Assembly (NCBI GenBank): GCA_002269645.1
Contig: NIVC01000449.1
Coordinates: forward strand, 124,001 to 188,000
Source: Macrostomum lignano
Lineage: Eukaryota
Reading direction: 5' to 3'
Length of the DNA: 64,000 nt
The notes under the pieces were generated by a model. The model did no database searches. It saw nothing but the letters and a program-made list of their open reading frames with translations, and was not told the DNA's origin. Position numbers and translations under genes: made by a program. Shown piece after piece: positions 1 through 64,000 of this stretch; within the stretch, counting starts at the first letter, position 1, and each line of letters starts with the position of its first letter.

Positions 1-2420
1 GGCGCCAGTTACCTGCAGCTGGGCTAACATTAATCGTTTTTTTCTATCTCATCTGCGCATTTTTTGTGTGGTAGCTGTTTTAGCTTTTATGCTTGCGTGT
101 GTGTGTGCATATTTCGCAAATAGTGGCATCATTAATAATTTACGAGCTAGGTCTCATTGCGGCCTCTGTCGCCAGGCGCGGCGGGAGAAGAAAGAAGGTG
201 GGCAACACGGGCAAACTCAGATGTTGTTTTAGACGGAGAAGCCTAATGGAGAATAATTACTAGATGATGTAATTATTTAATTGACATACCCTAGGCTGCA
301 TAAAAACACGTATACAACCCCAAGGTTCTGGTGCTGTTAAAGGTATTGTAGCCACCAGGCCTCGTTCCCTAGGACTTTATTGTTCGCCTATCTGCGCGTT
401 GAGTTAATTTTTAGAACGGAGATAATAGTTTACGAATATATTATGAGTCATGACGGAATATATAGATTGTGAGCATTGGGGGAGACCAGGATGACGACGT
501 CGATACCCAAGGGCAGCGCAACAGAGGATTGAAACGGAAGCGACAAGAAAGAATCACAAGAAATGGTGCACGGGAGGCAGGACGGAAGGCACAAGAAGAG
601 AGTGTAACAACTGTAAAACGTGGATCAGTAAGACTAACTACGCAAGACACAGGAAGAAGTGCGCGGAGGAGCCCCATGCAAGGGAAGGACCGAGGACGAA
701 CGACGAAGCGGCGAGAACGATAGCAAGGATCCACAAAAGGAAGAGAGCAGAATGTCGATACTGTAAGAGATGGCTGTCAGCAACCAACATGGCACGGCAC
801 GAGAGAGCATGCGGCGAGTAACAGAAGAAGAGGAAACGTCCGAGACACAGGGTGCCACCTACGCCGGGAGGCGAAAAAAAGGTGGAAGAAGAAGAAGAAG
901 AGAACAGAGGATTGAAGAATGTCTTAACAGACGCGGCCGACGGGCAGGGCTGCTTAATTAGCGTAGTGATCATCGGATGGTCACGGCGGCGACTGCAGTA
1001 CATCACACGGGCGATCGAACTCTCGGATTTTTGTGGGTGTTAGTGGAAGTCGCAAACGATGAGTAAAGGAAAGACTAGTTAGTGGTGCATGGCCATGCTC
1101 AATGAGAAATCATGATCCAAATGTCTCTGCATTGTGCAACTTATATAAAGACAGTCTCAGCGACTGTCTGGAACAGCTAAGTCGCCGCCGTGAGCATCCG
1201 ACAACCACCGCGCCAATAAGCAGCCCTGCCCGTCGGCCGCGTTAAGATATTCTTCCTCTGCTGCCCTGCCCTTGGGTATTGTCGTCAGCCTGGTCTCCTT
1301 CATTGCTCACCATTTAATATTCCGTCTTAACCCAAATTACCCTGGTACCTACATGTACTTTGGTCTTCTGCACGTTCGGCGCGCGTGTCCGCTGCCACCG
1401 TCGGACTACGAGTATCCGCCGCATGATCGAGGAAGGCGCGCATCCACGTGCAGGCAGTTTGTCACGCAGGCAATTGTCGTGCATGCAGCAGGCAGTTTGT
1501 GCGCATGCAGGCAATAATAATTGTTGTCGTGCTATCTCTATTGAAATACAGGGTGGCCCACGTAACGCGCCTGATTTAAAGCGTTAATTAAATAACTTTT
1601 TTCATTCGCTACCAATGTTGACAAATTTTTAACACAACGTTGCCAGCTCTTGCTGTGCAAACTCTAGGCTATTCTCCAAATCCTCCTCGTGCAACGCCTG
1701 CACCACCTGCATCTAAAGCCGTGCAGGATGCGCTGGACGGTGCTACGGCTTTAATTCTCAGGCGCGTTGTACGTGGGCTACCCTGTACATGTATATAGAA
1801 CCGATCGATATTTTGATGAGGACCCACCTTTTTTCAATCTTAGAACCGCACTTTTTGCTTCGATGCGCTTTTCCCCTACTGTCAGTAGGCTAGTTTGGGA
1901 ATTTCTCTCTGTTCTCTCACCTAGGCTAAGTTCTATACTAATTTATAACATTTATAATTAATTTGTAACTATTAATTATCTTATATACTCAATGTACTTA
2001 CCTTAGGATTCCAATTTTGGATTGTTTACGCATCTTTGAAGGTCAGACTGTCTGGGTTAGAGACGGATTGACCTCTAACAGTCTAGACAGGCGACACTAC
2101 CAGGTAAGTCTGGGAGGAATGTTTTCAACCCCATTCTGACCCCAGATTTGCGGCTTTTTCACTGTTTTCAGTGATTTATGGCGGTCTAGCTGTCACTTTT
2201 GGCTTCAGCCTGTCTGGGTCAAAGAGGTCTTTCCAGCTTTTTCCCCACTCGCTCTGTTACTTTCTCCTTTGATTTATGGGCGTTTTGCTGTCACTTTTGG
2301 CGCCAGGGTATCTAGACAAGGGACTTTTATTGCGTTTTGCTCATGATTTATGACCGCACCTGTCAACTTTCCTGGGGTCTGAAGGCCACCTGGCAGGGTG
2401 GGTTTTGGGGTTTTGAGCTC

Positions 2421-2554
2421 AGCCAATCAGAGTCGACCTGACTGCCCTCGGCTCGACCAATCAGAAAATTCGGCGCTTATTTCAACAAAAGATCTTAGCC
2501 AATCAAAAAATTCGGCGTGCGTTATAACAAATCGGCCGCGTGAGAGCTATAAAA
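2421..2554 (+). promoter_or_regulatory. CCAAT x3 + TATA core-promoter-like module with no identifiable downstream gene (possibly an LTR U3)
   Basis: AGCCAATCAG 2421-2430, GACCAATCAG 2455-2464, AGCCAATCA 2497-2505; the last two are each followed by AAATTCGGCG. TATAAAA at 2548-2554. Confidence 0.4.
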
Positions 2555-5529
2555 CGCGGCAACTCGAACCGCGCTCGAAATAACGGGTAGTTGTCCCTAC
2601 CTTGGCCTTGGCCAGACCTGCCGACCTGATCCCCTTCGGCTTCTGCAGCGTCTTCGACGTCTGATCCCCCTTCCCCCGGCAGTTTCGGCTTCACCAGCTA
2701 AGTTCCCTTGAGAGGTTTCACCAGTACTTCTCGGCCGTGAACAAAGGGCAGCAACGACAACCGGCAGGTGAAGAGTACCGGCGGCACTCGTCAGTCAAGA
2801 TCAGCAGCATCCCGTCTGAGCGTTTCGGTCTCTGTGGAATCCTTGGCTACCGGCAGATAGGTCATCTGATTGGTTGGGTGAGAGGCTTTCTTGACCTGCT
2901 AAACTGGGTGCGCCCCTTGTCTGACCCCTTCCTAGGTAGTCTGATAGGATTTGCACTTTTACTTACTTGCTTTTGTGTGCCAATCTCGAGGCAGAAGTGT
3001 CAGTAAATATTAAAAGTAGCCATTCGCTCTAACTCAATCTAAAGTGTCAAGGATTGCGGATTAAATGAGAAAGTTTAATCTAAAAGTTAAAGATTTAATA
3101 TTTTCTTTCTTTTCCGCAATGCCAGCTGAGATGAGCAGCTAGATCTAGGGGCAGGGGTCACAGTGGACCGGAAGCGGCGCAGTTCCCAGTCAATCAGTCG
3201 ATCTAAGAAAACATGATAAAGCATGCAAATTAAGTGCCAGACTGGTGCTTTCGCGCGGTCTCAGGCAGCTAAGCGGCTAAAGTAAGTTAAATATTAGTCT
3301 AAAGATCTCCGAAAGTGACAATACATCTACATCATCGCTATCTGGCGACGTGTTAAATTAGTGCCAAAAGCGTGCAGTCACGTGTACTGATACATGTACT
3401 TCTGGGAATTTGGTAATGAAATAGTACATTTAGTAGTGTATAGAGGCTCGCCAGCGCAAGAATCCCCTGCAAAAGTCCTCTCTGTCCCTGCATGGCCAAT
3501 GCGATCTTAGTCCCAGCAGCGTCCCTTCTATTCGGCTATGACTTCGAGATTTAGACAGCTAAAAGACACTAGGTGGCAGGAAAGTGCAGTGTCCCTCTAG
3601 TCGGAAGTCCGATTTCGATAGCTCCGGTTTGGTGAGCCAGGGCGCACGGACTGGTGGCAGCGGGTTAGTTAATCTGCGGATTAGCTAATCTCTTACCTTT
3701 CAAATTCTCCCTGCTTGTCTCTCGCTGTCTCCTCTTTAGCTATAGGACCTTGCTGCTCGCCCACAATCTAGCTAACATGGGGCTGACCATCTGACAGAAG
3801 TGAGAGGCCAGAGTTCTAAGTGATTCATTTCTGAGTTCTGAGGCCCGAAGCTATAGGCTTAAAAGGCCGAACCCATCAATTTCATTCATTAATTGGCTGT
3901 TGCTGCTAAAAGTACTTTTCAGCATTTTTCTAAAGTCCGATAAGCGTTGTTGATATATGCAGGGTATGTAGATGAAAAATAATCACATATGTTTTTATAA
4001 TTACCGCCGTGTACTGTGCGACATCAATAAAAGCTGCAGAAAATCTGTTTTTGTATGCCTCATGTAAATTATCTAGAATTATTGTTAAAATATTCATGCA
4101 CATACGTATTATTCTAGCTTCATTCCTCCGGAGGGCCAAAGTCAGATTTGTCAGAAAAAATGTGTCAGACTTTACATGCAATGTACATGTTAATACAACA
4201 TTAATCCATCATTCCTTTTTAATTTTTATCTCATCTATGCATTGTTTGCGAATGATGACCACATAATTGGGCCGTTTTAGTCTATACTCGTGTGTACATT
4301 TGTGTGTTTATATGATCTCGGCCGATAAAGTGTGTGTACCATGAACACAAACGCTGCGTGTTCAAATTTAAAATCTTATTTATTGTAAACGAAATCATTT
4401 CAAACAAATATTCTTTTGGATTTAGGATTCAATTTTACAGTATTGCAATAAGTTTATTACAATAATATAATAAAACTTTAATATTTTAATAGTATACGTA
4501 CAAAAGCATACTGTATTTCTAACTCTGGCACCAATACGAATTGAAAGAAATGGCGCAAAAAATGGTAATCGTAAGTTGTCGTCAGACTTACTTGAAAGTT
4601 GAAAATTGTTCAACAAGACGCTTCCTAGCTCTCGCTACATCTGTATACTCTAAGCTAAATTGAAGTATTATAGCTGAATTTTGTCTGAGGCCTATATCGA
4701 ACAAAATACTTGCTTGGTATCCGCCATGCAGTTAATATTTAATTTATTAATAGTTTTGATCATGGCCATGGTCTTCATAACTTTCAGTTAACTAGGGCTA
4801 GGGCTAGGTTAAATTTGAAATTATGTAATATTAAGAAGCGCAGCTGCAGCCGAAGGTCTATTTCCTAGGCTAGTGTCTTAAAGGTGCTTATTATAGTAAC
4901 CATGAATTTTAGCATAATTGGGACCTACTCTTTCCAATAACAAGCAAAGAACTGAGAATAGATTAAATAAAAATTGCAATGTTATTCACTTATTCTGTAG
5001 CCCTAATGGCTAGGCCTACTACAACCTGTCAGTAAATAATTAGGCCTATGACTTTTTCTGTTTGACTTCTGTTTGACTTCTATTCTAGTCAATCCGGCAA
5101 CAAGAGAATCTAGTGACAAACAATCTGGTGATAGTCAAATTGGCAATAGACAATCTGGTGAGAGATTTTGTAGTATAGATTGTACAGATTTTAGATGCAA
5201 ACAAAACTTAACATGAACTATAGTTTTTAAATTTCACATGTAAAGAATTCACTTTAGGACAAATAGGCAGTAGGCAGTTGTTATTTGTCTAGTGACTGGA
5301 TAATGACCATGCTTTCCTATTCATCTGGTTAATACCGGACAAATAGGCATTTTGTTATTTGCCCAATTAAATTGATAATGCTAAAATATCTATTTCATAG
5401 AAACTACAAAGATAAATATTCCTAGACTTCAAAGACTTCTTACTTGTATCTTGACTTGATTATTATGTTATGTTGTTATACTAGTGTGTGTCTTATATAC
5501 CAAATTATGCCAAATTGAATGCATTGCTT

Positions 5530-5795
5530 TGCTTACACTCATACATGCATAACAGTATCTAGTTGACCAATTTGGCAGCCAACCAAGTAAGTTGCAAAAA
5601 TGCCCACCCAAAAAAACACCAAGTAGTAGTACTAAGTAGCTGATGAGGCATTTTTGCTTTATAAGACAGTCACAGTTACTCCTGCCATTTACCAAAAGTT
5701 GCATTAGTTTTGCTTTTGGGTTTTTTTACATGTAAGTCACATTTTTGTTAAAGCTAAGTCACATAGCCGACCAAATTTTGGAGGTTGTGCATATA
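5530..5795 (-). repeat. Unclassified dispersed repeat, copy 1 (inverted relative to copies at ~15.2 kb and ~17.6 kb)
   Basis: Reverse complement contains GCACAACCTCCAAAAT..GGTAAATGGCAGGAGTAACT..GGCATTTTTGCAACTTAC..TTGGTTGGCTGCCAAA, matching 17625-17920 and 15240-15520. Ends approximate. Confidence 0.7.
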
Positions 5796-6114
5796 GGCCT
5801 ATGCTTACACTAGTATACAAGAAAATATTAATCAGTATATGACATATGAGCCAATGTGAGAATCATGTATCCGTGTACGCCAGACCAAATTTGGGCATCA
5901 AGGACTTTGTATGTCAAGTACGCCAAAAACAAAATGTTACATAAAAATATACACCAAAAATTCCTAAAAAGTAATACGGTTTTCACAAGTAGAGTTTTTT
6001 AAGAAAGGCTTTGTATAAAAAGTGTTTTTAAAATATTACAAATACAAATATTTTAAATTTACACAAACTTAAATTATACCTACAAAAACTATGATGCAAA
6101 ATTCATACTCTTAG

Positions 6115-9100
6115 TAGGGGTTCCAATGAGCTTCGTACAATGTGTCCCAAAAACGAAAAAACGTACAACTGTGTGTTATGCAAATTGGATCAAAGAGGCA
6201 CTAAATAATATAAGTAAGTAAATCCAAAATATACGTCTGAAAGTATAGAAAAAATACTTTCCAATGAGTATTGAAACAATGTGTAATATGCCTTACAAAA
6301 GAAGTTACAGGCACCGAAAGTTGAAGCAAAAAACAAAAAAAACAGAAATGTGTCCTTCGTGAAAAATAGGGGTATGAAATACAAATCGAAATTTGAGCTT
6401 TTAGAAGAATGAATATAACAAAATGACCATTGACTATATACAATAAATGATCTAAAAGACGAATTTTGGGGAAATTGGGATGAAATTTTTTTTAATGCCC
6501 TTATACAGACAATGTAAAATTTTATTTTTTTTTTCATTGCGTTATTAAAAGAGCTACCTGGAAAAGCCGTTGGATTTCATAAATAGGGGCTTCAAATTAC
6601 CAAAAGCAAAAAACCGCATCTCCTTAGCATCTTCCGCAAGGAAGATATAAATTTTCCATCAATACATGTAAATCGTCATTGCCAAATGAAAAATCTGCCG
6701 CAGTCAAAGGAATGATGCAGCTGCAAGGATTTTATAGCTTTTTTGTATACATCATGCAATTCTAAATGACTGGAAGAGAGACATTTTCAAGGAGAGTTTT
6801 CCGCAAGGTCAAAAAATTATATTTTGTTGTGGTATATTTGTGTCTACTTATAGTAGACGAATGGAATTTAGCAACTATTTTTCAGATGAAAAACAAAAAA
6901 TTCGAATTTTCTGCTCACATTGCACACTATTTTTGAGACGTGATGAGGGCAATACAGTCGTGGATGCAAATTCTTCATTTATGTTGTATGGGGGTCAACA
7001 ATGGAGGCTTCCGTTGGAAAGTTGTTGGATTTTTTGACCCCAGCACAAGACGATGTCCCAACAAGCAATCCTTGGCATTCACCTGGTCAGCGACGCCAAC
7101 TCCGTTTAATGTGTTATTTAGTACATGTACAAGCACAATAAATTTCATTTTCAAAATCATTATTGGAAGAAAAAAAATTAATCAATAAAGAACATTTCAG
7201 GTGCTTGGACACACTATCAATACACAATAGTACTTGTATGCTTGCCTTTTATTATAATGTATATTATGCATGTAAATTTGCCTTACTTTTATACTTATAG
7301 TAACATTACTTTTAAATATATTAAACAATTTTGTGCTTAATACAAACAATTAACCTTTTATCTGCCTTATTTAAGAATATAGTAAAAATATTTGTTTAAA
7401 TTCATATGCCATATTGGCAAAATTCACAATATAACTTTTGACAGAAAGAATCCAATGCCAATGAGTGGAAAAAGAATGGTAAAAAAATATAGCCCCGCAA
7501 TTGGGCGCATGGTGCATGTACCTGTACAATTTCTGCATTCACACTTACAATGTCAGTGAGTGAAATTGGCACAGGATAATGAGATGTATGTGTTGTGAGC
7601 AGCGCTCACAATGTCTGGCGGCCTCCCATGCCCTCACCTACCCCACCAGTCTGTATTTAAGGCTGCGCCCGGCGGTGAAGTGGCTACTCGTAACTACAAC
7701 ATATGTACAAAACACATGTGAAGTGAAGCAGCAATTATATGTAGTCTACTCGACTGAACAGTCTATAAGTAAGCTGCTGCTTACTCGTCCTCGTCAGACA
7801 GCAGATGGAGCTCACCAGCCAGATAGTCTTTGAACAAGTCATACTCTAATGACTCACTTGGAAATTCGTCAAAAACGACCATGAAGCGCTGGTCGAGAAC
7901 GTCTCTGCTGTGTGAGGCTGTTGGAAGCTGACGAACAACAACCCCTTCCTCCCACTCTTCGCCATCTGCGTAGGCAAATAGCATCTCGATTCGATGCCCC
8001 ACCAACTCTGGCAGGTTGCTAAGGCTTGGCGCGGAGTCGTGGAGATCATCATTGGCTTCAGCCTCTTGGGGGCTTGCTGTTCGCTTGTGCCCGCGGCTGC
8101 CTGTTGGAACTGCACCTGAGGGACCGGCACCTGACCGACTGGCACTTGAGCGCCCGGCACTTGCGCGCCCGGCACCTCTGCGACTGGCGCCACTGCCACC
8201 ACGAGCACCTCGCCCAGTTGCAGTTGGACGAGTTGCTGCTGTGCGTCTCTGCTCGGGGCCGCGCAGCTTATTGTCAATGGCTTGACGAACGAGTTCCACT
8301 CGATCATCAGGCAGTCGCAATGCTGCAGTCACCTGCTCCGAACTAAGACTTGCGGTCTCGGATGCCACATGGAACGACGTCGAATCTTGCTGCTGCAGCA
8401 GCTCCAGGAGGTCAGTCAGCTGACTGCGCAGCTGTGGCACACTTTTCCGGACGCCAGCCGCAGTGAAATTCAGGATGCCGGCCTTGTCCTTCGGCAGGAC
8501 GACCTCTAATGGTACACAGGGTTTTAAGGCAAAATACTTAGTAGTCATTGAATGTGAGCGACGATCACAGAGTATATCAAGTGCATTCATTATTTACTCA
8601 CTCATCGCCTTGTGGAGCCGCAGCTGCGACTTAAGCGCATCCTCGTGACGGTCCAGCGACAGTTCAGCCAGGGCTGCATCCATCTGAAGCTCGGTGTGCC
8701 ACAGACCGCCGCAGAAGTCGACCTCCTGAAGCCGCAACCGGATAGTCGATGCCTTGGACGCCTCCTTGCGCTGCTTCTCATCCAGCTTTCCTTGGAGAAG
8801 AGCCTGGCGGCGCCTTTTCAGCTCCATGGCATTCTCTCGCCAGCGACGCTCCAGAATCGGTGCAAATTTGCGCGCCCAGGACATGATGAGGTCGCGCTCG
8901 CGCCGGTGTTTGGAACGTAGCCACTCGGAGGTGCAATTTTGGCCAAAAAGCACAGATGACTCGCGAGCTAGCGGACGCATGTGCGCCTTGTCGACAACAT
9001 TCTTGTCCAGGACGGCGAACATTCGCTCTCCAGGGACATTGTCCTTGGGCGCTGATGCCGCCAGTGCTGCATCTTTTGCTGACAGCTGACGCAAGCAGCC

Positions 9101-12100
9101 TCCGGGCAAATGATCGCGAACCTCTCTCTCAAGGACAATGACCATGTGGGCAGAAAGAATCTGGGGTAGAATGTTGGCAAACAACTTATTAATCTGTGTC
9201 AGCAAATGTAAATGGATTGACACAAACATTTTTATTTGTAGGAGTTATAATTTCTTACCTGCAGGAACTGGCCAACGACTTCAGTGTCCAGGGCGGCAAT
9301 GTCCTCACTGGTCAGGGCTGTCCAGACGTCGCCGGCGACCCGAAGGACGGACTCTGTCAGCTCTGGGAAGGGGCCCTGCAGATCGGCAGTCACTACGACA
9401 GACTGGGCGGCGGCGATGCCCCGAAGCCAGCTGCACGCACGCTCGTAGTAGCCGTTCATGTCAAGCAACGACACGGTTCGGGTGCGGAGCAGCAGCCACA
9501 GCGGCCTGATCAGAATGCAGTCCAGGATGCCAAGTGCACGGCAGCCACTCAGAAGCACTTCCGCTGATAAATCCGCGTGGACGGCTGCCAGAAGGCGGTT
9601 GCTGCCTGGATACTGATCCAGGAAATCAGTGAGCAGCGCCCTCTGCACGAAAAGGCTACCGCCGTTGGGGAACAGCACGTAGGCCCGGTTGCCACAGAAA
9701 TCCTCCATTTGGAATCCCGGCGAACCCTTGGACTGCAGAAAAGTCTCAAAGGCCACAGCGACGCCGCACTGCTCGCTGCCCTGCGAACATAAATGAGAAG
9801 CGACAGAAATAAAATTAATAAAGAGAGCTGCAGAAAAGTGGGACGGGGAAAGAAAAAATATTTAGAGAGAGAGAGAGAGGGGGGGGGGAGGCATGGATAC
9901 GAAGATAGGAGGGTGAGAAGCAGTGAGTAATCAATCATACCTGATGGTGGAAGGCCTTGCAGAGAGTTCGAATCAGTCGCTGTGTCCCGGATTCAGCTTT
10001 TGAAGGCCGGAAGCCAGGAAGGGAGGCAGCTCCAACTGACACATCGCAGAGACACTGTTCGGCTTGCTTTAGACCGCTCTCGCCTGCAGCCGCCAAGTTA
10101 ACCAGAACATGCGGGTGGCACAGCCAGGCCTCGCTGCATGGCGATCTCTGTGCGCATCTCATTGAAGAGGAACTAAGGGATCCAAATGGGGGGATATGAA
10201 CGGAACAGGTCATAAGTGCACATGTCATAATGCGTCTCAGTGAAGTAAAAACTAAAACAAACAGTTCTTACTGCAAGGGACTTGTTCACGACGTGACGAT
10301 CGGTCATCATGAAGTTGACGCGAAGAATCAAATTGGCCTTCATTTGGCGCTTGGCCTCCTCGCTGGAGTCCGCGTCGGCAAGTGTCAGAGCGCAGAATGC
10401 GTCAACCACCTCATCTATGGACGCATCCATCTCACGAGCGTATGTTGCCGCGGTGCCCCCTTCGACCTCGCGCAGGGATAGGGCAACCTGCCGGCTGTCT
10501 CCAGTGTCAATCTGAAGGAGAGAAGAGTAATTTAAAAGATGGGATGAAGAGCTTCGTTGCAAAGCTGTGATTTGCTTGACTGACTTTTTCTGTTTTAAAA
10601 TGTACCACTCATAAAATTTTCTTTAACTGACCTGGTACTCTGCGTAATGGCGCCCCTTCTTGCTGGTTCCATCCGTCATGATGGTCAGAGGACCAGCCTC
10701 ACTCGATGCCTTCTGGAGTCTCTCCATAGCGCTTGTCTTGGACAGGCAGTTGCCGATGCTGTAGGCCAAACTGCTGACGAGGGAGGTACTCGGCAGGTGC
10801 AGACGATCGACACCCTTGTACCGCAACATACCTGCCAGCACGCTTCGAATGCAGTCAGAAGCATGCTGAACGGGCACGTGATGATCAAGCACCAGCTCGA
10901 CGATGGTACCAATGACAGAATTCGTGAACTGAACTCCGCCCTTTCCAGCATTCCGAGTCTGAACTGTGTACAGCAGATCGGGAGCTGCACAACGCTGCAG
11001 ATGCTCGTTGGCACAGTCCAATTTGAGGTGGGCATCGGAGAGCTCGATGCGCAGCTTCCTCGCCTTGGACACCGCGCTGGCTGCACGGTTCTGAAGCCTG
11101 AGGTCAGATGTCGCCATGCTCCGCTCTATCTTGGCCTTGTGCTTGGCCTTGGAACGCCTCTTAAAGCTCTTCAGGGCCTGGCGAGCGGTGGTGCGTTGTT
11201 CAACCAGCTGTCGAACCCGCTGCTTCCACCGCTTGATGGGCGGCCGCCTTGCCAGCTGTTGGTGCAGCCTAACGATGAGAGCTGCCTGTATCTCAACCTG
11301 GCGCCTTAAGTCGGCCTCTGTGGCCCGAACTTCCGCCAGCGCATCGAGGACTCCAATGTGCTCCGCAGCAGACACACTTGGTCTTGAACTTGGTGTGCGT
11401 GGAGTGGTTGGCTGCAGTGGTCGCAGAGGGAGCTCCTGTGCAAGGGCATGTGGCGGGGCAGGAGTAGAGGATGCCTGCAGTTCCCCCAGTGGCCGCAGAT
11501 GGAGCTCTTGAGCAAGGAACTGCTCATACTTCGACTGGCCTGACGAAGCCAGCTCTCTTTTGTGGCTGCGCTGCCGCTCAGTAGCCTCCTGTCGAAGCCG
11601 GCTGATCTTAATATGCAGTGACTTGGCTTGTGTGGGTGTCAGATAGTCTGCAGGCAAGCCCATGTGCGACAAGATGCACTGCACTGCATCTGTGCCTTTC
11701 AACTTGCTGCTGATTTGAAGCACCTGCCCAATCATCATGGGGCTGGGCTTAACTGCATTGGTAGAGCTGGCACTGGGATTTGACTCAGAGCCAGCCCCCT
11801 GGCCCTGGGCCTGGGGAATGTTGCCAGAACAGCTCATGAAGCTGTGAAGCTATGAAGCTATATCAATTAATATGAACAGGAGATCAGGACAGGATGGCCC
11901 ACATGTGCTGCAACTGTAAAGTTTTGTTGGTAAAGTTTGGTAAAGTTTGGTGAAAGCAACATAGCCAATTATGAATTATTAATATTATTAGCCCAAGCCT
12001 AATGTTGGCATAGCTTGTCTGAAAGAAACTAACTTTTTTAAGAACCTTATAATAATTCATAAGTGCCAAATACACAAAAAATGAATAAACAAACTAGCAA

Positions 12101-12454
12101 TAATACAAATATAGCAAGAAGCAGTAATGGTCACTATGATTTTTGGCTCACTTGGCTGACTTCAACTAGGTGAACAAGACAATATCATAAGCAGATTAAG
12201 AGAAGCTTAAAGAGATAATAAAGTATGAAAAGAATGCAAAAATTGTGTTTTTTTCGCAAAGAAGGTCACAAATTGTAATACAAAAGTGCAATAGGAAATT
12301 GCGAAAAAAAACCCACTAAATGTGGCATAACTTTTTTATTCCTTTGCCAAATCTAAAATGTGAGGCCATTTTGGATTTTGGTCACAAAGATCTATCCAAC
12401 AATGAAAAAAAAACTATAAAAAATAAAACTTCAAAAACCTCATTGGAACCCCTA
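6115..12454 (-). mobile_element. Full-length hAT-superfamily DNA transposon (hATw-like, 7-bp TSD)
   Basis: Perfect 16-bp TIRs TAGGGGTTCCAATGAG (6115-6130) and CTCATTGGAACCCCTA (12439-12454), flanked by direct repeat CTCTTAG (6108-6114, 12455-12461). Encloses a spliced DDE transposase. Confidence 0.9.
7781..11837 (-). CDS. Spliced DDE transposase (~1160 aa) with C-terminal Spin/Ssty(Tudor)-like domain; predicted exons 11837-10632, 10511-10272, 10147-9941, 9780-9259, 9193-8602, 8505-7781
   Basis: Motifs IMTDGTSK (D), MMTDRHVVN (D), WLCHPH (CxxH), DNVPGERMF (E). GT-AG junctions join the six ORF segments in frame. The exon-3 acceptor is uncertain: the upstream alternative near 10172 would require a frameshift. 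Confidence 0.8.
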
Positions 12455-13199
12455 CTCTTAGCAAAAATTTATACTAATTTTATTTATTGTTAATTTCAAA
12501 AAAAGCAAAAATTTTATCACTGACGATACAAATCTATTACTTTACATAAAAATGTTAATTTACATTACAATTTTCATGCATGGCATGAATTTATTTACCA
12601 AAATATGTACGCCAAAAAAGTATGCATGGCTGTGTTAATTGTGTACGCCAATAGTGTATACCAACAAAGTTTGCCAGGGGTTGTTGTAGAAAAGTTAATG
12701 CCGCGATATGGTGCTAGGCAGGCATGAAGAATAACTCAAGGGCCGCTTGCACTTAGCAGGGCCGGCTTATATTTGGCTATGACTAATTGCGTAATATGAG
12801 CTAAATCAATTATTGAAGTGAGTGGTTGGCTGTACGTACTTGTATGGGGCAGTGATAGCGCTGGACCAAGTGAGCGAGGGAGAGAGAGAGGGAGGCAGAT
12901 GTACACTGCCCCACATTTCTCCCCAAACAGAAAAGAAACGCAGTTTCTGCTTGAACGACAAAAGAGAAATTCGAAAAATTGCAATGCCGAAGTAAGTACG
13001 AGCGAAAAAAAGCTGTGGATAGTAAAAATGCAGCAAACACATAGTATTACAAAATGCGCGAATATTAGTCTTGGGACGCATTGAGACAAAAAAAGATATT
13101 CGTAATGGGGACATTAAAACAAAAATATTGAACTGACTACGAATTCGCAAAGAAAAACGATTGGCAGCGGCGACAGTTAATGATATTAGACAGTCAGTT

Positions 13200-15035
13200 C
13201 CTTTTAAATCACAGTTTGTAGTTAATCACTGCGTCTCGCGCTCTTCTCGGGTGTCTGCGCATTGCGATTGACTTGCCGTCGTCTGCTTCAGCGGGACCCG
13301 CGCTGGCTGGCGGCTGGCCGGCCGCTGCTTCAGGCGGATGCAGCGGCTGTGAAACCGGCCGGATGTGCACCAGGTGATGCATGCACAACTGTCCTTGCCG
13401 TTGCAGAGTGAATGTGTCGCCTTTGATGGACTCGACCACCCAGGGTTCCAGTTCGAACGGGGTGTGCAGCTTGGACTTGTTCTGTCGTCGAAGGACTCGG
13501 TCACCCGGCCGGATGCTGTGCTGTCGAACCCACTTGGTCTTGTCGAAGCTGGCCTTCATGTTGTCGTTGTAGCGGTTGTGCCGGTTCTTGATGTCACTGG
13601 TAGACCAGCTGGCTCGCCGTGATGGTCTGACCGATGGAATGACGTCGTTAACTCTGCGACCCATCAGAAGTTCAGCAGGCGCTTTGCCTGTGGCTCTGTG
13701 CGGCGTCACCCGGAATGCGAGGAGCCACTCATCCAGCGCCTCTTTCCAGCAGCGACCTTCAGCGATAGCGGCTCTGACAACTTTGTTCACTGAGCGATTG
13801 ACGCGTTCGGTGGCACCGTTGGCTTCAGGATGCAGCGGGCAGATGAGGCGGTGTTTGACGCCATACGAGGCCAGGAAAGCGCGGAACTCGTGCGAGCTGA
13901 AAGGCGGCCCGTTGTCTGTGATCAGCTCCAGCGGGACCCCGTGGCGGGCGAAGAGCTGTCATATATGAGGAATAACTGTTGCTGCTGATGTTGAGCTGAC
14001 GTAGTTGATTTCAGGATATTTAGAAAACAGGTCCGTCGTGACGAGAAGCATCTGTCCTTGGATGGGCCCATAGAAGTCCATTCCTAGTAGGAGCCAGGCC
14101 CCATCCGGGATCTTTGTAGGCCTCAGCGGCGCATGGTAGGTAGCGTGGGATGTGGCCTGACATGGCAGACAAGCTTTAACGAATGCCTCGCAGTCGGCTC
14201 AAACCCCTGGCCACCACACCTTGGTCTGCAGCCGCTGGAGTGTCCGCTCGGCGCTGAGATGTCCAGTGTGTGCCAGTGCTAAGACCTGCCGCCGCAGCGA
14301 TGAAGGCACGACGATCAAGTCACCGCGGAGTAGAACTCCGTCGCTTTCTGATAGCTCGTGCTCGATTCCTTTGAAGGTTCGCTGTGTACTGCTGTGCTGG
14401 TTCCAATGCTGCGTCTTGATGCCGGTGATGGCAGCCTGGATGTCCATGTCGCTTCCGGTAGCTGTTTTGAAGTCTTCTAGAGATAGACTGCGGGGGACAG
14501 CACTTTTGACAACTGCGTTGATGTAGGCGGCGTCCAGAGTTTCACCGATAGCACGAGACAGATCTGTTGGCATCGGCTGTCGGCTTAGAAGGTCCGACGG
14601 GTTCGATGCGCCGGGCCGGTATTTGAGCTTGAACTGAAGATGTTGGATGCGGAGCGCCATTCGCTCAATTCTCGGCGGCGGCCGTAAACCCGGCTTAAAA
14701 AGCGGGATCAGAGGCTTGTGATCTGTGACGATGGTAAAATTCGAATTGCCAGCCAAGTAGAAGTCAAACTTAAGGCAGCCGAATTTTACGGCCAAAGCCT
14801 CGCGCTCTATTTGTGAGTAGTGCTGCTCAACTGGAGTTAGAGTTCGACTGGCGTAGGCGACAGGCCTGACGGTGCCATTTGGCTGCTTCTGGCTGAGAAT
14901 TGCGCCCAGTCCGATTGGTGAAGCATCGACAACAAGTTCTGTGGACCGATTGCAATCAAAGAAGGCCAGCGTTTCTGGCTTGCTGATTGCACTTTTCAAC
15001 GCGTTGAAGGCCTCTGCATGCTGAGTCGTCTATTC
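13200..15035 (-). mobile_element. Ty3/Gypsy pol fragment (RNase H + integrase), 5'-truncated, no LTR seen
   Basis: RNase H: VVDASPIGLGAILSQ..VAYASRTL..YSQIEREALAV..TDHKPL. Integrase: HTGH..CLPC, GMDFYGP, ITDNGPPF, NGATERVN. In-frame TGA stops at 14199-14201 and near 13960. Confidence 0.92.
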
Positions 15036-15239
15036 CCTGAGTACGTTGATTATGTATGCCAAAGACTTAGGTGGCCATTTTGTATGCTGGAAAAGTTCCA
15101 GCGTACATGCATATTATCTGCAACCTGGTATTTGAGAAAAGGTCTTAAAAATATAGAATATTCATCATGAAGCAAATAGATTACTTGTGTTAGCAATTTT
15201 CTCACCAGACAAATAACAACTGCCTTTTTAATAAATTGT

Positions 15240-15520
15240 AGGCCTTATACATGCCAACCCCACTGATTTACACTGGCCATGCAACTTACTTTTTGACCAA
15301 AAATGTGACTTACCTGCAAAAGAAACCTTAAAGCAAAATAACACAATTATGGGTAAATAGCAGGAGTAACTATAATTGTCTTGAGAGGGCTAAATGCCTT
15401 GTCATCTAGTTAGTATTATGTCTGTTTTTGGGGTAGGCATTATGCAATTTTACCTTGGTTGGCTGCCAAATCAGTTGGCCGGATTGGCCAACTTGGCCAA
15501 CTGTTGCACATGTATGTTGC
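15240..15520 (+). repeat. Unclassified dispersed repeat, copy 2
   Basis: Shares CATGCAACTTA..GGTAAAT(A/G)GCAGGAGTAACTAT..GGCTAAATGCCTT..CCTTGGTTGGC with 17625-17920. Confidence 0.7.
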
Positions 15521-15879
15521 CAGATAATCTGTTATTAGATTGTCCTATTGCCAGATTAATTGAATACTGACAGCATTTGTGAGACATGGCTATCGGCAGT
15601 TTTCTAAATCCTAAACCTAAAACTTAGTAAAATGCAACTAGTAAGGACCAATAAATTGTCCTAAAATTTGTGAGCTTTATATGTGATATGATATACATGC
15701 CTTTATTTAGGCTAATCAAAGTGCTATATCAAATGTAGTATTTTGTAACATATTATCAAATATATTATATAGACTAAATTAAAACCTAGACAAACTTAGA
15801 TAGGTTTTTGTTGAGCTTAGTCCACACTCTGGAATATGTATTATATGCCTGGAAAATTTGGGATCCTTGCAAAAGTTGC

Positions 15880-16830
15880 CATAGTTGGTCGCAATTGCAG
15901 TTGCCTAGATTGCTATACATGATACTAGTAAGCCAAGTTCCATGAACCAGAGCCTGTCTATGAACACATGGTAATTCATGTGTAAGAGTTTGCAGCACAG
16001 TTTGGCCATAGTTTATTCACTAACAAAGAGGCTGCCACACTTGAGTCCTAGTCCAAACTATGCAGTCATATGCTCCGTGGAATAAACTGCAGAATTCCAC
16101 AAGTAGCCAGTCTCCAACTCAACAGGCAATATAGCTTGATATCACACCTGCTTGAATAGCAGATGCCCCTTGTACAGGACAAGTGTTTTATCCATGGAAA
16201 TGTGCTGATGTGACATAGTTGTTGTTATAAACCTGCTGCAGCTAGTGTAAGAATGGCTAGATTTTGGCCAAGGGCCCATCCTAGACATTGTGCAGTTGTA
16301 GAAACAAAGGCAAGAAAGTAGCTACTTGAATCTATGTCTCAAGAGGGCATAGGGCATAGACAGAAAGGAGAAATAGAAAACAGGGTCTTGGATCCACTAG
16401 CTGCTGATCTCTGGCTTTTTGTCCAAGCCTATCAATAGAATAATTTCAAATAGCTTCCTTATTTCATTATCTGTACAATCTTTCCAGTTCTTTACTAGCT
16501 TTGGCAACTGCTCTCCATCAGTGCATTCCTTGAATATTTTCTAGGCTCTACAATTTGTCTAGGTCTTTAAGCTTGCAATAATTCCATCAGTGAGATAGAC
16601 CAAGAAACTCCTTTTTGTTTCCATTAGCTGAGGCTAGAGACCTCCAATTTGGGCAAACCTCTGATGTTCCCAGAAACTCGGCTTCATCCAACATAGCATC
16701 CGTTCCAGCCAGAACCAACTGCCAATCTAGTATATCACCAACTTCTTCTGTCTGCATGCTTTCTTCTTTGCCTTCTTCCCCCAGAAACTTGTATTCAATT
16801 CTATCTAGCAACTCCAGCAAGTTGTTATTA
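15880..16830 (-). pseudogene. Degraded piggyBac-type (DDE_Tnp_1_7) transposase remnant
   Basis: Manual minus-strand translation across frameshifts and stops: WKDCTDNEIRKLFEIILLIGLDKKPEI (~16490-16410), DGPLAKI*PFL, ISMDKTLVLYKGHLLFKQ (~16200-16150), IKLYCL..ETGYLWN, YHVFID (~15975-15957). Motifs are in piggyBac order. Confidence 0.7.
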
Positions 16831-17624
16831 GTCTATATATGTCTGTGTATTCATTATATTCATTATAAATATATTTAAAATAAATTATACTAGTGGGAGG
16901 GAAATATAATAGAATGAGAAGCTGGAACTTGCAACTAAAAAAGCAAGGTTGAAAAGCCAATCAGAAGGCAGAGAGGGAAATACATGACAAATAATAAGAT
17001 TGAACTAGACTAAAAAAGAGAAAAGAGTAAACAGAAACAAGTGCAGATGAACTAAAGAAATGCAACAGAGAGAAACTATAGTGGGAAAGGGGGTGCTACA
17101 GCAGTAACTTAAAGGACTATCCAATAGTCTATGTCCAAATTTCAGGATAGCCATTGGCAACAAGGGTGATGCTAAGCCCTACCTATCACGTAGAGGTTAA
17201 GCAAAAAGACTAGTTCCTAAAAATTAATAGATATATAAAGTGAATTTTTTTCAACTTTTCAAGAAATGTATGCCATTTTAGTGATGGGTTTAGATATTGT
17301 ATTTTGATAACAAGTTTGTACTTGTTGATGCCTCACTTGAATCAATGACATCATCATAAATTGTATATAATTATAAGATTTCTTTGAGCAAGTGCAATTT
17401 GCCTTTTAGCTAACATATTTCTTTCTTTAGCTAACATATAGCTTTTTATTTAAAAGTATTTCTCATGGTTTGTTTTGTTTTTCTTAAATTAATTTAAATT
17501 GGTAAATTTTTGACTATGTATGTATATTACTACATTGTACTGAATATTATGTACATATACATGTATAGATGCTTTGTTAAAATAATGTAGTGACTAAAAC
17601 TATTTGTAATTGTATTTGTGCACA

Positions 17625-17920
17625 TACATGCACAACCTCCAAAATTCAGTCGGCCATGCAACTTAGTTTTAACAAAAAATGCAATGTAGTTTTTGGCCAA
17701 AAATGCAACTTACTTCTAAAAGAAACTAAAGCAAAATTAATGTAATTTTGGGTAAATGGCAGGAGTAACTATTATTGTCCTATTAAGGCTAAATGCCTTA
17801 TCATCTAATTAGTACTATATCTGTATTCCTTCTAGTGGGGGGCATTTTTGCAACTTACCTTGGTTGGCCGCCAAAGTGGTCAGCCAGATTGGCTGACTTG
17901 GACAACTGTTGCATATGTAT
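17625..17920 (+). repeat. Unclassified dispersed repeat, copy 3
   Basis: See copies at 5530-5795 (-) and 15240-15520 (+). Confidence 0.7.
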
Positions 17921-18699
17921 ATTTGTGCATTTATATATAGTATTTGTAAATTTATATGTTGTATTAAATTGGATTATGTTGCTTATAATAAAGAACAAAA
18001 GTCTTTAGTATACATTATACACTAGCATACACTAGTATACATTTAGATAATAATTTTAAATTAAAAATTTTTAAGTTTTTCAAGTATAAAGTTAGAAAAT
18101 TTCCTTCAAACAATTGTATATACAAGCAGTGATATCAACTGATTTGATTAAGGCTATCAACAACTACACAAAATTTGACTCTGAAGCATCTGAACTTGTC
18201 ATTAAAGTATCTTAACTTGTCACTAAAATGTATTGTCACCAATCTAACTAGTAACTGTGCACAATCCTGATACTAATATATATTAGTAGTTTATTAGTAG
18301 TATACCAGTAGTTTAATGTAGTTTAATTTTTTATATAATAGTAGCTAACTAGTATAGAAAGTTCCCAAATGCATTACATAAATACTTTTTTTACAAAAAC
18401 CCATCTAGATAAAAGTTAAAAGTGTAGCATTCCTTCAATAGATGGTATAGAAACAAACTTTTCAATAGACCTATATCCTTTTAATCAAATTGGTATTAAA
18501 TAGATAGGTCTTTGTGATCCATAAAATTCAAATGATAGTTTACAATAATATGAATCTAGGGCTAATTATAAGCTTGGTAACCTTGGTTAAAATCTGGTAT
18601 TTTAATTATTTCTAGTATATAATAAGAAAAAAGAGAGTCCATCCAAATTGAAGCATATGCATAACAATCTTTATATACCTGAGTATAGACATAATATAT

Positions 18700-19420
18700 T
18701 GATAGCCAGTTTGACATTGACATTGCATTGCCAGTTTGATAGACATGCATGCTAGTTGCAAAGTAGCAATATTTAGCTAGCCATTTAACTATAGACCAAT
18801 TGTCATATAGCTCACTAGCTAGTTCAAAAAAGGATATAATCCTAGTCTATAAGATACCTATTAGCCATTCTAAAGTCAATTGAGTCTATTGAAAAGAGCA
18901 GCTATTGAATACATATCTTAAAATTAAAATGGAATCTTTAGCTTATTCTTGCATTTACCATAAAGTAGAGTTTGACTATAAATATATCCATTTGCCACAT
19001 TAACCATAAAACATCAAGTATTAAGTATGCTTCCTTTGCCAAATGATTTAATTTACTGAGTAACAATATCATATAAAGGGAAATCATTTATCACCTATGA
19101 AATCATTCACTAACTTTCAAATGCATAAATATATTAGAAATATAAATTGCTTTAAATAGATTTTTTCTATTTCAGTTAAGCTTAATTTAGGGTTTGGTTA
19201 CTGGTAGATTATGCACAAATAGCAAGATATTCAGCTAAAATTCTATATACTAGCATAAAATATAGCAATCAATAATGTATGAATTTTTTTTGTTTCGGTA
19301 CAACTTAGCCTTATCTTTAAGTGAAATTGCCAATATTTATTAAATATTGGGCATCTTATTTAATGAGTGATAAAACAAAATTCATGCACACTTTACTTTC
19401 TTGAGTTGTACAAGTATGAT
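18700..19420 (-). pseudogene. Possible second, heavily degraded piggyBac transposase remnant
   Basis: Fragments in the expected order: KMPNI..YWQ, LNILLFVHN, FMVNVANGYIYSQTLLYGK, MHVY. Many stops and frameshifts in AT-rich sequence. Confidence 0.35.
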
Positions 19421-19959
19421 GAAGTTGTTTAACAAGATTAGAATTTAACAAGTTCAAAACCTAAAATATATTGTGAAAAACAATTGAATCTCTTATTAAC
19501 TACATCTTAGAAGCACAAATTTTTTGAAAATCTAAGTTTTCAGTTACTATCAGAGATTGATGCTTTAATAAACTCAACATTTAATACCAGAAGTCTTATA
19601 TTATAAGATTATAAATAAAATATTTGCAGTAGGGCTGTGATCTCATAGACAGTGGGAAACACTCATGGTTTAGGATTTGGCCCTTGGGAGTCTGAATTGC
19701 AGGGGCACAATTCCAGATTGTTGACACCTCGCACAGAATCGAACCAGGGGCTGTGGTGTGAGAGTCAGAAGGGTGGCAACAAAGAAAAAATGAAGAAATG
19801 GATAAACTACCTGTAGGTTCTAACTTTCTACAGCCACTATTTAGAGCATTTGATGTTCAAAGTAAAGAACATCCTCCCTGAAAATCAGCTATCTTAGTCT
19901 AAGATATCAGATCCCCTATGAGCCACAGGATTTCAGGCCAATTCCCATATATGATTTAA

Positions 19960-20198
19960 TAATAGTAATAATCATAATGCGGCACATCTAAAGGCTGCGT
20001 ATGGCTGTTCAGTCATAGAACTGGGGGGGGGGGTGCCACACACCTTCAATTACCCCAGCTAATGCTGGCACCCCATTTTACAGCTTGGTGAACTGAGGCA
20101 ATGCAGAGTTAAGTGTTTTCTGCTGAATGCTGAAGGATCGGGAATCGAACCTCCGACCTTCAAGTCGTGAGTCAGACGCTGTAACTACTAAGTACTAA
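19960..20198 (-). mobile_element. tRNA-derived SINE with CORE-like central domain
   Basis: Minus strand: tRNA-like head with B box GGTTCGATTCCC (~20150-20139), central TGCCTCAGTTCACCAAGCTGTAAAATGGGG resembling the CORE-SINE domain, and an (ATT)n-like tail near 19960-19978. Confidence 0.7.
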
Positions 20199-20231
20199 AA
20201 CAATTTCTTTTAATTTTCAATTTCTGCGGCA

Positions 20232-23200
20232 ATGCCAAAGGAAGCGCTGAATCCAGGTGACAAAATATTTGCCAAAGTCAAAGGCTATCCACACTGGCCT
20301 TGCCGCATTAATCCCTTGCCACCCGGAGTTAAAATCCCATCGGGAAAATATCCCATTTTCTTCTACGGCACTCACGAAGTCTACTTTCTGCCTCGGAAAG
20401 AGATTTTTCCATTCGACAAATTTCGCACCAAATTTGGTTCAGCAAAACGACCGGCTCACTACAATGAGGGCCTGGTTGAGATTGTCCAGCGCCCGGACAC
20501 GCTGCTCTATGGCCGAGATCCCAAGGCCGAGCCGTTTCTTGCTCAGTTCTACAAGTTCCAACGTAGCGAAGGCGAGGCTGGCAGTGCTGCGTACACTCCT
20601 GACCCGCCTGTGGTTGTACCGCCGGGGTTCGAGCACATCAACAGCCTGATTGACGGTGTCCCGGCTGGCACAGCTGATGGCAACTTGGCGAGTCAGGCTG
20701 CCGCAGGGACTGCTCAGTTTGGTGAGGCTTTGGTTCATCTGAATCTGTTTTTATTTGGCTTTTTAACTCCCGGCTCTGTAGTAATCATATCTATAACAAT
20801 CGCGATTTCTAAGAAGTGTTTCTTAGAAATTGCTCTCAAGTGTTTTTTAAAAATTGCTCTCAAGTGTTTTTTAGCAATTGCTCTCAAGTCTTAGAAAATT
20901 TCTTAGAAATTGTCCTCTGATTTTTCTTAGAAATTGCCCTCTGATGTTTCTTAGAAATTGCTCTCTGGTGTTTCTTAGAATTTGCCCTCTGGTGTTTCTT
21001 AGAAATTGCTTTCCGGTGTTTCTTAGAAATTGCTTTCGGGTGTTTCTTAGAAATTGCCCTCTGATGTTTCTTAGAAATTGCCCTCTGATGTTTCTTAGAA
21101 ATCACCCTACGATGTTTCTTAGAAATCGCCCTTTAAATCGTTTTTATGATTATGAATTAGCTTTTATTATTTATTTAAAAAATCTGTTTAATATTTTTTA
21201 GAAATCGTCCTATTATTATTATTTTAAAGAATTGCCATTTGATCATTCATACAAATTACCATTTTTTCAATTCTTAAAAATCGTCTTTTAAGTATTCTAA
21301 GAAATCACCCTACAATGAATCAGCCATTCATAAGAATACACTGATTTCCAAACGGCTATGTTTGCAGTTTAATAAGATATTTATGACTCGCCCACCCCGC
21401 CCTACCCCTCTCCACAGTTGGCAGCAAAACAGCAGACGCATCAGCTCAATCGGACAGCTCAGAAGACGCTCCGTTGCGCAGTTTAAAACTAAAAATCACT
21501 CTGCCACCGAAGCCTCAGCCAGAGACGCCGGAAACAGCTAAAGCACCAGCTGCGGCAAGCAAGCCCAAAGAAAAACAACAGCAGCGAACTAAACGAAAGT
21601 CAGTTTCAGCAGCAACAGCATCAGAACCTAAAAAGCAACAACAAAAATTGTCTTTAAAAAGAAAACGCGACAGCAGCAGTAGCGAGCATCGCAAGCAATC
21701 AAGTTCTACAGTAAAAAAATCTGGATTGAAAAAGCAGAAAAAGCAGCACAATGCAACTGCTTCTAGTTCCGTGTCCTCGCTGTCAACCAGTGAAGATGAT
21801 AACAGTAGCAGCAGTGATAGCAAGGACTCGGATAGTCCGCAGTTCAGTCAGGCAAAACGTGCTGCAGACGCTGGCAGCGACACTGTGAAAGAACAACCAG
21901 TCGCAACAGCATCGCATGTTGTTACACCGCAGCAGCGAAAGCAGCCTCCTCCACAGCTGGCGTCTTCTTCTTTCACTGACAATTCTTTGTCGCCTCCGTT
22001 GGATAAAAATCGAATCAACTCGATGGGCCGGCCGATGCGGGCCTCAGCTCAACGCTTCGATGTTAAACGCCTGTTAAAAGAAGATAAAGAGCAAGCAGAT
22101 GTTAATACTACTACTGGTAGTACTAGTACTACTACTACTACTAGTAACAATCCAAATATAAGTAGTAGCAGTAGTAAACGAACTGACATAGCTCCGAAAC
22201 AGCTCGCTCTCAGCGATCAGGATGACGATTCTGATAGTGATGATGAAGACTTCGATTTTGAAGCTGCGAAGAAGTCGAAAGATCGACAGTTGCCTTCGGT
22301 ACAACAGAAGAAGCCTTCCAAACCGGCTCAGCAGCAGCCACCTCCGCCTCCACCTCCTCCGCCCCCGCCTCCCCAGCCAAGCCTTGAAGAGCGCAAAGAG
22401 AAGCTGAAACAAGAGAAACTTGAAGAGAAAATCAAACAGAAAAAGTTGGAAAAGATTCGCCAATTGGAACTGGAAGCCAAATTAAGAATGATGAATTCCG
22501 ATATCAAACAGTCGCTGATACGCGGCAGAGAGGACTTCAGTCGGTGTCTGGCGGTGCTAACTGAAATGCAAAGCCTCGACATCAAACTGATGATGCTGGC
22601 CAAGTACCCGGATCTCACCATCACAGTTCGCAAATGCCGCAAATACAAGCTGTCAGAGAAAGTTCGAAATGCTGCACAGAAATTGTTTGAAAAATTTGCC
22701 AATCTGTTTCAATCGGCTGCAAAAGAAGAAGTGTTCAGAGCTGAGGTGGAATTTCTTAAGTACCGCGAGACCTGCTCGCATGCGTCCGATGTGCCGCTCA
22801 CGTCTATTCAGGACATGTTCACCTCCAGGCCCATTGTTAAAGTGCAGCGGCCTCAGCAGACTGCCCAGCAACAGCAGCAGAGCAAGCAACAGAACCCACA
22901 GAAATTGTCTTCTTCAGCAGCCTCCGCTGCCGCCTCATCCTCCGATCACGATCACGAGGTCACTTCCTCGACTCAGTCGAATAACTTCTACGAATCCAAT
23001 GCAAAGATTTCCTCAGTAGCTGAGGAACCAATTTCTGCTACTAGCAGCTGCAGCAGATCCTCGGCTCTGTTCGCTGCTCCTGTCGCTTCTGAGTCGCCGT
23101 CGACTCAAGCGACGTCAATGGCATCAACAACCAGTGCCGCTGTGACGCCATCGGTCACGGTGACCGTGTCCACCCAGCCAGACACAGACTATCAGCAACT

Positions 23201-23495
23201 GTTCGAACTGGACTCTCTAGAGGTGTTGGACACCTATGCGGAGGATGAACTAAACGAACCCGAGTCTATGGTTATTGATAATGACTCTCTTGAGCCTACG
23301 AATAATCCAACTACCGATTCGCCTGGCAACTTGGAGAGTCGTCTGCGCGACCTGATGGGCATCAATGTTGTCAGGCAGCCGCAGCACCAACAGCAGCCGA
23401 TGAGGCACAGAGCTCAGTACCAGCAGCAGCAGCAGCAGCAGCAGCATGCTCTGTCTGAGGATGACCATCGCATTCACGATTTGTTGGGCATTTGA
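20232..23495 (+). CDS. PSIP1/HDGFL2: PWWP + LEDGF/IBD domain protein (LEDGF/p75-HRP2 family), exons 20232-20721 and 21418-23495, ~855 aa
   Basis: PWWP: PGDKIFAKVKGYPHWPCRI..YPIFFYGTHE. IBD: LRMMNSDIKQSL..DFSRCLAVLTEMQSL..TVRKCRKYKLSEKVRNAAQKLFEKFANLF. Donor TTTG|GTGAGG and acceptor CCACAG|TT are phase 1 and join in frame. The first few codons could come from an upstream exon. Confidence 0.9.
20810..21150. repeat. 24-bp minisatellite in the PWWP-gene intron
   Basis: Unit ~TGTTTCTTAGAAATTGCCCTCTGA. Confidence 0.9.
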
Positions 23496-23682
23496 GACAA
23501 TTGATAGGTTGATTATTCTCTGTGCGCGTGCTTGTCTGTCTGTCTGGCTCGACTTTATATTTTCTCGGTTAATCCCAATTAATATTAAAGTGTAAAATTA
23601 TTTTTATGTCTTACTACTTAGAAATTCGTTGTTACAACTATTATTCTTCCATCAGGTTATTCTGCATTCACGGATTATTTCT

Positions 23683-23784
23683 TCTGTCTGTCTGTCTGTC
23701 TATCTGTCTGTCTGTCTGTCTGTATGTCTGTCTGTCTGTCTGTCTGTATGTATGTATGTCTGTCTGTCTGTCTGTATGTATGTA

Positions 23785-23831
<47 letters not shown>

Positions 23832-23850
23832 ATGTCTGTCTGTCTGTCTT

Positions 23851-23907
<57 letters not shown>

Positions 23908-23952
23908 ATGTCTGTCTGTCTGTCTGTATGTATGTATGTCTGTCTGTATGTA

Positions 23953-23999
<47 letters not shown>

Positions 24000-24000
24000 A

Positions 24001-24039
<39 letters not shown>

Positions 24040-24058
24040 ATGTCTGTCTGTCTGTCTT

Positions 24059-24119
<61 letters not shown>

Positions 24120-24120
24120 G

Positions 24121-24155
<35 letters not shown>

Positions 24156-24156
24156 G

Positions 24157-24187
<31 letters not shown>

Positions 24188-24335
24188 ATGTCTGTCTGTC
24201 TGTCTGTCTGTTTGACTGTCTGTCTGTTTGACTGTCTGTCCTTCTGTATGTATGTATGTCTGTCTTTCTGTCTGTCTGTCTGGCTGTCCTTCTGTATGTA
24301 TGTATGTCTGTCTGTCTGTCGTCTGTCTGTCTGTC
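23683..24335. repeat. (TGTC)n/(TATG)n microsatellite
   Basis: Direct reading; source of the SVCL/TDRQ pseudo-ORFs. Confidence 0.97.
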
Positions 24336-25148
24336 TCAACCCAACAGTTCAACCATTGCAATTCAGCCTATGACTATTATAATACCCCAATATTGGTTGT
24401 CCCGAACCCGATTTGTGGGTTAATGATAATCAAGTTGAATTGATAATCTCCAATGAAATTCTCACTTAAAAATTGAAGATCGAGTTACTTATGTTAATGT
24501 GTTAAAACAGTTTTCTCAATTAATCATGGCTTTGATGTTAAGGACAGCCGATTTGTTGCAAAACTATTTCAATTGTTATTCGGTTTGCTGTTGAGAGCAT
24601 GTAAATAAGCTGTGGTGTTGGATTACAACAAGCAAATGATTAATTTATCACCTGTCAATTATCATAGCATATTCTGAATCGTTAGCTGCACGAAGTAAGT
24701 TGCTAATTTTAGATAGAAAAATAATAATTCCTACTTTCTACCCTACTTTTGATGGGCGTTAGTAGTGTAGTTTGATTGCTTTTCCTATTTTTGGTGTGAA
24801 ATAAAATAAAAAGTTCAAAAACTTGCGCTTGAAGTTAAATTGAGTTGAGTTAAATTTCTTAGCAACTCTAGTTCATTTCAAATCGGTGTTCAATTCCCAT
24901 TGTTTGATACGGCTCAACCGCCTGTCGGCTTTTCATTAAAATTATTACCAACTATAATAAATGGAAATGATCCTTCAAAACATAATGGCAACTGTGGTTT
25001 GCCAATTATATCTTTTATTTATCTATATTGTTATGTGCAGACAGAAATTTCTTTTTTTGCTTTTCTAGTTTTTAGTCATTTTCAAAATCTTTTTTGTTAC
25101 CTTTTTAAGAATTGAGTCGGAGTTGTAAAGTCAAATATTAAGTGTCTG

Positions 25149-26070
25149 TGAGGTCATAGCGATCAACTGAAGTCAGCTATGGGTCATCATCAGGTGTCAA
25201 TGAGGTCATAGCGATCAACTGAAGTCAGCTATGGGTCATCATCAGCCGTCAATGAGGTCATAGCGATCAACTGAAGTCAGGTATGTGTCATCAGCCGTCA
25301 ATGAGGTCATAGCGATCAACTGAAGTCAGCTATGGGTCATTATCAGGTGTCAATGAGGTCATAGCGATCAACTGAAGTCAGCTATGGGTCATCATCAGGT
25401 GTCAATGAGGTCATAGCGATCAACTGAAGTCAGCTATGGGTCATCAGCCGTCAATGAGGTCATAGCGATCAAATGAAGTCAACTATGGGTCATCATCAGG
25501 TGTCAGTTGAGGTCATAGCGATCAAATGAAGTCAACTATGGGTCATCATCAGGTGTCAATGAGGTCATAGCGATTAACTGAAGTCAGCTATGGGTCATCA
25601 TCAGGTGTCAATGAGGTCATAGCGATCAACTGAAGTCAGCTATGGGTCATCATCAGGTGTCAATGAGGTCATAGTGATCAACTGAAGTCAGCTATGGGTC
25701 ATCATCGGGTGTAAATGAGGTCATAGTGATCAACTGAAGTCAACTATGGGTCATCATCGGGTGTAAATGAGGTCATAGTGATCAACTGAAGTCAGCTATG
25801 GGTCATCATCAGGTGTCAATGAGGTCATAGCGATCAACTGAAGTCAGCTATGGGTCATCATCAGGTGTCAATGAGGTCATAGCGATCAACTGAAGTCAGC
25901 TATGGGTCATCATCAGGTGTCAATGAGGTCATAGCGATCAACTGAAGTCAACTATGGGTCATCATCAGGTGTCAATGAGGTCATAGCGATCAACTGAAGT
26001 CAACTATGGGTCATCATCAGGTGTCAATGAGGTCATAGCGATTAACTGAAGTCTGCTATGGGTCATCGTC
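25149..26070. repeat. 52-bp tandem repeat, ~18 copies
   Basis: Unit TGAGGTCATAGCGATCAACTGAAGTCAGCTATGGGTCATCATCAGGTGTCAA; starts at 25149 and 25201. Confidence 0.95.
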
Positions 26071-26799
26071 TAGGTTTGAGGATGAAGTCATCAGGTCAAC
26101 TGAGGTCAACAACAACGATAAGGGTAAAGTGAAGTCAGCCAATTGTCATATATGCATGTTACTGATGAGGTCAATTGATCCTACTGCAAAAGGATAAAAC
26201 TGGAATTTCCACATACGCAGTCACGTACACAGGCAGCCCCTTTAGTTGCTAGAATAATATACATAAAGAATCCTCGCTAAATTTAGGATATTTATATTGT
26301 TTTTACAACTACAGCTGCAGTGTGTCTTTGAATATAGCTGCACATTAGACAGGTGACCTTTTTTTTCGCGAGTGTGTGTGAAACCCAGATTTGCTTCATC
26401 AGAACACACAGAGGTGGATCAGTCAGACTCCTGATCTGGGAAACTTTCGTTTTCATGCAAAACAGAAAGTCCCTATATACAGATTCATTTGATGCTGTAC
26501 AATTACCCGCTCGCTCTACTAAAAAATGACAATTCTGCCTACAATTGGATTGACAATTGGGCTCTCGTAATATTATGTAGTTTTATGTATGCAGCATGCA
26601 GAGCCATTCCAGTTCTGTACTAATTGAGAGCGTGTCCTAGCTAGTTAACTTGATGAAGATTTATTAATACTGGGGTATCCACTAGTAATACTGGCCATGC
26701 CGACGCCTGGGCTGTGGACTTTATTTTTGAATAATTGGCTCTGCTGCGCCTGCTTTTAGTGTAAATCATTAGACTGCTGTTCGCTTGTGTGCTTTTCTC

Positions 26800-26975
26800 C
26801 TCTCCGCTCCTCTCTTCTCTCCTCTTCTCTCCTTCTCTCCTCCCCTCTTTTCTTCTTTCCTCTCCTCTATATTCTGATCTCCTCTCCTCTCCTCTATTCT
26901 CATCGATCCTCTCCTCTCCTCTATTCTCATCTCCTCTCTTTTCTCTTCTCTCTTCTTTTATCCTTTCCTCCTCTC
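26800..26975. repeat. CT-rich low-complexity tract
   Basis: (CTCCT/CTCTT)n-like sequence. Confidence 0.8.
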
Positions 26976-27509
26976 TGTTCCGTAACTTCCCTACTATTTA
27001 TCCATCTCGCTTATTTCCAAATCCCAAAAATATATAATCAATTTTCAAAAGCAAAATAAAAGCTTCGAGTACAAGTGCTTTTAATTTTTTAAGTACTCAG
27101 CCTCCGGTGTACATTTAAATGCACGCTCGTACTTTAATATTGTAAAAAGACTAACAACCTAAAGTTCGAGATGGCGATAAAAAATCTCAAACTTTTTTAT
27201 CATACAGCACTGCACTGCCATGTGCTTCATGGAAAAGAGCAGTTTAAAACCCTGCAGTTCAGTGCTGGAGTTTAAAAGTCAATATAATATTAGTTCGTCC
27301 TATACCAGCAAACAAACTACTGCATTTAACCATTTGTAAACAGCCTTGCAGTGCGCTGCGGTAATAGTCGCTCTTATCATTTAAAAAAAAATACTGCATG
27401 TTAACTTTTGAGCTCAGAAGCTCCTGGCAATAGCAGGGCAACTCAGACCCATTCTCATGGCTCTGTTATCATGGTCTAATCCCACTTCCTTGTCCATGAC
27501 CCCTCTACC

Positions 27510-30500
27510 ATCTCTATATGATCCCTCTCTCCTATTTCTATGATCCCTCTGTCCTATCTCTATGATCCCTCTGTCCTATCTCTTTGATCCCTCTGTCTTA
27601 TCTCTATGACCCCTCTCTCCCATCTCTATGACCTCTCTCTCCCATCTCTATGACCGCTCTCTCACATCTCTATGACCCCTCTCTCCTATCTCTATGACCC
27701 CTCTCTCCCATCTCTATGACCCCTCTCTCACATCTCTATGACCCCTCTCTCCCATCTCTATGACCCCTCTCTCCCATCTCTATGACCCCTCTCTCACATC
27801 TCTATGACCCCTCTCTCACATCTCTATGACCCCTCTCTCACATCTCTATGACCCCTCTCTCACATCTCTATGACCCCTCTCTCCCATCTCTATGACCCCT
27901 CTCTCGCATCTCTATGACTCCTCTCTCCCATCTCTATGACCCCTCTCTCACATCTCTATGACCCCTCTCTCACATCTCTATGACCCCTCTCTCCCATCTC
28001 TATGACCCCTCTCTCCCATCTCTATGACCCCTCTCTCCCATCTCTATGACCCCTTTCTCCCATCTCTATGACCCCTCTCTCTCCCATCTCTATGACCCCT
28101 CTCTCCCATCTCTATGACTCCTCTCTCCCATCTCTATGACCCCTCTCTCACATCTCTATGACCCCTCTCTCACATCTCTATGACCCCTCTCTCACATCTC
28201 TATGACCCCTCTCTCCAATCTCTATGACCCCTCTCTCACATCTCTATGACCCCTCTCTCACATCTCTATGACCCCTCTCTCCCATCTCTATGACTCCTCT
28301 CTCCCATCTCTATGACCCATCTCTCACGTCTCTATGACCCCTCTCTCCCATCTCTATGACCCCTCTCTCTCCCATCTCTATGACCCCTCTCTCCCATCTC
28401 TATGACCTCTCTCCCATCTCTATGACCCCTCCCTCACATCTCTATGACCCCTTTCTCCCATCTCTATGACCCCTCTCTCCCATCTCTATGACCCCTCTCT
28501 CCCATCTCTATGACCCCTCTCTCACATCTCTATGACCCCTCTCTCACATCTCTATGACCCCTCTCTCACATCTCTATGACCCCTCTCTCCCATCTCTATG
28601 ACCCCTCTCTCGCATCTCTATGACTCCTCTCTCCCATCTCTATGACCCCTCTCTCACATCTCTATGACCCCTCTCTCACATCTCTATGACCCCTCTCTCC
28701 CATCTCTATGACCCCTCTCTCCCATCTCTATGACCCCTCTCTCCCATCTCTATGACCCCTCTCTCCCATCTCTATGACCCCTCTCTCCCATCTCTATGAC
28801 CCCTCTCTCCCATCTCTATGACTCCTCTCTCCCATCTCTATGACCCCTCTCTCCCATCTCTATGACCCCTCTCTCACATCTCTATGACCCCTCTCTCCCA
28901 TCTCTATGACCCCTCTCTCACATCTCTATGACCCCTCTCTCCCATCTCTATGACCCCTCTCTCCCATCTCTATGACCCCTCTCTCCCATCTCTATGACCC
29001 CTCTCTCACATCTCTACGACCCCTCTCTCTCCCATCTCTATGACCCCTCTCTCCCATCTCTATGACTCCTCTCTCCCATCTCTATGACCCCTCTCTCACA
29101 TCTCTATGACCCCTCTCTCACATCTCTATGACCCCTCTCTCACATCTCTATGACCCCTCTCTCCCATCTCTATGACCCCTCTCTCACATCTCTATGACCC
29201 CTCTCTCACATCTCTACGACCCCTCTCTCTCCCATCTCTATGACTCCTCTCTCCCATTTCTATGACCCATCTCTCACATCTCTATGACCCATCTCTCACA
29301 TCTCTATGACTCCTCTCTCACATCTCTATGACCCATCTCTCACATCTCTATGACCCCTCTCTCACATCTCTATGACCCCTCTCTCCCATCTCTATGACCC
29401 CTCTCTCTCCCATCTCTATGACCCCTCTCTCCCATCTCTATGACCTCTCTCCCATCTCTATGACCCCTCTCTCACATCTCTATGACCCCTCTCTCCCATC
29501 TCTATGACCCCTCTCTCACATCTCTATGACCCCTCTCTCACATCTCTATGACCCCTCTCTCACATCTCTATGACCCCTCTCTCCCATCTCTATGACCCCT
29601 CTCTCACATCTCTATGACCCCTCTCTCCCATCTCTATGACCCCTCTCTCACATCTCTATGACCCCTCTCTCACATCTCTATGACCCCTCTCTCACATCTC
29701 TATGACCCCTCTCTCACATCTCTATGACCTCTCTCTCCCATCTCTATGACCCCTCTCTCCCATCTCTATGACCCCTCTCTCACATCTCTATGACCCCTCT
29801 CTCACATCTCTATGACCCCTCTCTCCCATCTCTATGACCCCTCTCTCACATCTCTATGACCCCTCTCTCCCATCTCTATGACCCCTCTCTCACATCTCTA
29901 TGACCCCTCTCTCCCATCTCTATGACCCCTCTCTCACATCTCTCTGACCCCTCTCTCCCATTTCTATGACCCCTCTCTCACATCTCTATGACCCCTCTCT
30001 CCCATCTCTATGACTCCTCTCTCCCATCTCTATGACCCCTCTCTCTCCCATCTCTATGACCCCTCTCTCCCATCTCTATGACCCCTCTCTCCCGTCTCTA
30101 TGACCCCTCTCTCCCATCTCCATGACCCCTCTCTCACATCTCTATGACCCCTCTCTCCCATTTCTATGACCCCTCTCTCACATCTCTATGACCCCTCTCT
30201 CCCATCTCTATGACTCCTCTCTCCCATCTCTATGACCCCTCTCTCCCATCTCTATGACCCCTCTCTCCCATCTCTATGACCCCTCTCTCACATTTCTATG
30301 ACCCCTCTCTCTCTCCCATCTCTATGATCCCTCTCTCTCCCATCTCTATGACCCCTCTCTCACATCTCTATGACCCCTCTCTCCCATCTCTATGACCCCT
30401 CTCTCACATCTCTATGACCCCTCTCTCCAATCTCTATGACCCCTTTCTCTCCCATCTACATGACTCCTCTCTCCTATCTACATGACCCCTCTCTCACATT

Positions 30501-30760
30501 TCTATGACCCCTCTCTCTCTCCCATCTCTATGATCCCTCTCTCTCCCATCTACATGACCCCTCTCTCACATTTCTATGACCCCTCTCTCTCTCCCATCTC
30601 TATGATCCCTCTCTCTCCCATCTACATGACTCCTCTCTCACATCTCTATGACCCCTCTCTCACTGCATCTTTATGAACCCTCTCTCACATCTCTATGAAC
30701 CCTCTTTCACATCTCTATGATCCCTCTCTCTACCATCTACATGATCCCTCTCCCACATCC
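27510..30760. repeat. 22-bp minisatellite (~3.2 kb)
   Basis: Unit CCCTCTCTC(C/A)CATCTCTATGAC. Confidence 0.97.
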
Positions 30761-30966
30761 AAATACTTCATGATCTCCATGATACTTTATGATCTTCAGT
30801 GGACAATCCATAGCTAACCAATCCTGTGCCACCAGTTCAAATCCCAACAAATTTATCGATAGATATCGACGTAGGAAGCACTAAAGAGCATCCACTGGTG
30901 CCACGCAGACTCCGTCATTTAAGTTCCACACTGGAACCGATCCTACTAGAACACGGTAGCACAATC

Positions 30967-32424
30967 ATGACAACAGAGCGCGGTAGAATCGCGGAAGCGG
31001 TGCTCCGTTCCGTGATCGCCAGACTGCTAATGATGCTTCACGGAGTGCTGTGCGTCTTCCAGACTAATCCGTTTCAAAAGAGCAGCTTGAACTTTGTGTT
31101 CGCTTTGCCTTTGGCTGTCCTGCCTGTTGAAGGCGTCATGACTTGGAAAGTGCTGCGTGGGAAGGAATGGAAGTGGTGAGTCAGGATCTGGGGTAAGACA
31201 TGAGGGAGCTGGGTATAGGGAATGGGAGAGGGTGACCATGGGGGAGGGTAGACAAATCGGGGAGGGTAAAGAATCGGGGAAGGTAAAGAATCAGGGAGGG
31301 TAGAGAATCGGAGAGGGTGAAGAATCGGGGAGTTTAGAGAATCGGAGAGGGTAGAGAATCGGGGAGGGTAAATAATCCGGGAGGGTAGAGAATCGGGGAG
31401 GGTAAATAATCCGGGAGGGTAGAGAATCGGAGAGGGTAGAGAATCAGGGAGGGTAGAGAATCGGAGAGGGTGAAGAATCAGGGAGGGTAGAGAATCGGAG
31501 AGGGTAGATAATCAGGGAGGGTAGAGAATCGGAGAGGGTAGATAATCGAGAGGGTAGAGAATCGGAGAGGGTAGAGAATCCGAGAGGGTAGAGAATCGGA
31601 GAGGGTAGAGAATCGGGGAGGGTAGAGAATCGGGGAGGGTAAATAATCCGGGAGGGTAGAGAATCGGAGAGGGTGAAGAATCAAGGAGGGTAGAGAATCG
31701 GAGAGGGTAGATAATCAGGGAGGGTAGAGAATCGGAGAGCGTGAAGAATCAGGGAGGGTAGAGAATCAGGGAGGGTAGAGAATCGGAGAGGGTAGATAAT
31801 CCGAGAGGGTAGAGAATCGGGGAGGGTAAAGAATCGGGATGGTAGAGAATCGGGGAGGGTAAAGAATCGGGATGGTAGAGAATCGGGGAGGGTAGAGAAT
31901 CGGGGAGGGTGGAGAATCAGTGGTAGAAAAAGTAAAAGCAATTAGTCACAGTCAATGTCTAAGAATGCTATGGGTTTCAAGGCCTAACATACTTAGAGAA
32001 TTAAAGAAGCCCACCACAACTCACTACTCCCTGGCAGATTTCCTAATCGACTTTCCATTTTCTAATTCAATTATGAAGAGTAGTATAAATTCTTTTTTTC
32101 TGAAAGTTTCCTGCATTAGCCAACACTGACAGTGAGAGAGGAGACAGAATCTGGAAGTTGAAACTTCTCGCTAGGGCTTATCTGATACTGACATTATCAA
32201 TATCCCGAATAAAGCTTTCTCTGCAGCCAACTATCCCAAAAACGAAAGGCAGGGAAGTTCTGCTTTCTCACGAACAGGAAATTTGATGGCGTCAGCAATC
32301 GCGTGGAAAATCCATCTCGAATGGGATTTACAAACCTCTGGGCGAGTTTGGGGAGATGAAATTAATATCTGACTCGGATTTAATGTTAAGAGTGGACTTA
32401 GTGTAACTATCTATCTATATATCA

Positions 32425-32478
<54 letters not shown>

Positions 32479-32503
32479 CGTATCAATCTATCTACCTATC
32501 TAC

Positions 32504-32542
<39 letters not shown>

Positions 32543-32579
32543 CCTATCTAATCTATTTATCTATTTATCTATCTATCTC

Positions 32580-32647
<68 letters not shown>

Positions 32648-32648
32648 C

Positions 32649-32695
<47 letters not shown>

Positions 32696-32696
32696 C

Positions 32697-32774
<78 letters not shown>

Positions 32775-32818
32775 CTCTATCTATTCATCTATCTATCTAT
32801 CTATCTATCTATCCATCC

Positions 32819-32885
<67 letters not shown>

Positions 32886-32886
32886 C

Positions 32887-32920
<34 letters not shown>

Positions 32921-33134
32921 AAAGCTTTCTCTGCAGCCAACTATCCCAAAAACGAAAGGCAGGGAAGTTCTGCTTTCTCACGAACAGGAAATTTGATGGC
33001 GTCAGCAATCGCGTGGAAAATCCATCTCGAATGGGATTTACAAACCTCTGGGCGAGTTTGGGGAGATGAAATTAATATCTGACTCGGATTTAATGTTAAG
33101 AGTGGACTTAGTGTAACTATCTATCTATATATCA

Positions 33135-33192
<58 letters not shown>

Positions 33193-33217
33193 CGTATCAA
33201 TCTATCTACCTATCTAC

Positions 33218-33256
<39 letters not shown>

Positions 33257-33293
33257 CCTATCTAATCTATTTATCTATTTATCTATCTATCTC

Positions 33294-33361
<68 letters not shown>

Positions 33362-33362
33362 C

Positions 33363-33393
<31 letters not shown>

Positions 33394-33394
33394 C

Positions 33395-33484
<90 letters not shown>

Positions 33485-33556
33485 CTCTATCTATTCATCT
33501 ATCTATCTATCTATCTATCTATCCATCTATCTATCTATCTATCTATCTATCCATCC

Positions 33557-33623
<67 letters not shown>

Positions 33624-33624
33624 C

Positions 33625-33658
<34 letters not shown>

Positions 33659-33872
33659 AAAGCTTTCTCTGCAGCCAACTATCCCAAAAACGAAAGGCAG
33701 GGAAGTTCTGCTTTCTCACGAACAGGAAATTTGATGGCGTCAGCAATCGCGTGGAAAATCCATCTCGAATGGGATTTACAAACCTCTGGGCGAGTTTGGG
33801 GAGATGAAATTAATATCTGACTCGGATTTAATGTTAAGAGTGGACTTAGTGTAACTATCTATCTATATATCA

Positions 33873-33930
<58 letters not shown>

Positions 33931-33955
33931 CGTATCAATCTATCTACCTATCTAC

Positions 33956-33994
<39 letters not shown>

Positions 33995-34031
33995 CCTATC
34001 TAATCTATTTATCTATTTATCTATCTATCTC

Positions 34032-34099
<68 letters not shown>

Positions 34100-34100
34100 C

Positions 34101-34151
<51 letters not shown>

Positions 34152-34152
34152 C

Positions 34153-34238
<86 letters not shown>

Positions 34239-34278
34239 CTCTATCTATTCATCTATCTATCTATCTATCTATCTATCC

Positions 34279-34341
<63 letters not shown>

Positions 34342-34342
34342 C

Positions 34343-34403
<61 letters not shown>

Positions 34404-36681
34404 CCCAACCCTCAGGGTGTGCCCATGTGTAATACTCTACCTGGTGGCAGTGATCCCCCCAGTCTGGATAGCGGAGTTCGACCTGGTGATAATCTATCGC
34501 GTGCTCAACGGCTCCGAAGCCACGGACGCTTCGGAGGACGCAGCCTTCTTGATCGGCCACGGCCGACGAAATTTGTCGGCTCATCCGGAAAAGGTGTGTT
34601 CAGTGAGCTACTGTTAGTAGCGCTGTTGGGATGTTTTCAAAGTTTCATAGTGAGAGACGAAGAAACGGCAAGATTGTGTCTAATATTTCCATAGATTTTT
34701 AAGCGCTCTGGTGTAAGACTAAGAAAATGAAGTTAAAGAAATTTGGGGTGACACTAAGATTTTGAGACACTGATATTTTTAGATACTGGGCTTTTGAAAC
34801 ACTGAGAGTTTGAGACACTGAAAGAGACTTAAGACACTGAGATAGAGTGACATTTGAGACACTGAGTGAGATTTTGAGACACTGAGTGAGATTTTGAGAC
34901 ACTGAGTGAGGTTTTGAGACACTGAGTAAGATTTTGAGACACTGAGTGAGATTTTGAGACACTGAGTGAGATTTTGAGACACTGAGTGAGATTTTGAGAC
35001 ACTGAGTGAGATTTTGAGACACTGAGTGAGATTTTGAGACACTGAGTGAGCTTTTGAGACACCGACTGAGATTTTGAGACAGTGAGTGAGATTTTGAGAT
35101 ACTGAGACAGAGTGAGACTTTGAGACAGTGAAACAAAGTGAGACTTTGAGTAAAGCTGATTTTCATCACAAACGTTTAACATGTATATTGCACAGTCCCT
35201 CCTGGGCATCGACACTGGGCTCAGCTTCAAAGAGGAGACCCGCATTCTGATGGAGGAGATCCTGCTGCTCGTGCTCATCATTGGCCGCTGGATTCTGCCC
35301 CGCCAGCAGATCTCCAAGGAGCAGAAGTCCGCCCTGCTCATTGGGTACATCGGCATGTCTGCTGACATTCTGGAGCTCTATGAATACTTCAAGGATGACA
35401 GGTAATAATAGAAAGCGGACTGGGGGAGATTGCAGAGCAGCTGGTATGCACACCTGGGTTCGAGTCTGGTCTCTATGTTTGAGCCCAAAAGGCACACAGA
35501 GAGTGTACATTCCTGACGATTAGAAAGTCAGGGGACATGCCTAAGTACTTAGAGGGGGGCGCCAAAGCTACTGCAGAGAGGGGGCGCCAAAGCTACTGCA
35601 GAGGGGGTTGGCGCCGAAGCTACTGCAGAGAGGGGGCGCAAAAGCTACTGCAGAGAGAGAAGCCAAAGCTACTGCAGAGGTGGGGGACTCCAAAGCTACT
35701 GCAGAGGGGGACGCCAAAGCTACTAAAGAGGGGGGGCGCCAAAACTACTGCAGAGGGGGGCGCAAAAGCTACTGCAGAGGGGGACGCCAAAGCTACTAAA
35801 GAGGGGGGGCGCCAAAGCTACTGCAGAGGTGGGGGGCGCAAAAGCTACTGTAGAGGGGGACGCCAAAGCTACTGCAGAGGGGGACGCCAAAGCTACTAAA
35901 GAGGGGGGGCGCCAAAGCTACTGCAGAGGGGGGCGCCAAAGCTACTACAGAGGGGGGCGCCAAAGCTACTGCAGAGGGGGCGCCAAAGCTACTAAAGAGG
36001 GGGGTGCCAAAGCTACTGCAGAGGGGGGCGCCAAAGCTACTGCAGAGGGGGGAGGCGCCAAAGCTACTGCAGAGGGGGGCGTCAAAGCTACTGCAGAGGG
36101 GGGCGTCAAAGCTACTGCAGAGGAGGCGCCAAAGCTACTGCAGAGGGGGCGCCAAAGCTACTGCAAATGGGGGCGCCAAAGCTACTGCAGAGAAGGGTGG
36201 ATCAAAGCTACTACAATGGTCAGCAGGGAATCGAACCCCTGTAAACCCACCAACCCACAGGCTGAAGACCAACCAGACCATCATCACCATCCTTCTATCC
36301 GTGTGGACCAGCGCCATGCTGCAGTTCGTTTTCGTCTTCACTGCCAGACGGGTTGTCGGTGGAAATCCCAGCAGCTTCGGCAGCCTCCTGGTCAACACGG
36401 ACATGTGGGCCATTGTCTGCAACCTGCTGCTGCAGGACGCACCGTTTCTGGCTGTCCGATTCTACCTGCTGGTGAAGTACGCGATTGTGAGCGAGACTAG
36501 CGTGTTCTTTCTGGTGAAGAACAGCCTGCTCACTGTGCTCATCCTGCACCGGATTCACTCGCTCATTGTCGAATGGAGAATTGAACGGTGCCAGAATCGC
36601 CAGCTTCATCACCCGGAGGCTGGGGTTATATCTGCTCCTGGGAATGCAGATTCGAATGGACCGCCTGCGGTGCCAGTCTGA
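30967..36681 (+). CDS. TMEM26: TMEM26-family multipass membrane protein, copy A; exons 30967-31175, 34416-34593, 35196-35401, 36261-36681 (337 aa)
   Basis: Matches TMEM26 motifs: [14 protein letters not shown](KW), [65 protein letters not shown] junctions in phases 2/0/2 give 1014 nt in frame. Confidence 0.88.
31250..31918. repeat. 17-bp purine/G-rich minisatellite in TMEM26-A intron 1
   Basis: Unit CGG(G/A)GAGGGTAGAGAAT. Confidence 0.93.
32211..34402. repeat. Three tandem ~720-bp higher-order units (200-bp unique block + ~500-bp (TATC)n)
   Basis: Block AAAGCTTTCTCTGCAGCC...GTGTAACTATC starts at 32211, 32921 and 33659; TATC interruptions recur in each unit. Confidence 0.95.
34745..35150. 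repeat. 20-bp minisatellite (TMEM26-A intron 2)
   Basis: Unit GAGATTTTGAGACACTGAGT. Confidence 0.93.
35555..36210. repeat. 21-22-bp minisatellite (TMEM26-A intron 3)
   Basis: Unit GCCAAAGCTACTGCAGAGGGG(G)GC. Confidence 0.93.
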
Positions 36682-36774
36682 ATGGTGGTCTGGGAAATCA
36701 AAGAATGACTGAGTGATTGAGAATTGCACAGCTTGTGCTGATATTGCAGTTGCTTAGGAATTACTGCGGCTCTT

Positions 36775-37445
36775 TGATGCCCCTTCATTCCCTCTCTCTC
36801 TGTTCCTTAATTTCCTATCTTCTCTGTCCCTTCATTCCCTCTCTCTGTTCCTTCATTCCCTCTCTCTCTGTCCCTTCATTCCTCTCTCTGTCCCTCCATT
36901 GTTTCTCTCTCTGTTCCTTCATTCCCTCTCTCTCTGTCCCTTCATTCCCTCTCTCTCTGTCCCTTCATTCCCTCTCTCTCTGTCCCTTCATTCCCTCTCT
37001 CTCTGTCCCTTCATTCCCTCTCTCTCTGTCCCTTCATTCCCTCTCTCTGTTCCTTCATTCCCTCTCTCTCTGTCCCTTCATTCCTCTCTGTGTCCCTCCA
37101 TTGTTTCTCTCTCTGTTCCTTCATTCCCTCTCTCTCTTTCCCTTCATTCCCTCTCTCTCTGTCCCTTCATTCCCTCTCTCTCTGTCCCTTCATTCCCTCT
37201 CTCTCTGTCCCTTCATTCCCTCTCTCTCTGTCCCTTCATTCCCTCTCTCTCTGTTCCTTCATTCCCTCTCTCTCTCTCTGTCCCTTCATTCCCTCTCTCT
37301 CTGTCCCTTCATTCCCTCTCTCTCTGTCCCTTCATTCCCTCTCTCTCTGTTCCTTCATTCCCTCTCTCTCTCTGTCCCTTCATTCCCTCTCTCTCTGTCC
37401 CTTCATTCCCTCTCTCTCTGTCCCTTCATTCCCTCTCTCTCTGTC
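36775..37445. repeat. 23-bp pyrimidine minisatellite 3' of TMEM26-A
   Basis: Unit CCTTCATTCCCTCTCTCTCTGTC. Confidence 0.93.
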
Positions 37446-38199
37446 ATTTCTTCATCTCAATCCCCCTTCATCTCCCATCAATTCCTCCGTTCATCTCTCT
37501 GCTTTTTACTTGACTTATTAAAGTCGTGGTTCTGTACTTATTTATACTTTAATCTTTTATACTTTTCTCGAAAAGACAATTTGCTCGTAAGATGCAGTAA
37601 GCGTGTTTCTCTTTTGTCTGTCCTACTCAAACTTTAATGTTTTTTTAAAGAAAGCCAGAAATAAAACTAAAACAATTTTAAACCGAAAGCATTGGATTTA
37701 CAACGTCAAGGCGAATTCTTGGCACAGCTGCTGTCAACACTTGCTGTATTGGGGTTGAAATTTCTCACTTTATTCTTCTGGATTTGCGGTGAATTGTTTG
37801 CTGGGATGGCAGCTGCATGCGCTGGGGGAGTCTTGGGGATCGGTTTTTTATTGCCATCTGGACTCGTCACCTCGCCGGCTGCTCATAAAGCGCAGGCAAG
37901 CGTGCGGAGGTGGGGCTGCGGGGGTGCTTTGGACTCCGGGGAGGAATCCAAGCTCAGAAATCCATCGCCGCGCATGGACTGCTAGAGTGATTATAGTTAG
38001 CATCTGGATTGGAAACATCTACTTCTGAATTGGAACTAAGTGCTATTCATTTCAATGGGAATTAATTTTATTAGCTAAACTGATAAGTCGATAAATAAAC
38101 CCTACAAAGTGTAAAGAAAAAACACTGATAACATGGAAACCATGAGAACAATTTAACAAGAAAAAATCATTAAAAACAAAAATCGGGAAAAGATGAGAA

Positions 38200-38335
38200 C
38201 AGCGAAACTACAAAGTATGAGAACCATGAGAACAACTTTGAGAAACATGAGAACAACTATAAGAACCATGAGAACAACTATGAGAACCATTAGAACAGCT
38301 TTGAGAACCATGAGAAAAACATAACTGCATCGATC
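38200..38335. repeat. Short degenerate 21-bp array (expanded in copy B)
   Basis: ATGAGAACAACT(A/T)TGAGAA(A/C)C-like units. Confidence 0.75.
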
Positions 38336-38740
38336 TATGTTACCCATGAGGACAAAATAAATTAAGAGAATTATGAGAACAAGAGAATCATGAACAGAAC
38401 CAATGCTCAAATCTGTTGTGTATTGAACAATGAAGTTAGTTACTATAGAATACAAAATATATGGCAAAATATATTAATTTCATTAACAATTTTTTCCACA
38501 ACTCTGCTTCATCCATCATGCCGCTCTCCAGATTCTGCAACTTTGGTTCGCCATGGCCCGCGGCCCGGCGGTCTTATAACAGAAAGAAAAAAGTAATTTC
38601 TATATTTTTCAATCCTCAATATTCAAGGGCAACAAAAGCAACGGGAATTGAAGGAGTTGTAAAACTGCAAGATGACTGGGGTGGGGGCGTCAGGATCCAC
38701 TTCTTTAGTGCGTCAGGATCCAATCCAGCCCCAAATTAAT

Positions 38741-38812
38741 GTGGCTGCACTTGGAATCGAGCCTGGGTCGCGGCACACCAGAGCAGCTGCGCTACCGCTG
38801 GGCTACGGCCCC
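38741..38812 (-). pseudogene. tRNA-derived sequence (SINE head or tRNA pseudogene)
   Basis: Minus strand GGGGCCGTAGCCCAGCGGTAG...CCAGGCTCGATTCCAAG has A-box and B-box-like motifs, but acceptor, anticodon and T stems do not pair. Confidence 0.6.
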
Positions 38813-38816
38813 CACA

Positions 38817-38968
38817 TTTCCCACGTTAAATGTTCCCACGTTAAATGTTCCCACGTTAAATGTTCCCACGTTAAATGTTCCCACGTTAAATGTTCCCACG
38901 TTAAATGTTCCCACGTTAAATGTTCCCACGTTAAATGTTCCCACGTTAAATGTTAAATGTTCCCACGT
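38817..38968. repeat. 15-bp tandem repeat, ~10 copies
   Basis: Unit CCCACGTTAAATGTT. Confidence 0.95.
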
Positions 38969-39080
38969 TTAGTTCAACTAGAAATTTCGCTCTAAAAATA
39001 GTCGCAATTGTTTGTCCTTGCGGCTCGTAGCAAAGATTCTATTGGGTCTATGGTTGCGTGGCCCAGCCAACGGGAGAAGA

Positions 39081-39157
39081 CCCTACCCATAGAATTCTAG
39101 ATCTAGAATTCTATGCCCTACCGAGGGCAGAGAAGAGAAGTTCATTAGCTATAAAAA
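39081..39157 (+). promoter_or_regulatory. Caspase proximal promoter: 28-bp palindrome between 7-bp direct repeats, then TATA box
   Basis: CCCTACC (39081-87), CATAGAATTCTAGATCTAGAATTCTATG (39088-39115), CCCTACC (39116-22); TATAAAAA at 39150-39157; CCGCCATGG start context at 39220. Confidence 0.65.
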
Positions 39158-39219
39158 GAAGAGCTTTGGGCGGGTAGAGAAGTTTTAGCATAGTTAGCTA
39201 GCATCCGATGTTATCCGCC

Positions 39220-41617
39220 ATGGCTGAGGCTTGCGATGCCCCCCGAAGATCGACTGCTCCCACAAATATTCCAAATCAAAGCGAAGACGAAGGTAGGCTT
39301 TTGATTTTTTACTGAAGCCTTTCCAAGTTTACCTTTAATCTGTTAATATAGTTGGGGTAGTAAATGAATCTTTACTCTATTCGAACTATTTTCAAGCTAA
39401 ATTCAAATGACCCTTTGACTGAGTGGCACCTGCAAACTTAAGATCCGTACAGAATCAGTAATTCTAACTTGAAATCTGCCGTGATGGGTATACGCTCGTA
39501 ATTATCAGTTGTAACTATAATAAAATTAACATATTTTGGACATTGCGCTTTATCCTGTATGGCAAATTTTCATGCAAAAAAACGATTTTTGGTCGGTGCA
39601 TTGCTTTGTTTGAGTGACTGAAAAATCAACAGCTAAAGTGCTGCTTCGTGCCTTTTCTGGTCATTCTCCCTATGACATTCAATCAGCAAGTGCAAGTGGT
39701 CCAGAAGAAAGCACTTCTATGCTGGTACGGGTAGCAGTATACGAGGGTACAGCAGATACAAAATGGTATATTGTCGCGTAACTATTACAATATATATATG
39801 CTACTATATGCTATATACATGGTACTGGTTTGGAGTAGCCGGCTCAAAGGTCAAACAAACTGAGCAGTGCACATGCACTACAAGTTATATGTACATGTGT
39901 ATGTGAGTTCATCAGTAGTTTTGAAAAAAATTATGTTCTAAATTTTGTTTAAATTTCAGTCGAACAAAATTCACGACCGCAAACAACGCCAACGCCGAAA
40001 CCCGTCCAGCTGCCTTCATTCAGTGGACAATGCAGGGCTGTTATATTCAACCAGGCATACAATCAGGAAGTCAACTGCTGCTTAGAAGTTCGCGACTATG
40101 AGCGCTTCTTGGACCGCTGCGGATTCATTGTCAACTATGTACCATCGACCGATTTTAGCGACATAAAAAATGGAATCGAGGGCGTAGCGAAGGACGCCAA
40201 ACAGCTGGTTGTGGTCGTACTGCTTGAGTCTGACGAACCCGCCGACCTTGACGAAATTGTCAAACTGCTTTTGGCTGCAAATGACTCAACGCAGAAGCTG
40301 CTTATATTCTGCAGAATCTCCAACACGGACGCCGAAGAGAAAGCCGATTGCGTTAAGCTGATGAGGCCAGACGAGTGTCGAGGGAAGCTGCGCAACATGG
40401 TGCTCATGAGCATCACCGTGAAGATGCGAGATGAAGTGAGGACCTTCCTGCAGCTGCTCGCTGATCTAAAAAAGAGAAAGTGGCACAGCAGGGGTCTCGG
40501 CGAGTTGATTCAGTACGAAATCGAGAGCGAAGTTTTCGATAAGTTCAGGTTGAAGACGCAGAATGGCTTGACTGGCGAGTTCATCCAGCCACGGCTGCCG
40601 GTGAAAATGCTGAAGGACAGGGAGGAGTTCGCCAGAATTATTGGCGACGGATCGCACCTGAAGCAGCTGGACGCCGAAACAGTCGAGAGACTGAAGACTG
40701 ATCCCAATCCGATTGACGATCTGGTTTACTACATTGGAAATCGTGCTACAAAAAAAGCTCTGATAATTCATAACGTAAGTTTCGTGCTTCCAACCTTGAA
40801 TCGACCCGAGAGCTACATGGATTTTAAGAACCTGCGTCACGTGCTGACTCTTATGCAGTTCAGTGTGACAGAAATGGTTAACCTGACAGCTGAGCAGATG
40901 CGGGAGGCGGTGAGAAACTTTGCCAACGATGAGAGCCATGGAGACGCTTGCGTCCTGGCTATCATGTCGCACGGTAGCCTCGGCATTATCTGCGGCACGG
41001 ACTACAGAAGAGGGGAAAAATTGGGCATCGTTGAAGAGTTTGAAATACTCCAACTGATGTCCAGAGGCGCCGGTGTCTGGGCCAAGCCCAGACTGGTTCT
41101 CATTCAAGCCTGTCGGATCGATTCGAGCGAGGCAGAAAAACTGGCGGCGAACTCGGAGAGAGTCTGCGCGATGATGACGGAGATGGCCATCCAGGTGGGC
41201 ATTCACCAAGGCAATCCTGCCAGCGGATCTGAGCCGCCGCCTGAGCAGAGCGGGCTGATCGTGGCCCATTCGACATCGCCTGGGGACTTCGCTTTTCGAA
41301 GTAGTTACGGCAGTCGCTTCATTTTAGCCCTGTGCGCAACCTTTTACGAGTTCGCCCATAAAGAGGATCTGGTCTCCATGCTCACCAGGATCAACTTCGC
41401 CATGGTTCGCGGATTTAAACAGCCTGAACTGAATGGAGAAGTTCTGTCACTACAACTGCCATGCTGGACAGTGCAGACGCATAAGAAGTTTTTCCTTGTT
41501 AGTACGCAGAGTCTATTTGAAGGGCCGGCAGAAGCGATGGCGGATCGGGTGGATCAACAGCAGCCCAAGTCAAGCCGAATTCCTCTCTCCGGAGAGGTGT
41601 CGGAGAATCAATTATAG
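39220..41617 (+). CDS. Caspase (peptidase C14A) with an N-terminal degenerate caspase-like domain; exons 39220-39292 and 39960-41617 (576 aa)
   Basis: C-terminal domain: KKALIIHN, NRPESYMD, IMSHG (His 40970-72), LIQACRI (Cys 41111-13), HSTSPGDFAFR..GSRFILAL, KKFF. Donor GAAG|GTAGG and acceptor TTTCAG|TC are phase 1 and in frame with the 502-aa ORF. Confidence 0.9.
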
Positions 41618-41911
41618 AAAAAAACTGGTTGAATACAGTACAGATACGAGTATTTATGCTCCAGTTTCACATACTTGCTGTTTCAAGACCCTATAATCAC
41701 TATAATTATTTGCAGTCTTCTCTAAAGTTTTATTACAATACGAGAGCATCCTCTTGAGTTCGAACTTGCATAAAATGGCGATTAAAATCATGTCAATTTT
41801 CAGGACGAAAACAGGCTCTCAGATTTTGCGTGTAATACTCGCCACCTATTCAAAAGTGTGTGACAACAATCAGCCGGTATTACGAGTCTTCTCTATTATT
41901 ACGGCTAGATT

Positions 41912-42723
<812 letters not shown>

Positions 42724-42982
42724 CCTTTTCAAGATGCTTAGTCATACACTTCTATGCTTTAAATCTGTTTTTCTATAGCACCTAACATCTTTATTTTTGT
42801 GCAAGGCTTCAACCGCAAAAACTTTAACCAATCAGCGTGCTTCAATTCACTTTTTTAACTAATTATACGTACACATCTTTACTCATCACTGCTCAGTGCA
42901 CCCCCAAAAGTCACATATATATATTGAAATTATGTTAAAATAACTTCACAGCCAATATATTTGTTTTTAAACCCGAATAAAT

Positions 42983-43023
42983 AAACCCTGACAAAGGCCC
43001 AGTCCAGGCCGAAATATCGGTTT
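42983..43023 (+). ncRNA. Minimal type-I hammerhead-ribozyme-like motif (Penelope/retrozyme type), probably inactive
   Basis: AAACC-CTGACAA-A-GGCC(CAGTCCA)GGCC-GAAA-TA-TC-GGTTT. Stem I AAACC/GGTTT, stem II GGCC/GGCC, short palindromic stem III. The core has A at G8. Confidence 0.55.
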
Positions 43024-43112
43024 CTGAATATTCGACAACTAACGTTCTTCAATATTTCCGTGTGTGTGGTTTGCAGTTTGAAACTGCCTTTTGCATATCT
43101 ATCTATCTATCC

Positions 43113-43175
<63 letters not shown>

Positions 43176-43228
43176 CATCTATCTATCTATCTATCTATCT
43201 ATCATCTATCTATCTACCCAACCCTCAG

Positions 43229-46200
43229 GGTGTGCCCATGTGTAATACTCTACCTGGCTGCAGTGATCCCCCCAGTATGGATAGCGGAGTTCGACCTGGT
43301 GATAATCTATCGCATTCTCAATGGCTCCGAAGCCACGGACGCTTCAGAGGACGCAGCCTTCTTGATCGGCCACGGCCGACGAAATTTATCTGCTCATCCG
43401 GAAAAGGTGCGTTCAGTGAGTTACTGTTAGTAGCGCTGTTGGGATGTTTTCAAAGTTTCATAGTGAGAGACGAAGAAACGGCAAGATTGTGTCTAATATT
43501 TTCGTCGATTTTTAAGCGCTCTGGTGTAAGACTAAGAAAATGAAGTTAAAGAAATTTGGGCTGACACGAAGATTTTGAGACACTGATATTTTTAGACACT
43601 GGGCTTTTGAAACACTGAGATAGAGTGACATTTGAGACACTGAGTGAGATTTTTTGACAGCGGGTGAGATTTTGAGACACTGAGTGAGATTCTGAGACAC
43701 TGAGTGAGCTTTTGAGACAGACTGGTTTTTAGACACTAAAACAAAGTGTGATTTTGAGACACTGATATTTTTAGATACTGGGCTTTTGAAACACTGAGAT
43801 AGAGTGACATTTGAGACACTGAGTGAGATTTCGAGACCCTGAGTGAGATTTTGAGACACTGAGTGAGATTTTGAGACACTGAGTGAGATTTTGAGATTTT
43901 GAGTGAGATTTTAAGACACCGACTGAGATTTTGAGACACTAACACAAAGTGTGATTTTGAGACACTGAGTGAGATTTTGAGACACTGAGTAAGATTTTGA
44001 GACACTGAGTGAGATTTTGAGACACTGAGTAAGATTTTGAGACACTGAGTGAGATTTTGAGACACTGAGTGAGATTTTGAGACACTGAGTGAGATTTTGA
44101 GACACTGATATTTTTAGATACTGGGCTTTTGAAACACTGAGATAGAGTGACATTTGAGACACTGAGTAAGATTTTGAGATTTTGAGTGAGATTTTAAGAC
44201 ACCGACTGAGATTTTCAGACACTAACACAAAGTGTGATTTTGAGACACTGAGTGAGATTTTGAGACACCGAGTAAGATTTTGAGACACTGAGTGAGATTT
44301 TGAGACACTAACACAAAGTGTGATTTTGAGACACTGAGTGAGATTTTGAGACACTGAGTAAGATTTTGAGACACTGAGTGAGATTTTGAGACACTGAGTG
44401 AGATTTTGAGACACTGAGTAAGATTTTGAGTCATTGAGTGAGATTTTGAGACACTGAGTAAGATTTTGAGACACGGAGTGAGATTTTGAGACACTGAGTG
44501 AGATTTTGAGACACTGAGTAAGATTTTGAGACACTGAGCGAGCTTTTGAGACACCGACTGAGATTTTGAGACACTAAAACAAAGTGTGATTTTGAGACAC
44601 TGAGTGAGATTTTGAGACACTGAGTAAGGTTTTGAGACTCTGAGTGAGATTTTGAGACACTGAGTGAGATTTTGAGACACTTAGTAAGCTTTTGAGACAC
44701 CGACTGAGATTTTGAGACACTAACACAAAGTATGATTTTGAGACACTGAGTGAGATTTTGAGACACTGAGTAAGATTTTGAGACACTGAGTGAGATTTTG
44801 AGACACTGAGTGAGATTTTGAGACACTGAGTGAGATTTTGAGACACGGAGTGAGATTTTGAGACACTGAGCGAGCTTTTGAGACACCGATTGAGATTTTG
44901 AGCCACTAAAACAAAGTGTGATTTTGAGACACTGAGTGAGATTTCGAGACACTGAGTGAGATTTTGAGACACTGAGTAAGATTTTGAGACACTGAGCGAG
45001 CTTTTGAGACACCGACTGAGATTTTGAGGCACTAAAACAAAGTGTGATTTTGAGACACTGAGTGAGATTTTGAGACACTTAGTTAGATTTTGAGTCATTG
45101 AGTGAGATTTTGAGACACTGAGTGAGATTTTGAGACACTTAGTAAGATTTTTAGTCATTGAGTGAGATTTTGAGACACTGAGTGAGATTTTGAGACACTG
45201 AGTGAGCTTTTGAGACACCGACTGAGATTTTGAGACACTGAGTGAGATTTTGAGACACTGAGTGAGATTTTGAGATACTGAGACAGAGTGAGACTTTGAG
45301 ACAGTGAAACAAAGTGAGACTTTGAGTAAAGCTGATTTTCATCACAAACGTTTAACATGTATATTGCACAGTCCCTCCTGGGCATCGACACTGGGCTCAG
45401 CTTCAAAGAGGAGACCCGCATTCTGATGGAGGAGATCCTTCTGCTCGTGCTCATCATTGGCCGCTGGATATTGCCCCGCCAGCAGATCTCCAAGGAGCAG
45501 AAGTCCGCCCTGCTCATTGGGTACATCGGCATGTCTGCTGACATTCTCGAGCTCTACGAATACTTCAAGGATGACAGGTAACAATAGAAAGCGGACTGGG
45601 GGAGGTGGCAGAGCAGCTGGTATGCACACCTGGGTTCGAGTCTGGTCTCAATGTTTGAGCCCAAAAAGGCTCATAGAGAGTGTACATTCCTGACGATTAG
45701 AAAGTAAGAGGCATACCTAAGTGCTTAGAGGTCACTCCAAAGCTACTGCAGAGGGGGGCGCCAAAGCTACTGCAGAGGGGGCGCCAAAGCTACTGCAGAG
45801 GGGGGCTCCAAAGCTACTTCAGAGGGAGTGCCAAAGCTACTGCAGAGGGGGGCGTCAAAGCTACTGCAGAGGGGGCGCCAAAGCTACTGCAGAGGGGGGC
45901 GCCAAAGCTACTGCAGAGGGGGGCGCCAAAGCTACTACAGAGGGGGGCGCCAAAGCTACTGCAGAGGGGGCGCCAAAGCTACTAAAGAGGGGGGTGCCAA
46001 AGCTACTGCAGAGGGGGGCGCCAAAGCTACTGCAGAGGGGGGAGGCGCCAAAGCTACTGCAGAGGGGGGCGTCAAAGCTACTGCAGAGGGGGGCGTCAAA
46101 GCTACTGCAGAGGAGGCGCCAAAGCTACTGCAGAGGGGGCGCCAAAGCTACTGCAGAGCGGGCGACAAAGCTACTGCAGAGGTTGCGCAAAAGCTACTGC

Positions 46201-46693
46201 AGAGGAGGGTGGATCAAAGCTACTACAATGGTCAGCAGGGAATCGAACCCCTGTAAACCAACCATCCCACAGGCTGAAGACCAACCAGACCATCATCACC
46301 ATCCTTCTATCCGTGTGGACCAGCGCCATGCTGCAGTTCGTTTTCGTCTTCACTGCCAGACGGGTTGTCGGTGGAAATCCCAGCAGCTTCGGCAGCCTCC
46401 TGGTCAACACGGACATGTGGGCCATTGTCTGCAACCTGCTGCTGCAGGATGCACCGTTTCTGGCTGTCCGATTCTACCTGCTGGTGAAGTACGCGATTGT
46501 GAGCGAGACTAGCGTGTTCTTTCTGGTGAAGAACAGCCTGCTCACTGTGCTCATCCTGCACCGGATTCACTCGCTCATTGTCGAATGGAGAATTGAATGG
46601 TGCCAGAATCGCCAGCTCCATCACCCGGAGGCTGGAGTTATATCTGCTCCTGGGAATGCAGACTCGAATGGACCGCCTGCGGTGCCAGTCTGA
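43229..46693 (+). CDS. TMEM26: TMEM26-like copy B, exons 2-4 only (43229-43406, 45372-45577, 46273-46693); no exon 1 of its own
   Basis: Exon lengths are identical to copy A (178/206/421 nt), splice sites intact, no stops or frameshifts. No exon-1 homolog between 41617 and 43229. Confidence 0.75.
43555..45310. repeat. 20-bp minisatellite (copy B intron 2, ~4x longer than in copy A)
   Basis: Unit GAGATTTTGAGACACTGAGT. Confidence 0.95.
45735..46225. repeat. 21-22-bp minisatellite (copy B intron 3)
   Basis: Unit GCCAAAGCTACTGCAGAGGGG(G)GC. Confidence 0.93.
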
Positions 46694-46774
46694 ACGGCTG
46701 TCCGGGGAACTTAAACTGCTTGCACTGATATTGCAGTTGCTTGGGAATTACTGCGGCTCTTTGATCTGTCCCGT

Positions 46775-47770
<996 letters not shown>

Positions 47771-48549
47771 CTTCTTTCCCTTTCTCTCTGTCGTTTCTTC
47801 ATCTTCATTCTTCATTTTTCATTTTTCATTTTTATTTCTTCATCCCAAACTTCAGAGAGAGTTCTTTCTTCTTTCATCTCCCATCAATTCCTCCTGTTCA
47901 TCTCTCTCTGCTTTTTACTTGACTTATTAAAGTCGTGGTTCTGTACTTATTTATACTTTAATCTTTTATACTTTTCTCGAAAAGACAATTTGCTCGTAAG
48001 ATGCAGTAAGCGTGTTTCTCTTTTGTCTGTCCTACTCAAACTTTAATATTTTTTTCTTTAAAGAAAACCAGAAATAAAACTAAAACAATTTTAAACCGAA
48101 AGCATTGGATTTACAACGTCAAGGCGAATTCTTGGCACAGCTGCTGTCAACACTTGCTGTATGGGATTGAAATTTCCCACTTTATTCCTCTGGATTTGCG
48201 GTGCATTGTGGGCGGGGATGGCTAGCGGCTGGGGGAGTCTTGGGGATCGGTTTTTTATTGCCTTCTGGACTCGGCACCTCGTTGGCGGCTCATAAAGCGC
48301 AGGCAAGCGTGCGGAGGTGGGGCTGTGCGGGGGGTGCTTTTGGACTCGGGGAAGGAATCCAAGTTCAGAAATCCATCGCCGTGCATGGACTGCTAAAATA
48401 GTTATAGCTAGAATCTGGATTGGAAACTTTTATTGAAATACTTCTGGATTAGAACTAATTACTATTGATTTGAATGAGGATTAAACATTATTAGTTTTAT
48501 ACCTGAATAGTTTGTAAATAAACCATGTAAAGTGTAAAGAAAAGGCGCT

Positions 48550-49325
48550 GACAACCATGAGAACAGGATTATCAGAACAAGAAAAGACCATTAAAATAAG
48601 AAGACGGAAAAGATGAGAACAACGAAACTACAAAGTATTAGAATCAAGAGATTAAGATCAACTATGAGAACCATTAGAACAACTATGATAATCATGAGAA
48701 CAACTATGAGAATTATGAAAACAATTATGAGAATCATGAGAACACAACTATGAGAATCATGAGAACAACTATGAGAATCATGAGAACAACTATGAGAATC
48801 GTAAGAACAACTATGAGAATCATGAGAACGACTAAGAGAATCATGAGAACGACTAAGAGAATCATGAGAACAACTATGAGAATTATGAGAACAACTATGA
48901 TAATCATGAGAACAACTATGATAATCATGAGAACAACTATGATAATCATGAGAACAACTATGATAATCATGAGAACAACTATGATAATAATGAGAACAAC
49001 TATGAGAATCATAAGAACAACTATGAGAATCATGAGAACGACTAAGAGAATCATGAGAACGACTAAGAGAATCATGAGAACAACTATGAGAATTATGAGA
49101 ACAACTATGATAATCATGAGAACAACTATGATAATCATGAGAACAACTATGAGAATCATAAGAACAACTATGAGAATCATGAGAACGACTAAGAGAATCA
49201 TGAGAACGACTAAGAGAATCATAAGAACAACTATGAAAATTATGAGAACAACTATGAGAATCATGAGAACAACTATGAGAATCATGAGAACAACTATGAG
49301 AATCATGAGAACAACTATGAGAATG
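48550..49325. repeat. 21-bp minisatellite
   Basis: Unit ATGAGAACAACTATGAGAATC. Confidence 0.95.
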
Positions 49326-49749
49326 TATAGGGAAAACTATAGCAGTTTTATTAACATGGTCCACAACTCTGCTTATCCATCATGCCGCTCTCCAGATTCT
49401 GCAACTTTGGTTCGCCATGGCCCGCGGCCCGGTGGTCTTATAACAAGAAAGCAAAAATTAATTTCTATATTTTTCAATCCTCAATATTCAGGGTCAACAA
49501 AGGCAACGGGAATTGAAGGAGTTGTAAAACTGCAAGATGACTGGGGTGGGGGCGTCAGGATCCCCTTCTCATTGCGGGATTGAGTCTTCAACCGAGAAGG
49601 AAAAAGGGCAAGTCTAAAGTTGTAAAACGCCTTCAACCTACCTGTATTCACTGAAGCGTTATTAACAAGCGCAAAATCTGTTACACACACAAGCCTCTCT
49701 CTATTTCTCCCATTTTTGCTGGGAAGATTTTCCCCGGGCGAAAGAGAGC

Positions 49750-52388
49750 AAAAATATTCCCACAAATTTGAGAATATAAATAGAGAGGCCAAGTTGACAA
49801 AATGGGGGAGAGTTCAATTCAAACAAATAATTTCCTACAACAGTGAAAAAATTCTAACACGACTTGACAGAGTCTACAAGTTTTCAGGTAAGTTCCGATC
49901 GAGTGCAGTTAAACAAAATCGCAATATTAACAAAAGCATCTGAACTACGTCTTCAATGTGTCTGGTACTTCTTTGTTTTGAGCTGAGCTCAATTCTATTT
50001 TTTTTGTTTAGAGAAAGTTCATGACGTGTTGAAAATGTAGTTCGGAGCTTGATGCGTTGATCTTCGAAAAATTTTACCGGAAATTTCCCAGGTGCACTGC
50101 ACTGGACGCTCAAGTCATGGAAATAAGCCAGTTTAATTTATTCTGCAATTTAAGTGCATCAAGATGAAGCTTTATCTGATGAACTTTTTTAATCCAAAAA
50201 GTGAGATCCTTTTTGGTTTGAAAAATATTGACGATTTCATGATAAAGCTTAAATTTCTTGAGCACTTATTGCGAATCTCATCTACTATCTCCGTGGCTTA
50301 TGAACGTTCAATGCTGACTGGCCGAGCGTCTTATGAGAATGGAGCTTTGAAATCTGTATTTGTGTGGGTGTCCCTGTCTCTTGGAGTGGGGTGCCCCTGT
50401 CTCTTGGAGTGGGTGTCCCTGTCTCTTGGAGTGGGGTGTCCCTGTCTCTTGGAGTAGGTGTCCCTGTCTCTTGGAGTGGGTGTCCCTGTCTCTTGGAGTG
50501 GGTGTCCCTGTCTCTTGGAGTGGGGTGTCCCTGTCTCTTGGAGTAGGTGTCCCTGTCTCTTGGAGTGGGGTGTCCCTGTCTCTTGGAGTGGGGTGTCCCT
50601 GACTCTTGGAGAGTGGGTGTCCCTGACTCTTGGAGTGGGTGTCCCTGACTCTTGGAGTGGGTGTCCCTGACTCTTGGAGTGGGTGTCCCTGACTCTTGGA
50701 GTGGGTGTCCCTGACTCTTGGAGAGTGGGTGTCCCTGACTCTTGGAGTAGGGTGTCCCTGACTCTTGGAGTAGGGTGTCCCTGACTCTTGGAGAGTGGGT
50801 GTCCCTGACTCTTGGAGTGGGTGTCCCTGACTCTTGGAGAGTGGGTGTCCCTGACTCTTGGAGTGGGTGTCCCTGACTCTTGGAGAGTGGGTGTCCCTGA
50901 CTCTTGGAGTGGGTGTCCCTGACTCTTGGAGAGTGGGTGTCCCTGACTCTTGGAGTGGGTGTCCCTGACTCTTGGAGAGTGGGTGTCCCTGACTCTTGGA
51001 GTGGGTGTCCCTGACTCTTGGAGAGTGGGTGTCCCTGACTCTTGGAGTGGGTGTCCCTGACTCTTGGAGTGGGGTGTCCCTGACTCTTGGAGTAGGGTGT
51101 CCCTGACTCTTGGAGAGTGGGTGTCCCTGACTCTTGGAGTGGGTGTCCCTGACTCTTGGAGAGTGGGTGTCCCTGACTCTTGGAGTGGGTGTCCCTGACT
51201 CTTGGAGAGTGGGTGTCCCTGACTCTTGGAGTGGGTGTCCCTGACTCTTGGAGAGTGGGTGTCCCTGACTCTTGGAGTGGGTGTCCCTGACTCTTGGAGT
51301 GGGTGTCCCTGACTCTTGGAGAGTGGGTGTCCCTGTCTCTTGGAGTGGGTGTCCCTGACTCTTGGAGTGGGTGTCCCTGTCTCTTGGAGTGGGGTGTCCC
51401 TGTCTCTTGGAGAGTGGGTGTCCCTGACTCTTGGAGTGGGTGTCCCTGACTCTTGGAGTGGGTGTCCCTGACTCTTGGAGAGTGGGTGTCCCTGTCTCTT
51501 GGAGTGGGGTGTCCCTGTCTCTTGGAGTGGGGTGTCCCTGACTCTTGGAGAGTGGGTGTCCCTGACTCTTGGAGTGGGTGTCCCTGACTCTTGGAGAGTG
51601 GGTGTCCCTGACTCTTGGAGTGGGTGTCCCTGACTCTTGGAGAGTGGGTGTCCCTGACTCTTGGAGTGGGTGTCCCTGACTCTTGGAGAGTGGGTGTCCC
51701 TGTCTCTTGGAGTGGGTGTCCCTGACTCTTGGAGTGGGTGTCCCTGTCTCTTGGAGTGGGGTGTCCCTGTCTCTTGGAGAGTGGGTGTCCCTGTCTCTTG
51801 GAGTGGGTGTCCCTGTCTCTTGGAGTGGGTGTCCCTGTCTCTTGGAGTGGGGTGTCCCTGTCTCTTGGAGTGGGTGTCCCTGTCTCTTGGAGTGGGTGTC
51901 CCTGTCTCTTGGAGTGGGGTGTCCCTGTCTCTTGGAGTGGGTGTCCCTGTCTCTTGGAGTGGGGTGTCCCTGTCTCTTGGAGTGGGTGTCCCTGACTCTT
52001 GGAGTGGGTGTCCCTGTCTCTTGGAGTGGGTGTCCCTGTCTCTTGGAGTAGGGTGTCCCTGACTCTTGGAGAGTGGGTGTCCCTGACTCTTGGAGTGGGT
52101 GTCCCTGTCTCTTGGAGTAGGGTGTCCCTGACTCTTGGAGTGGGGTGTCCCTGTCTCTTGGAGTGGGGTGTCCCTGTCTCTTGGAGTGGGGTGTCCCTGT
52201 CTCTTGTAGTGGGGTGTCCCTGTCTCTTGGAGTGGGTGTCCCTGACTCTTGGAGTGGGGTGTCCCTGTCTCTTGGAGTTGGGTGTCCCTGTCTTTTGGAG
52301 TGGGGTGTCCCTGTCTCTTGGAGTGAGGTGTCCCTGTCTCTTGTAGTGGGGTGTCCCTGTCTCGTGGAGTGGGGTGGCTGCGCCCCTG
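49750..52388 (+). mobile_element. Left-truncated hAT element remnant: degraded transposase C-terminus, internal minisatellite and right TIR
   Basis: FLEHLLRISSTISVAYERS (~50255-50312) resembles the hAT dimerisation motif (LLRI..TLPV...ERSFS). GGCTGCGCCCCTG at 52376-52388 is the reverse complement of a CAGGGGCG(C/T)AGCC-type TIR like that of the 59195 element. No left TIR or TSD found. Confidence 0.45.
50365..52370. repeat. 22-24-bp minisatellite (~2 kb)
   Basis: Unit GGGTGTCCCTG(A/T)CTCTTGGA(GA)GT(G). Confidence 0.97.
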
Positions 52389-53699
52389 GTGCTAGCGAGA
52401 AAGGGAGATAGGAAGAGAGGGAGAGGGAGGGAGAGAAAGGGAGAGGAAGAGAGTTAGATAGGAGAGATAGAGAAGAAGAGTAGAGAGAAGGAGTACAAGG
52501 GATTAGAAATAAGAGCAAAAAAGCTGCATAAAAAGGTCAAGGGGAAATAATATCAAGCCTCAGGTGAAGTTAGGTCAGACAAGACGCCTAATGGGGACAA
52601 TTAAGGACAGCAGCAGAGATAATACCAGTCTAAGAGTTGATAATTATAAGAGGTGATGAGATAAGAGTCTAACAGCCACCCTCCATTCCAGACACCAGCC
52701 CAAGCTTGACAATAAACAACCGCGGTATCAAATAATTTATCTCTTGCCGCAGCCACTCGCCAGTTTAATGCACACATTATTTGGACCCCTGACGTTGCTA
52801 ATTAAGAGGGAATCCCCCCAGCGGCAGGGATCTCAGTTAGATCTATAAATAGACCCGACCTCGGGGCCCCTAGCGGTCTCTCGGTCCCACAAACAGATGT
52901 TGGGGGTGCCAGCTCGTCAGGGCCGCGTGGTGGCACTCCGTTGAAGGTCCCGAAGGTCGCTTGTATGTCTACAAGTCAGCCTAGAGGGTCGCCATCGTCC
53001 ATTTCATTCACCGATTATGTCTACTGACTGAATGCTGCATGCAGTAGAGGATTCTTCCATTTCAGTTTTAGGAACGCAGCCGTCTCTGAGCTGCCGATCG
53101 GGTGCTTTTGTTGAAGGTCCCGACAGTCGCTGCCGATGCTCCAGACAGTGATGAAGGGGACCCTGGTGCCTGGGATGCTGAGAGCAAAAGTCCCTACGAC
53201 TGATATGCATAGTTTGTTGAGCCAACGTGGTTTCATGATGAGATTTTGTGAGCAGACAAATTTTGCCAATGTTGGTGGTTTTTGCCACCAGACACCCCGA
53301 GGAGAATCGTTGAATATCTCGACGATGACGATTTTTCGGGATTTTCAAAGTTGCTTCATCGAAAAGAGCGGAAAATTGTAGCCCGTGTTCTGGATTTTGA
53401 TGGCAATTGGTTGAATATTCTTGGAGATCCAGACAAAAGAAAAATGTGTGTATTTGAAATACACCCCATGGTCTTTCTACTGTTACAAGCGCAAGCAAGA
53501 TGTGAATGAAGTTTATCAAATAGAAAGCAACATTTTTCTGTGCTTATTTTAAAAACTAAATTTATAAAGTAAAGCCACCCTTCTACAAGTTCATATTTCT
53601 AGTTGAATGCGTCACTGACCTTGTCTTGTATTCTGCTAGCTTCGGTTCAGTTTTCAGTTCATTTTGGCGCCTTCGGACACTAATTAAGACGCCTCCATT

Positions 53700-55915
53700 T
53701 TGGCGCCTCTTGACACTCATTTTGGCGCCTCTTGACACTCATTATTGGCGCCCCTGGACACTCATTATTGGCGCCCCTGACACTCGTTTTGGCGCCCCTG
53801 ACACTCGTTTTGGCGCCCCTGACACTCGTTTTGGCGCCCCTGGACACTCTTGTTGGCGCCCCTGGACACTCATTATTGGCGCCCCTGGACACTCATTATT
53901 GGCGCCCCTGACACTCGTTTTGGCGCCCCTGGACACTCATTTTGGCGCCCCTGGACACTCATTATTGGCGCCCCTGGACACTGCTGTTGGCGCCTCTTGA
54001 CACTCAGTTTGGCGCCTCTTGACACTCATTATTGGCGCCAATGGACACTCATTTTGGCGCCTCTTGACACTCATTATTGGCGCCACTGGACACACATTAT
54101 TGGCGCCTCTTGACACTCATTATTGGCGCCCCTGGACACTCATTTTGGCGCCCCTGGACACTCATTTTGGCGCCTCTTGACACTCATTATTGGCGCCCCT
54201 GGACACTCATTTTGGCGCCCCTGGACACTCATTTTGGCGCCTCTTGACACTCATTTTGGCGCCCCTGGACACTCATTATTGGCGCCCCTGGACACTGCTC
54301 TTGGCACCTTGGGACACTCATTTTGGCGCCCCTGGACACTCATTATTGGCGCCCCTGGACACTGCTGTTGGCGCCTCTTGACACTCAGTTTGGCGCCTCT
54401 TGACACTCATTATTGGCGCCACTGGACACTCATTTTGGCGCCTCTTGACACTCATTATTGGCGCCCCTGGACACTCATTTTGGCGCCTCTTGACACTCAT
54501 TTTGGCGCCCCTGGACACTCATTATTGGCGCCCCTGGACACTGCTCTTGGCGCCTTGGGACACTCATTTTGGCGCCCCTGGACACTCATTATTGGCGCCC
54601 CTGGACACTGCTGTTGGCGCCTCTTGACACTCAGTTTGGCGCCTCTTGACACTCATTATTGGCGCCACTGGACACTCATTTTGGCGCCTCTTGACACTCA
54701 TTATTGGCGCCACTGGACACACATTATTGGCGCCTCTTGACACTCATTATTGGCGCCCCTGGACACTCCTTTTGGCGCCCCTGGACACTCATTTTGGCGC
54801 CTCTTGACACTCATTTTGGCGCCCCTGGACACTCATTTTGGCGCCTCTTGACACTCATTTTGGCGCCCCTGGACACTCATTTTGGCGCCCCTGGACACTC
54901 ATTTTGGCGCCTCTTGACACTTATTTTGGCGCCCCTGGACACTCCTGTTGGCGCCCCTGGACACTCATTTTGGCGCCTCTTGACACTCATTTTGGCGCCT
55001 CTTGACACTCATTATTGGCGCCCCTGGACACTCATTATTGGCGCCCCTGACACTCGTTTTGGCGCCCCTGGACACTCATTTTGGCGCCCCTGGACACTCA
55101 TTTTGGCGCCCCTGGACACTCATTTTGGCGCCTCTTGACACTCATTTTGGCGCCCCTGGACACTCATTTTGGCGCCTCTTGACTCTCATTTTGGCGCCCC
55201 TGGACACTGCTGTTGGCGCCTTGGGACACTCATTATTGGCGCCCCTGGACACTCATTTTTGCGCCTTGGGACATACATTATTGGCGCCCCTGGACACTCA
55301 TTTTGGCGCCTCTTGACACTCATTATTGGCGCCCCTGGACACTCATTATTGGCGCCCCTGGACACTCATTTTGGCGCCTTGGGACACACATTATTGGCGC
55401 CTCTTGACACTCATTTTGGCGCCCCTGGACACTCATTTTGGCGCCTCTTGACTCTCATTTTGGCGCCCCTGGACACTGCTGTTGGCGCCTTGGGACACTC
55501 ATTATTGGCGCCCCTGGACACTCATTTTGGCGCCTCTTGACACTCATTATTGGCGCCCCTGGACACTCATTTTGGCGCCCCTGGACACTCATTTTGGCGC
55601 CTCTTGACACTCATTTTGGCGCCCTTGGACACTCATTTTGGCGCCCCTGGACACTCATTTTGGCGCCTCTTGACACTTATTTTAGCGCCCCTGGACACTC
55701 CTGTTGGCGCCCCTGGACACTCCTGTTGGCGCCCCTGGACACTCATTTTGGCGCCTCTTGACACTCATTTTGGCGCCTCTTGACACTCATTATTGGCGCC
55801 CCTGGACACTCATTATTGGCGCCCCTGGACACTCATTTTGGCGCCTTGGGACACACATTATTGGCGCTTTGGGACACTCATTTTGGCGCCCCTGGACACT
55901 CATTATTGGTCATTA
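53700..55915. repeat. 22-25-bp minisatellite (~2.2 kb) with GGCGCC core
   Basis: Unit TTGGCGCC(CCTG/TCTT)GACACTCAT(TAT)T. Confidence 0.97.
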
Positions 55916-56594
55916 TTGGACACTAAAACTAGACAAAAAAAATTTTCTATTCTAATCGGTGACAAATTCCTACAAACTTGAAATGGAAGCAACTCGTGCG
56001 GCAGATTGCCAGGCTGCAGATGAAGCTAAGTTTCTGCCTGACTCTGTTGATTATCTGTGTTGCCATTGGAAACCATCTGTTTACTTTTCAAAATCAACTT
56101 TATGCTTTGCTTTGGATTATTAAGATTAGAAAGTCTTTGAATTGAATTGATAAAAAAATTGCTTGCAACTGCAACAAGGGGGCGATTTGAGAAGAAGTTT
56201 CTTATCTTATTTTTGTGAGCGGACTTCTTTTATCAGTTGGCAGCTCCCGATTTAACCGCCTGCTCTGCCTCTCCCAGCACCGTTGTTTTGCTTTTAATTG
56301 GTTTATCATTCGAAAGCTTTCAAAAATAAGTATAGGGACCCACGGACTCAATCTGTTTTGGAATCGACTTGACTTCTTGGACAATTTTACGACAAGTACG
56401 TGAGATCTGAAAATGTGATTCAATACTAATGATTCGCTGTTTATGACTCATAGTATGATCTTCAGTTTATTTAGGACACAAGTCATCTCAGAAAAAATCT
56501 ATTTGAGACTATTATTTTTCAAGACAATTAATTCAATACAGTTTATTTATTCACTTGAAAAAATCTTTTGAGACACAATTACTCGTAATTAATC

Positions 56595-57010
56595 GTTTCT
56601 CTCCCTTTTCTCCCACTCTCTTCTCTGTTCTCTCCCTTTTCTCCCATTCTATTCTCTGTTCTCTCCCTTTTCTCCCACTCTCTTCTCTGTTCTCTCCCTT
56701 TTCTCCCATTCTATTCTCTGTTCTCTCCCTTTTCTCCCACTCTCTTCTCTGTTCTCTCCCTTTTCTCCCACTCTCTTCTCTGTTCTCTCCCTTTTCTCCC
56801 ACTCTCTTCTCTGTTCTCTCCCTTTTCTCCCATTCTATTCTCTGTTCTCTCCCTTTTCTCCCACTCTCTTCTCTGTTCTCTCCCTTTTCTCCCACTCTCT
56901 TCTCTGTTCTCTCCCTTTTCTCCCACTCTATTCTCTTTTCTCTCCCTTTTCTCCCACTCCATTCTCTGTTCTCTCCCTTTTCTCCCACTCTCTTCTCTGT
57001 TCTCTCCCTT
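56595..57010. repeat. 31-bp pyrimidine minisatellite
   Basis: Unit TTCTCCCACTCTCTTCTCTGTTCTCTCCCTT. Confidence 0.93.
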
Positions 57011-57222
57011 TTCTCCCTCTCTCTAATTCCCTCTCTTTCACTAGCTCTTTCTCTCTTTTCTCTCCGTTTTCTCTATCTCCTCTCTATTAGCTACCTCTCT
57101 CTCCCACCCTCTCCCTCTCTATTCCTTCCCGAGGTTCAATATACGCAAGAAACGCTGGAAGAACGCTGCAAACGTTCACAAAAAAGTAAAAATGAAGCCA
57201 TTGCGCCTTAGTATGACATCAG

Positions 57223-58329
57223 TTTTCATCCTATTTTCAATTTCTCAAACTTACCAAAAGGATTGGTCAAACAAGGAGACAGATCCAGCGTTTACGAGTA
57301 AAACAGCTCAAAGAAACGGAAAAATTTGAAAAAAAGGTGCAAAGACGAATTAAAACAAATAAAAGGCTTAAAAAACAGATGATCAAACAAAACGCTTACG
57401 AAGCCGTGAAGACAGGAGACATCCAAGAGCTGCAATATCATCTGCAGCTGCAGCAAAGCGATAAAGACAGAACACACTTTTGCAAAACATGTTTGGAAAT
57501 TGCCGTCAAGGAGTGTCAGTTAGAGGTGGTGAAGTTTCTGGTGCAGACAGTCGCTGACCAAACAAAAAGAGATCAGTGCTGCATGGAGGCAGCGACTTCT
57601 GCTGTATCATTTGGTGGTCAGTTAGAAGTAGTGAACTTTCTCGTGCCGACAGTCGCTCACCAAACAAAAAGAGATCAGTGCTGCATCGAGGCTGCTAACT
57701 CTGCAACAGAGAAAAATGAGAGAGAAGTGGTCGAATTCATCATTTCGTGTCTCTCAAGTCCGGATCACAAAGCAAATCTCCAGTGCGCAGTCTTGTCTTC
57801 ACGAATATGTTGTTGCCTCCCTCGGCCTCGAGCCCGACTGGCTCTTCCAATCCAGCACCATCCTCAGCTTCACTGCGGCAATGGCCATCGAAGGCAGGAA
57901 CTCTGTTCTCACCGACACCCTCTCTCGAATGCAGCCAGCTCACATCACACAGCTACTCCGTCTCTCCATCTCTCAAAGACACGTCGCTCTTGCTGTCACA
58001 CTGATCAAAGGTGAGCGAGTCAGCACAGAGCATGTCGATCTGCCAGACAGCACTGGAGCCACTGCTCTCATGCTGGCAGCTGATGCAGGTCATCACGAGC
58101 TCATTGAGAAACTCATCGATCTCGGTGCGTCAGTGCGTGCTGAAGACAATCAGGGACGGACTGCTCTGTCACGAGCGTGCGAAGCCGGTCACGTGCGAGC
58201 AGCCAAGGCTTTGATGGACAGAGGAGCGGATGCGAGTCATCGAGACGGTCGGGGTCTGACGTGTGCGCAGGTGGCACAGCGATTTGAGTAGCGGCAGGTG
58301 CTGCAAATCTTGAATCCCAGTGGAGCTGG
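57223..58329 (+). pseudogene. Ankyrin-repeat exon with a frameshift and a premature stop
   Basis: Repeats LEIAVKECQLEVVKFLV, GATALMLAADAGHHELIEKLIDLGA, GRTALSRACEAGHVRAAKALMDRGAD. Frame switch near 57790; TAG at 58289-91 followed by RQVLQIL; donor GTGAGT at 58330. Confidence 0.8.
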
Positions 58330-59194
58330 GTGAGTGAGGCGAGAGTTTTGCGAATCTTTTCAGCACTCTAGGGTAATAGTGTTTGATGTAACCGCCTTTC
58401 ATGACCGTCTGCTCAGCGGGGAGGAGAGCGACTGATCATATAGGGCAATGACCGTAGGCTGCCTATGACCCGGCAATGACCTGACGGACCTCCAGCACCA
58501 GACTGTCCCGCTCACATGACTGATAGCGTTTAATAAAATAATAATAAGATAAACAAGATAAAAGATAAAAGATAAAAAATGTGTTTAACCCATTTAAGAT
58601 GTTTCGAAACAACCCATGATTTAATTGCCAGAAATTAAAGCGACTCTCCGCTCACTGCGCTCTGCAGGCAGCCAACCTGCAGTGACGACCACGGCGTGCG
58701 GTGTGCGGCCTGCACAGGACACGTGCCATGCGATCCAGTGCTGCAGCAGTTTCTGTGAAGACAGAGTAAAAAACTACTTCCATACAATAATAATGAAGTT
58801 CACCTCGTTCGAGCGACCAGACCGAGCTCGACCAACGAGCTCAGAGTGAACTTCAGCTTCCATGAGAAAGACACAATGAGACAGCTGGGCACAGTCCAGG
58901 GCCAGCTGTTCACACTCATCAAGTTCATCTTCAAGAGACACTTGCCGCTCCCTCTGGACACACCTGGACTCAAGACCTACCATGCAAAAACTCTGCTCTT
59001 CACAATGCTGGAGCTCTTCACAATGCTGGAGCTCTTCACAATGCTGGAAAAGCATGGCACATATTCGTACAATTGCGGTAATGAAGCTTGGCATTGTGGT
59101 AATCTGATCGCTCCGCTCAAGGAGTCTCTCGACTTGATGCTGAGCTTCATCGACTCGAGCAGCTCGCCCGATGAGTGCATGCCGCACTTCTTCA

Positions 59195-61482
59195 CAGGGG
59201 CGTAGCCAGAGGGGGGCAAGGGGGGCCGCGCCCCCCCCCCCCAATCGGCTGACCAAAACTTTGTGGCGCCCCTCCCTTATGAGCGGATCTTGGCCGTTAC
59301 TAAGTTGACGGGAGCTCAGCGCTTTGCACAAGAGCCGGGGCAGAGGGGGAGCGCCCCAAGACCATGGGTGGAGGCTCTAGCCCCCAAACTCTGCCCCAGG
59401 GCCCACGCAGAAGAGGCTCGAGCTAACCCTGGCAGGGTTAGAACTATAAGGGAGTGGGGGTGAGAAACGCAGATAGACAAAGATCGTGCACTTTAGAGGC
59501 AGAGGGGAGTGCCACGCGCGTGCCGAGAATGTACATAGTAGCAACTTAGGCGGCATGGGAGTTAAACTCTAGGTTACTTCACTCTTGAGTCTTGGTTTCC
59601 TACGGACAGACAGAAACTTTTCTGTGTCTTTGTGCCCTTACTACTTTACTGTGGCTAGCTTATTGTGTCTTTGTAGGGACAAGCACAAGTTCCACCTGAA
59701 TTATTAACTCGCAAGGCGAACAATTGAGGCAAAATTTTTATGGAGAGTAGGTACTATAAAAAAATTATACGCCCCTGGAGAGGCTCTCCAAGCTTCTCGA
59801 AACCAGAGAAAAAATTCCGGGGCTGAAAATCGTCGTCAAAAGAAAGCAAAGCTTCTAACAGCTAGCGCATCAGGCTGCCAAAAGCTAACATCTATGTTAA
59901 AGGCTGTCAGCAAAACTTCTGACTCTGGTCTTGCGTCTGGCGCTGGTGATAGAGCCCATTCTGCCGCTGATGGCGCCCATTCTGCCGCTGATGGAGCCCA
60001 TTCTGCCGCTGATGGCGCCCATTCTGCCGCTGATGGAGCCCATTCTGCCGCTGATGGCGCCCATTCTGCCGCTGATGGCGCCCATTCTGCCGCTGATGGC
60101 GCCCATTCTGCCGCTGATGGCGCCCATTCTGCCGCTGATGGCGCCCATTCTGCCGGTGACGGCGCCCATTCTACCGCTGATGGCGCCCATTCTGCCGCTG
60201 ATGGCGCCCATTCTGCCGCTGATGGCGCCCATTCTGCCGCTGATGGCGCCCATTCTGCCGCTGATGGCGCCCATTCTGCCGCTGATGGCGCCCATTCTGC
60301 CGGTGACAGCGCCCATTCTACCGCTGATGGCGCCCATTCTGCCGCTGATGGCGCCCATTCTGCCGCTGATGGCGCCCATTCTGCCGCTGATGGCGCCCAT
60401 TCTGCCGCTGATGGCGCCCATTCTGCCGCTGATGGCGCCCATTCTGCCGCTGATGGCGCCCATTCTGCCGCTGATGGCGCCCATTCTGCCGCTGATGGCG
60501 CCCATTCTGCCGCTGATGGCGCCCATTCTGCCGCTGATGGCGCCCATTCTGCCGGTGACGGCGCCCATTCTACCGCTGATGGCGCCCATTCTACCGCTGA
60601 TGGCGCCCATTCTGCCGCTGATGGCGCCCATTCTGCCGCTGATCGCGCCCATTCTGCCGCTGATGGCGCCCATTCTGCCGCTGATGGCGCCCATTCTGCC
60701 GCTGATGGCGCCCATTCTGCCGCTGATGGCGCCCATTCTGCCGCTGATGGCGCCCATTCTGTCGGTGATGGCGCCCATTCTGCCGCTGATCGCGCCCATT
60801 CTGCCGCTGATGGCGCCCATTCTGCCGCTGATGGCGCCCATTCTGTCGGTGGTGGCGCCCATTCTACCGCTGATGGCGCCCATTCTACCGCTGATGGCGC
60901 CCATTCTGCCGCTGATGGCGCCCATTCTGTCGGTGATGGCGCCCATTCTGCCGCTGATGGCGCCCATTCTGCCGGTGACGGCGCCCATTCTGCCGGTGAT
61001 GGCGCCCATTCTGCCGCTGATGGCGCCCATTCTGCCGGTGATGGCGCCCATTCTGTCGGTGATGGCGCCCATTCTGCCGCTGATGGCGCCCATTCTGTCG
61101 GTGATGGCGCCCATTCTGCCGCTGATGGCGCCCATTCTGTCGGTAATGGCGCCCATTCTGCCGCTGATGGCGCCCATTCTGCCGGTGATGGCGCCCATTC
61201 TGCCGGTAATGGCGCCCATTCTGCCGCTGATGGCGCCCATTCTGCCGCTGATGGCGCTAAATTTTTCATTACGTTTCGCATCTTTTTTGTTTGTTGGTGG
61301 CCTCTTACCATTCCATGGTGGAGTAACCCCTTGAACCGCAAAAAGTGTGATCTATATCCGTAGATGGTTTTAAGAGTCATACAAAGTTGGTGCTCCCGGT
61401 AATGGCGCCCCCTCCCGAATAATATGGCGCCCCCCATAGCCGCGGCCCCCCCCCCCAAAGAAAAATCCTGGCTACGCCACTG
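59195..61482. mobile_element. Non-autonomous hAT element (2288 bp) with 8-bp TSD
   Basis: TIRs CAGGGGCGTAGCCAG and CTGGCTACGCCACTG; TSD CTTCTTCA at 59187-59194 and 61483-61490. Removing it restores CAC TTC TTC ATG CCC (HFFMP). Confidence 0.93.
59940..61256. repeat. 21-bp minisatellite inside the hAT element
   Basis: Unit GCTGATGGCGCCCATTCTGCC. Confidence 0.97.
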
Positions 61483-62639
61483 CTTCTTCATGCCCGACGC
61501 TCCGCTCTACTTCAAGAACGCTGGAATCGGCGGCGACTTCGACAGCACGAAGGCGAGGGTTCGAGACCGACTTTGTGAGCTGAGAAGCGACATCGGCGGA
61601 GTGGCCGAGCAGCTGATGAGACTTGTGAGACCTCTGCAGTCAGAGAAGTTCTACTTTCACCCGTTCACTCTGCTGCCTCTGACAGCGCCGCCTGCTGTCA
61701 CGGAGATCAGGGAAGAAACTGACTATCGAGAAAGGTACTACAAGTTCGTAGATGTGTACAGTGTGGTGCACCAGTGTGTGAGCGAGCTGCAGTCGGAATC
61801 GAGCGACAGAGACACCCTGATGAGGCAGCTCAGTCTCCTGCATGAGCTGCAGTGGTGCAAGTGCGCCACCCTGTGCATGACCGCCATGGCGCATTTGAAG
61901 TTCGGAGAATCTGAGGAGGCTGAGAGACTCGCGATGGAGCTGCAGAGACATCAGGTTCACTCAGGGTTGAAGTCACAGGATATTCAAGAGAGGAGCTGGA
62001 GAAAGATAGAACTGCCAGAAGACTCAGACTAGGCATGGAGGTTCTGCCTCCCCTGCGACTCTCCGCCTCTCTTCCCATTCCTTCCCGAGTTCACGCAGAC
62101 TCTGTTCACAGCCAGACTGTCGCAGCCTCTCTCCTCCCACCTGTACGTGAACTTCCGCTGCCTGAGCTGGAGTCTCCAAGCTGAGCTGCTCCGCAATCGC
62201 GCACCTGCAATTAAACTGGATGATTGGAAGCGAGAGCTGGAAGAAGACCCAGACTTGGAGGAGCTGCTCACTCTGGCTCACTACAGCGACTGCCGCGAGC
62301 ACGTGGAGCTCAGCCTGCAGCAGATAGAGATGATCGAGGAAGAGAGACGCGTCGCCATGGAGATGTAGGACGAGGAGAAGATCGGCTGGGTCAGGCAGAA
62401 GCGGGAGAGACTGAAGAAGCGGCAGAAATACAGGCCATCCGGTAGATTTCATATTTAGGAAAACTGTGCATTCATGTGTAGATATTGTACAAATATGTGC
62501 CATTATAATACGCGTGATTTTTGTACATGTCGAATGACCACATGCGCTAAACATGTAATGGGAGCTCGATCTACATGCACATGTAGCTCATGTGCTCGAG
62601 CTACACGCCAAAATGACTCTAGGTAAGAATTTTTTGTAA

Positions 62640-63400
62640 ACTGTAGTAATACATTTTTCCAGCTGATTGCAGACTTTGCCTAATGCATGGTTTTTGCTTA
62701 AACTGTGTGCCTGCACTAAGAAGTAGTGCTAAGAAATTATTTCCAGCTGTTTGGATACTCTAATGTTGATTCGAATCCGGGTCGAGCAGTGGGGATACGT
62801 TATCTTTTCTTCGCGGTTTAACAGTAAATTACTGAGAAGCCGTCTGCAACTGCTGACTTCATGCAGAGATGAAATTTTTTAAATTTGTTGTTAATGTCAG
62901 TAGATTTTTATTATAAAACTTTTTTGTAATCCTATATACCAAAAATGAAATGTCTGTGTGTGTAGCTGTGAGATGTAGCTAACCATTTTTCTTTGAGGAA
63001 AAAGAATTTTATTCTAATAAACTCATGAGGATCCAACAGCTGCATACGTACCATCTGCACAAACTACATGTACTTCATTCAAACGAAAACCCTATTCGGA
63101 CAGATTTCGAAAATTGTGACACTATCACGACATGACAAAGCTGTGTTTTCACGGATTTTTTTTAGCTTAATAGAGTTTGAGATGGTCTTTATCCGTGGGA
63201 AATACTTAATAAGTGAGTCATTCAAGCAGCTCAAAATACAATGGAGCATTCGAGATACCGAAGTATGCACTGGTACAAGGGTACTTCCATGTACATGTAT
63301 TGCTGCCTTACTGCTGTCTAATTCTTCAATGAATGAAACGATGGAGTCACTGTTGTTTACCGCTTCAACTTAATATTACGAGTACAACGTCATTTAAAAA
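62640..63400 (-). pseudogene. Possible degraded MULE-type transposase remnant
   Basis: Minus-strand fragments DSVTIF...VVCADGTY (63061-63044) and a downstream (G/D)FE motif match the MULE DDE-domain order (xxDGT[FY]..DFE); many stops and frameshifts. Confidence 0.4.
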
Positions 63401-63889
63401 TTCTTATAGTCACAAAAGATTCAATGCGACGCAAAATCTATCTTATAATATAACTGATAAAGATATTTATTTTTAGCACAAGATTTGATTCATATCTTGC
63501 ACAAAGAGACTATTCTAGCTTCTGCTCTATGGAATTAAGCTTGTTCACAATGGTACAAACAGAAAAAAATGGTGATCAAACGGCTTCTCCATATGATTTC
63601 GTCTCTCTGTATGAGTCGATAGTTCAGTTGCGATAGATCAAAGCATGTAACCTACACACTGATACCTCGTATGCAATTACGAGTATATTTCGAGTATTGA
63701 AGCTTAAAATAAACAAAATTGCTGAGTGAAACAGGAGGAGAACCAAAATCATAGGATAAAAGAAAAAGCAAGGAAAGGCAGAAAAAAATTGCGAGGGCAA
63801 AACGCGCTGCTCAGACCATCGCGCACGCACGTAAAAGGCCAACCGCGCCCAGCACCCCACGCACCCCCACCCCCCACACGGGAGCACGA

Positions 63890-63990
63890 GAAATGCCCGC
63901 AGACAAATTGCCCGCCGAGATTTGCCCGCAAGAGATTTGCCCGTGGAGATTTGCCCGCCGAGCTTTTCCCGCCGAGATTTGTCCGCGATG
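63890..63990. repeat. Short 13-15-bp degenerate repeats, possibly transposon subterminal repeats
   Basis: GAGATTTGCCCGC-like motif x6-7 at the window end. Confidence 0.7.
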
Positions 63991-64000
63991 CTTTTTTATT

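What the first reader, a model, noticed from the sequence alone, without database searches (positions are those of the whole stretch)
40030..41500. Single-chain tandem caspase: degenerate caspase domain fused to an active one
Instead of a CARD/DED prodomain, the N-terminal ~190 aa align element by element with the C-terminal caspase: RAVIFNQ/KALIIHN; YERFLDRCGFIV/LRHVLTLMQFSV; QLVVVVLLES/ACVLAIMSHG (His lost); KLLIFCRIS/RLVLIQACRID (CRI kept); NMVLMSIT/GLIVAHST; RTFLQLLADL/SRFILALCATF; GLGELIQ/DLVSMLT. Known: caspases are activated by dimerisation, and cFLIP-L, a pseudo-caspase, modulates caspase-8 by heterodimerising. Inference: this protein may carry its own cFLIP-like partner, making a pre-dimerised or auto-regulated caspase. 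The QACRI active-site variant is also atypical.
Basis: partly seen in the sequence, partly recalled or inferred. Interest (0 to 1): 0.8.

Follow-up and report, generated by a model that had tools for sequence, protein, structure and literature searches.

The report
Flatworm caspase with probable pseudo-caspase prodomain
A flatworm (Macrostomum lignano) gene encodes an apparently active caspase preceded by a ~200-residue domain that is probably, but not provably here, a very degenerate second caspase domain, a design already known from corals, mussels and mammals.

Summary
The window is Macrostomum lignano DNA. The finding lies in a two-exon gene (39208-39292, 39960-41617, + strand) for a 580-aa protein, BOX15_Mlig012807g1.

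**C-terminal half.** It is a genuine caspase (Pfam PF00656, E 1.2e-33). It keeps the His366/Cys413 dyad and the Asp-pocket residues R310, Q411 and R475. The QACRI motif is real, but two other M. lignano caspases share it.

**N-terminal ~230 aa.** No homologue was detected in any library. Every local test of similarity to caspases is at chance level, including comparison with the protein's own C-domain. AlphaFold2 without an alignment failed (pLDDT 34-37).

A model-global threading onto a 118-caspase profile gave a different result:
- It beats 1000 of 1000 shuffles (z 4.4).
- It beats 532 of 533 real E. coli protein windows.
- It places Cys146-Arg-Ile on the catalytic Cys-Arg-Ile position.
- The best-matching single caspase is an M. 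lignano paralogue.

I put a degenerate caspase-like N-domain at about 0.6; the fold is not verified. The in-cis cFLIP-like role is inference with published precedent: coral caspase-X, mammalian caspase-16 and mussel double-CASc caspases.

Verdict: new member of a known kind, moderate interest.

The parts
39150..39157 (+). TATAAAAA, a possible TATA box about 50 nt upstream of the ATG
   Evidence: Read directly. Inference only; no transcript data.
39208..39292 (+). Exon 1: ATG plus 28 codons (MLSAMAEACDAPRRSTAPTNIPNQSEDE) and the first base of codon 29, followed by a GT donor
   Evidence: Matches the N-terminus of P0001. Conserved, with its donor, in the paralogous locus L002.
39293..39959 (+). 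Intron (GT...AG, preceded by a T-rich tract)
   Evidence: About 72% column identity with many indels between the two gene copies, against about 98.5% for exon 2.
39960..41617 (+). Exon 2: the rest of the 580-aa protein, through the TAG stop at 41615-41617
40025..40630 (+). N-domain, residues G51-F252: an orphan alpha/beta domain and candidate degenerate (pseudo-)caspase domain. It lacks the catalytic His and the Asp-pocket residues.
   Evidence: No homologue found. Model-global threading on the caspase HMM and its traceback. The beta-alpha-beta-alpha-beta-alpha-beta pattern appears in both low-confidence AF2 models.
40310..40318 (+). Cys146-Arg147-Ile148 of the N-domain, aligned with the catalytic Cys-Arg-(Gly/Ile) position
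   Evidence: Traceback. Ile at this position occurs only in M. lignano caspases.
40631..40750 (+). Inter-domain linker, residues 253-292, with Asp residues that could be caspase cleavage sites (IIGD258/G, KQLD266/A, PIDD282/L)
   Evidence: That these sites are cleaved is inference.
40751..41494 (+). C-terminal caspase domain (Peptidase_C14), residues 293-540
   Evidence: Pfam PF00656, E 1.2e-33. CED-3 and caspase-3 structures at E 1e-19 to 1e-15. 134.7 bits on the caspase HMM built here.
40970..40972 (+). Catalytic His366 (in MSHGS)
   Evidence: Invariant column in 122 caspases.
41105..41119 (+). QACRI pentapeptide (residues 411-415) with catalytic Cys413 at 41111-41113
41120..41254 (+). Intersubunit linker, residues 416-460, with no Asp apart from D416

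Best explanation
The gene encodes a long-prodomain caspase specific to Macrostomum.

**C-terminal half (residues 293-540).** It is a bona fide caspase and probably an active, Asp-specific one. The His366/Cys413 dyad and the P1 pocket residues R310, Q411 and R475 are kept. Several otherwise near-invariant residues are changed: G312E, G415I, S473A and W481R.

**N-terminal domain (residues 51-252).** It is most likely a very degenerate caspase-fold domain, that is, a pseudo-caspase. It keeps the order and spacing of the caspase core elements beta1 to alpha5, more weakly beta6, and a Cys-Arg-Ile at the end of beta4. It has lost the His loop, the Arg/Gln Asp-binding residues and most of the substrate-binding loops.

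**Mechanism (inferred, by analogy with coral caspase-X, caspase-16 and FLIP(L)/caspase-8).** The dead domain would act in cis as a partner or regulator of the live domain. It would either hold the live domain in check until the Asp-rich inter-domain linker is cut, or supply the dimer-like contact that caspases need. The intersubunit linker has no Asp, which suggests activation does not depend on the usual Asp-directed cleavage between the large and small subunits.
For: **Shown here.**
- Gene model and identity.
- Caspase domain and catalytic residues.
- Model-global fit of the N-domain to a 118-caspase HMM: -34.9 bits against -68.3 +/- 7.6 for shuffles, z 4.4, 0 of 1000. Against 10-aa block shuffles, z 4.2, 0 of 1000.
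- Both halves contribute: p20 part z 3.6, p10 part z 2.6.
- Two disjoint half-profiles built without the M. lignano sequences give z 3.6 and 3.9.
- Among 533 windows from 184 real E. coli proteins, only one reaches the N-domain's score, a Q/R-rich repeat. The best globular decoy has z 3.0.
- Other alpha/beta profiles fit poorly: ABC ATPase z -0.25, plant TIR z 0.85, deep CheY profile z 2.2-2.3 with 22 of 533 decoys better.
- On that fixed alignment, mean identity to caspases is 17.2%, against 12.6 +/- 1.5 for shuffles (0 of 300 as high). The best-matching single caspase is the M. lignano paralogue P0062, rank 1 of 120, which happens in 1% of shuffles.
- Ile after Cys-Arg is found only in M. 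lignano caspases.
- The N-domain is constrained coding sequence. Between the two gene copies pN/pS is 0.28, similar to the caspase half (0.22). Indels are multiples of three. Exon 2 is about 98.5% identical while the intron is about 72%.

**Precedent.**
- Caspase-X: removing the dead domain increases killing (PMC4715348).
- Caspase-16 (PMC12198278).
- Mytilus caspases with two CASc domains (PMC10967218).
Against: - No local similarity test reaches significance.
- Pfam, PDB, NCBIfam and PADLOC give nothing for the N-domain even at E <= 10.
- phmmer against 1.84 billion representative proteins finds only the protein itself.
- The protein's own C-domain ranks 93rd of 120 in similarity to the N-domain, so there is no trace of a recent internal duplication.
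- The fold is unverified. AF2 gave pLDDT 33.8 and 37.2, and Foldseek returned only generic, non-significant alpha/beta hits.
- The threading statistic also rewards shared alpha/beta architecture. On a CheY profile, unrelated Rossmann-like decoys reach z 4-7.
- The segment aligned to beta6, the strand that forms the caspase dimer interface, is polar (KMLKDREEF). AF2 draws it as a helix, which weakens the 'pre-dimerised' idea.
- The pN/pS value for the N-domain alone rests on six differences (P 0.12).
Confidence: 0.6

Rival explanations
1. The N-terminal domain is an unrelated, lineage-specific alpha/beta domain of flavodoxin-like, TIR-like, Rossmann-like or novel fold. It would serve as a recruitment or sensor prodomain, in the way that kinase, TIR, ankyrin, ROC or Z-binding prodomains replace CARD/DED in other lophotrochozoan caspases. 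Its resemblance to caspases would be only the generic beta-alpha-beta pattern.
For: - All local similarity tests are null.
- An equally plausible-looking by-eye alignment can be drawn to plant TIR domains (LDEIVKLL against LDELVKIL). It scores no worse than the N-versus-C alignment in the same tests.
- The N-domain also threads onto a CheY profile better than chance (z 2.3, 11 of 500).
- Unrelated alpha/beta decoys can reach z 4-7 on such a profile.
- Unusual non-death-fold prodomains are common in lophotrochozoan caspases, including a kinase-like one in M. lignano and TIR domains in an annelid (PMC11463336).
Against: - On the caspase profile the N-domain beats every globular decoy (0 of 532). 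It is ordinary on the ABC, TIR and CheY profiles.
- Both the p20-like and the p10-like halves match, and in the right order.
- Cys-Arg-Ile falls exactly on the active-site position, and the best single match is an M. lignano caspase.
- Pfam TIR and other models give no hit.
Confidence: 0.32
2. The N-terminal 250 residues are not part of the functional protein. They would be a mis-annotated 5' region, with translation really starting near the caspase domain, or a decaying remnant.
For: - No homologue exists anywhere.
- The paralogue's 5' end is visibly mis-annotated.
Against: - The frame is open and continuous with the caspase domain within a single exon.
- Between the two gene copies the N part has fewer differences than the caspase part. 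pN/pS is 0.28, the only indel is a multiple of three, and the intron next to it is far more diverged.
- Exon 1, with its start codon and donor site, is conserved in both copies.
- The sequence has normal globular composition and a regular strand/helix pattern.
Confidence: 0.04

Closest known systems
Acropora millepora caspase-X (Xa-Xd): pseudo-CASc plus CASc in one chain (PMC4715348)
   Same: - A dead N-terminal caspase-like domain is followed by a typical active one.
- There is no CARD or DED.
- The authors modelled a cFLIP/caspase-8-like intramolecular pair.
   Different: - In caspase-X the first domain is recognisable as CASc by ordinary domain searches and lacks both the His and the Cys.
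- Here the first domain is invisible to Pfam, keeps a Cys-Arg-Ile, and is shorter because the active-site loops are deleted.
- The lineage is different (Cnidaria versus Platyhelminthes), so the origin is probably independent.
Mammalian caspase-16 (PMC12198278)
   Same: The prodomain is predicted to fold like a caspase domain. The catalytic site is kept only in the C-terminal domain. An intramolecular FLIP(L)-like pairing has been proposed.
   Different: - Caspase-16's N-domain shows detectable internal sequence similarity and arose by exon duplication.
- Here both domains lie in one exon, and no N/C similarity is detectable.
cFLIP-L (CFLAR) / procaspase-8 heterodimer
   Same: A catalytically dead caspase-like domain partners a live caspase and tunes its activity.
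   Different: - cFLIP is a separate polypeptide with tandem DEDs, recruited at the DISC.
- This protein has no DEDs.
- According to PMC11463336, platyhelminths lack FADD.
Double-CASc caspases of bivalves (Mytilus coruscus, PMC10967218)
   Same: Lophotrochozoan caspases with two caspase domains in one chain.
   Different: Both of their domains are called by SMART/ScanProsite. No functional data exist, and orthology with this protein is not shown.
M. lignano short caspases BOX15_Mlig022708g1 and BOX15_Mlig006913g1 (P0059, P0062)
   Same: - They are the only other sequences of the 122 with the QACRI active-site variant.
- P0062 is the caspase most similar to the N-domain on the profile-derived alignment.
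   Different: - They have a single caspase domain with a short (~75 aa) prodomain.
- They are only ~29% identical to this protein's C-domain.
- Their intersubunit linker is rich in Asp, whereas this protein's has none.

Membership tests
Caspases (MEROPS C14A; Pfam Peptidase_C14): C-terminal domain | Family profile match above the curated threshold | tested here: met
   PF00656: 117.2 bits against a cut-off of 21.4, E 1.2e-33. CED-3 and caspase-3 structures at E 9e-20 to 1e-15.
Caspases (MEROPS C14A; Pfam Peptidase_C14): C-terminal domain | Catalytic His-Cys dyad | tested here: met
   H366 and C413 fall in columns invariant across 122 sequences.
Caspases (MEROPS C14A; Pfam Peptidase_C14): C-terminal domain | P1-Asp pocket (equivalents of Arg179, Gln283 and Arg341) | tested here: met
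   R310, Q411 and R475 are conserved.
Caspases (MEROPS C14A; Pfam Peptidase_C14): C-terminal domain | Canonical QACxG pentapeptide and other near-invariant residues (RxG, SWR, GSWF) | tested here: not met
   The protein has QACRI (Gly in 118 of 120 homologues), G312E, S473A and W481R. This marks a divergent member. It does not exclude membership.
Caspases (MEROPS C14A; Pfam Peptidase_C14): C-terminal domain | Asp-directed proteolytic activity | not testable with these tools
   Needs recombinant enzyme and substrates.
Single-chain pseudo-caspase + caspase (caspase-X / caspase-16 type) | N-terminal domain recognisable as a caspase domain by sequence | tested here: inconclusive
Not met by Pfam, PDB, local HMM or hhalign.
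Single-chain pseudo-caspase + caspase (caspase-X / caspase-16 type) | N-terminal domain adopts the caspase fold | tested here: inconclusive
   AF2 pLDDT was 33.8 and 37.2. Foldseek hits were not significant, and the control on the true caspase domain also failed.
Single-chain pseudo-caspase + caspase (caspase-X / caspase-16 type) | Catalytic residues lost in the first domain and kept in the second | tested here: met
   In the first domain the His, the Asp-pocket Arg/Gln/Arg and the SHG loop are absent, though a Cys remains at the aligned position. The second domain is intact.
Single-chain pseudo-caspase + caspase (caspase-X / caspase-16 type) | Intramolecular domain pairing that regulates activity | not testable with these tools
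   Needs a structure and truncation assays. The beta6-equivalent segment is poorly conserved.
CARD- or DED-prodomain initiator caspases | Death-fold prodomain | tested here: not met
   No CARD or DED hit at E <= 10. Low-confidence AF2 models, read only for local secondary structure, draw the N-domain as alternating strands and helices rather than an all-helical death fold.
TIR-domain prodomain caspases (reported in an annelid, PMC11463336) | TIR domain at the N-terminus | tested here: not met
   No Pfam TIR hit. Pairwise comparison with RPV1, ROQ1 and RUN1 TIR domains gives z <= 0.8. Threading on a 3-sequence TIR profile gives z 0.85, and the reversed sequence scores better. A deep TIR profile could not be built.

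The most novel reading that the evidence does not exclude
Flatworms would have independently evolved a single-chain pseudo-caspase/caspase in which the dead domain has diverged beyond ordinary sequence detection but still carries a Cys-Arg-Ile. The live domain has no Asp in its intersubunit linker. Such a protein would be a 'pre-paired' caspase switched on or off by cutting the Asp-rich inter-domain linker rather than by adaptor-driven dimerisation. This would fit a phylum reported to lack FADD and, outside triclads, DED caspases. It would mean the tandem design arose repeatedly and is under-counted by domain searches.
Probability: 0.2. Interest if true: 0.6.

Novelty: new member of a known kind. 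Interest (0 to 1): 0.42.

Why it matters
**If the N-domain is a pseudo-caspase.** This would be a further, probably independent, case of a caspase carrying its own dead partner, after corals, bivalves and mammals. It would also be the most diverged case. That would suggest such tandem caspases are missed by routine domain annotation. A recent survey of lophotrochozoan caspases (PMC11463336) listed only a kinase-prodomain oddity for M. lignano.

M. lignano supports RNAi and transgenesis. The regulatory logic (does the dead domain inhibit or activate in cis?) could therefore be tested in vivo, which is not possible for human CASP16P or easy in corals.

**If it is not a pseudo-caspase.** The gene is still a caspase with a new orphan prodomain, which is of narrower interest.

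Tried and rejected
- **Pairwise N versus C similarity.** BLASTP, Smith-Waterman, semi-global and chain-of-blocks alignments with shuffles were all at chance level.
- **Homologue searches for the N-domain.** The word-indexed search found nothing and did not even return the parent protein. phmmer over 1.84 billion representatives found only the protein itself. The metagenome scan found nothing. No alignment could therefore be built.
- **Family libraries.** Pfam, PDB, NCBIfam and PADLOC at E <= 10 gave nothing.
- **Local profile tests.** hmmsearch --max and hhalign gave P 0.12-0.2. phmmer of the N-domain against all 120 caspases gave a best E of 0.64.
- **Structure prediction.** AF2 on the full length and on the N-domain alone gave pLDDT 33.8 and 37.2. 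Foldseek on these models was uninformative and failed on the known caspase half. I chose not to feed AF2 an alignment that pairs caspases with the N-domain, because that would be circular.
- **hhalign -glob.** It allows free end overlaps and returned 21-column end matches, so it was unusable as a global test.
- **TIR lead.** It came from my own by-eye reading (LDEIVKLL against plant LDELVKIL). It was not significant and was rejected. A deep bacterial TIR control could not be obtained.
- **Recent internal duplication.** Rejected, because the protein's own C-domain ranks 93rd of 120.
- **dN/dS on the N-domain alone.** There are too few differences to be decisive.
Full report
**What is there.**

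The window is genomic DNA of the flatworm Macrostomum lignano. The exon-2 product is 100% identical to NCBI protein BOX15_Mlig012807g1 (P0001, 580 aa), encoded on contig NIVC01000449.1 of assembly GCA_002269645.1.

The gene has two exons on the + strand:
- Exon 1 is 39208-39292: the ATG, 28 codons and one base, then a GT donor.
- The intron is 39293-39959.
- Exon 2 is 39960-41617, ending in TAG.

They therefore belong to one polypeptide if the gene is expressed.

A second copy of the gene (P0002, on contig NIVC01001547.1) is about 98.5% identical over exon 2, with only in-frame indels. The intron is about 72% identical, with many indels. Between the copies pN/pS is 0.26 overall (P 0.006), 0.22 for the caspase half and 0.28 for the N-terminal half. 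The last value rests on only six differences (P 0.12). The N-terminal region is thus conserved coding sequence, not a decaying leader.

**The C-terminal half is a real caspase.**

- Residues 293-539 match Pfam Peptidase_C14 at E 1.2e-33.
- They match solved CED-3 and caspase-3 structures at E 9e-20 to 1e-15.
- In an alignment with 120 caspases, the catalytic His366 and Cys413 and the Asp-pocket residues R310, Q411 and R475 sit in invariant columns.

The domain is nevertheless divergent. It has QACRI instead of QACRG, G312E in the R-x-G motif, S473A, and W481R in GSWF. However, the only other sequences with Ile at that position are two other M. lignano caspases, P0059 and P0062. It is a lineage trait.

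The intersubunit linker (residues 416-460) contains no Asp apart from D416. The inter-domain linker has six, for example IIGD258/G, KQLD266/A and PIDD282/L.

**The N-terminal half by ordinary methods: nothing.**

Residues ~45-276 produce:
- no Pfam, PDB, NCBIfam or PADLOC match even at E <= 10;
- no relative in 1.84 billion representative proteins apart from the protein itself;
- nothing in a metagenome scan.

Comparison with the protein's own C-domain is at chance level:
- BLASTP best E is 0.28, for the 16-residue LLIFCRIS/LIQACRID stretch.
- Smith-Waterman z is 0.9.
- A chain-of-blocks alignment with length-independent gap cost gives z 0.15-1.4.

Against a profile of 118 caspase domains:
- Local scoring gives -1.2 bits, with 156 of 1000 shuffles as good or better.
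- hhalign gives P 0.12.

As a caution against by-eye alignment, I could draw an equally persuasive 'element by element' alignment to plant TIR domains. It scored no worse in the same tests.

Structure prediction failed for lack of an alignment. pLDDT was 33.8 for the full length and 37.2 for the N-domain alone. Foldseek on the full-length model did not recognise even the genuine caspase half, so its silence on the N-domain carries no weight.

**A whole-domain test gives a signal.**

No single segment is similar enough for local statistics. I therefore wrote a Viterbi alignment that forces the whole caspase core of the HMM (beta1 to beta6) to be traversed, while leaving the sequence ends free.

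- The N-domain scores -34.9 bits. Shuffles score -68.3 +/- 7.6, giving z 4.4 with 0 of 1000 as good.
- Against 10-residue block shuffles, which keep strand- and helix-like segments but permute their order, z is 4.2 with 0 of 1000 as good.
- The reversed sequence scores -78.9 bits.
- The p20-like part (z 3.6) and the p10-like part (z 2.6) both contribute.
- Two profiles built from disjoint halves of the caspase set, without the M. lignano sequences, give z 3.6 and 3.9.

As a null made of real proteins, I threaded 533 windows of 232 residues from 184 E. coli K-12 proteins, many of them alpha/beta. Only one window reaches the N-domain's raw score or z. It is a Q/R-rich low-complexity repeat of YacH. 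The best globular decoy has z 3.0.

The N-domain does not fit other alpha/beta profiles well:
- ABC ATPase: z -0.25.
- Plant TIR: z 0.85.
- A 59-sequence CheY-like profile: z 2.2-2.3, with 22 of 533 decoys doing better.

The traceback pairs the N-domain with the caspase consensus as follows:

| N-domain | Caspase consensus |
|---|---|
| GQCrAVIFNQ | GlaLiiNn |
| YERFLDRCGFIV | lkklfkkLgfkv |
| LVVVVL | fvvviL |
| DLDEIVKLL | veelvslf |
| QKLLIF--CRIS | KPKlffiQACrGe |
| TFLQLLADLKK | swFiqalcevlkk |
| GLGELIQyEIESEVFDKF | edllsilt.kVnkkvaekf |

The SHG loop is deleted after the third block. The beta5 block is shifted by four residues.

**Two further hints of homology rather than mere architecture.**

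First, on this profile-derived alignment, which was not optimised against any single sequence, the N-domain is on average 17.2% identical to caspase domains. Shuffles give 12.6 +/- 1.5%, with 0 of 300 as high. The single most similar caspase of 120 is the M. lignano paralogue P0062, with P0059 eighth. P0062 ranks first in 1% of shuffles, and both fall in the top eight in 0.7%.

Second, the residue after the aligned Cys-Arg is Ile. That is the M. lignano-specific state, and the profile does not reward it.

**Limits.**

- The protein's own C-domain ranks only 93rd of 120.
- The threading statistic also rewards shared alpha/beta architecture. On the CheY profile, unrelated Rossmann-like decoys reach z 4-7. 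A z of 4.4 therefore says 'caspase-like order and spacing of elements, more than any of 532 other real windows'. It does not say 'proven homologue'.
- The segment aligned to beta6, the strand that makes the caspase dimer interface, is polar and weakly matched.
- The fold remains unverified.

I put the pseudo-caspase reading at about 0.6. An unrelated orphan alpha/beta prodomain is at about 0.3. An annotation artefact is at a few per cent.

**How it probably works (inference).**

The live C-domain should cut after Asp. The N-domain has lost the His, the Asp pocket and the substrate loops, so it cannot be a protease.

There are precedents. In coral caspase-X, deleting the dead domain increased killing of HeLa cells, and a cFLIP/caspase-8-like intramolecular pair was modelled (PMC4715348). 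The same pairing was proposed for caspase-16 (PMC12198278). By analogy, the N-domain most likely regulates the C-domain in cis.

The intersubunit linker is Asp-free and the inter-domain linker is Asp-rich. This fits a model in which the switch is separation of the two domains rather than classical large/small subunit cleavage. That model is untested.

**Novelty.**

Single-chain caspases with a dead first and a live second caspase domain are already described:
- in Acropora (2016);
- in mammals, as caspase-16 (2025);
- as 'two CASc' caspases in Mytilus (PMC10967218) and other invertebrates (PMC12122919).

A 2024 survey of lophotrochozoan caspases reported only a kinase-like prodomain for M. lignano and no other unexpected prodomain in platyhelminths (PMC11463336). 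If confirmed, this would be a new, unusually diverged member of a known kind, in a phylum where it has not been noted. Interest is moderate.

Noticed in passing
window 41912-42723 and 43096-43216: A long (TATC)n microsatellite, about 200 and 30 copies, lies immediately 3' of the caspase gene. It produces the spurious 'SIYLSIYL' ORFs in the ORF list.
   Followed up: partly
window 43623-45282; 38818-38954; 38216-38320; 37000-37445: Several tandem-repeat arrays flank the gene: a 20-bp satellite (~81 copies), a perfect 15-bp repeat (9 copies) about 250 bp upstream of exon 1, and 21-bp and 23-bp arrays.
   Followed up: no
window 20232-20894 and 21474-23495 (+): ORFs with a PWWP domain and a LEDGF/integrase-binding domain. 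Together they look like exons of a PSIP1/HDGF-related gene.
   Followed up: no
window 14199-14999 (-): Fragment of an LTR-retrotransposon pol gene: the RNase H-like domain of reverse transcriptase plus the integrase zinc-binding domain.
   Followed up: no
L001 (window ~36200-44600), minus strand: The public annotation has a minus-strand gene (262-aa product) spanning the whole locus. The caspase gene would therefore be nested inside one of its introns.
   Followed up: no
L002:3000-3900 (paralogous locus on NIVC01001547.1): The paralogue P0002 is annotated as partial, with a 5' end that reads through the intron. Yet a conserved exon 1 (MAEACDAP...GE) with a GT donor is present upstream, as in the window. 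Its gene model is probably wrong.
   Followed up: partly
window 26001-30000 and 46001-48000: Strongly strand-asymmetric composition: GC skew down to -0.82, and AT skew -0.35 to -0.44. This suggests further low-complexity or satellite tracts.
   Followed up: no
tool behaviour: The word-indexed protein search with the 248-aa N-domain returned no hit at E <= 10, not even the parent protein P0001 that contains it. Negative results from that tool on short divergent queries should be read with care.
   Followed up: partly
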